In this document: positions 1 through 64,000 of the stretch, in pieces
Layout of the letters: each line of letters begins with the position of its first letter
Numbering within the stretch: the first letter of the stretch is position 1
Origin: Hyphomicrobiales bacterium
Lineage (GTDB): Bacteria; Pseudomonadota; Alphaproteobacteria; Rhizobiales; Beijerinckiaceae
DNA length: 64,000 nucleotides
Direction of reading: 5' to 3'
Assembly (NCBI GenBank): GCA_027489535.1
Contig: JAIXZO010000014.1
Span: 2,060 to 66,059, forward strand
Notes under the pieces: generated by a model
What the model was told of the DNA's origin: nothing
Database searches by the model: none
The model's input: only the letters and a program-made list of their open reading frames with translations
Program-made: the position numbers and the translations under genes

Positions 1-2
1 AG

Positions 3-1748
3 CCCGGCATCGTCCGCCACGGCGAGATCGTCGGAGCCTTCGTCGAACTCGCGGGCCTTCTCCAAGGCGCGGCCGACGCGCTCTTCGCCCGCTGCGGCCG
101 CGACGCGCCGCATCCCCTCACCGACGCACTGACCGCACTCGTCCGCGAAGCGGCAACCGCGGTCGACCGTTCATGGCGCGGCGAAGCCCCCGCCCCGCCC
201 GCGCAAGCGACGCTGGAAACCGCGGCCGTCGAGCTTCGCCGCGCCGCCTTCGGCCCTGCCGGCATCCGCATCCGCGAGGCCGAGGGTTTCGCCCATTACG
301 CCTTCTACCCGGAGGCGTGGGCGCAGGCGGCGCGCGCCTTGCCGCCCGGCACGCGGCACGTGATCGGCCTCCGCAGCATCGGGGCCGCGCTCGCCCCCAT
401 GGCCGCCGCCGTACTGCCGACCGCGAGCGTAGTCACGCTGCGCCCGACGGGCCCCCATTTCGCCCGCGAAATCCGCGTCGCGCCCGAAATCGACGCGTAC
501 TGGACGCGCGATCCGAACGCCCGCTTCGTCGTCGCGGACGAAGGTCCGGGCCTTTCGGGCAGCTCCTTCTGCGCGGTCGTCGAACATCTCCTCGCCCTCG
601 GCATTCCGCACGAGCGCATCGACGTCCTGCCGAGCCACGGCCAAGACCTCGGCCGCGAAGCCTCCGCCGCGCATCGCGCGCTGTGGCCAAAACTCAACAG
701 AAGTGTTGTTTCTCCGAGCGCCTTCCTCTTCGGCGACCGGCCGCTCGCGGCATGGTTCGAAGACGTCACCGGCCCCGTCTCGCGTTGCGAGGACTTGTCG
801 GGCGGCGCGTGGCGCCCGCTCCATTTCCCCGAGGGTCCGCAGCCGGCCTCCAACGTCGCGCAGGAGCGCCGCAAATACCGCCTCACCGCCGAGCGCGGCC
901 GCTTCTTGCTCAAATTCGCAGGACTCGGCGCATTCGGCCGCACCAAGGCCGATCGCGCGGCGGCGCTCGCGGAAGCGGGGTTCTGCAACCCGGTCCTCGC
1001 CTTCCGCCACGGCTTCACGCTGGAACGCTGGATCGAGGACGCGCACCCCCTCCCGCCCGAGCCGCCGGCAAGCTCGCCGGAGACCGACCCCGTCCCCCGA
1101 CTCGCCGCCTATCTCGCCTTCCGCGCCGACCGCTTCCCCGTCGCGGAGGACGCAGGGGCCGATCTCGACGCCCTGATCGCCATGGCCGACTACAACATCG
1201 CGCTCGGCTTCGGCGACGGCGCGGCGGTCGATTTCCGCGCGCTCGTCGCGGGCTTCGATCTCGCATCGCTGCGTCCCCGCCCCGTCGCGACGGACGGCAA
1301 GCTCGACCGCCACGAATGGCTGCGCCGGCCCGACGGCTCCCTCCTCAAGACCGACGCGCTCGACCACTGCATGGCCCACGACCTCGTCGGCGCGCAGGAC
1401 GTCGCCTGGGACGCCGCCGGCGCGGCCGTCGAATTCTCGTTGGAAGAGGATGCCGTCGAACGCCTCCTCGCGCGCATCGACGCCGTCGCGGCCCGCCCCG
1501 TCGACCGCACGCTCTTCGCCCTCATGCTCCCGCTCTATCTCGCGTTCCGCTTCGGCGCGGCCCGCCTCGCGGTGGACGGCTGCCCGGCTTCGGAATCAGA
1601 AAGCCTCACCGCCCAAGCCGCCCGCTACGCCGCCCCCCTGATCGGCCTCCTGCAAAGCCGCCCCCAGGTGTCATCCCGTGCCGCAAAGCGGACCCGGGAC
1701 CCAGCCTTGCTCCACGATGCCCCGAAGCCTGGGTCCCGGGTCGGCTGA
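3..1748 (+). CDS. hypothetical protein, 5'-truncated by the window edge; PRTase-like loop and kinase-like (APH fold) C-terminal region
   Basis: The frame is open from nt 3 to TGA at 1746-1748; track ORF 339..1748 merely begins at an internal TTG. RFVVADEGPGLSGSSF resembles a PRPP-binding loop. DGKLDRHEWL...KTDALDH...QDVAWDAAG resembles the catalytic and activation loops of aminoglycoside-phosphotransferase-like kinases. The last ~27 codons and the stop lie inside repeat A1. Confidence 0.55.
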   Translation, partial: PGIVRHGEIVGAFVELAGLLQGAADALFARCGRDAPHPLTDALTALVREAATAVDRSWRGEAPAPPAQATLETAAVELRRAAFGPAGIRIREAEGFAHYAFYPEAWAQAARALPPGTRHVIGLRSIGAALAPMAAAVLPTASVVTLRPTGPHFAREIRVAPEIDAYWTRDPNARFVVADEGPGLSGSSFCAVVEHLLALGIPHERIDVLPSHGQDLGREASAAHRALWPKLNRSVVSPSAFLFGDRPLAAWFEDVTGPVSRCEDLSGGAWRPLHFPEGPQPASNVAQERRKYRLTAERGRFLLKFAGLGAFGRTKADRAAALAEAGFCNPVLAFRHGFTLERWIEDAHPLPPEPPASSPETDPVPRLAAYLAFRADRFPVAEDAGADLDALIAMADYNIALGFGDGAAVDFRALVAGFDLASLRPRPVATDGKLDRHEWLRRPDGSLLKTDALDHCMAHDLVGAQDVAWDAAGAAVEFSLEEDAVERLLARIDAVAARPVDRTLFALMLPLYLAFRFGAARLAVDGCPASESESLTAQAARYAAPLIGLLQSRPQVSSRAAKRTRDPALLHDAPKPGSRVG

Positions 1749-1766
1749 CGCCGCCCGGGATGACAC
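1668..1766. repeat. Family A nested-palindrome repeat, copy A1 (~100 bp)
   Basis: Outer arms are gtgtcatcccg / cccgggatgacac; inner arms are gacccgggacccag / ctgggtcccgggtc. The same architecture recurs at 1919, 4819, 26509 and 57701. Confidence 0.85.
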
Positions 1767-1813
1767 GCGGAGCCGCTTTCATCCGGAGAGAGGCTCCCAC
1801 GCCTTCCAACAAA

Positions 1814-1890
1814 CCCTCATGGTGAGGAGGCGCGCAGCGCCGTCTCGAACCACGCCGTTATCCGGACCCGATGGTTCGAGACGCCCGTCC
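1814..1890. repeat. Family B nested-palindrome repeat, copy B1 (right outer arm missing)
   Basis: Contains ccctcatggtgaggaggcgcgcagcgccgtctcgaaccac followed by gatggttcgagacgc. It lacks the terminal gctcctcaccatgaggg arm. Confidence 0.75.
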
Positions 1891-1918
1891 TGCGGGGCCG
1901 AAAATAGCACGCCCCTAA

Positions 1919-2017
1919 GTGTCATCCCGGGTCGCAAAGCGGACCCGGGACCCAGCCTTGCTCCACGACGCCCGAAAGCTTGGGTCCCGGGTCGGCTCAC
2001 GCCGCCCGGGATGACAC
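1919..2017. repeat. Family A repeat, copy A2
   Basis: Near-identical to A1, with the same outer and inner inverted arms. It lies 251 bp from A1. Confidence 0.85.
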
Positions 2018-2063
2018 GGAGAGCCGCGTCCATCCCGAGCGAGCGCCCGCACCTCCCGAACCA

Positions 2064-2163
2064 CCCTCATGGCGGGAGGCGCAGAGCGCCGTCTCGAACC
2101 ACGCCCTTGCCCGGCCCCGATGGTTCGAGACGCGCGTCTTCGCCGTGCACCTCACCATGAGGA
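2064..2163. repeat. Family B repeat, copy B2 (complete)
   Basis: ccctcatggcgggaggcgcagagcgccgtctcgaaccac ... gatggttcgagacgcgcgtcttcgccgtgcacctcaccatgagg. It lies 250 bp from B1. Confidence 0.8.
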
Positions 2164-2296
2164 CGAGAATCGCCGCGGTTTCACCACATTGAGGCGTCAC
2201 GCCGTGAGCGGTGCGGAGCACGGGCGCAAACGACGCAAACCGGCTCCGTCTTCCGGATGACGAGAACCGCGACGCTGCGGGCTTCCGAAACGGGGT

Positions 2297-4765
2297 TTGC
2301 GACGTTATGGAAGGGGTGCTTCGCCGAAGCGGAGCGAGCGGGAATCGACGGCCGAAACGATGCGATACATTATGCGGTTCTTCGGCGTCCTGTTCACGGC
2401 AGGCGCGATCTTGTTCGCCGTCGGGGCGGCGATCGCGGCCGTCGTGATCTGGCAGTATTCGCGCGACCTGCCCGACTACACCCAGCTCGCCGCCTACGAG
2501 CCCCCGGTCACCACCCGCATGCATGCCGGCGACGGCAGCCTGCTCGCCGAATATTCGCGCGAGCGGCGGCTGTATCTGCCCATCCAGTCCATGCCGCCGC
2601 TGCTGATCGAGGCTTTCATCTCGGCCGAGGACAAGAATTTCTACAAGCATCCCGGCGTCGACATCGAAGGCATCGCCCGCGCGGGCCTCTATTTCTTCAA
2701 GCGCGACAGGGGTCGCCGGCCCCAAGGCGCGTCCACCATCACGCAGCAGGTCGCCAAGAATTTCCTGCTGTCGAACGAGCAGACCTTCGACCGCAAGATC
2801 AAGGAAATGCTCGTCGCGCTGCGCATCGAGACCACCTTCACCAAGGACCGGATCCTCGAGCTGTATCTCAACGAGATCTATCTCGGCCTGTCGAATTACG
2901 GCGTCGCCGCCGCCTCGCTGAACTATTTCGGCAAGGCCGTGAACGAGCTGACGCTGCCCGAGGTCGCCTATCTCGCCGCGCTGCCCAAGGGGCCGAACAA
3001 CTACCACCCCTTCCGCCAGCGCGAGGCCGCCATCGACCGGCGCAACTACGTCATCGACCGCATGGTCGACAACGGCTACGTCGACCGGGAAACCGGCGAC
3101 CGCGCGAAGAAGGAGCCCTTGGGCGTCAATGTCCGCTCGCTCTCGCCCAACACGCTGGCGGCGGGCTTCTTCGCCGAGGAAGTGCGGCGCGAACTGGCCG
3201 AGCGCTTCGGCGAAAAGGCGCTGTACGAGGGCGGCCTTTCCGTCCGCACCACGCTCGATCCGAAGATGCAGCTGATGGCGCGCCGCTCGCTGGCCGACGG
3301 CCTCGTGCGCTACGACGAGGCGCATGGCTGGCGCGGCCCGGTGCAGAAGGTCGACATCGTCGCGAAGGAATGGGGCACGGCCGTCGCCGACGTTCCCGCG
3401 CTGGCGGACGTGCAGCCCTGGCGCCTCGCCGTGGTGCTGGACGTGCAGGGCGAAGTCGCCCGCATCGGCCTGCAGCCGCGCCGCGAGGGCGGCGGCGAGA
3501 TTTCGCGGGACCGCCTCACCGGCGCAATCCCGGCCGAGGGCGTCCGCTGGACGCGCAAGCCCATGCGGCAGGTGCTCGCCTCGGGCGACGTCGTCTATGT
3601 CGAGCCCGTCGCGGATCGGCCGGGTCAGTATCGCCTGCGCCAAATCCCGGAAATCTCCGGCGCGCTCGTCGCGATGGATCCCTATACCGGCCGCGTTCTG
3701 GCCATGGTCGGCGGCTTCTCCTTCGATCAGTCGAAGTTCAACCGTGCTACGCAGGCGCATCGGCAGCCGGGCTCCTCGTTCAAGCCCTTCGTCTACGCGA
3801 CGGCGCTCGACAACGGCTATACGCCCGCCTCCATCATCCTCGACGCCCCCATCGAGATCGCCCAGACGGGCGCCGAGGCGTGGAAGCCGGAAAACTACGA
3901 CGGCAAGTCCAACGGGCCGCGCACGCTGCGCTACGGCATCGAGCATTCCAAGAACCTGATGACCGTGCGCCTGTCGCAGGACATCGGCATGCCGATCGTG
4001 GCCGATTACGCCCGCCGCTTCGGCATCTATGACGACATGCCGCCCTTCCTCTCAATGTCGCTCGGCGCGGGCGAAACCACCGTGCTGAAGATGACGGCGG
4101 GCTATTCGATGCTGGTCAACGGCGGCAAGCGCATCCGCCCCACGCTGGTCGACCGCATTCAGGACCGCTGGGGCCGCAACGTCTTCCGCCACGACGAGCG
4201 CGCCTGCGAAGGCTGCGACGCCGACCGCTGGAACGGCCAGAACGAGCCGAACGTGGTCGACAACCGAGAGCAGGTGCTCGACCCGCTCTCCGCCTACCAG
4301 ATCACATCGATCCTCGAAGGCGTCGTGATCCGCGGCACGGGCGGCGCGATCAAGGAAGTCGGCAAGCCGCTGGCCGGCAAGACCGGCACCACCAACGACG
4401 CCAAGGACGTATGGTTCGTCGGCTTCTCGCCCGATCTCGCGGTGGGCGTCTATATGGGCTATGACCGCCCGCGCTCGCTCGGCACCTCGGCCACCGCCGG
4501 CCAATACGCTGCGCCGATCTTCCGCGACTTCATGAAGCTCGCCCTGGCCGACAAGCCCGCAACGCCCTTCCGCGTGCCGCCGGGCATCAAGCTCGTCAAG
4601 ATCAACCGCGACGACGGCACCCGCGCCTCGGGCGGCGAAGGCATCGTCGAAGCCTTCAAGCCCGGCACCGGCCCCAACGAACACGGCAACCGAGGCGACG
4701 TCCCCATGGTCTTCGCCCCGGATTACGACAGGGCCGTGAGCGCGGGGACGGGCGGGTTGTATTGA
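2297..4765 (+). CDS. mrcA: penicillin-binding protein 1A (bifunctional glycosyltransferase/transpeptidase)
   Basis: 822-aa ORF with an N-terminal TM helix (FFGVLFTAGAILFAVGAAIAAVVIW), GT51 motifs (EDKNFYKHPGVD, RKIKE) and transpeptidase motifs (SSFKP, KTGTT). An alternative, more typical start is ATG 2360 (MRYIMRFFG). Confidence 0.93.
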   Translation: MRRYGRGASPKRSERESTAETMRYIMRFFGVLFTAGAILFAVGAAIAAVVIWQYSRDLPDYTQLAAYEPPVTTRMHAGDGSLLAEYSRERRLYLPIQSMPPLLIEAFISAEDKNFYKHPGVDIEGIARAGLYFFKRDRGRRPQGASTITQQVAKNFLLSNEQTFDRKIKEMLVALRIETTFTKDRILELYLNEIYLGLSNYGVAAASLNYFGKAVNELTLPEVAYLAALPKGPNNYHPFRQREAAIDRRNYVIDRMVDNGYVDRETGDRAKKEPLGVNVRSLSPNTLAAGFFAEEVRRELAERFGEKALYEGGLSVRTTLDPKMQLMARRSLADGLVRYDEAHGWRGPVQKVDIVAKEWGTAVADVPALADVQPWRLAVVLDVQGEVARIGLQPRREGGGEISRDRLTGAIPAEGVRWTRKPMRQVLASGDVVYVEPVADRPGQYRLRQIPEISGALVAMDPYTGRVLAMVGGFSFDQSKFNRATQAHRQPGSSFKPFVYATALDNGYTPASIILDAPIEIAQTGAEAWKPENYDGKSNGPRTLRYGIEHSKNLMTVRLSQDIGMPIVADYARRFGIYDDMPPFLSMSLGAGETTVLKMTAGYSMLVNGGKRIRPTLVDRIQDRWGRNVFRHDERACEGCDADRWNGQNEPNVVDNREQVLDPLSAYQITSILEGVVIRGTGGAIKEVGKPLAGKTGTTNDAKDVWFVGFSPDLAVGVYMGYDRPRSLGTSATAGQYAAPIFRDFMKLALADKPATPFRVPPGIKLVKINRDDGTRASGGEGIVEAFKPGTGPNEHGNRGDVPMVFAPDYDRAVSAGTGGLY

Positions 4766-4818
4766 GGCGGAACGCACCGTTCCATTCGCTTCCTTGACAC
4801 CGCCGCACACCACCGCCG

Positions 4819-4913
4819 GTGTCATCCCGGGCCGCAAAGCGGACCCGGGACCCAGACTTTCCGATACCCATCACAGAAGAAGAACGAGGTCCCGGCACTA
4901 CGGCCGGGATGAC
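4819..4913. repeat. Family A repeat, copy A3 (diverged centre)
   Basis: gtgtcatcccgggccgcaaagcggacccgggacccag ... ggtcccggcactacggccgggatgac. Confidence 0.75.
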
Positions 4914-4943
4914 CCCATAGGCAGCGCAACACGCCACCGTTCC

Positions 4944-5067
4944 GTCATTGCGAGCGACAGCGAAGCAATCCAGCTGAACGCCGTCGACCGGCAACGACGC
5001 CCGCCACGCCCGACCGCCGCCGCGCGCATCAGCCGGATTGCCGCGTCGCTGCGCTCCTCGCAATGAC
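4944..5067. repeat. Family C repeat, inverted pair C1 (arms 4944-4978 and 5035-5067)
   Basis: gtcattgcgagcgacagcgaagcaatccagctgaa faces ggattgccgcgtcgctgcgctcctcgcaatgac across a ~56-nt spacer. Confidence 0.8.
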
Positions 5068-5192
5068 GGCAACCAAACCGGAACGTCCGCGAGCCCCCCT
5101 CCGCCTTTGACTCCCTCTCCCGCCCCCGGTATTCCCGGGCGCAGCGCGGAGGCCGTTCGCGTCCGCTCCCTTCATCATGACGAAAGCACATC

Positions 5193-6321
5193 ATGCGCGC
5201 CGAAATCGAAGCGCTCGTCGAATCCGCCAAGCAGTCCATCGGACTGCTGAGGAGGCATCTTTGACGTCGAGACAGCCACAAAGCGCCTGGCCGAACTGAA
5301 CGAACGTTCGGAAGATCCGAATTTCTGGAACGATGCGGATGCCGCGCAGAAGATGATGCGCGAACGCACCGAGCTGGAAAACGCCCTGGCCTCCGTCGGC
5401 CGGCTCACCTCGGAGCTCGACGACGCCGTGCTGCTGATCGAACTCGGCGACGCCGAGGGCGACGCCACGGCCGTGACGGAGGGCGAAGTCGCCATTCGCG
5501 CGCTGCAGGTCGAAGCCGCGCGCCTGCAGGTCGAGACGCTGCTGTCGGGCGAAGCCGACCAGAACGACGCCTATCTCGAAGTCCATTCCGGTGCCGGCGG
5601 CACCGAGAGTCAGGACTGGGCCAACATCCTCATGCGCATGTATACGCGCTGGGCCGAGAAGCGGCGCTACAAGGTCGACGTGCTCGACGTGGCCGACGGC
5701 GAAGAGGCCGGCATCAAGGGCGCGACGCTCCTCATCAAGGGCCACAACGCCTATGGCTGGCTCAAGACGGAGACGGGCGTGCACCGGCTCGTGCGCATCT
5801 CGCCCTTCGATTCCAACGCGCGCCGCCACACCAGCTTCGCCTCGGTCTGGGTCTATCCCGTCATCGACGACCGCATCATCATCGAGGTGAACGAGAGCGA
5901 TTGCCGCATCGACACGTTCCGCGCTCAGGGCGCTGGCGGACAGCACATCAACACCACCGACTCGGCCGTGCGCATCACGCATAATCCGACCGGCATCGTG
6001 GTGTCGTGCCAGCAGGAACGCTCCCAGCACAAGAACCGCGCCAAGGCGTGGGACATGCTGCGCGCCCGCCTTTACGAGCGCGAATTGAAGATCCGCGAAG
6101 AAAAGGCCAATGCGGAAAACGCCGGCAAGTCGGAAATCGGCTGGGGCCACCAGATCCGCTCCTACGTCATGCAGCCCTATCAGATGGTCAAGGACCTGCG
6201 CACCGGCGTGGTCTCCAACACCCCCTCCGACGTGCTGGATGGCGACATCGACATGTTCATGGAAGCCGCCCTGGCCCAACGCGTCTACGGCGGCGACGTC
6301 GAAGTGGCGGACATCGACTGA
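5193..6321 (+). CDS. prfB: peptide chain release factor 2, expressed via programmed +1 ribosomal frameshift
   Basis: Frame 0 reads ATG 5193 [23 protein letters not shown], then in-frame TGA at 5262-5264. The +1 frame from GAC 5263 continues [24 protein letters not shown]... into track ORF 5353..6321. SPF (ISPFDS) and GGQ (GAGGQHIN) motifs are present. Confidence 0.95.
5250..5265 (+). other. RF2 programmed +1 frameshift site (AGGAGG-cat-CTT-TGA-C)
   Basis: An internal SD-like AGGAGG (5250-5255) sits 3 nt before the slippery CTT (5259-5261), followed by TGA-C (5262-5265). This is the canonical prfB autoregulatory arrangement. Confidence 0.92.
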
Positions 6322-6361
6322 GGCGGAGGAGCCGGGCGTTCTCCATCGCGGCGCGGCCCCT

Positions 6362-6447
6362 GGATTGCCGCGCTGCTTCGCTCCTCGCAATGACGGAGGA
6401 AGACTTCACCCCGTCATTGCGAGCGAAAGCGAAGCAATTCAGCTGAA
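6362..6447. repeat. Family C repeat, inverted pair C2 (arms 6362-6395 and 6413-6447)
   Basis: ggattgccgcgctgcttcgctcctcgcaatgacgg faces gtcattgcgagcgaaagcgaagcaattcagctgaa across a ~17-nt loop. Confidence 0.8.
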
Positions 6448-6544
6448 GGTCGCCGCAGAACCCGCCGCGTCACGGCGCTTCTCGCAATCACCGGAGCGGT
6501 GCGCTAGGTCTGGCGCTCGGAAGCAGGGCGGTCGGGAGCGGATC

Positions 6545-7801
6545 ATGGCGCAGTTGAGCGGGGATGCGTTTGCGTTCGGGGGCGCGTTGATGCGCGTCGA
6601 GGACGCCGTGGCCACCATCCGCGAGCGGGTGAAGCCGGTCGGCCGGATCGAGCGGGTTTCGCTCCTCGCCGCCGACGGTCGTTTTTCGGCCGAAGCCGTG
6701 GTCGCGCCCGTCGATCTTCCTCCCTTCGACAATTCGGCCGTGGACGGCTGGGCCGTGCGCCATGCCGATCTCGCGGCGGGAGAGGCCACCCGCCTGCCCG
6801 AGCGCGGGCGCATCGCTGCCGGCGAGGCGTGGCGCGGAGAGCCCCCCGCGGCCACGACCGCCGTGCGCATCTTCACCGGCGCGCCCATGCCCCCGGGCCT
6901 CGACACGGTCTTCATGCAGGAAGACGTGAGCGCCGAGGCGGGCCTGCTGACCCTGCCGCCGGGACTGAAGCCCGGCGCGAACATGCGCCGCGCGGGCGAG
7001 GACCTGCCGCGCGGGGCGGAAGCCTTGGCCGCAGGCCGCCGCATCGGGCCGCGCGAAATCGCGCTCCTCGCGGCGCTCGGCAAGCGCGACGTCGCCGTGA
7101 GCGGCCGCTTGCGCGTCGCCGTGTTCTCCACCGGCGACGAGGTGACGGAACCCGGCGCGCCGCTCGGCCCGGCCGCGCTCTACGATTCCAACCGCTTCGT
7201 GCTGATGTCGCTCGCCGCCCGCATGGGCGCGGACGTCACCGATCTCGGCATCCTGCCCGACGATCGCCCGACGATCGCGGAGGCCTTGGCGCGGGCCGGG
7301 GCCGATCACGACCTCATCATCACCTCGGGCGGCGTTTCCACCGGCGAGGAGGATCACGTCAAGGGCGCGGTGGAGGATGCGGGCGCCCTCACCTTCTGGC
7401 GCATCGGCATCAAGCCCGGTCGGCCGGTGGCGATGGGCGTCGTGGGCGAAGCGGCCTTCGTCGGCCTGCCGGGCAATCCCGTGGCCGTCTTCGTCACCTT
7501 CGCGCATGTGGTGCGCCCGCTGATGACGGCGATGTCGGGCGGCGTGCCGGAAACCGCGGCGGCCCTGCCCGTCGTCGCGGGCTTCGCCTATCGCAAGAAG
7601 GAAGGGCGGCGCGAATATGTGCGCGTGTCGCTGGAGCGCGACCCGCAAGGCCGGGTGCTGGCACGAAAACACCCGCGCGAGGGCGCGGGCGTGATCACGT
7701 CTCTCACCGAGACCGACGGCCTCGTGGAACTGCCGGAAGACTGCGTGAACGTCGAACCCGGCGATACCGTCGGGTTCATGCCCTACGCGGCGCTGATCTG
7801 A
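6545..7801 (+). CDS. moeA: molybdopterin molybdenumtransferase MoeA
   Basis: Starts MAQLSGDAFAFGGALMRVEDAV in the frame of track ORF 6110..7801. Typical MoeA features: DGWAVR, PGANMRRAGED, ITSGGVSTGEEDH, IKPGRP, GLPGNPVA. Confidence 0.9.
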   Translation: MAQLSGDAFAFGGALMRVEDAVATIRERVKPVGRIERVSLLAADGRFSAEAVVAPVDLPPFDNSAVDGWAVRHADLAAGEATRLPERGRIAAGEAWRGEPPAATTAVRIFTGAPMPPGLDTVFMQEDVSAEAGLLTLPPGLKPGANMRRAGEDLPRGAEALAAGRRIGPREIALLAALGKRDVAVSGRLRVAVFSTGDEVTEPGAPLGPAALYDSNRFVLMSLAARMGADVTDLGILPDDRPTIAEALARAGADHDLIITSGGVSTGEEDHVKGAVEDAGALTFWRIGIKPGRPVAMGVVGEAAFVGLPGNPVAVFVTFAHVVRPLMTAMSGGVPETAAALPVVAGFAYRKKEGRREYVRVSLERDPQGRVLARKHPREGAGVITSLTETDGLVELPEDCVNVEPGDTVGFMPYAALI

Positions 7802-7819
7802 CGATCAGGAGCCCGGTCT

Positions 7820-8002
7820 TCAGGAACCTTTGCCGGTCATCTTCGGCCAATCCGCACCGACCAGATTGTGGCCGGCATCGCCGACGCGCGCGCCGGTGGT
7901 GGTGAACTGCTCGTAGGCCGTCTTCTGTTCGCCGCCGAGCACGATTGCGGCCGCATAACCGCCGCCGACCGCGAGCAGAACCGCAAGAGCGAAAGCCTTC
8001 AT
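7820..8002 (-). CDS. small (60 aa) putative secreted or membrane-anchored protein
   Basis: Has a signal-peptide-like N-terminus (MKAFALAVLLAVGGGYAAA), GC3-rich codons and a GAAGGGA SD about 8 nt upstream of the ATG. I recognise no homology. Confidence 0.45.
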   Translation of the reverse strand: MKAFALAVLLAVGGGYAAAIVLGGEQKTAYEQFTTTGARVGDAGHNLVGADWPKMTGKGS

Positions 8003-8087
8003 CGGATTGATCCCTTCATCGGCGCTTCAACGTTACGCAAGGCACGAGCGCCGCCTGCGCCGTATGTAGACATGCCGCCGGCACCGT

Positions 8088-8723
8088 TCAAGCATCTTGA
8101 TGGGCGCGCGCGATGCGCTCGGCCTCGTCGAGGTCCTCGGGCGTGTTGGCGTTGAAGAACGGATCATAAGGGCTCGCCGCCCAATCGGCGGCCGCGCAGC
8201 CGTGCCGGGCCGTCCAGCGGTCGATCTTGCGAAGATCTTCCACCACCAGCGCGTGGCGCAGATCGTGCCGCAAGGCCACCGGCCAGAGCCCGATGGGCGG
8301 CTGGGTGCGACCCTCGGACGCGGCGCAGGCGAGCGGCACGCCCGCATCGCGGCGGGCCTCCTCCAGCCGGGCGACGAGATCGCGCGGCAGAAAGGGCGAA
8401 TCGGCCGAAACGCTCGCCACCGTCTCCACCTCCGGCCTGTGCAGCGCCGCCCAGTCGAGCGCCGCGAGAATGCCCGCGAGCGGCCCCGCAAAGCCCCCCA
8501 CGTCGTCGGCGACCACTGGCAGCCCGAAACCCGCGAACCGCGCGGGATCGCCGTTTGCGTTCAGCACCAGCCCGTCGCATTGCGGGCCGAACCGCGCGGT
8601 CACGCGGTCGAGGATGGTGCGCCCCGCTACCGCGCGCATCGGCTTGTCGCCCCCGCCCATCCGCCGCGCCAGGCCGCCCGCCAGCAGCACGCCGAGCGGC
8701 TTCTTCGCGACGGGGTCACTCAT
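8088..8723 (-). CDS. mobA: molybdenum cofactor guanylyltransferase MobA
   Basis: Starts [28 protein letters not shown], matching the LAGGxxxRMGGxDK signature. Start ATG 8723 was chosen within track ORF 8088..8771. It overlaps the fdhD stop by 8 nt. Confidence 0.85.
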
Positions 8724-9618
8724 CGTCGCGGCCGCCCTTGCGGCGGCTTTTGAGCGACTCGTCGCTGACATAAGCGAGGTCCTGATCGAAGATGATGCGG
8801 TCCTGCCCCGACAGGGCGATGAAGCGCTTGCCCTTGGCGCGGCCGATCAGCGTCAGCCCGCATTTGCGCGCAAGTTCCACCCCCCACGCCGTGAAGCCCG
8901 AACGCGAGACGAGCACCGGGATGCCCATGCGCACGGTCTTGATCACCATTTCCGAGGTCAGCCGCCCGGTCGTGTAGAACAGCTTGTCGCCGCCCGAAAT
9001 GCCGTTGGCGAACATCCAGCCGGCCACCTTGTCCACCGCATTGTGGCGGCCGACGTCTTCCATATAGACGAGCGGCTTGTCGCCTTCGCAAAGCACGCAG
9101 CCGTGGATCGCGCCCGCTTCCAGATACAGCGACGGCGTGGTGTTGATGACCGAGGTCAGCCGGTAGAGCCACGACGTCCGCACTTCCGTGCGCGGCAGCT
9201 GCACGGTCTCGAGCGCCTCCATCAGATCGCCGAAGGCGGTGCCCTGCGCGCAGCCCGAGGTCAGCGTCTTCTTCTTCAGCTTCTCCTCGAAATCCGTCTC
9301 TTCCGGCGTGCGCACCACCACCACGCCGAGATCGTCGTCGTAATCGACCCCGGTCACGACGTCGTCGGGCTTGAGCATGTTCTGGTTGAGCAGATAGCCC
9401 AGCGCCAGCCATTCGGGATGATCGAGGATCGTCATCATCGTGACGATCTCCCGGCTGTTGAGATAAAGCGTCAGCGCCCGCTCCACCGTCACCGACGTCT
9501 CCACCGGCCTGCCGGCTTCGTCGATGCCGGTCACGCGCTGCGTCAGGCGCGGATCATGCGGATCGGGGCGGACGAGCCAGTCGCCGGCCAAGCGTGCAAT
9601 GTCTTCCATCCCCGGCAT
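8716..9618 (-). CDS. fdhD: formate dehydrogenase accessory sulfurtransferase FdhD
   Basis: Contains the [11 protein letters not shown] motif with typical FdhD length and layout. I chose start MPGMEDIA (9618) because the longer track ORF N-terminus runs into a family B repeat fragment. Confidence 0.85.
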
Positions 9619-9665
9619 ATCGGGCGGGCGGGCCGCGCTGTAAAGCGGCGGAGAGATCGTTGGAG

Positions 9666-9707
9666 GGCTCGAGACGCACGGCTTCGCCGCGTTCCTCACC
9701 AAGAGGG
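9666..9707. repeat. Family B repeat fragment (right arm only)
   Basis: ggctcgagacgcacggcttcgccgcgttcctcaccaagaggg. Confidence 0.65.
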
Positions 9708-9788
9708 CATGATTTTTCACACCATGAGGGGTGAATTTCTACACGTCGGGCGACACCCCCTACCGCCCGCGCGCACCACACCCACAAA

Positions 9789-9897
9789 ACCTCATGGTGA
9801 GGAGGCGCAAAGCGCCGTCTCGAACCACGAGGTTTCCCCGCAGGTGGAGCACGATGGTTCGAGACGCACGGCTTCGCCGCGCTCCTCACCATGAGGG
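9789..9897. repeat. Family B repeat, copy B3 (complete)
   Basis: acctcatggtgaggaggcgcaaagcgccgtctcgaaccac ... gatggttcgagacgcacggcttcgccgcgctcctcaccatgaggg. Confidence 0.85.
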
Positions 9898-9938
9898 TGG
9901 ATCTTCGGAAGCAGGCGCATCTGCCCACCACACCCCGC

Positions 9939-11147
9939 TTACCGCCCCTTCGCCGCCCTCTGCGCGATCTGCGGCTCCAGGAATTCCATCACGGATGCGG
10001 ACAACAGATCGCTGGCCTTTTCGCGCCATTCCGCCGTCAGCATCATTTCCATGTCGGATTTGCTGGAGAGGTAGCCCAGTTCCACGAGCGCGGAAGGCAC
10101 GTCGGGCGCACGCAGCACGCGGAAGCCGGCGGAACGATGGGGGTTCTTCGTCAGGCGGCCCGCGCCGCCCATCTGCGCCACCACCGTGCGGGCGAACAGC
10201 GCCGAATAGGTCCGCGTTTCGCGCTTGGTGAGGTCGTCGAGAATGTCGGCGACGTCCTCGCGGTTTTCCGGCTGCTCGAAGCCCGCCGCGGCATCCGCCC
10301 GGTTCTCGGCTTCGGCCAAGCGGGCCGATTCCGCGTCCGTGGCGCGGTCGGAGCCGGTATAGACCGTGAGCCCCCTCACCTCCGCCGCATTGGCGATGCT
10401 GTCGGCGTGGATGGAGACGAACAGCGCCGCATTGGCCTGCCGCGCGATGCGCACCCGCTCGCCCAGCGCGATGAACACGTCGTTTTCGCGCGTCATCACC
10501 ACGCGCACGCGGCCAGAGCGTTCCAGCTTCTGCTTCAGCAATTGCGCAAAGCCGAACACCACGTCCTTTTCCTGCACGTTGCCGATGCCCGTCGCCCCCA
10601 CGTCGATGCCGCCATGGCCGGGGTCGAGCACCACCACCGGGCGATTGTCGCCGGCGCGCGGCGTGGCGGTCGAGGCGGCGGTCGCGGGCGGCGGCGGCAA
10701 TTCGTCGAGCGCGGCCTTCGCCGCCCTCCCGAAGACCGCGCGGTCCACGCGGCGCAGCTCGATCACGAGTTCCGAGGCGACGTTGCCGCCGACGGGCTCG
10801 ACCGATACCCGCACCGGCAGCGCCGGCTGCGCCAGATCGACGACGATGCGCGACCGCCCGGGCGCGAACAGCCCGTAGCGGAACCCGCGCACCACGCCCG
10901 ACGCCTTGCGTCCCGCATCCGCCGGCAGCTGGAAGTTGACCGTCGGCAGGTCGATGACCAGCCGATCCGGCCCTTCGAGCGCCAGCACCTTCGCCGCGAC
11001 GGGCTGCGACAGCGTGAACACGAGACGCGTCTTGTCGCCGTCAGTCTCGGTGCGCGTTTCGACCGCCACCACGGGCGCGGCATGGCCGTGCCCGGCGAAA
11101 CCGCCGAGCGCGAGCAGCATCACGAGAAGGAGGGCGGCGAAACGCAT
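9939..11147 (-). CDS. N-acetylmuramoyl-L-alanine amidase (AMIN domain plus amidase_3, AmiC-like)
   Basis: Signal peptide MRFAALLLVMLLALGGFAGHGHA and the amidase_3 signature VVLDPGHGGIDVGATG ... SIHAD ... ELGYLS. Start 11147 was chosen within track ORF 9939..11189. Confidence 0.88.
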   Translation of the reverse strand: MRFAALLLVMLLALGGFAGHGHAAPVVAVETRTETDGDKTRLVFTLSQPVAAKVLALEGPDRLVIDLPTVNFQLPADAGRKASGVVRGFRYGLFAPGRSRIVVDLAQPALPVRVSVEPVGGNVASELVIELRRVDRAVFGRAAKAALDELPPPPATAASTATPRAGDNRPVVVLDPGHGGIDVGATGIGNVQEKDVVFGFAQLLKQKLERSGRVRVVMTRENDVFIALGERVRIARQANAALFVSIHADSIANAAEVRGLTVYTGSDRATDAESARLAEAENRADAAAGFEQPENREDVADILDDLTKRETRTYSALFARTVVAQMGGAGRLTKNPHRSAGFRVLRAPDVPSALVELGYLSSKSDMEMMLTAEWREKASDLLSASVMEFLEPQIAQRAAKGR

Positions 11148-11819
11148 GCAATCTCCGGCGCGCGGGCGCATCGGCCCGCGAAATTCCATTCGGATCGTCT
11201 TGTTCGATTTGTCCTACCCGATCCTTGCAGAACCGTGAATGCAGGCACCGACGAACGCCTTATTCGCTTCGCCGGGAGTCGGGGCGGAAACGTGGCGGCG
11301 CTCGCCCCGATTGCGCAAATTTGCGCCATGTTCATGCAACGCTTGCCAAATCGGGGTTTGGATCGCTATTGAGAGAAGGTGCATATGCCGCACGCTGGTC
11401 GTGAGAGTTCCGCGGCGTAAACCCGCGACGGTCCGATCCGAGGCGACCGCTTCGTCCCGTACTCCGGCATCTGCATCGCTTGCCCGCTCGGCCCGTCGCT
11501 ACGGGTGCCCGGGCTCACCGCCGATCCGCTTCCCCGCGAGCATCGGCCCGAAAACGTGTCGAGGTCCTGGACGTGGGCGAAATGCTCCGATCCGTTCTGG
11601 AGCCTGCTCAACCGCCGATCGCGTCGCGATCGTTGCGGGGCACCGTCCGCACGGCCGGCCTCGACGTCACCCCTGCCGCTTCACGGCGGCAATTTCGCGC
11701 TCTTTCCCGTCCGTCGTCCGCTCCGCCGTCACGATTCCGTCCCGCACCTGCAAGGGTTTGCGCGGGGCTTCCGACGCCGCCGACGTCCCTGCGGGAGGGT
11801 GCGCCAATGAGAGATCCTC

Positions 11820-14624
11820 ATGGCCAACAAAATGCTCATCGACGCCTCGCACCCGGAAGAGACCCGGGTCGTGGTGGTCCGCGGTAACCGGATCGAGGAA
11901 TTCGATTTCGAAGCCGCCAATCGCAAACAGCTCCGCGGCAACATCTACCTCGCCAAGGTCACCCGCGTGGAGCCGTCGCTTCAGGCGGCCTTCATCGAAT
12001 ATGGCGGCAACCGCCACGGGTTCCTCGCCTTCAGCGAGATCCATCCCGACTATTATCAAATCCCGGTCGCCGACCGCGAGGCGCTGATCGCGGAAGACGC
12101 GCGCGCCGACCGTGAAGCCGACGACGAGGAAAACGGCCGTCGCAGCCGCAAGCCCCGCTCCAAGGCGCGCGGCCGCAAGCCTGACGCCGCCGTGTCCGAG
12201 GATGCGGCCGAAGGCGCTTCGGACGCCGAGACCGATCTCGTCGCCCGCGCCGCAGCCGACGATGCAGACCATCACGACGACGAAGACCACGGCGACGACG
12301 ATCACGGCGACGAGGATGTCGCCGAAGAGGACGTCGTCGAACAGGTCGGCTCCGAAGACGCGATGGAAGAGGTGCCCGAGCGCCCCCGCACCTATCGTCG
12401 CCAGTACAAGATTCAGGAAGTCATCAAGCGTCGGCAGATCCTGCTCGTGCAGGTCGTCAAGGAAGAGCGCGGCAACAAGGGCGCGGCTCTCACCACCTAT
12501 CTGTCGCTCGCCGGCCGCTATTCCGTGCTCATGCCCAACACGGGCCGGGGCGGCGGCATTTCGCGCAAGATCACCAACGCCGTCGACCGCAAGCGCCTCA
12601 AGGCCGTCGCCTCCGAGCTGGAGGTTCCGGACGGGATGGGGATCATCCTGCGCACGGCGGGCGCCTCGCGCACCAAGCCGGAAATCAAGCGCGACTTCGA
12701 ATATCTGATGCGCCTGTGGGAAAACGTGCGCGCGCTGACCTTGGAATCGACCGCCCCCGCGCTGGTCTACGAGGAAGGCTCCTTGGTGAAGCGGTCGATC
12801 CGTGACCTCTACAACAAGGACATCGACGAGGTCATGGTCGCCGGCGAAGGCGCCTACAAGGACGCCAAGGACTTCATGCGCATGCTCATGCCGAGCCATG
12901 CGAAGAACGTGAAGCCCTATCGCGATCAGCAGCCGCTCTTCGCCCGCTACGGCATCGAGGCGCAGCTCGACGCGATGTTCTCGAACCAGGTCACGCTGAA
13001 GTCCGGCGGCTATCTGGTCATCAACCAGACCGAAGCGCTCGTCGCCATCGACGTGAACTCCGGCCGCGCGACGCGCGAGCACAACATCGAGGATACGGCG
13101 CTCAAGACGAACCTGGAGGCCTCCGACGAGGTGGCCCGCCAGCTGCGTCTGCGCGACCTCGCGGGCCTTGTCGTCATCGACTTCATCGACATGGACGAGA
13201 GCCGCAACAACCGCGCGGTCGAGCGCCGGTTGAAGGAAGCCCTCAAGAACGACCGCGCCCGCATTCAGGTCGGGCGCATCTCGCCCTTCGGCCTGATGGA
13301 AATGTCGCGCCAGCGCATCCGCACGGGCGTGCTCGAAGGCTCGACGGTGGTGTGCCCGCATTGCGCCGGCGTCGGCTTCGTCCGCGCCACGCCGTCGGTC
13401 GCGCTGCATGTCCTGCGCGCGGTCGAGGAGCAACTGCTCAAGAGCGCGTCGCATGACCTCATCGTGCGCACCCGCACGGAAGTCGCGCTCTACATCCTCA
13501 ACCAGAAGCGCGGACATCTGCGCGCGCTGGAAGACCGCTTCGGCGTCATGCTGACGGTGCTCGCCGACGACACCAAGACCGGCATGCATGCCTATGCCGT
13601 CGAGCGCGGCGAGCCCGCCTCGGGCGAGATCCGCACGCCCCTGATCACCGCCCCGATCGAGGAGCCGGAAGAGCCCGAGATCGAGGATCTGGTCGACGAG
13701 GAAGAGGACGAGACCGAGGTCGTCGACGGGGCGGAAGCCGCCCCCGTCGAAGCCCGCGCGCCCCGCTCCGAGCGTCGCGAAGAACGCGAGCCCCGCTCCG
13801 AGGACGGCGAGACGGACGCCAACGGTCGACGCCGTCGTCGCCGTCGTCGGCGTCGCGGTCGCGGCGATCGTCCGGAAGGTGCGGAGGGCGGCGAAGCCGT
13901 CGCCCGCGGCGATGCTCCGATGCCCGCCGATACGCCCCAGCCCCACGTCTCGGCTGCGCCCTTCAACGGCGAGACCATCGATCAGGTGGACGTCGACGAG
14001 GCCGGCGAAAATGCCGGGGGTGAACGCAACGGCCGCCGTCGCGGTCGTCGCGGCGGCCGCCGTAATCGTCGTCGCTTCGAAGAGGGCGTAAGCGTCGCCT
14101 TCGAGGGATCCGAGAACGAGCAGAACGCGGCGGAAGCGGTCGAGGGCGACATGCCCGTGACCGCCGCCGAGCCGGTCGTCGTCGCCGAAGCGGCGGTTGC
14201 CGTCGAAGCGGCTCCGGCTCCCAAGGCGCGCCGCTCGCGCAAAAAGGCCGATGCCGTCGAAGCTCCGGCCGAAGCGGCTCCCGTCGAGGAGGCCCCCGCT
14301 CCGGTCGCGGCCGAACCGGCCGAGCCCGCTCCCAAGGCACGCCGCTCCCGCAAGAAGGCGGAACCCGCCGCCGAGGTCGAGGCGGCTCCCGCTCCGGTCG
14401 TCGCCAAGACCCGCGCCGCAGCGCCGGCGAAGCCCGCCGAACCGACGCCCGCGCCGGTCGCGGCTCCGGTCGCCGCACCTGCGCCGGCCGCTCCCGAGCC
14501 CGTGCAGGAACCGGCTCCCGAGCCGATCCTCGCGACCGAACCGGTCGTGGTCGGCACCTCCGGCGAAGGCCCCAAGCGGGGCGGCTGGTGGGCGCGCGCC
14601 AAGGCTTCGCTGACCGGCGAGTGA
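11820..14624 (+). CDS. rne: ribonuclease E
   Basis: Starts MANKMLIDASHPEETRVVVVRGNRIEEFDFE and has the S1 and catalytic core (VIDFIDM, CPHCAGVG Zn-link). A long Arg/Pro/Ala-rich C-terminal scaffold region includes an R10 run. Confidence 0.95.
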   Translation: MANKMLIDASHPEETRVVVVRGNRIEEFDFEAANRKQLRGNIYLAKVTRVEPSLQAAFIEYGGNRHGFLAFSEIHPDYYQIPVADREALIAEDARADREADDEENGRRSRKPRSKARGRKPDAAVSEDAAEGASDAETDLVARAAADDADHHDDEDHGDDDHGDEDVAEEDVVEQVGSEDAMEEVPERPRTYRRQYKIQEVIKRRQILLVQVVKEERGNKGAALTTYLSLAGRYSVLMPNTGRGGGISRKITNAVDRKRLKAVASELEVPDGMGIILRTAGASRTKPEIKRDFEYLMRLWENVRALTLESTAPALVYEEGSLVKRSIRDLYNKDIDEVMVAGEGAYKDAKDFMRMLMPSHAKNVKPYRDQQPLFARYGIEAQLDAMFSNQVTLKSGGYLVINQTEALVAIDVNSGRATREHNIEDTALKTNLEASDEVARQLRLRDLAGLVVIDFIDMDESRNNRAVERRLKEALKNDRARIQVGRISPFGLMEMSRQRIRTGVLEGSTVVCPHCAGVGFVRATPSVALHVLRAVEEQLLKSASHDLIVRTRTEVALYILNQKRGHLRALEDRFGVMLTVLADDTKTGMHAYAVERGEPASGEIRTPLITAPIEEPEEPEIEDLVDEEEDETEVVDGAEAAPVEARAPRSERREEREPRSEDGETDANGRRRRRRRRRRGRGDRPEGAEGGEAVARGDAPMPADTPQPHVSAAPFNGETIDQVDVDEAGENAGGERNGRRRGRRGGRRNRRRFEEGVSVAFEGSENEQNAAEAVEGDMPVTAAEPVVVAEAAVAVEAAPAPKARRSRKKADAVEAPAEAAPVEEAPAPVAAEPAEPAPKARRSRKKAEPAAEVEAAPAPVVAKTRAAAPAKPAEPTPAPVAAPVAAPAPAAPEPVQEPAPEPILATEPVVVGTSGEGPKRGGWWARAKASLTGE

Positions 14625-14644
14625 TCGCCGCACCGATCAAAAAT

Positions 14645-14678
14645 AAAGGCGGGATGGTTCTTCCATCCCGCCTTTTTT
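14645..14678. terminator. bidirectional intrinsic terminator between convergent rne and the aminotransferase gene
   Basis: aaaGGCGGGATGG-ttctt-CCATCCCGCCtttttt: a 10-bp GC stem flanked by an A-tract and a T6 tract. Confidence 0.75.
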
Positions 14679-14764
14679 CATGGCCGCGAAAACGACCCGA
14701 ATTCATGCGTAATTTCAGCTGAACAGACGCTTCATTTCCGTGAATTCAGCCGTGATCATTACAA

Positions 14765-15955
14765 CTACCGCCTGAAGGTGGAGAGGCGCTCAACCGCGCC
14801 GCGGCAATCCTCCTCCGTTCCGGCGAAGGACAGGCGCATGTAGCGGTTTCCGCGATCGGGATCGAAATCGAGCCCCGGCGTCGCCGCGATCCCGGCCTCG
14901 TCCAGCAAGCGCCGGCAGAAATCCATCGAGTCGTTGGTGTAGCGGCCGACATCGACATAGACGTAGAACGCGCCGTCCACGGGCAGGAAATCTCCATATC
15001 CGAGACGCGGCAATTCGTTCATGAACAACATGCGGTTGCGCGCATAACCGGCTTTGATGACTTCCAATTCCTCGGTTGCGTCGAAAGCCGCTTCGGCCGC
15101 CGCCTGACTGAGAAAGGGCGCGGAGATGTAGAGGCTCTGCGACAGCCGCTCGACCGGCCGCACCAAGGATTCCGGCAGCACGAGCCAGCCGATCCGCCAC
15201 CCGGTCATGCAGTAATATTTGGAAAACGAGTTCACCACGACCGCCTCGGGGTCGAATTCCAGCGCCGTGCGCGCCGGGGCGTCATAGGTGAGGCCGTGAT
15301 AGATTTCGTCGGAAATCAGCCAAATTCCCAAGCGTTTGCAGCAGCTTGCAAGATCTCGCAGGGCGTCCGCGGACATCATCGTGCCGGAGGGATTGGCCGG
15401 GCTCATCACCAAAACGCCCGCCAGCGGAGCCTCCCGATGCGCCTTCTCGACGGCCTCCGCCGTCACCACCCAACCGGTCGCGGCGGTGGTCTCGACCGTC
15501 ACGGGCACGAGCCCGAGCGCCTCCAAGGTGTTGCGGTAGGCCGGATATCCCGGCGAGGAAATCGCCACCCGCGCGCCGGGATCGAACATCGCGATGAAGG
15601 ACAGGATGAACCCGGCGGACGACCCCGTGGTGACCGCAACCCTTTCTGCCGGAACGGAAATCCCGTAGCAGTCGCGGTAATGCCGGGCGATGCGCTCGCG
15701 CAGGGACCGCAGCCCCAGAGCCTCCGTATAGCCGATCCGCCCCTCGTCGATCGCCCGCTTGGCGACCTCGCGGACACGCAGCGGGGCCGGCGCGCCGGGC
15801 TGGCCGACTTCCATATGCAGGATCGAGCGCCCCGCCCGTTCCAAGGCGCCCGCGGCGGCCATCACGTCCATGGCGATGAAGGGCGACACCGCACCGCGCC
15901 GCGAAGGCGTCCGCCCGCCCGATACCGCCACGCCTTTGCCTTGATCGATGGTCAT
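14765..15955 (-). CDS. pyridoxal-phosphate-dependent aminotransferase (class I/II)
   Basis: Starts MTIDQGKG (ATG 15955) within over-extended track ORF 14765..17392. Motifs include SPANPSG, NSFSKYYCMTGWRIGW (PLP lysine) and RLSFA. Confidence 0.88.
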   Translation of the reverse strand: MTIDQGKGVAVSGGRTPSRRGAVSPFIAMDVMAAAGALERAGRSILHMEVGQPGAPAPLRVREVAKRAIDEGRIGYTEALGLRSLRERIARHYRDCYGISVPAERVAVTTGSSAGFILSFIAMFDPGARVAISSPGYPAYRNTLEALGLVPVTVETTAATGWVVTAEAVEKAHREAPLAGVLVMSPANPSGTMMSADALRDLASCCKRLGIWLISDEIYHGLTYDAPARTALEFDPEAVVVNSFSKYYCMTGWRIGWLVLPESLVRPVERLSQSLYISAPFLSQAAAEAAFDATEELEVIKAGYARNRMLFMNELPRLGYGDFLPVDGAFYVYVDVGRYTNDSMDFCRRLLDEAGIAATPGLDFDPDRGNRYMRLSFAGTEEDCRGAVERLSTFRR

Positions 15956-16108
15956 GGAATGTCCTTCTCCGCGCCGGATTTGACGGTCCGTAAGCGCGGC
16001 CCTAACTCTGATCATCTTGTCTTCCGCCCGGATACCGGAATGCCCGAGCCTGTCGCGCGCACTGCTATCAGCACCGCTTCCGCCCCGCAAAGGGCGACGT
16101 CGTCGATC

Positions 16109-17464
16109 ATGCGCCGCGTCGTCGCGGCCGCATGCGCGGTCGCCATGCTGGCGCAGACGATTCCGGCACAGGCGCAAAAGCGGCCCTCGCTTGTACGCGA
16201 CGCGGAGATCGAAAACCTGCTGCGCGACTATGCCGAACCGATCTTCGGCGCGGCGGGCATTCGCAAGGGCTCGGTCCAGATCATTCTCATCAACGACCGC
16301 TCGTTCAACGCCTTCGTCACCGACGGACGGCGGATGTTCATCAATGTCGGCGCGATCATGGACGCGAAGACTCCGAACGAGCTCATCGGCGTGATCGCCC
16401 ACGAATCGGGACATATCGCGGGCGGACACTTGGTCCGATTGCGCGAACAGGCCTCGAACGCCCAGATTCTGGCGGTGGTCGGCATGCTGCTCGGCGCGGG
16501 CGCCGTGGTTGGCGCGGCGGCGTCCGGAGACCGGGTCGGCGGCAGCGGCACCGGCGCGATGGGGGCCATTCTCGGTCCGAGCGAACTCGTACGCCGCAGC
16601 ATGCTCTCCTATCAGCGCTCCGAGGAACAAGCTGCGGACCGTGCCGCGATCAACTATCTCGACAAGACCGGCCAGTCGCCGAAGGGGCTCCTCGACACGT
16701 TCCGGCGCTTTGCACAGGAATCGATGTTCCGCACGGCGAGCGTCGATCCCTACACGATCAGCCATCCGCTCCCGGCCGACCGCATCGCGAACCTCGAAAC
16801 GCTCGCCGCCAAGAGCCCGAACATCAACGCCAAGGATTCGCCCGCGTTGATCGCCCGGCATGAAATGGCCCGCGCCAAGCTGTTCGGCTTCATAGCGTCC
16901 CCCGAAGAGGTCGGCCGTCGCTACCCGATCCGCGATATGTCGCTCGGCGCACGTTACGCGCGGGCCATCGTGGATTACCGTTACAAGCGGCTCGGCGACG
17001 CGCTTTCCAAGGTCGACGGGCTTTTGGCCGAACAACCGAACAATCCCTATTTCCACGAATTGAAGGGTCAGGCCCTGCTCGAATTCGGGCGTCCGAACGA
17101 GGCGCTGCCGTCGTTGCGGCGTGCCGTGGGATTGGTACCGGGCGCGGTCCCGATCCGCGTCATGCTCGGGCATGCGCTGGTTTCGACCGAGAAGCCCGCG
17201 CTGGTCGACGAGGCGATCCGGGAATTGTCGAACGCCGCCGTGCGCGAGCCCGAAAACGCCGACGCCTTCCGCTTCCTCGCGCGCGCCTACGGCATCAAAG
17301 GCAATGTCGCGATGGCCGAACTGGCCGCGGCGCAATCCTATTTCGCCGAGGGCGACTACCAGAATGCGGTGCAGCAGGCCGCCCGCGCGCAAGACAAATT
17401 CCCGAAGAATTCCGGAAACTGGCTGAAAGCCGAAGAAATCCTCACTTATCGCCCGCCGCGTTGA
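16109..17464 (+). CDS. M48 family metalloprotease with C-terminal TPR-like region
   Basis: Starts MRRVVAAACAVAMLAQTIPAQA (signal peptide) in the frame of track ORF 15296..17464. Contains the HESGH zinc motif and TPR-like repeats (YFHELKGQALLEFGRPNEAL). Confidence 0.88.
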   Translation: MRRVVAAACAVAMLAQTIPAQAQKRPSLVRDAEIENLLRDYAEPIFGAAGIRKGSVQIILINDRSFNAFVTDGRRMFINVGAIMDAKTPNELIGVIAHESGHIAGGHLVRLREQASNAQILAVVGMLLGAGAVVGAAASGDRVGGSGTGAMGAILGPSELVRRSMLSYQRSEEQAADRAAINYLDKTGQSPKGLLDTFRRFAQESMFRTASVDPYTISHPLPADRIANLETLAAKSPNINAKDSPALIARHEMARAKLFGFIASPEEVGRRYPIRDMSLGARYARAIVDYRYKRLGDALSKVDGLLAEQPNNPYFHELKGQALLEFGRPNEALPSLRRAVGLVPGAVPIRVMLGHALVSTEKPALVDEAIRELSNAAVREPENADAFRFLARAYGIKGNVAMAELAAAQSYFAEGDYQNAVQQAARAQDKFPKNSGNWLKAEEILTYRPPR

Positions 17465-17487
17465 CGGCAGGAGCAGGAGCAGACGTC

Positions 17488-18273
17488 ATGTCGAACGGCA
17501 TCAACCGGACCATGTCCGGCCTCTTCGCAGCGGGGTTTCTCGCGTCAGGCTTGCTCGCCTTCGTTCCGGCGGCAAATGCGCAGTCGCTCAGCGAGGCCCA
17601 GAAGAACGAGGTTCGCGGCCTCGTGCGCGAATACATCCTCCAGAACCCCGAGATCATCCAGGAAGCGATGACCGAACTGGAGCGCAAGCAGGGCGAAGCG
17701 GAGCGCACGGCGCGCGTCAAGGCGCTCGAAAGCCTTTCGGGCGCGTTGTCGGAGTCGCCGCGCGCCATCGTGGTCGGCAATCCGGCGGGCGACGTCACGC
17801 TGGTCGAGTTTTTCGACTACAATTGCAGCTACTGCAAAAAGGCGATGGGCGACGTGAAGACGCTCATCAAGAATGACCCGAAATTGCGCGTCGTGATCCG
17901 CGACTTCCCCGTGCTCGGCCCCGACTCCGTCGAAGCGTCGATGGCGGCCGTCGCCGCCAAAAAACAGATCACCGGCGAAAAATATTGGGAGTTCCACGAG
18001 AAGCTGCTCGAGTCGCGCGGCCGCGTCGGCAAGGAGCGCGTGTTCGCGGTGGCCAAGGAGATGGGCGCGGACGTCGCAAAGCTCCAAAAGGACATGGATG
18101 CGGCGGAAACGCGTGCCACGGTCGAAGAAACCATGCGTTTTGCCGACGCTCTGCACCTGCAGGGCACCCCGGCCTTCATCGTCGGCAAGGAGATCATCTT
18201 CGGCGCGGTAGGTATGGAACCGTTGAAAACCGCCATCGCAGCCACGCGGAAGTGCGGGAAAGCCGTCTGCTGA
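17488..18273 (+). CDS. DsbA-family thiol:disulfide oxidoreductase
   Basis: Has a signal/anchor segment, the CSYC active site (FFDYNCSYCKK) and GTPAFIVG. ATG 17488 is preceded by ggagcaggagc. Confidence 0.85.
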   Translation: MSNGINRTMSGLFAAGFLASGLLAFVPAANAQSLSEAQKNEVRGLVREYILQNPEIIQEAMTELERKQGEAERTARVKALESLSGALSESPRAIVVGNPAGDVTLVEFFDYNCSYCKKAMGDVKTLIKNDPKLRVVIRDFPVLGPDSVEASMAAVAAKKQITGEKYWEFHEKLLESRGRVGKERVFAVAKEMGADVAKLQKDMDAAETRATVEETMRFADALHLQGTPAFIVGKEIIFGAVGMEPLKTAIAATRKCGKAVC

Positions 18274-18433
18274 ATCGGCCTCCGGCCTTTTCCTTCGCAC
18301 CGCAACACATTATTGAGGCTTCCGACGATCTTCCGCGCGAGCTGAGTCGCGACGGACGCATGACGAATGCCCCGACCACCGATTTCTGCGGCCAAGGCCC
18401 CGGATTTCGGCGGGTAGACACGGCAAGGACGAC

Positions 18434-18949
18434 ATGACTCAATCTTCCAAAGATGCCGCCCCCAAACACGCGACCCCGGATGCCAGCATCGACACAAAGC
18501 TCGTGCGCCGTCTCGCGCAGATGCTGACCGAGACCGACCTGACCGAGATCGAAGTCGAAAAGGGCGGATTGCGCATCCGCGTCGCCCGCACCCTGACCGT
18601 GACGCATGTCGCGGCCTCGGCTCCGGCCGTAGCATCGGTGATCGCTCCGCCGCCGGTCGCGGCCGCAGCGCCGGTCGCCGCCGCCGTCTCGAGCTCGTCC
18701 GACGCCGCGGGCCATCCCGGCGCGGTCGCGTCCCCCATGGTCGGCACGGCCTATCGCCGCGCCTCGCCCGACGCCAAGGCCTTCATCGAAGTCGGCTCGC
18801 AGGTGAAGCAGGGCGACAAGGTGTTGTTGGTCGAGGCGATGAAGACCTTCAACGAAATCGTCGCGCCGCGCTCGGGCACCGTGACCGCGATCTTCGTCGA
18901 GGACGGCCAACCGGTCGAATACGGCGAAACGCTCCTCGTGATCGAGTGA
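18434..18949 (+). CDS. accB: acetyl-CoA carboxylase biotin carboxyl carrier protein
   Basis: Biotinyl-lysine motif [10 protein letters not shown] and an Ala/Pro-rich linker. It lies directly upstream of accC. Confidence 0.93.
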
Positions 18950-18956
18950 TCGAAGC

Positions 18957-20321
18957 ATGTTCGACAAGATCCTGATCGCGAACCGGGGCGAAATCGCGCT
19001 CCGCATCCTGCGGGCCTGCAAGGAGCTCGGCATCGCCACCGTGGCGGTGCACTCCACCGCCGACGCGGGCGCGATGCATGTGCGCCTTGCGGACGAGAGC
19101 GTCTGCATCGGCCCGCCTCAGGCGCGCGACAGCTATCTGAACATCCCGTCTCTGCTGGCCGCCTGCGAGATCACGGGCGCGGACGCGGTACATCCCGGCT
19201 ACGGCTTCCTCTCTGAAAACGCCCGCTTCGCGGACATTCTGGAAAGCCACAACATCCATTTCATCGGCCCGAAGGCGGATCACATTCGCGTGATGGGCGA
19301 CAAGATCGAAGCCAAGCGGACGGCCAAGAGCCTCGGCATTCCCTGCGTTCCCGGCTCCGACGGCGGCATCACCGAAGACGACGAGGCGCTGCGCGTGGCG
19401 GCCGACATCGGCTATCCCGTGATCGTGAAGGCGGCGGCGGGCGGCGGCGGACGCGGCATGAAGGTGGCCCGCAGCGAGACCGATCTCGTCCATGCGCTGC
19501 AGACCGCACGCACCGAAGCCAAGGCGGCCTTCGGCGACGATGCCGTCTATCTCGAAAAATATCTCGAAAAGCCCCGCCACATCGAAATTCAAGTGCTCGG
19601 CGACGGCCGCGGCGGCGCGGTGCATATCGGCGAGCGCGACTGCTCGCTGCAGCGCCGGCACCAGAAGGTGTGGGAGGAGGCTCCCTCCCCCGCGCTCAAC
19701 GACGTGATGCGTGAAGACATCGGCCGCGTCTGCGCCGAAGCGATGCAGAAGCTGGCCTATCGCGGCGCGGGCACCATCGAATTTCTGTACGAAGACGGAA
19801 ATTTCTACTTCATCGAGATGAATACCCGCATTCAGGTGGAGCATCCCGTCACGGAGATGATCACCGGGATCGATCTCGTGAACGAGCAGATCCGCATCGC
19901 GGCGGGTTCGCCGCTGTCCTTCAAGCAGGACGACGTGCGCATTTCGGGCCATGCCATCGAATGCCGGATCAATGCCGAGCACCCGGTCACGTTCCGGCCG
20001 TCGCCCGGCAAGATCACCTATTTCCACCCGCCCGGCGGGTTGGGCGTGCGGGTCGATTCGGCGGCCTATCAGGGCTACACGATCCCGCCGCATTATGACT
20101 CGCTGATCGGCAAGCTGATCGTGCACGGGCGCACCCGCAACGAGTGCCTGATGCGGCTGCGGCGCGCATTGGACGAGTTCGTGGTGGAAGGCGTCGAGAC
20201 CACGCTGCCGCTGTTCAGGGCACTCGTGCGCAACCCGGACATCCAAAACGGGCAATACGACATCCACTGGCTCGAGAAATTCCTCGCGAGCGGCGGAATG
20301 GACGATCCTGCGGCGGGGTGA
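18957..20321 (+). CDS. accC: acetyl-CoA carboxylase biotin carboxylase subunit
   Basis: Starts [26 protein letters not shown] and shows ATP-grasp motifs along the full length. Confidence 0.96.
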
Positions 20322-20325
20322 CGCG

Positions 20326-20997
20326 ATGCCGTCCGACGATTTCGCGGACGAGACGATTACGCCCGAACTGCTTTTGCAGGCCTATGCCGCCGGGATCTTC
20401 CCGATGGCGGAAAGCGCCGACGACCCCAATCTCTACTGGGTGGAGCCGCGCGAGCGGGGCATCATCCCCCTCGACGCGTTCCGCGTATCCTCGAGCCTCG
20501 CCAAGACGGTGCGCTCGGACCGGTTCACCATCCGCGTGGACACTGATTTCGACGCCGTGATCGACGCCTGCGCGATGACGCGGGCGGATACGTGGATCAA
20601 CGCCCGCATCCGAAGCCTCTACGGCACGCTGTTCGACCGCGGCGTCGCGCATACCGTCGAGGCGTGGCGCGACGGCAAATTGGCGGGCGGGCTCTACGGG
20701 GTATCCATCGGCGGCGCATTTTTCGGCGAGAGCATGTTCCACAACGAGCGCGACGCCTCGAAGGTGGCGCTGGTGCATTTGGTGGCGCGGCTGAGGACGG
20801 GCGGATACCGGCTGCTCGACACGCAATTCGTGACGCCGCATCTCGCGACCTTCGGCGCGGTGGCGCTTCCGCGCAAACGCTACCGGGCCTTGCTGGACGA
20901 GGCCATCGCCGCGGATGCGGATTTCTCCGCTTGGGCGACGGCGCGCGTCATCGGCGGCGCGAAGGCGCTCGCAGCCTTGGCGGTCGAGACGGACTGA
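20326..20997 (+). CDS. aat: leucyl/phenylalanyl-tRNA--protein transferase
   Basis: [14 protein letters not shown] ... [15 protein letters not shown] ... GESMFH; length is typical. Confidence 0.9.
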
Positions 20998-21558
20998 TCA
21001 GAACTGGCGGGGCGGCTGGCGCGGCGCGGCGGGAGCGGCGGGCTGCTGCTGTTGCTGTGCCGGAGCCGTACGGGGCGCCGGTTGCTGCGCCGCGGGCTGC
21101 CGCGCCCCCTGCCCTTGTCCCTGCCGCGTTCCCGGCTTCGGGGCGACGGGCGCGACGTCATCGGCGACGGCTTGGACGCCGCCTTTGCAGCCGGTGAGCC
21201 AGAGATCGTAGACCGGGTGCTCGATGGCATGCAGGCCGGGGCTGGCGGCGAAGACCCAGCCGCCGAAGATGCGGCGGTATTCGCTCGCCTTCGCGACCTC
21301 GTCCACCTCGATGAAGGCCGTGGTGTTCGGCGCTTCGGTGGTCGGGCGCGTGTAGCAGACGCGCGGCGTGAGCTGGAGCGCGCCGAACTGCACCGTCTCG
21401 TCGATCGCGACCTCGAAGCTGGTGATGCGCCCCGTGATCTTGTCGAGCCCGGCGAAGATCGCCGTGGGATTCTTGATCTTGTCGGCCCATGCGGGCGCGA
21501 CCGACGCGACGGTCAGCGCGGCGGCTGCGGCAAGCACGGAACGGGCGATCACGATCAT
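20998..21558 (-). CDS. DUF2155-like secreted protein with Q/P/A-rich tail
   Basis: Starts MIVIARSVLAAAAALTVASVAPAWA (signal peptide) within track ORF 20998..22065. The alphaproteobacterial linkage to the NDUFA12-like gene is conserved, from memory. Confidence 0.7.
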   Translation of the reverse strand: MIVIARSVLAAAAALTVASVAPAWADKIKNPTAIFAGLDKITGRITSFEVAIDETVQFGALQLTPRVCYTRPTTEAPNTTAFIEVDEVAKASEYRRIFGGWVFAASPGLHAIEHPVYDLWLTGCKGGVQAVADDVAPVAPKPGTRQGQGQGARQPAAQQPAPRTAPAQQQQQPAAPAAPRQPPRQF

Positions 21559-21683
21559 GGGGTCGGGCTTAGCACGGCGGTCGGGACGGAAAAAGGGCGA
21601 CGAAGGAGGCGGCACGCGCGGTCGGAACGAAAAACCCCGCCGAATCGGCGGGGGCTTCGAATGCGGTGGCGGAAGACGATGCG

Positions 21684-22094
21684 TCAGGAGCCGGGCGTCC
21701 AAGCCTGATAGTCGCCCGTCGCCGTCGTGCGGTCGCCCGTGTTGAGGATCGAGCCTTTCGGACGATAGGCGCCGGCGGTGCCGGTGGGGTTCATGCGGTG
21801 GGGCTTTTCCCACTCGCGCGGCACGTAGCCCTCGAGCTGCGGGGGCTCGTCGAACTTGTGATGCATCCAGCCGTACCAGCCCGGCGGAATCTTCGAAGGC
21901 TCGGCCTCGCCGTTGTAGATCACCCAGCGGCGCACGACGCCCAGCGCGGGATCGACCGCGCCGCCCTTGGTGCGGAAATAGCGGTTGCCGAACTCGTCCT
22001 CGCCGACGAACTCGCCGTTGCGGCGCGTGTGCCACAGCGTGCCCGCGGTGGCGCCGTTCCACCAAGTGAAGATCCGCAACAGGGTCTGCTTCAT
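21684..22094 (-). CDS. NADH:ubiquinone oxidoreductase subunit NDUFA12 (B17.2) family protein
   Basis: TWWNGATAGTLWHTRRNGEFVGEDEFGNRYF ... RWVIYNG ... PPGWYGWMHH is the characteristic NDUFA12 pattern. Confidence 0.85.
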   Translation of the reverse strand: MKQTLLRIFTWWNGATAGTLWHTRRNGEFVGEDEFGNRYFRTKGGAVDPALGVVRRWVIYNGEAEPSKIPPGWYGWMHHKFDEPPQLEGYVPREWEKPHRMNPTGTAGAYRPKGSILNTGDRTTATGDYQAWTPGS

Positions 22095-22350
22095 CGTCGT
22101 GCCTTCTCGCTTGCGGGCGGACTATGGCGACGGCCCGCGCCGGTGTCCAGCGCGGAGACGACGCGTCCGATTCGACATTTCGGGGGATGGGACCGATGGC
22201 TCAGCCGCGCGGCGGGATGCGCGATCGTGCTCCGATACGGATCATGGTTACTGAATTGTAAATATGCCCACGCTCACGTCGCGGTTGAAGCGCGAGCCGA
22301 TTCCTTGAGACATTCGGGACACTTGGCGGGACATTCGCAAACTGTCCCCG

Positions 22351-22359
22351 TTATCCACA
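22351..22359 (+). promoter_or_regulatory. candidate DnaA box (TTATCCACA)
   Basis: An exact 9/9 match to the enterobacterial R-box consensus, about 300 bp upstream of the nrdJ start and 7 bp from the NrdR-like box. Confidence 0.4.
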
Positions 22360-22365
22360 CCCGCC

Positions 22366-22412
22366 ATACAACATATGGTGCACGCTCCCCTGCCCCACAC
22401 AAAACCTTGACG
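22366..22412 (+). promoter_or_regulatory. candidate tandem NrdR boxes
   Basis: Box 1, ATACAACATATGGTGC (22366-22381), matches 12/16 of acaCwAtATaTwGtgt. Box 2, ACACAAAACCTTGACG (22397-22412), has a good left half only. Centre-to-centre spacing is 31 bp, the canonical NrdR tandem spacing. Confidence 0.4.
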
Positions 22413-22656
22413 GTTTCGGGGGTGCGGGACTACGGTGGGAATCAAGCGACGCACCCTCCGGGGCCGACGTTTTCGTGCTTTCGGCAGTCCGTATCGACAA
22501 CGGGCGGACCGGCCGGCGAAAACAATTGCGGCCCCGAGGATCGGGCGGGCGGGACGGTTCGACCGGCCCGAAACCCGACGCCGCACATCGAGTTTTGATT
22601 TTGACATCCGCTCCGCAGCGGCTTTCCGGGCATCGGCCCGGACCAGGGGACATGGA

Positions 22657-25600
22657 ATGCGTATAGATCGTCGTTACACCGCCAGCGGTTCCTCTCCCTA
22701 CGCGGAGATCCCTTTCCGGCACGCCACCAGCGAAATCCGCAATCCGGACGGCTCGATCGTGTTCCGGCTCGAGAACATCGAGGTGCCCGAGGCGTGGAGC
22801 CAGGTCGCCGCCGACGTTCTGGCGCAGAAGTATTTCCGCAAGGCGGGCGTGCCCGCGCGCCTGAAGAAGGTCGAGGAAAACGACGTTCCGTCCTGGCTGT
22901 GGCGCTCCGTGCCCGACGACAAGGCGCTTGCCTCGCTGCCCGAGAACGAGCGTTCGGGCTCGGAAATGTCGTCCAAGCAGGTGTTCGACCGCTTGGCCGG
23001 CTGCTGGACCTATTGGGGCTGGAAGGGCGGCTACTTCACCTCCGAGGACGACGCCCGCGCCTTCCATGACGAGCTGCGCTTCATGCTCGCCAACCAGATG
23101 GTCGCGCCGAACTCGCCGCAGTGGTTCAACACCGGCCTGCATTGGGCCTACGGCATCGACGGCCCCTCGCAGGGCCACTACTACGTCGACTTCAAGACCG
23201 GGAAGCTGGTCAAGTCGAAGTCCTCCTACGAGCATCCCCAGCCGCATGCCTGCTTCATTCAGGGCGTCGCCGACGACCTCGTGAACGAAGGCGGCATCAT
23301 GGACCTGTGGGTGCGCGAGGCGCGCCTGTTCAAATACGGCTCGGGCACCGGCTCGAACTTCTCGATGCTGCGCGGCGAAGGCGAGCGTCTCGCCGGCGGC
23401 GGGCGCTCCTCGGGCCTCATGAGCTTCCTCAAGATCGGCGACCGTGCGGCGGGCGCGATCAAGTCGGGCGGCACCACGCGCCGCGCGGCGAAGATGGTGG
23501 TGGTCGATGCCGACCATCCGGACATCGAGGCCTATATCGACTGGAAGGTGAAGGAAGAGCAGAAGGTCGCGGCGCTCGTCACCGGCTCCAAGATCGTGCA
23601 GAAGCACCTCAAGGCGCTGATGAAGGCCTGCGTGAACTGCGAAGGCCCGGCCGACGCCTGCTTCGAGCCCGAGAAGAACCCGGCGCTCAAGCGCGAGATC
23701 AAGCTCGCCCGCCGCAGCCTCGTGCCGGACAACTACATCAAGCGGGTGATCCAGTTCGCCAAGCAGGGCTATACGGACATCCAGTTCGACACCTACGACA
23801 CCGACTGGGACTCCGACGCTTATCTGACGGTGGCGGGCCAGAACTCGAACAATTCGGTCTCTCTCAAGGACGACTTCCTGCGCGCGGTGGATGCCGACGG
23901 CGACTGGAACCTGATCCGCCGCACCGACGGCAAGGTCTCCAAGACGCTGAAGGCCCGCGACCTGTGGGAGAAGATCGGCCATGCCGCGTGGGCCTCGGCC
24001 GACCCCGGCCTGCACTACAACACCACGATGAACGACTGGCACACCTGCCCCGCGGCCGGTCCCATCCGCGCGTCGAACCCGTGCTCGGAATACATGTTCC
24101 TCGACGACACGGCGTGCAATCTCGCCTCGCTGAACCTGCTGCAGTTCCGCGGCAAGGACGGCCTCGTCGAGATCGAGAATTACGAGCATGCGGTCCGCCT
24201 GTGGACCGTCGTTCTCGAAATCTCGGTGCTGATGGCGCAGTTCCCCTCGAAGGAAATCGCCGAACTGTCCTACCGCTACCGCACGCTCGGCCTCGGCTAC
24301 GCCAATATCGGCGGCCTGCTGATGACCAACGGCGTGCCCTACGACTCGGCGGAAGGCCGCGCGATCTGCGGCGCGCTGACCGCGATCATGACGGGCGTCA
24401 GCTATGCGACCTCGGCGGAAATGGCGTCGGAACTCGGGCCGTTCCCCGGCTATGCGGACAATGCGGCCAACATGCTCCGCGTGATCCGCAACCACCGCAA
24501 CGCGGCGCATGGCGGCAAGGCGGCCTATGAAGGCCTGTCGCAGACGCCGGTGGCGCTCGACCATGCCTCCTGCACCGATCCGCGCCTCGTCGCCCATGCC
24601 AAGGCGGCGTGGGACAAGGCGCTGGCGCTGGGCGAGAAGCACGGCTACCGCAATGCGCAGGCCACCGTCGTCGCCCCGACCGGCACGATCGGCCTCGTGA
24701 TGGATTGCGACACGACCGGCATCGAACCCGACTTCGCGCTGGTGAAGTTCAAGAAGCTCGCCGGCGGCGGCTACTGGAAAATCATCAACCGCGCCGTGCC
24801 CGAGGCGCTGCGCACGCTGGGCTATAGCGAGGCGGAACTGGCCGAGATCGAGGCCTATGCCGTCGGCCACGGCTCGCTCGCCCAGGCTCCCGGCATCAAC
24901 CACTCGTCGCTGCGCACGAAGGGCTTCACGGCCGAGAAGATCGAAGCGCTCGAAAAGGGCATGGCTTCGGCCTTCGACATCAAGTTCGTGTTCAACAAGT
25001 GGACGCTGGGCGAAGACTTCCTGACCGGCGGGCTGAAGGTGCCGGCCGAGAAGCTCAACGACCCGACCTTCGAACTGCTGCCCTATCTCGGCTTCTCGAA
25101 GGCCGACATCGAAGCCGCCAACATCCATGTCTGCGGCGCGATGACGCTTGAAGGCGCTCCGCACCTGAAGGTCGAGCACTATCCGGTGTTCGACTGCGCC
25201 AACCCTTGCGGCCGCGTGGGCAAGCGCTACCTCTCGGTGGAAAGCCACATCCACATGATGGCGGCCGCCCAGCCGTTCATCTCGGGGGCGATCTCCAAGA
25301 CGATCAACATGCCGAACGACGCGACGGTGGAGGACTGCAAGAGCGCCTACATGCTCTCGTGGAAGCTCGCGCTGAAGGCCAACGCGCTCTACCGCGACGG
25401 CTCCAAGCTCTCCCAGCCGCTGAATTCGCAGCTGATCTCCGACGACGAGGACGAGGCCGACGACGCCGTCGAGGCGCTGGTGGCCCAGCCCGCCGCCGCC
25501 CGCACCGCGGTGATGGCCGAGAAGATCGTGGAGCGGATCATCGAGCGCGTGCGCGACCGCGACCGCCTGCCCGACCGCCGCAAGGGCTACACCCAGAAGG

Positions 25601-26361
25601 CCGTCGTGGGCGGACACAAGGTGTATCTGCGCACGGGCGAATATGAGGACGGCCGCATCGGCGAGATCTTCATCGACATGCACAAGGAAGGCGCCGCCTT
25701 CCGCTCGTTGATGAACAATTTCGCCATCGCGATCTCGCTCGGCCTGCAATACGGCGTGCCGCTGGAAGAATATGTCGACGCGTTCACCTTCACGCGCTTC
25801 GAACCGGCGGGCTTCGTGCAGGGCAACGACGCGATCAAGAACGCGACCTCGGTGCTCGACTACGTGTTCCGCGAATTGGCGATCAGCTATCTCGGCCGCA
25901 CGGACCTCGCGCATGTCTCCCCCGACGCCATCGGCTTCGACGCCATCGGCAAGGGCGAGGACGAGGGCAAGGCCCCCGAAGGCCACGCCTCGCGCGTCGT
26001 CTCCAAGGGTCTGGTGCGCGGCAAGTCGACCAACCTGCTCGCCATCGACGGCGGCACGGCGACCGAAGCGCGCGGCGCGTCCCGTACCATGGCGCTCGCC
26101 ACCCATGGCGCCACCGCGCTGAAGGGCGAATGGGCGGAAGAGATCGAACGCGCCGTCGGCGCCGCCGACCTCGCCAAGCTCGACTTTGCCCCCGCCGGCA
26201 CTGCCGCCCCGGCGGTCGCCAAGACGCTCGACAAGCGCGAAGAAGCCCGCATGAAGGGCTATGTCGGCGAAGCCTGCCCCGAATGCGCCAACTTCACGCT
26301 GGTGCGCAACGGGACGTGCTTGAAGTGTGACACCTGCGGCGGGACGACCGGTTGCTCGTAA
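22657..26361 (+). CDS. nrdJ: adenosylcobalamin-dependent (class II) ribonucleoside-diphosphate reductase
   Basis: Starts [20 protein letters not shown] in the frame of track ORF 22435..26361. Contains active-site [21 protein letters not shown] and the C-terminal Cys-rich tail [28 protein letters not shown]. About 1234 aa. Confidence 0.94.
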
Positions 26362-26387
26362 TCGTCGATCATCTGAATTGAACTTAA

Positions 26388-26419
26388 ACGGACGGGGGCT
26401 TCCCCGTCCGTTTTCGTTT
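26388..26419 (+). terminator. intrinsic terminator of nrdJ
   Basis: ACGGACGGGG-gctt-CCCCGTCCGT followed by tttcgttt, 27 nt after the TAA stop. Confidence 0.8.
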
Positions 26420-26453
26420 CGGGTGAGGTATCCGCGACGGCCGTCGACCTGCA

Positions 26454-26489
26454 TCAGCTGGATTGCTTCGCGTTCGCTCGCAATGACGG
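26454..26489. repeat. Family C repeat, single arm C3
   Basis: tcagctggattgcttcgcgttcgctcgcaatgacgg. Confidence 0.75.
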
Positions 26490-26508
26490 TTCGGCGGGTT
26501 TGCGCGGT

Positions 26509-26599
26509 TCTCGTGCCGGGCCGCGCAGCGGACCCGGGACCCGGGCCGGCGGGCATCGTGGAACAAGTCTGGGTCCCGGCGCTTCGGCCGGGATGACAC
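26509..26599. repeat. Family A repeat, copy A4 (left outer arm degenerate)
   Basis: tcgtgccgggccgcgcagcggacccgggacccgg ... ctgggtcccggcgcttcggccgggatgacac. Confidence 0.7.
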
Positions 26600-26693
26600 A
26601 TGCGGGCGGCTTGGGCCACGGCTTGGGACACCGACGGTGGGGCATCGAGGGACAAGCCCGGGTCGCGACGCTTCGCCCGAGACGGCGGGTTCG

Positions 26694-27383
26694 TCAGCCG
26701 AGCCAGGTCTTCAGCGCCGCATTGAGGGCTTCGGGTTGCTCCAGGGTGGAGAGGTGGCCGCAATGGGGGATCGTCAGGAGGACGGCACCGGGGATGGCTC
26801 GGGCCATCTCTTCGGCGTGTTCGGGCGGCGTGATGACGTCCTTTTCGCCGACGGCGACGAGGGTGGGGACGGCGATGCGGGGGAGCAGCGGGCGGGAATC
26901 GGGCCGCGCGATGATGGCGCGCTGCTGGCGGACGAAGGTTTCCGCGCCCGTGTCGAGCATCATGCCGAGCACGGTTTGCTCGAGATCGGCGTCGCCGTAA
27001 CGGTCGGGATGGACCAGTCGCTCCCACAAGAGAGGATGAATATCGCGCAACCGGCCGCTCTCGGCGATTTCGATCAGCCGCAGGCGGCGCTCGGTCGCCT
27101 CCGGGGTATCCGGCCGCGCCGACGTGTCGAGCAGCGCGAGGCGGGTGACGCAGTCGGGCGCGCGGCGCAGGATTTCGAAGCAGACATAGCCGCCCATCGA
27201 AAGCCCCGCGAGGGCGAACCGGGCCGGCGCGTCGCGCAGAAAGCGCTCCGCGATACCGCCGAGCGAATCATCACGCGCGTGATCGAGGACGATGGTTTCG
27301 CGGCCGCCCCAGACCGGCGATTGCGGGTCGTAAAGCGCGGCGGTGCAGGCGAGACCGGGGACGAGGACGACGGGTTCGGACAT
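26694..27383 (-). CDS. alpha/beta-fold hydrolase
   Basis: 229-aa ORF with nucleophile elbow GLSMGG and a C-terminal catalytic His region (IPHCGHLSTLEQP). Confidence 0.8.
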   Translation of the reverse strand: MSEPVVLVPGLACTAALYDPQSPVWGGRETIVLDHARDDSLGGIAERFLRDAPARFALAGLSMGGYVCFEILRRAPDCVTRLALLDTSARPDTPEATERRLRLIEIAESGRLRDIHPLLWERLVHPDRYGDADLEQTVLGMMLDTGAETFVRQQRAIIARPDSRPLLPRIAVPTLVAVGEKDVITPPEHAEEMARAIPGAVLLTIPHCGHLSTLEQPEALNAALKTWLG

Positions 27384-27566
27384 GGCGCAAGCTCTCGAAT
27401 CTCAACGCCCGCATGGTATATCGCAGGCGCCCGGATTGACTTCAGCGATATTCCGCCTATCGTGCGACCTACTCGCCGCAGCCCCGCGAAACGCAGGCAC
27501 TCGGCCCCATTCATGACGTGTGCGCTTCAGGCGCCGTCCCGGCCGCGTCGAGAGGCGGCATAAAAT

Positions 27567-29264
27567 ATGACATTCGATGAACTCGGACTGAGCGACAAGG
27601 TCCTCGAAGCGGTCACCGCTTCCGGATACACCACCCCCACCCAAATTCAGGCTGAAGCGATTCCGCACGTTCTTGCCCGCAAGGACGTTCTCGGCATCGC
27701 CCAGACCGGCACCGGCAAGACGGCGGCGTTCACGCTGCCGATGCTGACGATCCTCGAGCAGGGTCGCGCCCGGGCGCGTATGCCGCGCACGCTCATCCTG
27801 GAGCCGACGCGCGAACTCGCGGCGCAGGTGGAAGAAAGCTTCAACAAATATGGCGCGGGACAGAAATTGTCCGTCGCGCTGCTGATCGGCGGCGTGTCGT
27901 TCGGCGATCAGGACATGAAGATTACGCGCGGCGTGGACGTGCTGATCGCGACGCCCGGCCGCCTGCTCGACCATTTCGAGCGCGGCAAGCTGCTGCTGAC
28001 GGGCATCGAGGTTCTCGTCATCGACGAAGCCGACCGCATGCTCGACATGGGCTTCATTCCCGACATCGAGAAGATCTGCCGCATGGTGCCGTTCACGCGC
28101 CAGACGCTGTTCTTCTCGGCGACGATGCCGCCGGAAATCCAGCGGCTGACCGAGCAGTTCCTGCACAATCCGGTGCGCATCGAGGTGGAGCGTCAGCAGA
28201 CGACGGCCGCAACGATCACCCAGCGCCTCGTGGCCTCGCAGCCGCAGGATTGGGCCAAGCGCGAAATTCTGCGCGGCCTGATCAAGGAGGCCGAAGAGCT
28301 CAAGAACGCGATCATCTTCTGCAATCGGAAGATCGACGTGCAGGCGCTCTACAAGTCACTCGAAAAGCACGGCTTCAACGTGGCCGCGCTGCATGGCGAC
28401 ATGGATCAGCGGTCGCGCACCAATGCGCTCGAGGCGTTCAGGAACGGCACGACGCAGCTGCTCGTCGCCTCGGACGTGGCCGCGCGCGGCCTCGACATTC
28501 CCGACGTCAGCCACGTGTTCAATTTCGACGTGCCGCACCATGCGGAGGATTACGTCCACCGCATCGGCCGCACGGGTCGGGCGGGCCGCAAGGGCGCCGC
28601 CTTCACCATCGTAACGGCCGACGACAAGAAGTCGCTGGCCGGCGTCGAACAGCTGATCAAGACCTCGATCGAATGGCAGGGCCCCACCCTCGCCGACTTG
28701 CCCGAGCCCGAGCCCGGCGAGCGTCGCTCGCGCGTGCGCGAACGCGGCGACCGGGATCGTGCGGGCCGCAGCGGCGCGCGCGACCGCGGCGGCCGCGACC
28801 ACCGCCCGTCCCGCGAGCCCGGCGCTCCGCGGCCCGCGCGCGAGCAGGCGATTCTCGATGCGGCGGCGAATGCGCCTCCGGCCGAGGAGGCGCAGCCCCG
28901 TGCCGCGCGCCCGGCCCGCAAGCCGCGCGCGCCCCGCGCCGAAGCGGCGGCCGTCGCAGCCGAACCGATGACGGAAGCCGTAAGGGCGCCCGTGGCGGAT
29001 CGCGCGGAAGCGCCCCGCGCGGAGCCCCGCCGGCAGGAAGCGCGCAGTCAGGAACCGCGCCGGCAAGAAACACGCGGACAGGAATCACGCGGACAGGAAG
29101 CCCGTTCCGACTCGCGTCTCCCCGCACCCGGCGAGGCCCGGCCGGAGCGCAACGCGGAGCCGCGTCGTGACCACCGCAACCGCAACGAGGATCGCGAGCC
29201 GACCCCGCGCGGCCTCGGCGACCACGTCCCGAGCTTCATGATGCGGCCGGTCAAGGCACGCTGA
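27567..29264 (+). CDS. rhlE: DEAD-box ATP-dependent RNA helicase (RhlE-like) with Arg-rich C-terminal tail
   Basis: Q motif (TTPTQIQ), AQTGTGKT, DEAD, SAT, HRIGRTGRAG, and a ~190-aa basic low-complexity tail. Confidence 0.92.
   Translation: MTFDELGLSDKVLEAVTASGYTTPTQIQAEAIPHVLARKDVLGIAQTGTGKTAAFTLPMLTILEQGRARARMPRTLILEPTRELAAQVEESFNKYGAGQKLSVALLIGGVSFGDQDMKITRGVDVLIATPGRLLDHFERGKLLLTGIEVLVIDEADRMLDMGFIPDIEKICRMVPFTRQTLFFSATMPPEIQRLTEQFLHNPVRIEVERQQTTAATITQRLVASQPQDWAKREILRGLIKEAEELKNAIIFCNRKIDVQALYKSLEKHGFNVAALHGDMDQRSRTNALEAFRNGTTQLLVASDVAARGLDIPDVSHVFNFDVPHHAEDYVHRIGRTGRAGRKGAAFTIVTADDKKSLAGVEQLIKTSIEWQGPTLADLPEPEPGERRSRVRERGDRDRAGRSGARDRGGRDHRPSREPGAPRPAREQAILDAAANAPPAEEAQPRAARPARKPRAPRAEAAAVAAEPMTEAVRAPVADRAEAPRAEPRRQEARSQEPRRQETRGQESRGQEARSDSRLPAPGEARPERNAEPRRDHRNRNEDREPTPRGLGDHVPSFMMRPVKAR
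29034..29108 (+). repeat. five tandem 15-nt repeats inside the rhlE tail (QEARS-QEPRR-QETRG-QESRG-QEARS)
   Basis: caggaagcgcgcagt / caggaaccgcgccgg / caagaaacacgcgga / caggaatcacgcgga / caggaagcccgttcc. Confidence 0.8.
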
Positions 29265-29287
29265 TTGTGCTGGAACGTCCGACGTTT

Positions 29288-29314
29288 AAAAAGGCCCCTT
29301 GCGGGGCCTTTTTT
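29288..29314 (+). terminator. intrinsic terminator of rhlE
   Basis: aaaAAGGCCCC-ttgc-GGGGCCTTtttt, 24 nt after the TGA stop. Confidence 0.8.
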
Positions 29315-29332
29315 CATGGGCGGTGGAAGCAG

Positions 29333-29377
29333 GATGGTTCGAGACGCACGGCTTTGCCGCGCTCCTCACCATGAGGG
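29333..29377. repeat. Family B repeat fragment (right arm only)
   Basis: gatggttcgagacgcacggctttgccgcgctcctcaccatgaggg. Confidence 0.75.
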
Positions 29378-29427
29378 TCGTGGGGGATGAGGGCCGACGT
29401 GGGGCTGAGCCCACCCTCCAAAAAAAA

Positions 29428-29533
29428 CCTCATGGTGAGGAGGCGCGCAGCGCCGTCTCGAACCACGAGTTTTTCGGGAGATCAGGGGGATGGTTCGAGA
29501 CGCGCGGCTTTGCCGCGCTCCTCACCATGAGGG
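29428..29533. repeat. Family B repeat, copy B4 (complete)
   Basis: cctcatggtgaggaggcgcgcagcgccgtctcgaaccac ... gatggttcgagacgcgcggctttgccgcgctcctcaccatgaggg. Confidence 0.85.
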
Positions 29534-29582
29534 TTGTTCTAGGTCGAGCAGCGGCCCGATGAGGCGAGGCTCCCCCGGCCGC

Positions 29583-29972
29583 TCAATGGGCGGGGGCTGG
29601 GCTCGATCCGGGCGGGGTGGCGGCGGAGAGGGTGACCGATTCGCCGCAGCCGCAGGCGGCGGTCTGGTTCGGGTTGTTGAACACGAATTGCGACGCGAAG
29701 GTCGTGGTCTTGAAGTCCATCTCGGTGCCGAGCAGGAACAAGACGGCCTTGGGGTCGACCAGAACCCGCACGCCCTTTTCCTCGACGACTTCGTCGCCCG
29801 GGCGCACGTCCTCGGCGGTCTCCACCGTGTAGGACATGCCGGCACAGCCGCCGTTTCGCACGCCCACGCGGATGCCCATCACCGGCTTGTCGCTCGCCTC
29901 GACGATCTGCCGCACGCGCTCGGCGGCGGCGTCGCTCAGCGACATGACCTTCAGTCCCGACAAAAAGTTCAT
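29583..29972 (-). CDS. sufA: iron-sulfur cluster carrier, HesB/IscA/SufA family
   Basis: GVRNGGCAGMSY ... CGCGES signature. Start MNFLSG (29972) has a GGGGAT SD. It is the last gene of the suf cluster. Confidence 0.85.
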   Translation of the reverse strand: MNFLSGLKVMSLSDAAAERVRQIVEASDKPVMGIRVGVRNGGCAGMSYTVETAEDVRPGDEVVEEKGVRVLVDPKAVLFLLGTEMDFKTTTFASQFVFNNPNQTAACGCGESVTLSAATPPGSSPAPAH

Positions 29973-30092
29973 TTCAGATCCCCGCTTCCCGCCCGGGTTC
30001 AAGATCCGGGGTGAAACATGCATTCAATGTAACATCGACGCCGAGGATTGAAAGATCGTGCACGCGATGCCGCCATGCGGCATCGGGGCCGC

Positions 30093-30476
30093 TCACCACA
30101 TGTCGAGCGCGACCCTCGCCTCGTCGGACATCCGGCTTTGGTCCCACGGGGGGTCGAAGACCATGTTGACCTTGACGGCCTGCACGCCCTGGACGAGCGA
30201 CACCGCGTCCTCGACCCAGCCCGGCATTTCGCCGGCCACGGGGCAACCCGGCGCGGTCAGCGTCATGTCGATCTTCACCGTCCGGTCGGGATCGATGTCG
30301 ACGCGGTAGATGAGGCCGAGCTCGTAGATGTCCGAGGGGATCTCGGGGTCGTAGACCGTCTTCAGCGCCGCGACGATGTCGTCGGTGAGCCGGTCGATCT
30401 CCTCGGGCGGGATCGTGGACGGAACTTCCAGGTCGGGCTGGTTCGGCGCGACCGGATCGGGAGCAGCTTCAGTCAT
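30093..30476 (-). CDS. SUF-system Fe-S assembly protein, DUF59 (SufT-like)
   Basis: VYDPEIPSDIYELGLIY ... MTLTAPGCP. Start MTEAAPD (30476) lies 10 nt after the sufS stop. Confidence 0.85.
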   Translation of the reverse strand: MTEAAPDPVAPNQPDLEVPSTIPPEEIDRLTDDIVAALKTVYDPEIPSDIYELGLIYRVDIDPDRTVKIDMTLTAPGCPVAGEMPGWVEDAVSLVQGVQAVKVNMVFDPPWDQSRMSDEARVALDMW

Positions 30477-30486
30477 CGAACCGACC

Positions 30487-31719
30487 TCACGTGAACAGGC
30501 TTTCGGCCTTTTGCAGCGCATCGGCCAACCGGTCGACCTCTTCCGGCGTGTTGTAGAACGCGAACGAGGCCCGGCAGGTCGACGTCACTCCATATCGGGC
30601 CAGAAGCGGCTGGGTGCAATGGGTACCTGCACGCACCGCGACGCCGGCACGGTCGATCACGGTCGCGACGTCATGGGCATGCGCGCCCTTCATCTCGAAC
30701 GAGACGATCGCGCCCTTCTCCTTGGCGCGGCCGAAGATGCGCAGCGAGTTCATCGCGCCGAGCCGCTCCATGGCGTAATCGCGCAGCATGTTCTCCTGCG
30801 CGAGAATGTTCTCCCGGCCGACCTGCATCATGTAATCCACCGCCGCGCCGAGGCCGATGGCCTGCACGATGGGCGGCGTGCCCGCCTCGAAGCGGTGGGG
30901 CGGCTCGTTGTAGGTGACGCCGGTCTCGGTGACGACCGAGATCATCTCGCCGCCGCCGTTGAAGGGCGGCAGCGCCGCGAGCAGGTCGCGCTTGCCGTAG
31001 AGCACGCCGATGCCCGTGGGCCCATAGACCTTGTGTCCGGTGAACACGTAGAAATCGGCGTCGAGGTCGCGCACGTCCACGGGCAGATGCACCGCGCCTT
31101 GGCTGCCGTCGACCATCACGGGAATGCCGCGCGCATGCGCGAGCCGGATGATCTCCTTGATGGGCGTGATCGTGCCCAACATGTTCGACATATGCGTGAT
31201 CGCGACGATCTTCGTCCGGTCGGTCAGCAGCTTCTCGAATTCCTCGAGAAGGAAGTTGCCGTCCTCGTCCACCGGCGACCACTTGATCACGGCGCCGTTT
31301 TGCTCGCGGTGATAGTGCCAAGGCACGATATTGGAATGGTGCTCCATGATCGAGAGCACGATCTCGTCGCCCGGGCCGATATGCGCGCGGCCGAAGCTCG
31401 ACGCCACGAGGTTGATGGCCTCGGTGGCCGAACGCGTGAAGATGATCTCGTCGGTGGAGCCGGCGTTGAGGAACGCCCTCACCTTTTCGCGCGCGCCCTC
31501 GAAGGCGTCGGTTGCGGCGTTGGCGAGGTAATGCAGCCCGCGATGCACGTTGGCATATTCATGCTCGTAGGCGTGCACCATCCGGTCGATCACCGCGCGC
31601 GGCTTCTGCGCGGAGGCGGCGTTGTCGAGATAGACGAGCGGTTTGCCGTAGACGGTCTTCGACAGGATCGGGAAATCGGCGCGGATCGCGGCGACGTCGA
31701 AGGGGGGCGTTGCGGTCAT
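30487..31719 (-). CDS. sufS: cysteine desulfurase SufS (class II)
   Basis: FPILSKTVYGKPLVYLDNAASAQKP, TGHKVYGPTGIG (PLP Lys), RAGTHC (catalytic Cys). Confidence 0.94.
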   Translation of the reverse strand: MTATPPFDVAAIRADFPILSKTVYGKPLVYLDNAASAQKPRAVIDRMVHAYEHEYANVHRGLHYLANAATDAFEGAREKVRAFLNAGSTDEIIFTRSATEAINLVASSFGRAHIGPGDEIVLSIMEHHSNIVPWHYHREQNGAVIKWSPVDEDGNFLLEEFEKLLTDRTKIVAITHMSNMLGTITPIKEIIRLAHARGIPVMVDGSQGAVHLPVDVRDLDADFYVFTGHKVYGPTGIGVLYGKRDLLAALPPFNGGGEMISVVTETGVTYNEPPHRFEAGTPPIVQAIGLGAAVDYMMQVGRENILAQENMLRDYAMERLGAMNSLRIFGRAKEKGAIVSFEMKGAHAHDVATVIDRAGVAVRAGTHCTQPLLARYGVTSTCRASFAFYNTPEEVDRLADALQKAESLFT

Positions 31720-31834
31720 CGTGGTTCCTCCGGCCTTCGTCCCTCGCGGGAGAAGCCGACGCCGGGGAGCGCATGCGCCCTCGCCCCCGCGGGTCGTGGG
31801 GAGAACGCGGGGTATGCCGCGTTCCCGTTCGGCG

Positions 31835-33163
31835 TCAGGCGCGGGCCTTCAGCCAAGCGTCGACCATGCCTTCGAGCGTCTCGCGGACGCCGTCATGCGC
31901 GATGGCCTCCAAGGCTTCGCCGACGAAGGCCGCGAGCATCAAGGCTTCCGCCTCGGGCTTAGGCAGGCCGCGGGCACGCAGATAGAACAGCAGATCCTCG
32001 TCGAGCGCGCCGACGGTGGCGCCGTGGCCGCAGACCACGTCGTCGGCATAGATCTCGAGCTCGGGCTTGTTGTTCATCACGGCGTCGTCGTCGAGCAGCA
32101 CCGCGCGGCTCATCATCTTGCCGTCGGTCTTCTGCGCGTCCGGCCGCACCAGGATCATGCCCTGGAACACGCCGGTCGCCTCGCCGTCGAGCACATGCGC
32201 GAAGGTCTCGCGGCTCGTGCAATGCGGCACGGCGTGGTCGACGAACAGCGTCGAATCCGCGTGACGGCGGCCCTTCAGCATCGCCGCGCCGGAAATGTTG
32301 CCGGTCGAATGCTCGCCTGCGAAGCGGAAAAACACCTGATGGCGGGCCGCCGCCGGGTTGACGACGAAGTTGAACGTGTTGGCCGAAGCATGCGCGCCGA
32401 GAACGACGCCGAGCGAGGACACGTCCACCGTGGCCGCGCCCGCCGCGTTGACGCGCACATGGTTCAACGAAGAGCGGTCGCCCGCGAAGATCTCGACGAC
32501 GGTGTTGGTCTGATGCGCCGGCCCGTCGGCACCGAGATGCGTCTCGATGACGGTAAGGGATGCGTCGGCGCCGACCTGCAGAAGCGCGCGGGGATACGTC
32601 GCGGCCCCGACATCGCCCACGGTGACGAAGCGGAGCGCCAGGGGCGAGACCACCGTCACGGCGTCCGCGACGGTGACGATGACGCCGCCCGTCATGAAGG
32701 CCGCGTTGAGCGCAAGCGCCGCATCGTCGGCGGACGCTGCGCGGCCCATGCGCTCGCCGACGAGCGGATGACCGGAGCCGAGCGCCTCGCCGAGATCCGC
32801 CACGCTCACGCCCGGGGGCAATGCCGCGAGGTCGGAGAGTTCAGGCGTGAAACGGCCGTTGACCACCGTCAGAGCGACGCCGTCAAAGGCCGGCGCCGCT
32901 GCGAGAAGCGCCTCGGCAGCAGCGATGTCGGCGGCGGCGGGCGCGGCCGCGAGCGGCGCGGCCTCCCGCATCATCGCGCGCAGATCGGTGTATTTCCACT
33001 TCTCGACGCGGCGATGCGGCAAACCGGTCTCGACGAAGCTGCCGAAAGCCTGCTCGCGCAGCGCGGCGACGGCGGGCGTGCCGGGTAGAGACGCCTTCGC
33101 CTGCGGGAAGCGCGAGAGGATCGCGCTTTCGGCGGCGGTGCGGATGGGGGTGACGTCGGTCAT
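31835..33163 (-). CDS. sufD: Fe-S cluster assembly protein SufD
   Basis: Lies between sufC and sufS and has a SufD C-terminal beta-helix pattern. Start MTDVTPIR (33163) has a GAGGA SD and sits 7 nt after the sufC stop. Confidence 0.88.
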   Translation of the reverse strand: MTDVTPIRTAAESAILSRFPQAKASLPGTPAVAALREQAFGSFVETGLPHRRVEKWKYTDLRAMMREAAPLAAAPAAADIAAAEALLAAAPAFDGVALTVVNGRFTPELSDLAALPPGVSVADLGEALGSGHPLVGERMGRAASADDAALALNAAFMTGGVIVTVADAVTVVSPLALRFVTVGDVGAATYPRALLQVGADASLTVIETHLGADGPAHQTNTVVEIFAGDRSSLNHVRVNAAGAATVDVSSLGVVLGAHASANTFNFVVNPAAARHQVFFRFAGEHSTGNISGAAMLKGRRHADSTLFVDHAVPHCTSRETFAHVLDGEATGVFQGMILVRPDAQKTDGKMMSRAVLLDDDAVMNNKPELEIYADDVVCGHGATVGALDEDLLFYLRARGLPKPEAEALMLAAFVGEALEAIAHDGVRETLEGMVDAWLKARA

Positions 33164-33170
33164 TTGATCC

Positions 33171-33920
33171 TCAAGCCGCCAGCGTCTTGTAATCGGCATA
33201 GCCGTTGGCTTCGAGTTCGAGCGCCAGCTCCTTGCCGCCGGACTTCACGACCTTGCCGTGCGCCATCACATGCACCGAGTCCGGCACGATGTAGTTCAGC
33301 AGACGCTGATAATGGGTGATGACGAGGAACGAGCGCTTGCCGTCGCGCAGCGCGTTGACGCCGTCCGACACCACCTTGAGCGCGTCGATGTCGAGGCCGG
33401 AATCGGTCTCGTCGAGAATGCAGAAGCGCGGCTCGAGCAACGCCATCTGCAGGATTTCCATGCGCTTCTTCTCGCCGCCGGAAAAGCCGACATTGAGGCC
33501 GCGCTTGAGCATGTCCTGCGGGATGCCGAGCTTGTCGGCGGCGCCGCGCACGCGCTTGAGGAACTCGCCGACGGCCAGCTCCTCTTCGCCGCGCGCCTTG
33601 CGCTGCGCGCCCATCGCCGCCTTCAGGAAGCTCATGGTGGCGACGCCGGGGATCTCCAGCGGGTACTGGAAGGCGAGGAACAGTCCGGCCGCCGCGCGCG
33701 CGTCGGGGTCCATCTCCAGCACGTTCTCGCCGTCGAGCAGGATCTCGCCGTCAAGGACCTCATAGTCTTCCTTGCCGGCGATCACGTAGCTGAGCGTCGA
33801 CTTGCCGGAGCCGTTCGGCCCCATGATGGCGGCGACTTCGCCGTCGTTCACCGTCAGCGTGAGGCCGTCGAGGATCTTCTTGTCCTCGATCTTGACGTGG
33901 AGATTGCGGATTTCGAGCAT
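33171..33920 (-). CDS. sufC: Fe-S cluster assembly ATPase SufC
   Basis: Starts MLEIRNLHV and carries Walker [10 protein letters not shown], signature FSGGEKKR and Walker [11 protein letters not shown]. Confidence 0.96.
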
Positions 33921-34037
33921 GAGCCTGTGTCCTGTCGTATGCGGTCGCGGCGGTCGGGATGTCCCGGGTCTCGGCCGTCTCCGCGCATGGCGTGAACGCG
34001 CATGCCCGGCATCCGCCGAGCACGCGGGATGAATGAA

Positions 34038-35507
<1,470 letters not shown>

Positions 35508-35552
35508 ATCGGTATCTCCGTCCTCTCCGGCTTCAAGGGCCGGGGGTCATCT

Positions 35553-36737
35553 TCAGGCGGCGCGCACGCCGCGACCGTAGTCGCGGCGGCCCGTCATGTG
35601 TTCGAATGCGCCGAGGAAACGGATCACGTCTCCCGGCACGGAAGTCGAGCCGAAGCTCGCGCGAAGTGCGCCGGATGCAAGACCGGCATCGATGCCCATG
35701 GCGTGAAGCACATGGGACCGCTTGACCTTGCCCGACGAGCAGGCGGACCCCGACGACAGCGCCACGCCCGCAAGATCGAATTTCATCAGCGCCGTCTCGG
35801 CGCTCACGCCCGGTACGGCGAAGGCGACGGTATTCGGCAACCGCTCCGCACCGTCTCCGAAGATCACCGCGTCGGGCGCGAGGCGGCGGATACCCGCCTC
35901 GGCCTCGTCGCGCAAGCGGCGCAAGTGAGGCGCGTCGAAACCGTTCTCGACGATGTCACGCGCCGCGGCGCCGAATCCGGCGATGCCTGCGACGTTTTCG
36001 GTGCCGGCGCGCGCGCCCTTTTCCTGACCGCCGCCGCGCAGCATGCGCTCGCGGATCTCGATGCCGCCCGCGCGCAGAACCAATGCGCCGACGCCCTGCG
36101 GACCCCCGAGCTTGTGGGCGGACAGCGCCAGCATGTCCGCGCCGGCCGTCACGGCGTCCACCGCAGCGCGGCCGGGAATCTGGACCGCGTCGCAATGGAG
36201 CAGCCCGCCGACGGCGTGTACCCGCATCGCGATCTCGGCGACGGGCTGGATCACGCCGGTCTCGTTGTTGGCGGCCTGAACGGCCGCAAGCACGCGCTCG
36301 CCCTTGTCCCGGGCGGCCTCCAAAGCGGCATCCAAAGCCGCGAAATCGACGACCCCGCGCCCGTCCACGCCGATCACGGTAACCGCGGAGGCCGGAAAAC
36401 GATGACCTTCCAGCACGCAGGGGTGCTCGGTGGCGAGCACGAGCAGTCGCGTGAAGCCGCTTGCCGCGTGACCGGAAGCGAAGAGACCCGGCGTCAGCGC
36501 CAGCGCATTGGCTTCCGTCGCGCCCGACGTGAAGATCACGTCGCGGGCCGATGCGCCGCAAAGCGCCGCGACCGCATCGCGCGCCATCTCGACCGCGCCG
36601 CGCGCCTTGCGGCCTTCCGCATGCACGGAGGACGCGTTTCCGACCAGATTCATGACGCGGAGCATCGCTTCGCGCGCCGCAGGACGGAGCGGCGCGGTGG
36701 CGTTGTGGTCCAGATAAGAGCGCGTGCTCGTCATCAT
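35553..36737 (-). CDS. cysteine desulfurase, class I (NifS/IscS-like), first gene of the suf cluster
   Basis: YLDHNATAP, SAHKLGGPQG (PLP Lys), SSGSACSSG (catalytic Cys loop). Start MMTSTRS (36737) was chosen within track ORF 35553..36785. Confidence 0.9.
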   Translation of the reverse strand: MMTSTRSYLDHNATAPLRPAAREAMLRVMNLVGNASSVHAEGRKARGAVEMARDAVAALCGASARDVIFTSGATEANALALTPGLFASGHAASGFTRLLVLATEHPCVLEGHRFPASAVTVIGVDGRGVVDFAALDAALEAARDKGERVLAAVQAANNETGVIQPVAEIAMRVHAVGGLLHCDAVQIPGRAAVDAVTAGADMLALSAHKLGGPQGVGALVLRAGGIEIRERMLRGGGQEKGARAGTENVAGIAGFGAAARDIVENGFDAPHLRRLRDEAEAGIRRLAPDAVIFGDGAERLPNTVAFAVPGVSAETALMKFDLAGVALSSGSACSSGKVKRSHVLHAMGIDAGLASGALRASFGSTSVPGDVIRFLGAFEHMTGRRDYGRGVRAA

Positions 36738-36881
36738 CTTCCGGCGTCGTTGCACTTTCGCACGAGACCGGTGCCTCCGAAGCATCGAAATGCTTGCAGT
36801 CGACCCCGGCGATCATGCTAAAAGCGGCGGCCCGCACGGCCGTCGCGCCCGGTTTTCACCGAAGCCTCGGCAGCCGCCAAG

Positions 36882-36902
36882 CTCTTAGAATAATTCTAAG
36901 AG
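36882..36902. promoter_or_regulatory. ICE / Irr-box-like perfect palindrome CTCTTAGAA-TAA-TTCTAAGAG
   Basis: A 21-bp perfect inverted repeat. The core TTAGAA-N3-TTCTAA matches the iron control element TTTAGAA-N3-TTCTAAA bound by Irr in Bradyrhizobium. It lies 145 bp upstream of the suf cluster start and 102 bp upstream of the divergent hydrolase gene. Confidence 0.6.
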
Positions 36903-37003
36903 ATAGTGGTGCCGCATTTGACTCAAGTCAAGGCGCGGGCCGCATCGCCCTTTCTTCCGCACGCCTCATTTCGGGGACATGCGGCAGCGCATCCGGAGTG
37001 CTC

Positions 37004-37669
37004 ATGCCCGAGGTCATCTTCAGCGGTCCCGCCGGCCGCATCGAGGGACGTTACAATCCTTCCAAGACGAAGGGCGCGCCCATCGCGGTGATCCTGCATC
37101 CGCACCCGCAATTCGGCGGGACGATGAACAATCAGATCGTCTACGCGATGTATTACTCCTTCTTGGAGCGCGGCTTTTCGTGCCTGCGCTTCAACTTCCG
37201 CGGCGTCGGCCGCAGCCAAGGCTCGTTCGACCACGGCACGGGCGAATTGTCGGACGCCGCATCGGCGCTCGATTGGGCGCAGTCGATCAATCCCGACGCG
37301 CGCGCCTGCTGGATCGCGGGCATCTCCTTCGGCGCGTGGATCGGCATGCAGTTGCTGATGCGTCGCCCGGAGATCGAAGGCTTCATCTCGGTTGCCGCGC
37401 CCGCCAACCGCTTCGACTTCTCGTTCCTCGCCCCCTGCCCCTCCTCCGGCCTGTTCGTCCACGGCTCGCAGGACCGCGTCGCACCGGCGAAGGACGTGAT
37501 CAGCGTCATCGAGAAGGTGAAGACGCAAAAGGGCATCCAGCTCGAGCATCAGACCGTCGAAGGCGCCAATCACTTCTTCGAGAACAAGACCGAGGAATTG
37601 ATGGAGGTGGTGAACACTTATCTCGACAAGCGCCTCGGTCCGAAGGAAACGGCCCTGATCACCGCTTGA
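37004..37669 (+). CDS. alpha/beta-fold hydrolase (COG2945-like)
   Basis: Starts MPEVIFSGPAGRIEGRY in the frame of track ORF 36794..37669. Contains HPHPQFGGTMNN and nucleophile elbow GISFGA. Confidence 0.8.
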   Translation: MPEVIFSGPAGRIEGRYNPSKTKGAPIAVILHPHPQFGGTMNNQIVYAMYYSFLERGFSCLRFNFRGVGRSQGSFDHGTGELSDAASALDWAQSINPDARACWIAGISFGAWIGMQLLMRRPEIEGFISVAAPANRFDFSFLAPCPSSGLFVHGSQDRVAPAKDVISVIEKVKTQKGIQLEHQTVEGANHFFENKTEELMEVVNTYLDKRLGPKETALITA

Positions 37670-37673
37670 GGCG

Positions 37674-38816
37674 TCACGCGGCGGGGTGCACCGGCACTCC
37701 GCCCGTCATCGGCCGCTGCACGCCCGTCGTGGTCGGAAAACTGATCGGCAGGCCGCGCATGGCGCGGACGGCCAGATAGGCGAAGGCTTCCGCCTCCATC
37801 GCGTCGCCCGACCAGCCGAGATCGTCCGCCCGCCGCACCTCCGCGCCGAGGCGTTCAACCAGCATCCGCATCATCGTCGGATTGCGCGCTCCGCCCCCGC
37901 AGACGATCCAGACTAAAGGCTTCGACGCGAGATGCGGCACCAGCCGCGCGACCGCTGCGGCCGTAATCGCCGTCAGCGTCGCCGCACCGTCCTCGGTCGA
38001 AAGCTCCGCCGCGACGGAACGGTCGAAGGCGTTTCGGTCCAACGACTTGGGCGGCAATTCCTCAAAGAACGGATGAGCGAGGAACCGCGCCAAGGCCCCC
38101 TCGGACACCCGCCCCCCCGCCGCCGTCGCCCCGTCCCGATCCACCGCGACGCCCGTCCGCTCCAGCATGAAGTCGTCGAGCAACGCATTGCCCGGCCCGG
38201 TATCGCAAGCGACGGGATCGCGCCCCGGCGCGACGACGGTGACATTGCCGACGCCGCCGAGATTGAGCACCGCAACCGGCGCGTCGGGCAGACGCCCTGC
38301 GTTGAAGGCGGCCCGTACCAGCGCCTGATGATAGACCGGCACGAGGGGAGCGCCCTGCCCGCCCGCCGCCACGTCCGCCGCCCGCATGTCGAACACCACC
38401 GGCAGGCCGAGCGCCCGCGCGAGCGCCGTTCCGTCGCCGATCTGTACCGTCAGGCGCTCCGCGGGGCGGTGGAGCACGGTCTGCCCGTGAAAGCCGACCG
38501 CCGCGACGCGCGCGCGGTCGACCGCATGCGCCGAGAGGAAGCTCTCGACGGCTTCGGCATGGGCCCGTGTGATCATCTCTTCCGCGTCCGCCAGCACGCC
38601 CGGTCTGGCATTGCGGTCGCGCAGCGCAGCGGCATCGGCCAAGGCCCGCCGCAGCAAGGCGCGTTCGGCGTCCGTATAGGGCCTGAAGCCGGAGGGGCCG
38701 CGTTCGACTGCGGCTTCGCCGTCCGTCGTGACGGCGGCGACGTCGACGCCGTCCATCGACGTGCCGGACATGAGGCCGAGCGCGAGAGCCGGGAGAAAGA
38801 TCGAATCCGTGGTCAT
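37674..38816 (-). CDS. anmK: anhydro-N-acetylmuramic acid kinase
   Basis: [16 protein letters not shown]-terminal signature and NLGGVGN. Start MTTDS (38816) was chosen within track ORF 37674..38909. Confidence 0.9.
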
Positions 38817-38920
38817 GCGGCACAGGATACACGATGCGGCCCAGGCCTGCCGAAGCCGTGCGCCGGCGTTGCGCTCCCCCGGCTTTGCCCCTAAACCTCG
38901 CGCCCGCAAGGGGTGTCAGC

Positions 38921-40183
38921 ATGTCCACGTCGTTCAAGCCGCAATCCGATTTCCTCCGCGTCCTCGTCGAGCGCGGCTACATCCATCAATGCTCGGATTT
39001 CGAGGGCTTGGATGCCAAGGCCAAGGCGGGGGAAGCGACGGCCTATATCGGCTTCGACGCGACCGCCCCCTCGCTTCACGTCGGCTCGCTCGTGCAGATC
39101 ATGATGCTGCGCTGGATGCAGAAGACCGGCAACAAGCCGATGCCGTTGATGGGCGGCGGCACGACGATGGTCGGCGATCCTTCGGGCCGCGACGAGTCGC
39201 GCAAGATCCTCACGATGGACGACATCGAGAACAACAAGGCGGGGATCAAGCGCGTCTTCGCGAAGTTCCTCACCTTCGGCGACGGCCGCACCGACGCACA
39301 TATGGTCGACAATGCGGAGTGGCTGACCAAGCTCAATTACATCGAATTCCTGCGCGACGTCGGCCGCCACTTCTCGGTCAACCGCATGCTGTCGATGGAT
39401 TCCGTGCGCATGCGCATCGAGCGCGAGCAGGAATTGTCGTTCCTCGAATTCAACTACATGTGCCTGCAATCCTACGACTTCGTCGAACTGCACCGCCGCT
39501 ACGGCGTGGTGCTGCAGATGGGCGGGTCGGACCAGTGGGGCAACATCGTCTCGGGCATCGATCTCGGCCGCCGCATGGGCACCAGCCAGCTTTACGCCCT
39601 CACCTCGCCGCTTCTGACCACCGCGTCGGGCGCGAAGATGGGCAAGACGGCCGCGGGCGCGATCTGGCTCAACCCGGACATGCTCAGCCCCTACGACTAC
39701 TGGCAGTTCTGGCGCAATACCGAGGACCGCGACGTCGGCCGCTTCCTCAAGCTGTTCACCGAACTCCCGATGGACGAGATCGCGCGGCTCGAAGCCCTCG
39801 GCGGCTCCGAGATCAACGAAGCGAAGAAGATCCTCGCCACCGAGGCCGCCGCCATGGTCCACGGCCGCGACGAGGCGGAACGCGCGGCCGAGACGGCCCG
39901 CCAAACGTTCGAGCAAGGCATGGCGGCGGAGACGCTTCCGAGCATCGACGTGCCCCGCGCAGAGTTGGAAGCGGGACTTGGCGTGCTCAACGTCTTCGTC
40001 ACGGCCGGTCTGGTCGCCTCGAACGGAGAGGCGCGGCGTCAGGTGAAGGGCGGCGGACTGCGCGTCAACGATGCTCCGGTCACCGACGAGAAGGCGCTGA
40101 TCACCGCCTCCGACCTCAATGCCGACGGCGCGGTGAAGCTTTCGCTCGGCAAGAAGCGCCACATTCTTCTGCGGCCGCGCTGA
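38921..40183 (+). CDS. tyrS: tyrosine--tRNA ligase
   Basis: Starts [24 protein letters not shown]. It has a HIGH-type motif (SLHVGSL), a KMSKS-type motif (KMGKT) and a C-terminal S4-like domain. Confidence 0.95.
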
Positions 40184-40186
40184 TCC

Positions 40187-43100
40187 TCAGCGCTTCGGCG
40201 TCGTTGCGGGCGGCGCCTTTGGGGCCGGCTTGGCCGTCGCATCGGTCTCGACGGGCGTGCCCGCGCCGTCGGGCCGTCCCGCCCCGAAGAATTTGCGCAG
40301 GAAGCCGGGCGCGACCGCCGACAGCGGATTGAACGTCACGACCGGATTGGCCGGGCTCCCCGTGATGCGGAAATTCACGGCGAAAAGCCCCTCGTTCGCG
40401 CCGCCGAACAGCAGGCCGAAGATCGGCACCTTGTTCGGTATGTTGTTGAGCCCGTAGGCGGGCACGAACGTGCCGGTCATGTCGACCTTCTCGCGGCCGA
40501 AATCCATCGTGCCTTCGAGCGTTCCCCCGAGCGTGGGGCCCCACATCACGGCGTCCGACAGCGTAAGCAGGCCGTTGCCCGAGCGGGCGAATTCGGCGCG
40601 CAGCTTCGTGAACGACACGTTCGAGGCGTCTTCCAGCAAGGCGCGGCCCGACTTGTTCTCCGGCACGTTGGAGACGCCCGTCAGCGCAGGCTCGTTGCGC
40701 AGGCTGAAATTCTGCACGACCAAGAGGCCGTCGAGCGGCTCGGACGAGGCCGAGACCTGCATCAGCATGGCCCCGCCGACCATGCGGCGATACAGGTCGA
40801 TATAGCGAAGGAACGCGCCCGCATCGGCGCTTTCCACGACCATCGCGGGAGACCCCGCCTCCGAACGCGCCATCTGCCCCGACACCGCGGAACGCCCGAG
40901 CCGTCCGGCAAGGCGGAAGTCGCGCACGTCGCCGGTCCGGGTCGCGAGCCGCAGTTCCGCGCCGTTCAAGACTTCGCCCGAAAAACCCTGCAAAGCGGTC
41001 GCCTTGAGATCGAGATCGAGGTCACCGAAGGACACGCCGCTCGGCCCTCCGGCGGGTGCGAAGGCGGATTTCAGGAAGGGGCGCGCGTCCAGCGCCGTCG
41101 CGCGCACGGTCATCTTCGCGCCCGTTGCGCCCCGATCGATTTCGACCTTCATGTCGTCGCCGGGCGACAACCGCACCTGCGAGAGACGCGCGACATTGAT
41201 CGACCCGTCGGCCGCGACTTCGCCCTCGCCGCGCACGACCAATCCGTTGCCGCCGTCGAGCACGATGTCGGCAAGTTCGAAACGGTCCTCGCCGACCTGC
41301 CGCATCCGAAGCGTCGCCTTGGCGGCTTTGCCTGCGGGCTTGGCCCAAGTGGGCAGAAGCCCCGTGATGGCGGCCTTTGAGAAATCGGCCTCCACCGTCG
41401 CCCAGCCCTTCGCCGTCCCGTCGCGCGAGACGGCCTTCAGAACGACGGGGCCTGAAATCAAGCCTGCCGACTTCAACCCGCGCTTGACGCGCACGGCATC
41501 GTCGATGGTCAGGGTAACGGCGTAATCGGGGTCAGTCGCGCCGGCGCGTTGCACGAGATCGATGACCGCCGGAATTCCGCCGATCCGCGCCTCGCCCTTC
41601 ACGGAGAGGCGTCCGGCGTCATAGGCGTAAGCAAGGCTCGGGGACTCGAGCTTTTCCTTCGCGACGAGCCGTTCGACGGCGATGTTGGTCAATACGCCCT
41701 GTGCCGTCGCCTTCACCGCGTCGGGGGCGGGTTTCGCGACGAGCGGCAGGGAAACGGCGATACGCGAATCCGTCTGCCCCTTGATGCCGGAAGGCTCGGG
41801 CGTCGCGCCGCCGGTCACGCCGCGCAAGGCGTCTGCACGCAGCAGGGCGGCAAAGGCTTCGGCACCGCCGCGCATGCGGAAGCCGACGGCCGCAACGGCG
41901 GGGTGGCCGGACGTGTCGTCGACGCGGAAGCTTCCTTCGGTCAGCAGGAGCGTTCCGGCCGGTCCGAGCTTGGCCGACGCGCGCGGAAACCGCACCGTCG
42001 CGGTCCGTCCGGTCACGACGCCCTCGGCGGCGATTTCAGCTAGGACCGGCAGGCCCGGCGCCGGGCGGAGCACGCCGCCGCTCACGGCCACCTCCAAGCG
42101 CACGGCATCGTCCGGCAAGGGCCGCGGCGAGAACGCATCCCGCAGCACGTCGGGGGAAAAATTCACGTCGTAGGTCAAGCGATCGACGGTTCCGCCTTCG
42201 AGGTTCTCGCCGAAATAGCGCCGCGTGTCCGGTGCCGCAAAGGAGGGCCACAATGCGAGGACGGCATGCGTCGGCATGCGGGCGGCCCGCAGCTTCAAAG
42301 CGAGCCCGTCATGAGACGTCGTGCGGCCGAGCGACGCCGATAGGGCGATGTCGACCTCCGGTCCGCCGAACTCCGCGCGTTCAAGTTCGATGCCGGTGAA
42401 TCCCGGCGAGACCACGCCGTCCAGCGCCAAGCGAGTCAGGCGGACGGCGGGAGCGTTGCCGAAAACGGACGAGACCGCCGCATCGTCCGACGCCATCGAG
42501 AATCGCCATCCTGCGGCAGCATCGCGCGGTACCTCGACCCAGCCCTTCGCGCGCATGCGCAAGCCGGCGCCGACCAGATCGAGTTCGGATATTTCCAGCC
42601 TTCCGCCGTCCGCATCGAGCCCGAAACGGCCGCCGACGCGATCCACGGCGATGGGCTTCATGTGCGGATCGTCGATGAGGATCTGCGCCGATCCGCCGGT
42701 GATGACGCCTTCGAGCGCAGTCAGCCGGTCGTCGGCGGCGAGCGAAGCGGTCAGCTCGAACGACAAGGGCATGTCGGTGTGGACGGGAAGCCCGCCCCGA
42801 TGGGCGAAGCCGAGCAGTTCGGAGACGGCCACGTCCTGCAGCGCGGCCTCGACCGTCCTCGCTTCTCCCGGCAGGCCGCGCACCAGCACGGACGCGCCCC
42901 AGCGCCCGTTGGGACCGCGCGCCCGCAAAGCCATGCGCGACTCGCCCGGCGCAGGACGGGAATAGACCATCGACAGGTCGGAATAGCTCGCCGTACGCCC
43001 GTTGCGGCGGTCGTCGATCACCAAGCTTCCGTCACGAAGTCCGGCCCGCTCCAAGATGGCCAGGGCGCCCTTCGGCGCAGCGAACGCATCGACGAAAGAC

Positions 43101-43630
43101 GACACGCGGAGCGGCGCGGCATCCGTGGCACGCTCGGCCGGAGCGGGGGGCGCATCGGAGAGCCCCTGCACGGCGGAGACCGACACAGCCCCGTCGGGCA
43201 AGATCGTCAGGGCGACGGACAGACCGACGAATTCGACTTCGCGGGGCACGGGATCGAAACGCAAAAGGGACCGACCGTCGAACCCCACAACGACCCGGGG
43301 GGCGGCGACGACGGAGGTCCCGGTTCCGTCGCGCACGGTGACGCCGTCGCCTTCAAGCACGAGCCCGTCATCGTCCCTGATCAGTCGAAGCGTACGGATG
43401 TCGACTTGGAAACCGTCGCCGAGGCGTCGCGACACCGCCTCCGCAATGCGTTCCGTCAGAAAAGCGGATTCGATGGGGCCGCGCGACAACAGCCATCCGA
43501 CCGTGGCGAAGCCGCCGCCACCGATCAGCGCCGCGAGCCCGAACAGCCCCGCCAACAGCGCGAGCGGACGCAGCCGAAAACGTCGCTTATGCGGCTTGGA
43601 TGCCGCTCCGGTCTCGGTCTCTCGCCTCAT
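40187..43630 (-). CDS. YhdP/AsmA-like large envelope protein (DUF3971/AsmA2-type)
   Basis: 1147 aa with a single N-terminal TM (LALLAGLFGLAALIGGGGFATVGWLL). The C-terminal end (GTFVPAYGLNNIPNKVPIFGLLFGG ... FRITGSPANPVVTFNPLS) is typical of the YhdP family. Confidence 0.75.
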   Translation of the reverse strand: MRRETETGAASKPHKRRFRLRPLALLAGLFGLAALIGGGGFATVGWLLSRGPIESAFLTERIAEAVSRRLGDGFQVDIRTLRLIRDDDGLVLEGDGVTVRDGTGTSVVAAPRVVVGFDGRSLLRFDPVPREVEFVGLSVALTILPDGAVSVSAVQGLSDAPPAPAERATDAAPLRVSSFVDAFAAPKGALAILERAGLRDGSLVIDDRRNGRTASYSDLSMVYSRPAPGESRMALRARGPNGRWGASVLVRGLPGEARTVEAALQDVAVSELLGFAHRGGLPVHTDMPLSFELTASLAADDRLTALEGVITGGSAQILIDDPHMKPIAVDRVGGRFGLDADGGRLEISELDLVGAGLRMRAKGWVEVPRDAAAGWRFSMASDDAAVSSVFGNAPAVRLTRLALDGVVSPGFTGIELERAEFGGPEVDIALSASLGRTTSHDGLALKLRAARMPTHAVLALWPSFAAPDTRRYFGENLEGGTVDRLTYDVNFSPDVLRDAFSPRPLPDDAVRLEVAVSGGVLRPAPGLPVLAEIAAEGVVTGRTATVRFPRASAKLGPAGTLLLTEGSFRVDDTSGHPAVAAVGFRMRGGAEAFAALLRADALRGVTGGATPEPSGIKGQTDSRIAVSLPLVAKPAPDAVKATAQGVLTNIAVERLVAKEKLESPSLAYAYDAGRLSVKGEARIGGIPAVIDLVQRAGATDPDYAVTLTIDDAVRVKRGLKSAGLISGPVVLKAVSRDGTAKGWATVEADFSKAAITGLLPTWAKPAGKAAKATLRMRQVGEDRFELADIVLDGGNGLVVRGEGEVAADGSINVARLSQVRLSPGDDMKVEIDRGATGAKMTVRATALDARPFLKSAFAPAGGPSGVSFGDLDLDLKATALQGFSGEVLNGAELRLATRTGDVRDFRLAGRLGRSAVSGQMARSEAGSPAMVVESADAGAFLRYIDLYRRMVGGAMLMQVSASSEPLDGLLVVQNFSLRNEPALTGVSNVPENKSGRALLEDASNVSFTKLRAEFARSGNGLLTLSDAVMWGPTLGGTLEGTMDFGREKVDMTGTFVPAYGLNNIPNKVPIFGLLFGGANEGLFAVNFRITGSPANPVVTFNPLSAVAPGFLRKFFGAGRPDGAGTPVETDATAKPAPKAPPATTPKR

Positions 43631-43739
43631 CCGGCATCCGTTCCAAAAGTGTCCGCATCGGCATTCCGAAAGGCGATCCGGTCGCGTCGAAGCGTCGTAA
43701 AACTAATGGCCACCGCGATTCGACGAAAGGAAGGCGAAC

Positions 43740-44210
43740 ATGCCTCAGATGCCCCAGGAAGGCGCAACCGCGCCCGATTTCGACCTCGCCGCAGACGGAG
43801 GCCGCCGCGCGCGCCTTGCCGACATGAAGGGCCGCAAGATCGTCCTGTATTTCTACCCGAAGGACGACACCAGCGGGTGCACCAAGGAAGCCATGGAATT
43901 CAACGCGCTGCGCGCGGACTTCGACGCCGCCGGTGCTACGATCCTCGGCGTCTCCGCCGACGATGCCAAGAGCCACGACAAGTTCAAGGCCAAGTACGAC
44001 CTCGCCTTCGCGCTCGGCTCCGACCCGGAAAAGACGATGCTCGAGGCCTATGGCGTCTGGGTGGAAAAGAGCATGTACGGCCGCAAATATATGGGGATCG
44101 AGCGGTCCACCTTCCTGATCGACGCCGAAGGCCGCGTCGCGAAGGTGTGGCCGAAGGTCAAGGTTCCCGGCCACGCCGCCGAAGTGCTCGCCGCCGCAAA
44201 GGCGATTTGA
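43740..44210 (+). CDS. bcp: thioredoxin-dependent thiol peroxidase (Bcp peroxiredoxin)
   Basis: LYFYPKDDTSGCTKEA peroxidatic Cys motif; 156 aa. Confidence 0.92.
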   Translation: MPQMPQEGATAPDFDLAADGGRRARLADMKGRKIVLYFYPKDDTSGCTKEAMEFNALRADFDAAGATILGVSADDAKSHDKFKAKYDLAFALGSDPEKTMLEAYGVWVEKSMYGRKYMGIERSTFLIDAEGRVAKVWPKVKVPGHAAEVLAAAKAI

Positions 44211-44292
44211 TCGATCGCTCTCTCCGCCGTTCGACGCGACGGGCCGGCGAAACCGCCCGGCCCGTCCGTCATTCAGGCCGAACGATCATAAA

Positions 44293-44308
44293 TTAACGCT
44301 GCATTAAC
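44293..44308 (+). promoter_or_regulatory. candidate CtrA box TTAA-N7-TTAAC
   Basis: TTAAcgctgcaTTAAC is an exact match to the CtrA consensus half-sites and spacing, in an AT-rich patch 60 bp upstream of the preferred M23 peptidase start. Confidence 0.45.
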
Positions 44309-44367
44309 CACGAAGGATGAGGGTTCGTCAGGGTTCTTCTGATGGATTCGCCGCCTTCGAGGATTTG

Positions 44368-45612
44368 ATGTCGCCATTGCTCAAAGCATTCCCGCCCAGC
44401 TTCGCCTTCGCTTACGACTGTGCGGGGCAGAGGCGCGCCTTCGAGCTGCGCGGCCGGACGGCGGGATATGTCTTGGCCGGCGCGGCGGGCGTCGTCCTTA
44501 TGGCGGGTTTCGGGTTGTTTCACGCGGTATTCGGCGACGCCGTCCTGTCCGGAATGCCCCGGCGGGAAGCGGAGATCCGGGCGGAGTATGAGAACCGAAT
44601 GGCGATGCTGCGCCATCGCATCGACCATCTCGCGAGCAAGCAGGTCATCGACCGCAACACCATCGAAGGCACGGTGCAGGATCTCGTCACGCGTCAGGCG
44701 CGCATCGAGATGCGTCATGCCATGGTCGCGAACCTGATGGCGAGCGCCGCGCGCCCGGCCGCCGTCTCTCCGTCGCAACCGCAGCCCGCACCCGTTCCAC
44801 TTCCGGTCCCTACGACTGCGGTCCCGAAAGGGGCGACGCCGGACCCGCGCATCCGCACGGACCGGTTCGAACGGCCGCGCGATGCACGCGCCGAAGCGCC
44901 GGCCGCGTCCCCGCGTCACGTCGAAGCCGTCGCCGCGCTCGGCGCGAAGATCGCAGTGCTGGAGGCAATGCAGTTGGACGCGGCGCTGCAGGTCTCGGCC
45001 GCGGCGCGCGCGGAGGTCGATCAATTCTCCCGTGCTTTGGCCGAACTGCGCCTCAAATTGCCCGAGACGGCTCCCGTCACGGACAGGAACGCGATGGGCG
45101 GTCCCTATCTCCCGGTCGCCACGACCTTCGAGGCGGCGCTTGCCTCCGCTCGGGCCGTGACCGCGGAACGCAACCGGCTCGCCGGGATCGTCGAGGGCCT
45201 GCCCCTCGCCCGCCCTTTGGACGGGGATCCGGAAATCGCCTCCGGCTTCGGGGTGCGGACCGATCCGTTCACGCGCCAACCGGCCTTGCATGCCGGTCTG
45301 GACCTGAAGCGCGAGCCCGGAGCGCCCGTGCGTGCGACGGGTTCGGGGACCGTTACGGCGGCGGAGTGGTCGGGCGGCTACGGCAACATGGTGGAGATCG
45401 ACCACGGGCGCGGCATCACGACCATCTACGGGCATCTGTCGACCATTCAGGCCCGCGTCGGCCAAAGCGTGGCAGCGGGCGCGCTGATCGGGACAGTCGG
45501 CAGCACAGGCCGTTCGACCGGGCCGCATCTGCATTATGAAACCCGCATCGCGGACGAAGCCGTCGATCCCGTGCGCTTTCTGCGCGCCGGCGAGCGCCTG
45601 CGCCGTCGCTGA
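44368..45612 (+). CDS. M23 family metallopeptidase (LytM-type cell-wall endopeptidase)
   Basis: HAGLDL, GNMVEIDHG, GSTGRSTGPHLHYE. I prefer ATG 44368 (MSPLLKAF) with a GAGGA SD 5 nt upstream. The track start 44317 sits only 9 nt after the CtrA-like box with no spaced SD. Confidence 0.85.
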   Translation: MSPLLKAFPPSFAFAYDCAGQRRAFELRGRTAGYVLAGAAGVVLMAGFGLFHAVFGDAVLSGMPRREAEIRAEYENRMAMLRHRIDHLASKQVIDRNTIEGTVQDLVTRQARIEMRHAMVANLMASAARPAAVSPSQPQPAPVPLPVPTTAVPKGATPDPRIRTDRFERPRDARAEAPAASPRHVEAVAALGAKIAVLEAMQLDAALQVSAAARAEVDQFSRALAELRLKLPETAPVTDRNAMGGPYLPVATTFEAALASARAVTAERNRLAGIVEGLPLARPLDGDPEIASGFGVRTDPFTRQPALHAGLDLKREPGAPVRATGSGTVTAAEWSGGYGNMVEIDHGRGITTIYGHLSTIQARVGQSVAAGALIGTVGSTGRSTGPHLHYETRIADEAVDPVRFLRAGERLRRR

Positions 45613-45619
45613 CGACCGC

Positions 45620-46156
45620 TCAGCGCGCGGCGGCGTCCCGCAGCAGCGCGACGACGTCTTCGATCGGCCGGGCGGCGTCCTGCACGAAGGCGGCGATGGC
45701 CTCGACATCGTCGAGATGGAACAGCGGCACGCCCGCTTGCTCGGGCTCGGCATCGGCCGCGATCCCGATCACGCTCGGATCGTCCGGATGCAGCCACGGC
45801 TTGCCGTTGGCGGCGCGGTGAACTTCCAGCTTCGCGTGCGGCTCGTGCTTGAAGCCCTCGACGAGCACAAGATCGACGGGCGACAGCAGGCCGAGAAGAT
45901 CGGCGAGCACGGGCTCGCGCTCCTCCCTCAATTCATGCATCAGCGCCCAACGCCGCGCCGAGCCGACGAGCACTTCGGTCGCGCCCGCACTGCGATGCGT
46001 GTGGCTGTCCTTTCCCGGCGTGTCCACGTCGAAGGCGTGGTGGGCATGCTTGACGGTCGACACGCGCAGTCCTTGCGCCGTCAGCCGGGGGATGAGGCGG
46101 GAGAGCAGCGTGGTCTTGCCCGCGCCGCTCCATCCGGCGATGCCGATCACCTTCAC
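45620..46156 (-). CDS. mobB: molybdopterin-guanine dinucleotide biosynthesis adaptor MobB
   Basis: GTG start, (M)KVIGIAGWSGAGKTTLL Walker A, and KHAHH. Confidence 0.88.
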   Translation of the reverse strand: MKVIGIAGWSGAGKTTLLSRLIPRLTAQGLRVSTVKHAHHAFDVDTPGKDSHTHRSAGATEVLVGSARRWALMHELREEREPVLADLLGLLSPVDLVLVEGFKHEPHAKLEVHRAANGKPWLHPDDPSVIGIAADAEPEQAGVPLFHLDDVEAIAAFVQDAARPIEDVVALLRDAAAR

Positions 46157-46186
46157 GAGATTGCCCTTTTACGAAACCTGCGTTGA

Positions 46187-46220
46187 ACGAAAACGGCCCG
46201 GCGGGGTCGCCGCCGGGCCG
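46187..46220 (-). terminator. intrinsic terminator after the FDH gamma subunit gene
   Basis: On the minus strand: CGGCCCGGCGG-cgacc-CCGCCGGGCCG followed by ttttcgtt, 24 nt after the stop at 46245. The mobB GTG start follows about 30 nt later. Confidence 0.55.
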
Positions 46221-46244
46221 CTTCCTGAAGCTGGTGCCGGAGAT

Positions 46245-47258
46245 TTACTCCGCGGCGACGGCTGACGGCGGAACCTTGGCGTTCCCCGCCTTGCCCATCT
46301 CCTCGGCGACCCAGAGCGAATGGTGCTCCTTCGCCCAGTTGAGGTCCACCTCGCCCGAGCCCATGGCGTCGAACGCGCCTTCCATGCCGACGGAGCCGAT
46401 ATAGATGTGCGCGATCATGATCGCCACGATCACGGCGGAAACGAGCCCGTGCACGATCTGCGCCGTCTGCATGCCCTCGATGGTGGTCACGTAGAACGGG
46501 AACAGCAGGATCAGGCCCGAGATCGACAAGGCGACGCCGCCGAGGATGACCGTCCAGAAGATGACCTTCTGGCCGGCGTTGAACTTCTTGGCCGGGGGAT
46601 GCGCGCCCTTCACGAAGAGCCCGCCGCCCGCCTTGATCCAAGCCGCGTCGACGCTGGAGGGAAGGTTGTCCTTCACCCAGACGAGGAACATGAAGACCAC
46701 GCCGAGCATGAACGGGAACGCGAGATAGTTGTGCGCGTATTTGCCGAGTAGCGAGACGGTGGTGAACGCCTCGGGCCCGAACAGCGGCATCAGCACATAT
46801 TTGCCGAACACCACGTTGAGGCCGGTGAGCGCCAGCACGATGAAGGTGCCTGCCGTCATCCAATGCACGAATCGCTCGAACGAGTTGAAGCGCAGGATCG
46901 TGCGGCCGGACGGACCGGCGTCGATCGTGATGCGGCCGCGCACGGCGTAGAACGCCGCGAGCAGACCCATCATGCCGAGGATGGAGATCGCGCCCGTCCA
47001 GAACACAGTGGTGTTGTGGAAGGTGCGCCATTCACGACCGGCGGGCTGGATCAGCACGGACGCCTTGGCGTCCGGAATGCTGATGCGGCCCTGCACCTGC
47101 TGGAGCTGCTGCAGCAGCTGCTCTTCCTTCACCGCCTGCGCGGTGGGGTTGAAGGGCTGCTGCGCCGCGGCCGGAGTGGCCGCGACGAAGGTTGCGAGGA
47201 CCGCGCCGAACAGTCCGAAGAGTGCGGCGCGGAGCGAGAAAGACAACACGTGCTTCAT
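46245..47258 (-). CDS. formate dehydrogenase gamma subunit (cytochrome b, FdnI/FdoI family) with N-terminal extension
   Basis: Multiple TM helices with conserved His (FERFVHWMTA, KYAHNYLAF, AQIVHGL, IAHIYIG), ending NWAKEHHSLW. Last structural gene of the FDH operon. Confidence 0.88.
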   Translation of the reverse strand: MKHVLSFSLRAALFGLFGAVLATFVAATPAAAQQPFNPTAQAVKEEQLLQQLQQVQGRISIPDAKASVLIQPAGREWRTFHNTTVFWTGAISILGMMGLLAAFYAVRGRITIDAGPSGRTILRFNSFERFVHWMTAGTFIVLALTGLNVVFGKYVLMPLFGPEAFTTVSLLGKYAHNYLAFPFMLGVVFMFLVWVKDNLPSSVDAAWIKAGGGLFVKGAHPPAKKFNAGQKVIFWTVILGGVALSISGLILLFPFYVTTIEGMQTAQIVHGLVSAVIVAIMIAHIYIGSVGMEGAFDAMGSGEVDLNWAKEHHSLWVAEEMGKAGNAKVPPSAVAAE

Positions 47259-47288
47259 ACAGAAGCCTCCCGTTCTGATGCGCCGCGG

Positions 47289-47885
47289 TCAGACCGCGAT
47301 CGTTTCCTTGTAGGCGACCTTCCAGCCCCAGGCGCCGGAGCCGTAGCCGCGCTTCAGGACACGCTCCTTGTAGATCGTGGCGATCATCTCGCCGTCGCCT
47401 GCAAGCAGAGCCTTGGTGGAGCACATTTCGGCGCAGATCGGCAGTTTGCCTTCGGCCAGACGGTTCGCGCCGTACTTCACGTACTCCTCGGGGGAGTTGT
47501 CGGCCTCGGGGCCGCCCGCGCAGTAGGTGCACTTGTCCATCTTGCCGCGCGAACCGAAGTTGCCGACCTTCGGATATTGCGGCGCGCCGAAGGGGCACGC
47601 GTAGAAGCAATAGCCGCAGCCGATGCACAGGTCCTTCGAGTGAAGGACCACGCCGTCCGCCGTCGTCAGGAAGCAGTCGACGGGGCACACGGCCGCGCAG
47701 GGCGCGTCCGTGCAGTGCATGCAGGCCATCGAAACCGAACGCTCGCCGGGCTTGCCGTCGTTGATCGTCACCACGCGGCGACGATTGATGCCCCACGGCA
47801 CCTCGTGTTCGTTCTTGCAGGCCGTGACGCAGGCGTTGCACTCGATGCAACGGTCGGCATCGCAGAGGAATTTCATTCGAGCCAT
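47289..47885 (-). CDS. formate dehydrogenase iron-sulfur (beta) subunit
   Basis: Starts MARMKFLCDADRCIECNACVTACK and has further 4Fe-4S motifs (CMHCTDAPCAAVCP, CIGCGYCFYACPFGAP, CTYC). No C-terminal TM anchor is evident. Confidence 0.9.
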   Translation of the reverse strand: MARMKFLCDADRCIECNACVTACKNEHEVPWGINRRRVVTINDGKPGERSVSMACMHCTDAPCAAVCPVDCFLTTADGVVLHSKDLCIGCGYCFYACPFGAPQYPKVGNFGSRGKMDKCTYCAGGPEADNSPEEYVKYGANRLAEGKLPICAEMCSTKALLAGDGEMIATIYKERVLKRGYGSGAWGWKVAYKETIAV

Positions 47886-47899
47886 GTTCGTCCCCTCCC

Positions 47900-50833
47900 T
47901 CACGCGGCCTTGATCTGGCAAAGCGTAACCTTGGTTTCCTGCATTGCAGTCACCGGGTCATATCCGTAGGTCGTCACGCCGTTCACGGCTTCGCCGAGAA
48001 CGATCGGGTCGGTGCCCTTGGGATATTTCGACCGCTGGTCGACGCCCTGGAACCATCCGCCGAAATGGAAGGGCATGAACGCCACGCCCTTGCCGACGCG
48101 CTCCGTGACGAGCGCCTTCACCTTGGCCTTGGAGCCGTAGTCCGGGCCGTTCACCCAAACCCACGAACCGTCCGCGATGCCGCGCGCGGCCGCATCGGCC
48201 GGGTTGATCTCGACGAACATGTCCTGCTGCAGCTCGGCCAGCCACTTGTTCGACCGGGTCTCTTCGCCGCCGCCCTCGTACTCGACGAGACGGCCGGAGG
48301 TGAGAACGATCGGGAAGTCCTTGGCGACGCCGCGTTCCACGCCGGCCTTCTGCACCGTCGCGCCGCGATTGGGTAGACGGAACTGACGGGCGTCGGGAAG
48401 CGTCGGGTACTTCTCGACCAGATCGATGCGCGGCGAGTAGATCGGCTCGCGATGCACCGGCACCGGGTCGGGCAGGTTCCACGCGATCGCGCGGGCCTTG
48501 CCGTTGCCGAACGGAACCACGCCCTTCTCGAGGCAGACGCGCTGGATGCCGCCCGAGAGATCGTTGGCCCAGTTGATCGCGTCGACATTGTTGCCGCCGA
48601 TCCGGGTGATCGTCTCCAGCTCCTTCTCGGTCAGCAGCTGATCCCAGCCGAGACGCTTGAAGATGCCGAAGGTGAACTCCGGATAGCCGTCGGTGATCTC
48701 CGAACCGAGCGAGAAGCTGCCTTCCGCCAACAGGGTCTTGCCCTCGCGCTCGACGCCGAAGCGGGGACGGAACGCGCCGCCGCCGTCACGAACGTTGAGG
48801 TTGGTATTGTACAGAAGATGCGTCCCGGGGTGCTTGACCTCGGGCGTGCCCCAGCACGGCCAAGGCAGGCCGTAATAGTCGCCCTTGTTCGGGCCGTCCT
48901 TGGCGCGCAGCGTGACGAGATCGAAATCGCCCTGCCGTTCCATATGCGCCTTGAGACGCTCCGGAGACTGGCCGCAATAGCCGGTCGACCAGCCGCCGCG
49001 GTTGATCTCGCGCAGGATGTCCTCGGGCACGGGCTGCTTGCCCTCGACCTTGATGTTCTTGAACATCCGGTCGGCGAAGCCGAGCTTCTCCGCGAGGCGG
49101 TAGATCACCTCGTAGTCGTCCTTGGACTCGAAGATCGGCTTGACGACCTGCTGGCCCCACTGGATCGAGCGGTTCGAAGCGGTACGGGAACCCGTCGTTT
49201 CGAACTGGGTGCAGATCGGCAGCAGATAGGTGCCGTTCTTGCGCTCGCCCATCACCGCGAAGGTGGTGGGGTGCGGGTCGGCGATGACGAGCAGGTCGAG
49301 CTTGTCGATGCCCTTTCCGATTTCCGGCATGCGGGTCACGGTGTTGCCGCCGTGGCCGAAGACCATCATCGCCTTGATGTTGTCCTTCTGGTCGACGTCG
49401 TCGGCGGGCATGAGGGCGGCATCGAACCAGCGCGTGGTCGGAATGCCGGGGGTCTCCATGTTCGCCTTGCGGGTGCGGGCCGCGCGACCCTGCTTGGCGG
49501 GCACTTCGTCGAAGCGCGCCTGCAGCCAGTCGTATTCCACTTCCCAAACGCGCGACCAATGACGCCAGGCGCCTTCGACGAGGCCGTAATAGAGCGGCAG
49601 CGTCGTCACGTCCAAGCCGAGGTCGGTCGCGCCCTGCACGTTGCAGTGACCGCGGAAGATGTTGGCGCCCATGCCCTGACCGCCGACATTGCCGGTGGCG
49701 AGAAGCAGGGTGCAGTAGGCGCGCACGTTGGCGGTGCCGACGGTCTTCTGCGTGGCGCCCATGCACCACACGAGGGTGGAGGGCTTCTGCGTGGCGAAGG
49801 TCTGCGCGACGCGCTTGAGCTGCTCGCCCGGAACGCCGGTGACGCGCTCGACCTCTTCGGGGGTCCACTTCGCGACTTCCTTGCGGACTTCGTCCATGCC
49901 GAACACGCGCTTGGCGATGAAGTCCTTGTCTTCCCAGCCGTTCGCGAAGATGTGGTGCAGCATGCCCCAGATGATCGGGATGTCGGTGCCGGGACGGATG
50001 CGGACATATTCCGTCGCGTGCGCGGCCGTGCGGGTGAAGCGCGGATCGATCACGAACATGTTGGCGCGGTTGATCTCCTTGCCGGAGAGCACGTGCTGCA
50101 ACGAGACGGGATGCGCTTCGGCCGGGTTGCCGCCCATCACGATGATGGTCTTGGAATTCCGGATGTCGTTGTAGGAATTCGTCTGCGCGCCGTAACCCCA
50201 GGTGTTCGCGACGCCCGCCACAGTGGTGGAGTGGCAGATGCGGGCCTGATGGTCGACCGAGTTGGTTCCCCAGAACGCGGCAAGCTTGCGGTAAAGATAA
50301 GCGCCTTCATTCGAGAACTTGGCCGAGCCGAGCCAGAACACCGAGTCGGCGCCGGACTTCGCCCGGACTTCCTGAAGCTTGTCGCCGATTTCGTTGACGG
50401 CCTGATCCCAAGAAATCCGCTGCCACTCGCCGTTCACGAGCTTCATCGGGTACTTGATGCGACGGTCGCCGTGCACGAGCTCGCGCACCGATGCGCCCTT
50501 GGCGCAATGCGTGCCGCGATTGATCGGGCTGTCCCAACCGGGCTCCTGCCCGACCCACACGCCGTTCTGCACTTCCGCGATGACGGTGCAGCCCACCGAG
50601 CAGTGGGTGCAGACGTTCTTGCGCAGCTGGATAGGCGCCGAGAAATTCGTCGGGCCGGCCTGCGCCTTGCGCACCGCGCCGAGCTGGATCGAACCGACGG
50701 CGGCCGCGCCCGCAACCGCGAGACCGGAACGCTTGAGGAAGGTACGACGGTCGAGAACGCCCGAGGTCAGGCCGGACGTCAGGGCCTGCAGCTTCGCGCG
50801 GCCGGCTTCGCCGCTTTTACGCTTGATGAGCAT
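47900..50833 (-). CDS. formate dehydrogenase catalytic (alpha) subunit, bis-MGD, Tat-exported, cysteine type
   Basis: Twin-arginine signal (LDRRTFLKRSGLAVAGAAAV), an N-terminal 4Fe-4S motif (CTHCSVGC) and HQARICHSTTVAGVANTWG. Cys200 (TGC at 50234-50236) aligns with the Sec of E. coli FdnG (ARVUHGPTV). Confidence 0.94.
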   Translation of the reverse strand: MLIKRKSGEAGRAKLQALTSGLTSGVLDRRTFLKRSGLAVAGAAAVGSIQLGAVRKAQAGPTNFSAPIQLRKNVCTHCSVGCTVIAEVQNGVWVGQEPGWDSPINRGTHCAKGASVRELVHGDRRIKYPMKLVNGEWQRISWDQAVNEIGDKLQEVRAKSGADSVFWLGSAKFSNEGAYLYRKLAAFWGTNSVDHQARICHSTTVAGVANTWGYGAQTNSYNDIRNSKTIIVMGGNPAEAHPVSLQHVLSGKEINRANMFVIDPRFTRTAAHATEYVRIRPGTDIPIIWGMLHHIFANGWEDKDFIAKRVFGMDEVRKEVAKWTPEEVERVTGVPGEQLKRVAQTFATQKPSTLVWCMGATQKTVGTANVRAYCTLLLATGNVGGQGMGANIFRGHCNVQGATDLGLDVTTLPLYYGLVEGAWRHWSRVWEVEYDWLQARFDEVPAKQGRAARTRKANMETPGIPTTRWFDAALMPADDVDQKDNIKAMMVFGHGGNTVTRMPEIGKGIDKLDLLVIADPHPTTFAVMGERKNGTYLLPICTQFETTGSRTASNRSIQWGQQVVKPIFESKDDYEVIYRLAEKLGFADRMFKNIKVEGKQPVPEDILREINRGGWSTGYCGQSPERLKAHMERQGDFDLVTLRAKDGPNKGDYYGLPWPCWGTPEVKHPGTHLLYNTNLNVRDGGGAFRPRFGVEREGKTLLAEGSFSLGSEITDGYPEFTFGIFKRLGWDQLLTEKELETITRIGGNNVDAINWANDLSGGIQRVCLEKGVVPFGNGKARAIAWNLPDPVPVHREPIYSPRIDLVEKYPTLPDARQFRLPNRGATVQKAGVERGVAKDFPIVLTSGRLVEYEGGGEETRSNKWLAELQQDMFVEINPADAAARGIADGSWVWVNGPDYGSKAKVKALVTERVGKGVAFMPFHFGGWFQGVDQRSKYPKGTDPIVLGEAVNGVTTYGYDPVTAMQETKVTLCQIKAA

Positions 50834-50845
50834 GGGTGCCTCTCC

Positions 50846-51043
50846 TCAGTACCGGTTGGTACGGTAGAAGGTTTTGACGTGTTCCGTTTCGCGGTAACGC
50901 GACTTGCGGGCTTCGTCCTTGGATTCCTTGGCCTCGACGTCGGTCGCGACGAACGGGGCGGCGAGCGCCGCCGACGAGGCGCCGCCGAGCACTCCGAAGA
51001 ACTTGCGGCGGGTCGGATCCGCCGGTTTGTCGTTGTGGTCCAT
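50846..51043 (-). CDS. small Tat-signal protein of FDH loci (formate dehydrogenase region TAT target, FdhX-like)
   Basis: 65 aa with a twin-arginine motif (PTRRKFFGVLGGASSAALAAP). It sits 12 nt upstream of the FDH alpha gene. Confidence 0.75.
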   Translation of the reverse strand: MDHNDKPADPTRRKFFGVLGGASSAALAAPFVATDVEAKESKDEARKSRYRETEHVKTFYRTNRY

Positions 51044-51082
51044 CGCTCTTCCCTCCTCGCGAAACCGAAAACCCTCCCCCGC

Positions 51083-51928
51083 TCACATCGGCAGGGTGAA
51101 GGCCTCGGCTTCGATCTCCATGAACAGTCGTCCGATGGTGCCCACCGGACGGTAGAACTCCGCGCCGGAAGCCGTTTCGAGGTCGGCGAAGAATCGCGCG
51201 GCCCACGGCTTCAGGTGTTTCTCGAAAAAGGCCTCCTGCTCCGCAGCGTCGCCGAAGCGGCTGTGGATGAGGCCGGACATGATTTCGCAGAGGATCGCGA
51301 TGTGATCCTCGGGCTCGCGGACGTCTTCCATGCGCTCGATGCCGAGCCGGTCGAGATCCGCGCGCACGTCGGCCAGCGGCCGTTCATGCAGAAACCCGGT
51401 CAGATAGAACGACGCATAAGGCAGCAATTCGCCGCGCCCGACGCCGATGAAGAGATTGAAGTACTCGCGCGAAACCGCTCGCGCTTCGACCTTTTCCGCC
51501 ATGTCGGCCAGCGCCATGCGCACCAGCCCGAGAGGCGAGGTGTCGCCGCCGGTCGCACCGACCCGCTTCAGCAGTTCCGCGTCGGGAGCGCGCCCGAGAA
51601 GGGCGGCCAGCATGTCGTACAGATCGGCGCGGGCCTGATCGACGTCGTCGAGGATCTCTGCGGTCAAGGGAGAGGCCTCCGCCGTGTAGAGATCGGGACG
51701 AAGATCAGCACGGGGAATGCCGGTCGCCGCTTCGACGGCGAGCACGCGCTCGGAAGGAACGCGACGCCAATTCGAGACGGAAGGCTGCGACACGCCGAGG
51801 GCGCGCGCCAAGGCGCCCACACCGCCGGCGGCTGCAATCGCGGTCTCGAGACCCGATTCCCTCACGCGCTTCGACCCCTCTTGTTCGGAATTCGCGGGCG
51901 AAACAAACCCGGGAGGGCCGCACGCCAC
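51083..51928 (-). CDS. Cro/YdaS-type HTH domain fused in frame to a TorD/DmsD-family redox-enzyme maturation chaperone
   Basis: N-terminal part: AIAAAGGVGALARALGVSQPSVSNWRRVPSERVLAVEAATGIPRADLRPDLY (YdaS/Cro pattern). C-terminal part: ARADLYDMLAALLGRAPDAELL ... EYFNLFIG ... PYASFY ... EDHIAILCEIM (TorD pattern). GTG start at 51928, and no stop between the two parts. Confidence 0.75.
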   Translation of the reverse strand: MACGPPGFVSPANSEQEGSKRVRESGLETAIAAAGGVGALARALGVSQPSVSNWRRVPSERVLAVEAATGIPRADLRPDLYTAEASPLTAEILDDVDQARADLYDMLAALLGRAPDAELLKRVGATGGDTSPLGLVRMALADMAEKVEARAVSREYFNLFIGVGRGELLPYASFYLTGFLHERPLADVRADLDRLGIERMEDVREPEDHIAILCEIMSGLIHSRFGDAAEQEAFFEKHLKPWAARFFADLETASGAEFYRPVGTIGRLFMEIEAEAFTLPM

Positions 51929-51994
51929 ATTGGAACGATTCCGATTTCCAATGAGACATAGGCGAAGGCTATGCCGGTGGAAAGTGCCTGTTTT

Positions 51995-52711
51995 TCAGTC
52001 GCCGGCGGGCATCGCCCCGCCGTGGCGACGTTTGCCTGAAACGGGCGACGGCCTGGAGACCGGAGGTTCGACGCCCCCCGGCTCGTCCGAGCTTACGTGG
52101 TTTCCCTGATTTCCTTCGGGAACCTCGGAAATTTCCCCTAAATCGGGCGTCGGTGCGACCTCGTCGTCGTCGCCTGCCGCGAGTTCCGGCGGAGCGGGCT
52201 GTTCCGCCTCAGCTTCCCCTTGCGACGTTTTGTCCAACTCGTCTTCCGGCTTTCCGATCAGTTCGCGCATGAGTTCGAGGGCATCCCGATCCCCCACGAT
52301 CTCTCCGTTCCCGGGTACACCGCCCGGAACGTTCCAATCATAGGCGTATTCGCGCGCCGGATTCTCGAAGTCGCGGATCATGGGATCGGTGATCCAGAGC
52401 TTGCGGAGTGCGGCATTTCGGATCGCGTGCGGAACGGCGCTCTGGAAAAACGGCGACATGTCCGTCCCGGCGACGATCTCTTCCAACGACGGCAGCGGAA
52501 TTTCCAGCTTGGCGGCATCGAAGACGTCGGGCGCGCGCTCCCCCGGATCGGTCCCCGCCTCCTCCGTTTTGATCGTAACGACGTCCCCTGAGGGAGTATC
52601 TTGTGAGAGCGGGATGACGGCGGCGTCGGCGGTCGGCTCATCCGCCGGGGCCGTCTTCGCCTCGATCTTCCGGCGTGACCAACGGCCGAGAAAGCCGCCC
52701 TCCTCGCTCAT
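51995..52711 (-). CDS. DUF3306-like protein
   Basis: The N-terminal FLGRWSRRK motif and the conserved block AIRNAALRKLWITDPMIRDF are as I recall for DUF3306. The C-terminus is acidic and low-complexity. There is a 4-nt overlap with the preceding gene. Confidence 0.65.
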   Translation of the reverse strand: MSEEGGFLGRWSRRKIEAKTAPADEPTADAAVIPLSQDTPSGDVVTIKTEEAGTDPGERAPDVFDAAKLEIPLPSLEEIVAGTDMSPFFQSAVPHAIRNAALRKLWITDPMIRDFENPAREYAYDWNVPGGVPGNGEIVGDRDALELMRELIGKPEDELDKTSQGEAEAEQPAPPELAAGDDDEVAPTPDLGEISEVPEGNQGNHVSSDEPGGVEPPVSRPSPVSGKRRHGGAMPAGD

Positions 52712-53217
52712 CGCTCGCCCTCGCGCTTGCCCGGCGGACCGCGTCGACCGAAGGCGTCGGGGTTCGCGCGGTCGCGCTTGCGCTTGAAGAATTCACGCTC
52801 GACGTGATGCGCCGCGAAAAACGCCTCGACCCATTCGCGGATCGCATCGGGCATCGGCACGGGCTCGACCGCGTCCTCGATGGAGTCGGCGAGCGACTCG
52901 CCCTCGTACGGGTCGACGGTCACGCACACGACCTCGCCGAAGCCGTCTTGTTCGGGTCGAAACGCGATCCAAACGCTCGGTCGTTCGGAGGTGAAGTTGT
53001 CGCGGTAATGCGGCGTTTCGCCCGGATAGAGCGAGATCGTCGCAAGCCCGGCATAGAACAATTCGCCGCTTTCGTCGGCGCGCAACTTCGTCCCCGGCGG
53101 GATCGGCGGCGGCTCGAGCAGCACGGCTTCGGGCCGCCACGCCACGCCGCCCCACGGACCCGTCAAAGCCCGCCGCGACACCAGCACGCCCACTTCGATG
53201 CGGTGCATCACGCTCAT
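52708..53217 (-). CDS. DUF3305-like protein
   Basis: Starts MSVMHRIEVGVLVSRR (53217) within track ORF 52708..53529. ATGA overlaps occur at both ends. No Cys, TM or signal peptide. Confidence 0.65.
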   Translation of the reverse strand: MSVMHRIEVGVLVSRRALTGPWGGVAWRPEAVLLEPPPIPPGTKLRADESGELFYAGLATISLYPGETPHYRDNFTSERPSVWIAFRPEQDGFGEVVCVTVDPYEGESLADSIEDAVEPVPMPDAIREWVEAFFAAHHVEREFFKRKRDRANPDAFGRRGPPGKREGER

Positions 53218-54218
53218 GCGACCGCTCCCGTCGCCAAGGGCAGCCCGGCGAGCAGGTTTTGAGGCTTCAACCGGATCGTCCGATCCTCGCTCATGCCGAG
53301 AATGAGATAGACGGGCGCCCCCTTCACCCGTTCGAGCACGGGCGCGTCGGCCGCAAAATCGAGACGGAAGAAGGCCACAGCGCGGTCGGCGACCGCCTTC
53401 GGCAGGGTTTCGCCCTTCCAGAGCATGTTGCCGATCCGCGTGCCGTCGGCATCGAGGCCGACGAACCAGCGCCAATCCGTGTCCTTGATCTCCGGCAGAG
53501 GCTTCACCGTCGCGGTCACGCCCAAGCAATGGGCGATCCAGCGTTCGATCACGCGGGCCAATGCATCGCGCGAGGCAGTCGCGCCGAAGTCCAGCACCAT
53601 CGTGAAGGCGTCCGAGCGGCTCCAGTAATCATAGGCGTTTTCGGCGGTGATGACGTCGAGTTCCTTCACCCGGTCATGCCCCATCATGGCCGCGAGCGGG
53701 GACGCGTGGGCATCCACCTCGAACTCCTCGATCACCTCGGCGTCGGCGAGCAGCAGCCGGCCTTCATGCACGCAGGCGCGCTGCGCCCGGAAGAAGAGTT
53801 CCCCGGCCCGCAGCACCATCGTGTCCTCGCAACCGTCGAGCACGTTGCGCAGCAGCAGATGCGCGAGATGCGAGAAGAAGATCGGCGGCGTCGTGCCCGC
53901 GCCGTTGCGCGCGAGGTCCAGATAAGCGGCTTCGACCGTCGCATGTGCGATCAACCGGTCGCGGAAGGCCACCAGAAAGCGCCAATTCTCCCGCGCATCG
54001 ACATCGGCGATCGCTTCCACCTCCAATGCGCTCACCGGCTTGCGCGGCGAGGCCATCAACGCGGCATGAAGCGCCCGCTCGGCCGCGCAGGCCTCGGGCG
54101 GGGGCAGCACTTCGGGCCGGGCGAGGTAGGCGAGCAGCAGTTCGTCCGTCACGGCGAGCCCGCCGGATTCCGTCCGACGGGTCAGATGATGGCCGCTCGA
54201 AACCCAGAATTCCTTCAC
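53214..54218 (-). CDS. uncharacterised protein (recalled label: DUF6352 family)
   Basis: GTG start 54218 ((V)KEFWVSSGHHLTRRTE) within track ORF 53214..54701. GC3-rich, with GTGA and ATGA overlaps with its neighbours. Confidence 0.6.
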   Translation of the reverse strand: MKEFWVSSGHHLTRRTESGGLAVTDELLLAYLARPEVLPPPEACAAERALHAALMASPRKPVSALEVEAIADVDARENWRFLVAFRDRLIAHATVEAAYLDLARNGAGTTPPIFFSHLAHLLLRNVLDGCEDTMVLRAGELFFRAQRACVHEGRLLLADAEVIEEFEVDAHASPLAAMMGHDRVKELDVITAENAYDYWSRSDAFTMVLDFGATASRDALARVIERWIAHCLGVTATVKPLPEIKDTDWRWFVGLDADGTRIGNMLWKGETLPKAVADRAVAFFRLDFAADAPVLERVKGAPVYLILGMSEDRTIRLKPQNLLAGLPLATGAVA

Positions 54219-54775
54219 GACCGTTTTCCTTCCGCGAGCCCGAGCAGGTCCACCCGTTCCTCGGGCCCCTCCTCGTCTCCGTCCTCTTCCACGATGACGA
54301 AGGCGCGCGAATGCATGTGCATCTTGTCCGCGCCCACATTCTTGTCCCGCTCCATCAGCACGCGGAACTGCTCGCGCACTTCCCCGTCCTCGATGGTGCG
54401 ATGCATGGCTATCAGCGTGCCTTCGGGATGTTCGGCCAGCCCCGCCGCGAAGTCGATTTCCTCTTGGGCCGCCGCTTGCGCGATCTCGAGCGACGGGGCG
54501 CCGAGATGGTCCACGAGGCTTTGCGCCAATTGGGAAACGGCTTCCTCCCGGTCGCCTTCGCGCAGCACCGTCACCACCGACAGCGTCGAAAACCCCAGCG
54601 AGCGCACCCCGGCAAACCCCGAGCGAAACGCGGCCCGGCGCTTGCCGACCAGCGTTCCCGCATCCTCGTTCATGAACAAGAAAGAGCCAGTCACCGCCCA
54701 TTCGCCGGGCTCGGCCGCGCGCTCGAACACGAACGTGTCGGAAGGATCGAGCCTGATGGTGCGCAGCAATTTCAC
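54215..54775 (-). CDS. uncharacterised protein (recalled label: DUF6505 family)
   Basis: GTG start 54775 ((V)KLLRTIRLDPSDTFVFE) within track ORF 54215..55654. GTGA overlaps occur at both ends. Confidence 0.6.
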   Translation of the reverse strand: MKLLRTIRLDPSDTFVFERAAEPGEWAVTGSFLFMNEDAGTLVGKRRAAFRSGFAGVRSLGFSTLSVVTVLREGDREEAVSQLAQSLVDHLGAPSLEIAQAAAQEEIDFAAGLAEHPEGTLIAMHRTIEDGEVREQFRVLMERDKNVGADKMHMHSRAFVIVEEDGDEEGPEERVDLLGLAEGKRS

Positions 54776-55575
54776 AGCGCGGGCGCTCCCGTCGCGACGT
54801 CCAGCCACTCGGGCGCGAGCAGGCCGGGGGCCAAAGGCCGCTTCTCCACCCGGCCGTTCGCCCCCGCCTTCACCAACAAATCGCCCGATGCGTCGAAGCT
54901 GCGGCGATCGGCGGGCCGCGTACGCGGCAACCGCTCCAGATAGCTCTCCGCCACGCCCTTGAAGCCGCGGCTCGCCCATGTGTCGAAGTGAACCATCAGA
55001 TGCCGGCTGAAGCTCTCGATGAGCATCCCCGCATCGACGTCCTCGAAGCCCTCCTCTTCGAGCGAGGACGAGTTCGGGTAAAACCCGGGATCGGAGAGAT
55101 TGCGCGACAACGTGATCATCGCGGAAAACACGAGCCAATCCGGCTCCGCCTTCTCCGCGCAGTCCTTCGGCCAGGACATCCGCGCCCCGCCGATCCGCGC
55201 GCCGTCGCAGCGGATGCCGCCGGGCCAATCGAACGCGATCGGCTTTTCGGGCGGCGCATGGGTCGACAGCGCATCCGCCACCGCCGCCATGCCGCAGATG
55301 AACGCCCGCCGCGCGGTCGCGAGCGGCTCGCCGGGCTCCAGCACCACCGCGAACTCCGCCACGTCGAAGCGCCGCGCCCAGACGAGCGTGCCCGCACCGG
55401 CCTCGGGCGCCAACGATTCGGCATGCCCGTGCGCATCCCCGCTTTCGCGGAGCGTGACGAGCGAATAAAGCGGCGGAAGCGAGAGTTCCGCCCGTTCGAG
55501 GGACTTCAGGTTCGTCATCGGGCTCATTTTCGGCTTTTCGCCTACACGTATCGAAACGCGGGCGGGCTTTTCCAT
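54772..55575 (-). CDS. biotin/lipoate A/B protein ligase (BPL_LplA_LipB) family protein, apparently degenerate
   Basis: The BPL-fold pattern (PPLYSLVTL ... TLVWARRFDVAEFAVVLEP ... IAFDWPGGIRCDGARIGGARMSW) aligns to the BirA/LplA catalytic core but lacks GRGRxGR and the KWPND lysine. The start is uncertain (55575, 55527 or 55518). Confidence 0.6.
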   Translation of the reverse strand: MEKPARVSIRVGEKPKMSPMTNLKSLERAELSLPPLYSLVTLRESGDAHGHAESLAPEAGAGTLVWARRFDVAEFAVVLEPGEPLATARRAFICGMAAVADALSTHAPPEKPIAFDWPGGIRCDGARIGGARMSWPKDCAEKAEPDWLVFSAMITLSRNLSDPGFYPNSSSLEEEGFEDVDAGMLIESFSRHLMVHFDTWASRGFKGVAESYLERLPRTRPADRRSFDASGDLLVKAGANGRVEKRPLAPGLLAPEWLDVATGAPAL

Positions 55576-55634
55576 ATATACGACGGGATCGCGACGGCGA
55601 GAGGTCCTGCGGTCGCAATTGGGGAATTCGGGTC

Positions 55635-57683
55635 ATGGCCCACGGCATCATCACTCAAGAACCGGTCATTCTCGTATGCTCCTGCGAGGAGACGATGCCG
55701 CTGCATGACGGCGCGGTCGCCAAGACGTGCCGCGGAACGGTCAAGACGGCCGATCAGCTCTGCCGTGCCGAGTCCGAGCGTTTCCGCCTCGCGCTCGAAA
55801 CCGGCGCGCCCGTCACCGTCGCCTGCACGCAGGAAGAACCCCTGTTCCGCGAGATCGCCGAGGACATGGGCCGCGAGGACGGGCTGACCTTCGTCAACAT
55901 CCGCGAGACCGCGGGCTGGTCCGACCGCGCCGCCGAGGCCGGCCCGAAGACGGCGGCGCTCATCGCCGCAGCCTCGGTCTCCATGCCGCCCGTTCCCTTC
56001 GTGGCAATGGAAAGCAAGGGCGTGGCGCTCGTCTACGGGCGCGACGAGACCGCGATCGAAATCGGTCGCCGTCTGGCGGACCATCTCGACGTCACCGTTC
56101 TTCTGAGCCGCCCCGCCGACGTCGCACCGCCGCGGCGCGACGAATTCCCGGTGGTGAAGGGCACGATCCGCAATGCCGCGGGCCGGCTCGGGGCCTTCGC
56201 CCTCTCCATCGACGATTACGCACTGCCCGCCCCTTCTTCACGCGGAGCGCTGCGCTTCGGTCCCTCGCGCAACGACGCGACCTCGACCTGCGACATCGTC
56301 ATCGACGTGTCGGGCGGCGCGCCGCTGTTTCCCGCGCACGACCTGCGCGCGGGCTATCTCCGCGCCGATCCGCGCGACCGCGCCCAGGTGGAAGCGTTGC
56401 TGTTCGAGGCGTCCCATCTCGTCGGCGAGTTCGACAAGCCTCAATACGTCAATTTCACCGAAAGCCTCTGCGCGCATTCCCGCTCCAAGCGCACCGGCTG
56501 CACGCGCTGCCTCGATCTCTGCCCCACCGGCGCGATCACGCCCGCAGGCGATCACGTCGCCATCGATCCCTACATTTGCGCAGGTTGCGGTTCCTGCGCC
56601 GCCGCCTGCCCCACCGGCGCGGTCGCCTATGCGCTGCCGCCCGCCGACGCCGTGATGCGCCGCCTGCGCGCCACGATGGTCGCCTATCGCGAGGCGGGCG
56701 GCACCGATCCGGTGCTGCTCCTGCATGACGGCGACCACGGCGACGCGCTCATCGACGCCCTCGCCCGCTTCGGCCGCGGCCTGCCGCCGAACGTGCTGCC
56801 GCTGAAGGTCAACGAAGTCACTCAGATCGGGCCGGAACTCGTCGCCGCCGCCTTCGCCTACGGCGCGACCGGCTTCGGCGTGCTGACCCGCGCCAAGCCG
56901 AAGCACGACGTGCACGGCCTCGAATCGACCCTGATCCTGATGAACGACATCCTCGGCGGCCTCGGCTACGGCACGGCCGCCGCCGGAATCGTCGCCACGG
57001 ACGATCCCGACGCGCTGCGCGACCTGCTCGACGCCGCACCCCGCGGCACGCCCTCGCCCGCGCCCGCGAGCTTCATGCCGCAGGGCAAGAAGCGCGGCGT
57101 GCTCGAACTCGCCTTCCGCGAACTCCACCGCGCCGCACCCGCCGCCGTCGACATGATCCCGCTCGCAGCGGGCGCGCCCTTCGGCGGGCTGGAGATCGAC
57201 GTCGCGGGCTGCACGCTCTGCCTCTCCTGCGTTTCCGCCTGCCCGGTCTCGGCGCTGACGGACGATCCCGAACGCCCGGCTCTCCACTTCACCGAGAGCC
57301 TCTGCGTCCAGTGCGGCCTGTGCGCCAACACCTGCCCGGAAAAGGTCATCACGCTCGCCCCGCGCGTCGACTTCAAGGCGTGGGAAGAGCCCAAGCGGCT
57401 CGTCAAGACCGAGGAACCCGCGCATTGCGTGCGCTGCGCCAAGCCCTTCGGCGTCAAGAGCACCATCGACAAGGTGCGCGCCAAGCTCGAAGGCAAACAC
57501 TGGATGTTCTCGGGCGAAGGCGGCGCGAGCCGCAGCGACTTGATCATGATGTGCGACACCTGCCGCATCGAAACGGTCGTCAATGAAGGCTTCGACCCCC
57601 ACGCCGCAGGCGCCCGCCCGCGGGTGCGCACAACCGAAGACTACCTCGCCGAACGCGAGCGCGGCGAAGACCCGCTGAACTGA
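55635..57683 (+). CDS. large 4Fe-4S polyferredoxin-like protein
   Basis: 682 aa. Three canonical CxxCxxCxxxCP motifs (CAGCGSCAAACP, CTLCLSCVSACP, CVQCGLCANTCP), one atypical (CAHSRSKRTGCTRCLDLCP), an N-terminal CSCE, and C-terminal CVRC...CDTC. No TM or signal peptide. Divergent from the FDH cluster. Confidence 0.8.
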   Translation: MAHGIITQEPVILVCSCEETMPLHDGAVAKTCRGTVKTADQLCRAESERFRLALETGAPVTVACTQEEPLFREIAEDMGREDGLTFVNIRETAGWSDRAAEAGPKTAALIAAASVSMPPVPFVAMESKGVALVYGRDETAIEIGRRLADHLDVTVLLSRPADVAPPRRDEFPVVKGTIRNAAGRLGAFALSIDDYALPAPSSRGALRFGPSRNDATSTCDIVIDVSGGAPLFPAHDLRAGYLRADPRDRAQVEALLFEASHLVGEFDKPQYVNFTESLCAHSRSKRTGCTRCLDLCPTGAITPAGDHVAIDPYICAGCGSCAAACPTGAVAYALPPADAVMRRLRATMVAYREAGGTDPVLLLHDGDHGDALIDALARFGRGLPPNVLPLKVNEVTQIGPELVAAAFAYGATGFGVLTRAKPKHDVHGLESTLILMNDILGGLGYGTAAAGIVATDDPDALRDLLDAAPRGTPSPAPASFMPQGKKRGVLELAFRELHRAAPAAVDMIPLAAGAPFGGLEIDVAGCTLCLSCVSACPVSALTDDPERPALHFTESLCVQCGLCANTCPEKVITLAPRVDFKAWEEPKRLVKTEEPAHCVRCAKPFGVKSTIDKVRAKLEGKHWMFSGEGGASRSDLIMMCDTCRIETVVNEGFDPHAAGARPRVRTTEDYLAERERGEDPLN

Positions 57684-57700
57684 CGGCGGACGGCCGGAGT

Positions 57701-57798
57701 GTGTCATCCCGGGCGGCGCAAGCCGACCCGGGACCCAGACTTGAGGGTGCCGTGGAACGAGCCTGGGTCCCGGGTGCGCTTCGCGCCCCGGGATGACA
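57701..57798. repeat. Family A repeat, copy A5
   Basis: gtgtcatcccgggcggcgcaagccgacccgggacccag ... cctgggtcccgggtgcgcttcgcgccccgggatgaca. Confidence 0.85.
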
Positions 57799-57832
57799 TG
57801 AAGGGCAGCCCGGCGTCAGCCCCGGACGAAAT

Positions 57833-58654
57833 TCATCCCGCCACCGCGGCATGCATTGCGGCGGCCGCTTCGAAGTCCTTGTGGCGCAGGGCGCGGCGTA
57901 CCAGCGCCTCTTCATCTTCGCCCCAGACTTCCATCTGAAAATCTTCGTCCAGATGCGCCGCGGCCCAAGCCTCGGCGGGAGCCAAGCGGCCCTGCGCGAC
58001 GGCGAGCGCAAGCACGACGGAACCCGTCAGCGTCGTGATCACGTGCAGCGACGCCAGCGCGAGCGGCGACGCGATCTTCGCCACCTCGTCGCGCACCGCG
58101 GCGAGCGTGCGCTCCGGCTGCGCCTGAAACATCACCCCCTCGGCCAGCACGAAGCGCGCGCCGAAGCGCTCATGCATCCAGTCCAGCACCGGGTTCCAAT
58201 TTTCGATCTGCCGCGCCACGAGCCGCTCGGGATCGGCGGCGCGGTAGCACAGCAGGTCCGAACCGGCATATTTCACGAGGTCGGCCGCCACCGCCTCCAT
58301 CTCCTTCGCCACCCCGTCGAGCGCGGAATTGACGATGCGCGTCACCGGCATCACAGAGGGGTCGACCACCTCGCCCAGCCCGCGCCATTCCTGCGCGACC
58401 ATCTCGGCCGCCGCCGGCGTCGGCAGCGCGACGAGCGTCTTGGCCGGGGTGCGCAGAGGTCGCCCGTCGAGAAGCACGACGAACCCTTCCGGGCGCGCCT
58501 CTATCGCGACGTCCTTCCAAAAGCGCTTCGGAAAGGACTTCTGCATGTCGCGCCGTGCGAGTGCGTGCGGGTCCACGACCTGCGGAGCGTCCGGCTCGGC
58601 CGCCATGCGGAGAATGTCGTTCAGGATCGAAGATTTGGACGAACCGTCGCTCAT
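57833..58654 (-). CDS. ATP12-family F1-ATPase assembly chaperone homologue
   Basis: Starts MSDGSSKSS (58654) within track ORF 57833..59071. Contains RFWKDV ... LLDGRPLRTPAK ... LLCYRA ... the ATP12 pattern. Confidence 0.75.
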   Translation of the reverse strand: MSDGSSKSSILNDILRMAAEPDAPQVVDPHALARRDMQKSFPKRFWKDVAIEARPEGFVVLLDGRPLRTPAKTLVALPTPAAAEMVAQEWRGLGEVVDPSVMPVTRIVNSALDGVAKEMEAVAADLVKYAGSDLLCYRAADPERLVARQIENWNPVLDWMHERFGARFVLAEGVMFQAQPERTLAAVRDEVAKIASPLALASLHVITTLTGSVVLALAVAQGRLAPAEAWAAAHLDEDFQMEVWGEDEEALVRRALRHKDFEAAAAMHAAVAG

Positions 58655-58712
58655 GGCCGGGCCTCCGAAGTCATGGGGAAGAAAAACGCGGGACCGAGAA
58701 GACGGTCGCGCG

Positions 58713-59387
58713 TCACGCCGAACGCATCGCGGATGCGGAGCGTCGTGGACCGAGCAATGCGTCCAATTCGCCGAAATGCGAGAGGATCCGCTCGGCGCCC
58801 GCCGCCGCCAACGCCTCGGCGGGATGATAGCCCCAAGCCACGCCGATCGCACGCACCCCCGCAGCGCGGGCCATCTCGACGTCGAAGGTCGTGTCTCCGA
58901 CGAGGATCGTCTCCTCCGGTGTCGCACCCACCTCAGCCATCGCGCCGAACACCATCGACGGGTGCGGCTTCGAGGGATGTCCGTCGGCGGTCTGGATCGT
59001 CGCGAACAGACTATGCCAGCCGTGCTGTTCGATGACCCGGTCGATGCCGCGCCGCGACTTCCCGGATGCAATGCCGAGCATCAGATCGTCGCGCGCGGCC
59101 AGACGCGGCAAGCCGTGGAACACGCCGGGAAACAGCGGCTCGTCATGGTCGGGGTCGGCCAGCACGCGGTTGAACACGCGCTTGTAGGTCGCCACCATCT
59201 CCTCGACGGGGCCGTCGACGCCCACCAGCCGCTCGAAGGTCGGCACCAGCGAGATGCCCACCAGCGACAGGACCGTTTCCAGCGCGGGCGGGCGCATGCC
59301 GTGCTCGGCGAAGGTCGCGACCTGTGCGGCATAAATCAGCGCCTGACTGTCGATCAGCGTGCCGTCGACGTCGAAGATCACCAGCAC
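58713..59387 (-). CDS. HAD-superfamily hydrolase (phosphoglycolate phosphatase-like)
   Basis: MLVIFDVDGTLIDS motif I, SGKS motif II, and GDTTFD motif IV. Confidence 0.85.
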   Translation of the reverse strand: MLVIFDVDGTLIDSQALIYAAQVATFAEHGMRPPALETVLSLVGISLVPTFERLVGVDGPVEEMVATYKRVFNRVLADPDHDEPLFPGVFHGLPRLAARDDLMLGIASGKSRRGIDRVIEQHGWHSLFATIQTADGHPSKPHPSMVFGAMAEVGATPEETILVGDTTFDVEMARAAGVRAIGVAWGYHPAEALAAAGAERILSHFGELDALLGPRRSASAMRSA

Positions 59388-59391
59388 CAGC

Positions 59392-60714
59392 TCAAGCCTC
59401 CGGGGATTCTTCGATGGGGTCGTAGCGTGCGGTCTCGAAGCCGAGCAGGTTCCAGCTCTGCTGCATGTGCGGCGGCAGCGGGGCGGTCACGTCGATCAGC
59501 TTGCCCGTGCGCGGATGCGGAATGACGATCCGCCGCGCGACGAGGTGCAGCCGGTTCTGGATGCCGCCGGGCAGTTCCCAATTCTCGATCTCGAAATATT
59601 TCGGATCGCCGATGATCGGATGGCCGATATGGGCCGCATGCGCACGCAGCTGATGCGTGCGGCCCGTCACCGGCTTCAGCGACAGCCAAGCCAACTTCTG
59701 CGCGGCGGTTTCGACGACGGCGTAATAGGTCACGGCATGGCTCGCGCCGTCGTCGCCGTGCTTGGCCACCTGCATCTTGGCGTCGCCCTCCTCGTCCTCG
59801 CCCTTGGCGAGATAGGTGGAGACGCGGCCTTGCTTGACGCGCGGCACGCCGGCGACCAAGGCCCAATATATCTTGCGCGTGTCGCGGGAGCGGAAACTCT
59901 TGGCGAGGCCGGCGGCGGCGAAGCGCGTCTTGGCGATCACCAGACAGCCGGAGGTGTCCTTGTCGAGCCGGTGCACGAGGCGCGGCTTCTGGCCCTGACG
60001 GTCCGTCAGCGCCGCCAGCAGCCCGTCGACATGGCGCTTCATGCCCGGGCCGCCCTGCACGGCGAGGCCCATCGGCTTGTCGATCACCATCACGTCGTCG
60101 TCTTCATAAAGCGTGATCGACTTGAAGAACTTGCGCGTTTCGTCGTCCTGATCCGGAGCGCGGGTCGAAGGCTTCGGATCGTCCAGGTTGAGCGGCGGAA
60201 TGCGGACCGACTGCCCCTCTTCCAGCCGATCCTTCGTCTCGACGCGACGCCCGTTCACGCGCAATTCGCCTTTACGGACGATGCGCTGAATATGGCTGAA
60301 CGACAGCCCGGGATAGCGCGCCTCCAAAAAGCGGTCGACGCGCATGCCCGCCTCGTCCGGCGTCACCGTGGCCGTCTGCACCGCCACGCTCGCGGCCATC
60401 GCTTCGGGAGACGGGCGCTTGGGCTCGGTCCGCTCGGCGGCGCGAGCTTCCGCGGCGCGATCCTCATAATCGATTTCGCGCGGCCGCGCGGCCGCCGGGC
60501 GCTTGCGTTCGGCCACGCGCGCCGTTGCGGAAACGTCGGGCCGGAACCGCGAGGGCGCGGCGCGCTTCGCACCGGGCTTCGGCGCGGCGTTCGGGCCGGA
60601 CCGCGGCCCCATGCCCGGCTTGACGCGTCCCGCGCGACCGCCCGTGCGCGGGCCGCCCGCTCCGGCGCGCCCTGCGCCGGGGCTCTTCGATCCGCCGTTG
60701 CCGGACTTCTTCAT
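59392..60714 (-). CDS. RluA-family 23S rRNA pseudouridine synthase (RluC/D-like) with basic N-terminal extension
   Basis: S4 domain (MRVDRFL), catalytic HRLDKDTSGCLV, and a ~120-aa G/R/K/P-rich N-terminus. Confidence 0.88.
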   Translation of the reverse strand: MKKSGNGGSKSPGAGRAGAGGPRTGGRAGRVKPGMGPRSGPNAAPKPGAKRAAPSRFRPDVSATARVAERKRPAAARPREIDYEDRAAEARAAERTEPKRPSPEAMAASVAVQTATVTPDEAGMRVDRFLEARYPGLSFSHIQRIVRKGELRVNGRRVETKDRLEEGQSVRIPPLNLDDPKPSTRAPDQDDETRKFFKSITLYEDDDVMVIDKPMGLAVQGGPGMKRHVDGLLAALTDRQGQKPRLVHRLDKDTSGCLVIAKTRFAAAGLAKSFRSRDTRKIYWALVAGVPRVKQGRVSTYLAKGEDEEGDAKMQVAKHGDDGASHAVTYYAVVETAAQKLAWLSLKPVTGRTHQLRAHAAHIGHPIIGDPKYFEIENWELPGGIQNRLHLVARRIVIPHPRTGKLIDVTAPLPPHMQQSWNLLGFETARYDPIEESPEA

Positions 60715-60962
60715 GCTTCGTCCTCACGGCGGCGAGCCTAGCGACCACGGGTCACGATCAAGCCGCTCCTGTCATTTTGCGGTCCCGACGAGCCGAGCCG
60801 AAGTTCAGGCTTCGGGACGGTCGCCCGCTCGGGATACCCGCAAGCAATGTCCGCTCTCGTCAAGCCGGAAGGCGTTAGCATCGCAAGCCCGAAACGTCGA
60901 GCGCAGAAGCATGGAAACGCCGGATTCGCCCTTCAAGGCCGCTCGAAACGCGCGGATCGCGC

Positions 60963-61346
60963 TCAGCCGAGCGCCCGGACGACCGCGAGCCCGGCGACGA
61001 GTGCCGCGACCGACGCGATCACCGACCCGGCCGCATAGGCCGCCGCCAGAGCGGGCTGCCCGCGCTCCCACAGCAGCACCGCATCGAGCGAGAACGCGGA
61101 AAAGGTGGTGAAACCGCCGAGAATTCCTGTCGTCAGGAACAGCCGCAGCGGCTGCGACCAACTCTCCCCGGCCCTGAATGCGAGCCAAGCGGCCAGCGCA
61201 CCCATGACGAAGGAGCCGACCACGTTCACCGTGAGGGTCCCCCACGGAAACGCCGTTCCGCACGCGCGCGCGCAACCGACATTCACCAGATGCCGCAGCG
61301 CCGCACCGATGCCGCCGCCGAAAAATACGATCAGAACCGCCTGCAT
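60963..61346 (-). CDS. crcB: fluoride efflux channel CrcB/FluC
   Basis: 127 aa with four TM segments and GGGIGAALR ... GTLTVNVVGSF ... GFTTFSAFS motifs. Confidence 0.9.
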   Translation of the reverse strand: MQAVLIVFFGGGIGAALRHLVNVGCARACGTAFPWGTLTVNVVGSFVMGALAAWLAFRAGESWSQPLRLFLTTGILGGFTTFSAFSLDAVLLWERGQPALAAAYAAGSVIASVAALVAGLAVVRALG

Positions 61347-61405
61347 CGATGCCTCGCCCCTCGGCCGCAGGCGTTACCATTTCAGCAATGTCCGGTCGAG
61401 CGGCA

Positions 61406-61530
61406 CCGTGGTTCGAGAAGCTCCTGCAGGGCTCCTCACCCCGAGGGCTTGGGCCACACAAACCTGCAGTCCCCGGCCGACATGGAAAACTCATGGTGAG
61501 GAGGCGCGACGCGCCGCCTCGAACCACCGG
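61406..61530. repeat. Family B repeat fragments: degenerate right arm (61406-61447) and left arm (61488-61530)
   Basis: ccgtggttcgagaagctcctgcagggctcctcaccccgaggg ... aactcatggtgaggaggcgcgacgcgccgcctcgaaccaccgg. Confidence 0.65.
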
Positions 61531-61534
61531 CTCG

Positions 61535-62845
61535 TTACCCCTCGCCGCGCTCCGCGCGGAGCTTCGCCCACCAGTCCAAGCGCTTCTTGATGTCGCGCTC
61601 GAAACCGCGCTCCGGCGGGTCGTAGAAGCGCCGGCGGCCGAGGGCTTCGGGGAAGTAATTCTGGCCGGAAAAGGCATCGGGTTCGTCGTGGTCGTAGCGA
61701 TACCCCGTGCCGTAGCCTTCCTGCTTCATCAGCTTGGTGGGCGCGTTGAGGATGGTCTTCGGCGGAACGAGCGATCCGCCCTCCTTGGCCGTGCGGAGAG
61801 CGGCTTTCCATGCGGTATAGACAGCGTTGGATTTCGGTGCGGTGGCGAGATAGACGGCGGCTTCGGCCAACGCCAATTCGCCTTCCGGACTGCCGAGAAA
61901 GTCGAACGCATCCTTCGCCGCATTGGCGACGACGAGCGCCTGCGGATCGGCGAGGCCGATGTCTTCGCTCGCCATGCGCACCAGGCGGCGCGCCAGAAAC
62001 AGCGGGGTCTCGCCCGCGTCGATCATGCGCGCCAGCCAATACAGAGCCGCATCGGGATCGGACCCGCGGATGGATTTATGCAGCGCGGAGATGAGGTTGT
62101 AATGCCCGTCCTCGCTCTTGTCGTAGATCGGCGCGCGCCGCTGCACGATCTCGACCAGACCCGCAGTGTCGAAAATTTCGCCGGGTTTCGCGGAGCGCCA
62201 GACTTCCTCCGCCAATGTCAGCGACGCACGCCCGTCCCCGTCCGCCATTCCCGCCAGCGCGATCCGCGCATCCGCGTCGAGCGGCAACGGCCGGCCTTCT
62301 ACGGCCTCCGCGCGTTCGAACAGCTTCAGCACGTCCTCCTCCTCCAGCGCGCGGAAGGTCAGCACGCGGGCCCGCGACAGCAGCGCGGCGTTGAGCTCGA
62401 AGGACGGGTTTTCGGTCGTCGCGCCGACCAGCGTCACCGTCCCGTCTTCCATCACCGGCAGAAAGGCGTCCTGCTGGGCGCGGTTGAAGCGGTGGATCTC
62501 GTCGACGAAGAGCAGCGTGCCCTGTCCGGTCGCGCGCCGCCCCCGAGCGGCCTCGAAAACCTTTTTGAGGTCCGCGACGCCGGTGAAGATGGCCGAAATC
62601 GGCTCGAAATGCAGCGTCGTCTCGCCCGCCAGCAACCGCGCGACCGTGGTCTTGCCGGTGCCGGGCGGGCCCCAGAACACCAGCGACCCGAGCGAGCCGG
62701 ACGCGACGAGCCTCGTCAAAGCCCCGTCCGGCCCGACGAGATGGTCCTGCCCTACCACGTCTTCGAGCTTTTGCGGGCGCAGCCGGTCGGCCAGCGGGCG
62801 CGGCGCGTCCTTTTCCATTCCGGCGGCCGCGAACAGGTTCGACAT
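61535..62845 (-). CDS. rarA: replication-associated recombination protein A (AAA+ ATPase RarA/MgsA)
   Basis: Walker A GPPGTGKTT and Walker B LFVDEIHRFN. Start MSNLFAAAG (62845) lies 2 nt after the degP stop. Confidence 0.92.
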   Translation of the reverse strand: MSNLFAAAGMEKDAPRPLADRLRPQKLEDVVGQDHLVGPDGALTRLVASGSLGSLVFWGPPGTGKTTVARLLAGETTLHFEPISAIFTGVADLKKVFEAARGRRATGQGTLLFVDEIHRFNRAQQDAFLPVMEDGTVTLVGATTENPSFELNAALLSRARVLTFRALEEEDVLKLFERAEAVEGRPLPLDADARIALAGMADGDGRASLTLAEEVWRSAKPGEIFDTAGLVEIVQRRAPIYDKSEDGHYNLISALHKSIRGSDPDAALYWLARMIDAGETPLFLARRLVRMASEDIGLADPQALVVANAAKDAFDFLGSPEGELALAEAAVYLATAPKSNAVYTAWKAALRTAKEGGSLVPPKTILNAPTKLMKQEGYGTGYRYDHDEPDAFSGQNYFPEALGRRRFYDPPERGFERDIKKRLDWWAKLRAERGEG

Positions 62846-62847
62846 GA

Positions 62848-64000
62848 TCAGCCGCCCACCACCGTGGTCACGATCTGCCCGCCGCGCGCGATGGTGAGTT
62901 TCCAATAATAGTTGCGGGGTTTGGCGAGCTTCTCGAGATCGCGCGAGGTGGCGACGCGCTCGCCGTCGACCATCACGATCACGTCGCCGCGCTGCAGGCC
63001 CAGTTCGGCCGCGTTCGAGCGCTCGGCGACGTTCGTCACCACCACGCCCTCTGTATTCAATTCCATCGACAATTCATCCGCCAAGGCCGGCGACAGATTG
63101 GCGACGGTGAGGCCCGACAGGGCATGGCGACCGCGCAGCGTCACCGGATCGCGCGGCCGCGTCTCGGGCGGCGGCACGAGACGGATGGTCGCGCTCTGCG
63201 TCTTCGCCCCGCGCCGGAAATCGATGCGCGCCTGCCCGCCCACCGCCAAGGTCGCGAGCCGGAACCCGAATGCGTCGGGGCTTTCCACCTGCCGGCCGTC
63301 GAGCGCCACGATGACGTCGCCCTGCTTGAGACCCGCTTCCGCGGCGGGGCCGCGCTCCGCCACGGACACGACGAGCGCGCCCGTCGGACGTTCGAGACCG
63401 AGACTCTCGACCAACTCCGGCGTCACTTCCTGCAGCCGCGCGCCGAACCACGGCCGCTTCACCATTGCGTTGCCGCCCTTCGCCGAGGCGAGCACGACGC
63501 GCACCATCGTGCTGGGAATGGCGAAACCGATGCCGTGGCTGCCGCCCGACTGCGAGAATATCGCCGTATTGATCCCCACCAGCCGACCGAACGTATCGAC
63601 GAGCGCACCGCCCGAATTGCCCGGATTGATCGCCGCGTCGGTCTGAATGAAGAACTGGTAGTCGGTGATGCCGACCTGGGTGCGCGCCAGCGCGGAGACG
63701 ATGCCCTGCGTCACCGTTTGGCCCACGCCGAACGGATTGCCGACCGCCATGACGAAATCGCCGACCTCCAGCGCGTCGGGATCGCCCATCTCGACCGCCG
63801 TGAAGGGCCCCTGCCCCTTGATGCGCAGGATCGCGAGATCGGTGCGCGGATCGCGCAGCACCACCTCGGCCTCGAACTCCCGCCGGTCCGTCAGCGCGAC
63901 CTTCACCTCGGTCATGTTCTCGACGACGTGATTGTTGGTCACCACCAGTCCGGTCTGGTCGACGATGACGCCCGAGCCCGCCGAGCGCTGGACTCGATCT
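62848..64000 (-). CDS. DegP/HtrA (Do-family) periplasmic serine endoprotease, 5' end beyond the window
   Basis: GSGVIVDQTGLVVTNNHVV (His), DLAILRI (Asp), TDAAINPGNSGGAL (Ser), and two PDZ-like regions. The frame remains open to nt 64000. Confidence 0.92.
   Translation of the reverse strand, partial: DRVQRSAGSGVIVDQTGLVVTNNHVVENMTEVKVALTDRREFEAEVVLRDPRTDLAILRIKGQGPFTAVEMGDPDALEVGDFVMAVGNPFGVGQTVTQGIVSALARTQVGITDYQFFIQTDAAINPGNSGGALVDTFGRLVGINTAIFSQSGGSHGIGFAIPSTMVRVVLASAKGGNAMVKRPWFGARLQEVTPELVESLGLERPTGALVVSVAERGPAAEAGLKQGDVIVALDGRQVESPDAFGFRLATLAVGGQARIDFRRGAKTQSATIRLVPPPETRPRDPVTLRGRHALSGLTVANLSPALADELSMELNTEGVVVTNVAERSNAAELGLQRGDVIVMVDGERVATSRDLEKLAKPRNYYWKLTIARGGQIVTTVVGG

Follow-up and report, generated by a model that had tools for sequence, protein, structure and literature searches.

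A formate dehydrogenase operon joins two modules of candidate accessory genes opposite a divergent polyferredoxin gene

Introduction

What is the role of five genes (A–E) whose products have no function reported in the searchable literature, and which stand at the head of an operon for a Tat-exported formate dehydrogenase (FDH), opposite a divergently transcribed polyferredoxin gene? The locus lies within a 64,000-nucleotide stretch of a Hyphomicrobiales genome (hereafter the window), and the initial annotation read the five proteins as one cytoplasmic module tied to the exported enzyme. Our analysis upheld the solubility of these proteins and a linkage to FDH that is conserved, if reshuffled, but replaced the single block with two modules. 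From sequence and gene context we propose, with about equal belief and doubt, that the five genes and the polyferredoxin may form a cytoplasmic accessory set for cofactor loading and quality control of a periplasmic, FDH3-type FDH before Tat export.

Results

Ten minus-strand ORFs run head to tail from 55575 to 46245 in the order BPL/LplA-like, DUF6505, DUF6352, DUF3305, DUF3306, HTH::TorD, FdhX, FdhA, FdhB and FdhC, with a further ORF transcribed divergently on the plus strand, all as initially annotated. The 267-, 186-, 334-, 169-, 238-, 65-, 977-, 198-, 337- and 682-aa products match predicted proteins of the source assembly exactly; the exception is the TorD gene, which probably starts at 51865 rather than 51928, the former being where the assembly's gene call begins and where a good ribosome-binding site is found. 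The divergent gap, at first put at 59–117 bp, is 59 bp between gene A and the polyferredoxin gene, given A's called start at 55575 (an alternative lies at 55527). The junctions A/B, B/C, C/D and D/E each consist of a 4-nt overlap (GTGA or ATGA), suggesting coupled translation of genes A–E, and of some 75 related loci, most share the A/B, B/C and D/E overlaps.

The remaining operon genes, all on the minus strand, encode the enzyme and its chaperone. The sixth gene (51083..51865) specifies a 260-aa TorD/NarJ-family chaperone of the FdhT/FdhM type (PF02613, 5e-31) with an N-terminal Cro/YdaS-type HTH (PF15943, 3e-15), and is followed by FdhX (50846..51043), a 65-aa Tat-signal protein (TIGR02811, 49.6 bits vs. 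a cut-off of 48.45) with the C-terminal motif YRETEHVKTFY. The 977-aa catalytic subunit FdhA (47900..50833), whose best match is NCBIfam Fdh-alpha, bears the Tat signal RRTFLK and has cysteine at the selenocysteine position of E. coli FdoG (QARICHSTTV in the window vs. QARV*HGPTV in FdoG). FdhB (47289..47885) is a 198-aa FDH3 beta Fe-S subunit (NF038355 FDH3_beta, 338 bits vs. a cut-off of 240), and FdhC (46245..47258) a 337-aa cytochrome b gamma subunit (TIGR01583, 162 bits vs. a cut-off of 115.85; PF01292).

The hairpin and T-tract annotated 3' of fdhC also held up, as a strong intrinsic-terminator-like hairpin at about 46189-46225 (dG -35.2 kcal/mol, z -3.8, with 0 of 200 shuffles folding as well) followed by U-rich sequence, the whole element spanning 46185..46225 on the minus strand. 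Beyond it lies mobB, an MGD-synthesis adaptor gene (45620..46156, minus strand) whose product has 52% identity to the MobB (PF03205) encoded beside an Inquilinaceae cluster. The same window also contains, 37 kb from the FDH cluster and on the minus strand, mobA (8103-8702; TIGR02665 MobA, 199 bits vs. a cut-off of 151.85) and fdhD (8722-9591; 62% identity to S. meliloti FdhD over 290 aa), which together with a moeA-like gene fall at 6.5–9.6 kb.

Pfam searches bore out all four DUF labels given in the initial annotation, as well as its placing of the first protein as BPL/LplA-like. Gene A (54772..55575, minus strand, as are B–E) encodes a 267-aa protein of the BPL/LplA/LipB fold (PF16917 BPL_LplA_LipB_2, E 2e-58). 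In its family no Lys or Cys is invariant, and where BirA has the lysine of its KWPND motif, these proteins have D, T, G or Q; judged on these residues, the protein is a pseudo-ligase without the catalytic lysine, one that for the same reason probably neither adenylates biotin, lipoate or octanoate nor transfers them. Gene B (54215..54775; DUF6505, PF20115, E 1.5e-55; 186 aa, GTG start) has seven invariant residues (D10, D13, E25, K45, E106, R126, E135), no conserved Cys or His, and no relative found in a PDB search. For gene C (53214..54218; DUF6352, PF19879, E 1.4e-61; 334 aa, GTG start), a family represented in public data by 1356 clusters at 50% identity, the AlphaFold2 model (pLDDT 86, pTM 0.86) gave no PDB match by Foldseek, nor did a profile search.

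The last two of the five probably form a pair, as their genes overlap. Gene D (52708..53217; DUF3305, PF11749, E 4.9e-38; 169 aa) yields a model with pLDDT 90 and no neighbour in the PDB. Its product matches positions 220-375 of NCBIfam NF011058 ('MobA, DUF3305 domain-containing'), a curated family of MobA::DUF3305 fusion proteins, and the window's MobA matches positions 11-198 of this profile. Gene E (51995..52711; DUF3306, PF11748, E 2.9e-16; 238 aa) consists largely of low-complexity sequence, but an alignment of 18 diverse orthologues shows the conserved motif F-L-x-R-W-S-R-R-K at the N-terminus and another motif in the centre; a PDB search gave no relative.

All five proteins are predicted to be soluble, in line with the initial annotation: hydropathy over 19 residues never exceeds 1.37, and inspection for hydropathy and signals found no TM segment and no Tat or Sec signal in any of them. 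With no TM segment, conserved Cys or His or nucleotide-binding motif in any of them, A–E would make more plausible chaperones or adaptors than redox enzymes. A regulatory role, in which the proteins respond to formate, to metal (W/Mo) or to the state of the precursor and control expression of the operon with the TorD-fused HTH, could draw on that HTH, on the DUF3306 protein, which, like many adaptors and anti-factors, is disordered for the most part and has short conserved motifs, and on a ligand-binding pseudo-ligase as sensor. We regard it as very improbable: the HTH is present on TorD in only 40 of 76 loci, yet A–E are kept; a palindrome 5' of the TorD gene is not conserved; a sensor made up of five to eight conserved, translationally coupled genes would be unusual; and in roseobacters the loci contain a gene for a sigma-54 activator, and one of them also a gene for a histidine kinase adjoining the module, so that dedicated regulators are separate genes there.

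The divergent gene (55635..57683, plus strand; boundaries from the assembly's gene call) encodes a 682-aa cytoplasmic polyferredoxin matching Pfam Fer4 families. Its two 2x[4Fe-4S] ferredoxin domains account for the four Fe-S motifs noted initially, all canonical [4Fe-4S] motifs, and to these we add two further four-Cys sites, C15/C17/C43/C64 at the N-terminus and C598/C601/C640/C643 (CxxC...CxxC) at the C-terminus; across 76 orthologues, none of the 24 Cys that make up the six sites varies. PDB matches are confined to the ferredoxin domains, and the nearest sequence relatives are the electron-wire proteins MvhB, FwdF, HdrA and HycF. Such relatives, together with the invariant motifs and sites, make the protein look like an electron wire, and raise the alternative of a role in electron transfer instead of maturation: the polyferredoxin, some of A–E being further subunits, would be a permanent cytoplasmic module that exchanges electrons with FDH3 via FdhC or feeds another cytoplasmic reaction; the location of its gene inside the structural operon in Variovorax points the same way. 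We nonetheless consider this unlikely. By peak height alone, its hydropathy (1.81 vs. 2.31 for the membrane subunit FdhC) indicates no clear membrane anchor or docking segment; A–E have no conserved redox-cofactor ligands; the neighbours are maturation genes (ApbC, MobA, TorD, FdhD) with no second oxidoreductase; and NapF provides a precedent for a four-cluster ferredoxin as a maturation factor.

Comparison across bacteria resolves the five-gene block into two separable modules, A-B-C and D-E, whose junction is lineage-specific. In 80 genome loci anchored on DUF6352 (57–79% identity to C), which are phylogenetically close and hence not independent observations, gene order is the same in 79 as far as the contig reaches, and mobB flanks the cluster in 35. 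Over a wider range—Hyphomicrobiales, roseobacters, Azospirillum, one Variovorax and metagenomic contigs—at least seven arrangements of order and strand occur. Hyphomicrobiales and Inquilinaceae have the polyferredoxin gene (polyFd) divergent from A-B-C-D-E-TorD-FdhX-FdhABC, three roseobacter genera have B-A-ApbC-DUF6494-polyFd divergent from D-E-TorD-FdhX-FdhABC, and marine contigs have DUF6494-ApbC-A-B-C convergent with a polyFd that is divergent from D-E. Azospirillum brasilense carries A-D-E-TorD-FdhABC and Variovorax D-E-polyFd-TorD-FdhX-FdhABC, while D-E-polyFd divergent from B-C and polyFd-TorD-MobA-C were each found on one metagenomic contig. The DUF3305-DUF3306 pair goes with TorD and FDH3 (in Variovorax also with the polyferredoxin), and the BPL-like, DUF6505 and usually DUF6352 genes go with the polyferredoxin, elsewhere also with DUF6494 and the Fe-S carrier ApbC/Mrp, which in related clusters reaches its NCBIfam cut-off (350 bits vs. 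348). Despite this reshuffling, the accessory genes remain near FDH3, TorD, MobA/MobB or FdhD, and MobA, MobB, FdhD, MoeA-like and TupA-like genes are found near related clusters.

The linkage to FDH that the initial annotation anticipated is real, although exclusive travel with FDH is not: a DUF6352 sub-lineage lies outside FDH loci among unrelated genes, and some FDH3 operons have no adjacent accessory genes. Around a Loktanella FDH3-like operon none were found within 14 kb, and in A. lipoferum D-E is 100 kb away from the FDH3 operon and A is lost. A second alternative, which we consider improbable, is that only DUF3305-DUF3306 with TorD are FDH-specific, and that the BPL-like, DUF6505, DUF6352 and polyferredoxin proteins (with or without ApbC) serve general Fe-S or cofactor handling and adjoin FDH3 by chance in alphaproteobacteria. 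It would account for a Saliniramus locus with polyFd-A-B-C and no D, E or FDH within 10 kb; for the non-FDH DUF6352 lineage, in which the gene is solitary or has those of a pyridoxal-phosphate-dependent (PALP, PF00291) enzyme and an acyltransferase as neighbours, and in which the invariant residues of the family are kept; and for the FDH3 operons of Variovorax and A. lipoferum, near which A, B and C were not found. It accords poorly with the seven arrangements, in which A, B, C and the polyferredoxin gene are never more than a few kb from D-E, TorD or MobA, and with every replicon-level comparison available, in which the BPL-like gene occurs only where FDH3 and DUF3305 do; among 72,556 plasmids, for instance, the BPL-like gene is present in 84 records, DUF3305 in 88 and FDH3-beta in 99, all in the same genera.

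Discussion

Because ApbC, MobA, MobB, FdhD and TorD are encoded in the same operons, gene context favours maturation, short of proof, among the three roles first suggested (maturation, Tat targeting and redox partnering). FdhAB requires about five [4Fe-4S] clusters. In the accessory role that we propose, A–E and the polyferredoxin would assist in supplying the FdhA-FdhB precursor of the Cys-containing, Tat-exported FDH3 with its cofactors, and would hold or check this precursor before export. DUF3305 and DUF3306, together with the TorD-like chaperone, would serve the pterin side, where bis-MGD is inserted after its synthesis by MobA/MobB and sulfuration by FdhD, while the polyferredoxin, the BPL-fold pseudo-ligase, DUF6505 and DUF6352 would act on the Fe-S or redox side, joined in other lineages by ApbC/Mrp and DUF6494.

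In Shewanella, we take SO4504 to be the DUF3306 protein and SO4505 the DUF3305 protein. SO4504, SO4505, SO4506 and fdhA change together in transcriptomes (PMC2535785, PMC5826389), and the tie of DUF3305, DUF3306 and a ferredoxin to FDH operons has been known since 2015, when TorD- and DmsD-type genes of fdhGHI operons were catalogued, with DUF3305, DUF3306 and a fer4 gene frequently found ahead of them (PMC4464133). That study did not report the BPL-like, DUF6505, DUF6352, ApbC and DUF6494 genes, and it labelled DUF3305 and DUF3306 'putative membrane proteins', which is contradicted here by the absence of any hydrophobic segment in either protein. The sixth operon gene belongs to the TorD/DmsD/NarJ family (PF02613), whose FDH-linked clade comprises FdhT of Shewanella and FdhM of Campylobacter, the latter needed for Campylobacter FDH (PMC10609526); the five upstream proteins, by contrast, are not homologous to this family.

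Among ligase-fold proteins, gene A is a clear homologue of PDB 3bfm, a 'biotin protein ligase-like protein of unknown function' (4e-18 with a single sequence, 8e-71 with a profile). It shares the fold family PF16917 with BirA, LplA and LipB and is distantly homologous to S. aureus BirA (E 0.02), from which it differs in the replaced lysine of the KWPND motif.

The Fe-S-side module would resemble in its role NapF, the four-cluster ferredoxin of periplasmic nitrate reductase systems, which supports Fe-S loading of NapA ahead of export. NapF is needed for Fe-S insertion into NapA in Rhodobacter sphaeroides and binds NapA in E. coli (PMC10609526), and both it and the window polyferredoxin are cytoplasmic, non-exported poly-[4Fe-4S] proteins encoded with a Tat-exported bis-MGD enzyme. 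The polyferredoxin differs in being four times larger (682 aa vs. about 164 aa), in its roughly 400 non-ferredoxin residues and two extra invariant four-Cys sites, and in being accompanied by five further proteins absent from Nap systems; against the NapF profile TIGR00402 it scores a sub-threshold 46.8 bits, far under the cut-off of 102.

Finally, the periplasmic, Tat-exported FDH-N and FDH-O of E. coli have dedicated cytoplasmic helpers, FdhE and FdhD. The likeness extends to fdhD, which the window contains and which also adjoins several related clusters. A search of the window found no fdhE, none is annotated within 10–14 kb of the FDH3 operons inspected, and no resemblance to FdhE was found in any of the five families or in the polyferredoxin's Cys-rich tail (hhalign probability <1% each). 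As a conjecture, the accessory set may stand in for FdhE.

Architecture and boundaries of the operon

The minus strand of the window (GC ~67%) carries ten genes, arranged head to tail between 55575 and 46245, and the initial annotation's reading of this gene content is correct, as the source assembly's own gene calls are identical to all products listed here (TorD start there likewise at 51865). The first five genes, referred to below as A-E, encode proteins of 267 aa (A, 54772-55575), 186 aa (B, 54215-54775), 334 aa (C, 53214-54218), 169 aa (D, 52708-53217) and 238 aa (E, 51995-52711), with four-base overlaps at the A/B, B/C, C/D and D/E junctions. Pfam assigned A to PF16917 (BPL_LplA_LipB_2) and bore out the domain names that the initial annotation had given the other four, with DUF6505 (B, 187.5 bits), DUF6352 (C, 208.9 bits), DUF3305 (D, 131 bits) and DUF3306 (E, 60.8 bits) all scoring above gathering cut-offs of 23.9-25. 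The same strand continues, 129 nt past E, with genes for a TorD-like protein (51083-51865, 260 aa), FdhX (50846-51043, 65 aa), FdhA (47900-50833, 977 aa, with the Tat signal RRTFLK), FdhB (47289-47885, 198 aa) and FdhC (46245-47258, 337 aa, TIGR01583 above cut-off), while a 682-aa Fe-S protein, the polyferredoxin (55635-57683, plus strand), is divergent from A and lies 59 bp off its called start.

Downstream of fdhC, a hairpin (-35.2 kcal/mol, z -3.8) precedes a U-rich stretch; a terminator scan missed the hairpin and folding confirmed it, and mobB comes next. A scan of 45.5-58 kb for consensus sigma-70 promoters gave no match. The same window holds three further cofactor genes 37 kb from the FDH operon, namely fdhD (8722-9591, minus strand), mobA (8103-8702, minus strand) and a moeA-like gene (6551-7795, plus strand).

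The FDH3 enzyme and its TorD-like chaperone

The enzyme itself is of the FDH3 type, with FdhB scoring 338.3 bits (cut-off 240) on the NCBIfam FDH3_beta equivalog (NF038355) and FdhX, encoded directly upstream of fdhA across a 12 nt gap, scoring 49.6 bits against 48.45 for TIGR02811. The top NCBIfam matches of FdhA are formate dehydrogenase alpha models, both under cut-off (449 vs 666; 311 vs 814). Because its QARICHSTTV segment places a cysteine where E. coli FdoG has selenocysteine (QARV(Sec)HGPTV), FdhA is predicted to be a Cys-type enzyme.

The TorD-like protein matches Nitrate_red_del (PF02613; 108 bits, cut-off 22.2), and its candidate status as an E. coli TorD or DmsD equivalog was rejected (62 vs 132 bits and 37 vs 162 bits, respectively); it belongs to a distinct FDH-linked clade (compare PMC4464133). 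It carries an N-terminal Cro/YdaS HTH, and a chaperone that also bound DNA could link transcription to the load of precursor. The HTH part can be aligned in 40 of the 76 related loci; Methylobacterium, Sinorhizobium, roseobacters and Azospirillum lack it. A TTGGAA-N10-TTCCAA palindrome upstream of the HTH-TorD gene was considered as an operator and discarded, being absent from 68 related loci.

Several genes adjoin the cluster in other genomes. TupA-like tungstate-binding protein and ABC transporter genes flank it in S. meliloti (L081 2577-4846), Sulfitobacter (L085 4903-7126) and Variovorax (L102 19806-25801), with TupA the best NCBIfam match, under cut-off in both cases, for the S. meliloti and Sulfitobacter proteins, the only two scored; these neighbours hint that FDH3 enzymes may use tungsten. 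A c-type cytochrome of ~400-430 aa adjoins the cluster in Bradyrhizobium (L087 6236-7525), Alloyangia (L084 19086-20384) and an Inquilinaceae genome (L088 18139-19350), the last showing WD40-type beta-propeller Pfam matches that were seen for this protein only. This cytochrome, which has no homologue in the window, might accept electrons from FDH3 in the periplasm. In Variovorax, a hypothetical ORF of 83 aa that lies between fdhB and fdhC (L102 14618-14869) is labelled CAE-1 beta-lactamase by the PLSDB resistance-gene pipeline, very probably spuriously.

Proteins A-E

All five proteins are predicted to be soluble, with no hydrophobic stretch detected in A-E (peak 19-residue Kyte-Doolittle mean 1.37, vs 2.31 for FdhC). 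DUF3305 and DUF3306 are therefore not the 'putative membrane proteins' that they were labelled in 2015 (PMC4464133).

Protein A belongs to the BPL/LplA/LipB fold family (PF16917, 197 bits vs a cut-off of 27) and has a homologue of known structure in PDB 3bfm (profile E 8e-71), an entry from structural genomics described as a 'biotin protein ligase-like protein of unknown function'; the relationship of A to S. aureus BirA is distant (E 0.02). The lysine of the BirA KWPND motif is catalytic. In A this lysine aligns to D, and in 14 diverse homologues the position is D, T, L, Q, G or A; across the same 14 homologues we found no invariant Lys or Cys. By alignment, then, A is a pseudo-ligase, and possibly a ligand binder.

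The remaining four proteins each retain their own conserved features. Residues D10, D13, E25, K45, E106, R126 and E135 are conserved in B, its Cys and His residues not being so, and C keeps RPE, R..E...R.Q, W.W..GLD and KPQNL motifs in 17 sequences, down to 32% identity to the window protein, with no conservation of its cysteines in this set. D is predicted to be mostly beta with three helices, and its C-terminus is a conserved basic F-x-K-R-K-R-D-R; in E the conserved parts are an N-terminal F-L-x-R-W-S-R-R-K and one central motif, the rest being acidic, Pro-rich low complexity. AlphaFold2 gave confident models for C (pLDDT 86, pTM 0.86) and D (pLDDT 90, pTM 0.78), and Foldseek found no neighbour for either in the PDB (best E 1.9 and 0.59, TM-scores <0.25). 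Profile searches of B, C, D and E against PDB sequences returned chance matches only.

The basic motifs at the E N-terminus (52670-52711) and the D C-terminus (52708-52790) are the most conserved linear ones, and the start of E contains a twin-arginine-like S-R-R with no hydrophobic region. Conceivably, these motifs might imitate a Tat signal for the TorD chaperone.

The polyferredoxin

Four canonical [4Fe-4S] motifs of the polyferredoxin are invariant in 76 orthologues, as are two extra four-Cys sites at its termini: an N-terminal site formed by C15/C17/C43/C64 (55677-55826, plus strand) and a C-terminal CxxC-x38-CxxC formed by C598/C601/C640/C643 (57426-57563, plus strand). About 400 of its residues match no Pfam family, and inspection of its N-terminus (MAHGIITQEPVILVCSCEETM) revealed no twin-arginine motif or hydrophobic stretch, in keeping with a cytoplasmic protein. 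Three candidate assignments were tried and rejected, namely TIGR00402 napF (46.8 bits vs 102.2, the match limited to residues 521-605), an internal duplication (hhalign probability <1% for the N-terminal vs the middle region) and an MvhD-like domain (Pfam FlpD at E 0.19 only).

Gene neighbourhood across lineages

We searched for loci anchored on DUF6352, taking one genome per species, and obtained 233 species, of which the best 80 loci were examined. All 80 come from Hyphomicrobiales or near relatives and keep the window order as far as their contigs reach, with B and C present in 80/80, A in 79, D in 78, the polyferredoxin in 74 and FdhA in 64; mobB flanks the cluster in 35/80, as it does in the window. 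The closest relatives of the window are Hyphomicrobiales metagenome-assembled genomes (78-79% identity in DUF6352).

Since these loci are close relatives, lineages with a changed gene order are more telling. Three roseobacter genera carry polyferredoxin-DUF6494-ApbC-A-B on one strand and D-E-TorD-FdhX-FdhABC on the other, with C absent, and marine metagenome contigs have DUF6494-ApbC-A-B-C convergent with a polyferredoxin that is itself divergent from D-E. The betaproteobacterium Variovorax has D-E-polyferredoxin-TorD-FdhX-FdhABC followed by MoeA-like and TupA-like genes, and an Inquilinaceae genome keeps the window order and continues immediately downstream with a ParA/Mrp-family ATPase, MobB, MobA and FdhD. 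Among short contigs, one shows D-E-polyferredoxin divergent from B-C and another polyferredoxin-TorD-MobA-C. In Azospirillum brasilense, A-D-E-TorD-FdhABC lies beside nadABC, with B, C and the polyferredoxin absent within 15 kb, whereas the same nadA-flanked site in Azospirillum lipoferum holds only TorD-FdhX-FdhABC, D-E being 100 kb off on the same replicon and A lost. The two species offer a natural comparison (A. brasilense L086 14363-21811 vs A. lipoferum 4B plasmid p4, L082 11887-13060 and L103 6117-11807).

On 72,556 plasmids and chromids, A occurs in 84 records, D in 88 and FDH3-beta in 99, in the same genera, the surplus FDH3-beta records being remoter beta-/gammaproteobacterial or Loktanella operons. 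Apparent fusions of polyferredoxin to DUF6352 (P0238, P0320) and of DUF6352 to DUF3305 (P0259) among the DUF6352 representatives are best counted as adjacency rather than fusion, as their linkers, inside which the start Met of DUF6352 can be seen, resemble high-GC DNA translated out of frame.

The neighbourhood persists with FDH despite reshuffling, with exceptions on both sides. In a Saliniramus MAG, polyferredoxin-A-B-C runs on into unrelated genes; a DUF6352 sub-lineage on contigs of 4-11 kb lies away from any FDH or molybdoenzyme gene while keeping the family's invariant residues; and no accessory gene lies within 14 kb of an FDH3-like operon in Loktanella. Given these exceptions, the 'five-gene block' is the junction of two evolutionarily separable modules, A-B-C and D-E, neither universal nor FDH-exclusive. 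The initial annotation's view of a module tied to the exported FDH was reasonable and is supported in part: it holds for the linkage, and fails for a single five-gene unit. A different partition, in which D-E alone is FDH-specific and A-B-C plus polyferredoxin serve a more general system, would suit the Saliniramus and sub-lineage loci and sits less easily with A occurring, on the plasmids and chromids, only where FDH3 and DUF3305 also occur; we regard it as rather unlikely.

The DUF6352 sub-lineage (L097 3728-4738, L098 332-1348, L099 26-1051) shares 36-40% identity with the window protein. Two of its three contigs carry a 77-79 aa ORF directly after DUF6352, then PALP (PF00291, a pyridoxal-phosphate-dependent enzyme) and/or acyltransferase genes; on the third, PALP/acyltransferase genes are ~4 kb away.

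Links to cofactor pathways and a candidate assembly role

The cofactors of FdhA are bis-MGD with a sulfido ligand and one [4Fe-4S] cluster, about four more clusters belong to FdhB, and the two subunits have to be fully assembled and folded ahead of Tat export, with a TorD-type chaperone expected to hold the signal peptide (PMC10609526). Links to these pathways recur around the cluster. The NCBIfam model 'MobA, DUF3305 domain-containing' (NF011058) matches D at model positions 220-375 (70.8 bits) and window MobA at 11-198, indicating that MobA and DUF3305 form one polypeptide in some other organisms; the candidate that they do so in the window was rejected, as D falls short of the 820-bit cut-off and lies 44 kb from mobA. 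Genes for FdhD, MobA and MoeA-like proteins are found close to several clusters, and the Fe-S carrier ApbC, above its equivalog cut-off, sits inside the roseobacter polyferredoxin-A-B operon. We found no fdhE in the window (no tblastn match at E <0.46) or near any FDH3 operon inspected. FdhE, rubredoxin-like with four CX2C, was also tried as a relative of the polyferredoxin tail and of A-E and rejected (hhalign probability <=0.6%).

On the basis of these gene neighbours, we give about an even chance to A-E and the polyferredoxin having a cytoplasmic assembly role for FDH3. D-E, found with TorD, MobA, MobB and FdhD, would act on the pterin side, and the polyferredoxin with A, B, C (and ApbC) on the Fe-S or redox side, as NapF does for NapA in Rhodobacter sphaeroides (PMC10609526). 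The invariant cluster motifs of the polyferredoxin would also fit a standing cytoplasmic electron-transfer module, a reading that we consider improbable, the neighbouring maturation genes pointing to assembly. A regulatory role, which the HTH of the TorD-like protein would suit, seems very improbable, A-E being kept where the HTH is missing.

The assembly role can be extended, tentatively and with some doubt on our part, to an undescribed assembly line in which D-E and polyferredoxin/A/B/C (with ApbC and DUF6494 where present) would serve the Tat-exported W/Mo FDHs of aerobic proteobacteria in place of FdhE. In such a line the pseudo-ligase would bind a nucleotide-linked pterin or other small ligand and the polyferredoxin would deliver or check [4Fe-4S] clusters, with DUF6352 and DUF3305 presumably contributing folds that have no solved relative.

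Significance and comparison with known systems

The locus is a further copy of a widespread, annotated, uncharacterised cluster. In Shewanella, SO4504 and SO4505 are presumably the DUF3306 and DUF3305 genes. SO4504-SO4506 change with fdhA in Shewanella transcriptomes (PMC2535785, PMC5826389), and Bay, Chan and Turner (2015; PMC4464133) reported DUF3305, DUF3306 and a fer4 gene upstream of ~60% of dmsD/torD-fdhGHI operons. A 2026 Shewanella FdhAB structure paper names two helpers, FdhT and FdhX, and no others. Literature searches on DUF6505, DUF6352, DUF6494, DUF4444, PF16917 and 3BFM found nothing relevant, and nothing was found on the BPL-like protein. New here are the wider gene set and its division into two modules, the reading of A as a pseudo-ligase, the additional Cys sites in the polyferredoxin, C and D as proteins with no solved structural relative, and the apparent lack of fdhE.

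Aerobic methylotrophs, rhizobia, roseobacters and Shewanella widely carry FDH3-type enzymes, and the Shewanella enzyme is under development as an oxygen-tolerant CO2-reduction catalyst (PMC13066108). The issue at stake is how, without FdhE, oxic cells equip such enzymes with bis-MGD, a sulfido ligand and five Fe-S clusters. The six to eight conserved, uncharacterised genes next to the operon stand out as candidates and are likely needed for heterologous production, and the defined gene set yields a short list of deletion and co-expression tests; were the genes dispensable, the cluster would be ordinary conserved synteny of DUF genes. The cluster is a well-defined known unknown beside an enzyme of current biotechnological interest. 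Set against known systems, no component resembles FdhE; A has its fold in common with BirA, LplA and LipB, with the BirA lysine replaced; and the polyferredoxin has the four tetra-Cys motifs of a NapF-type maturation ferredoxin.
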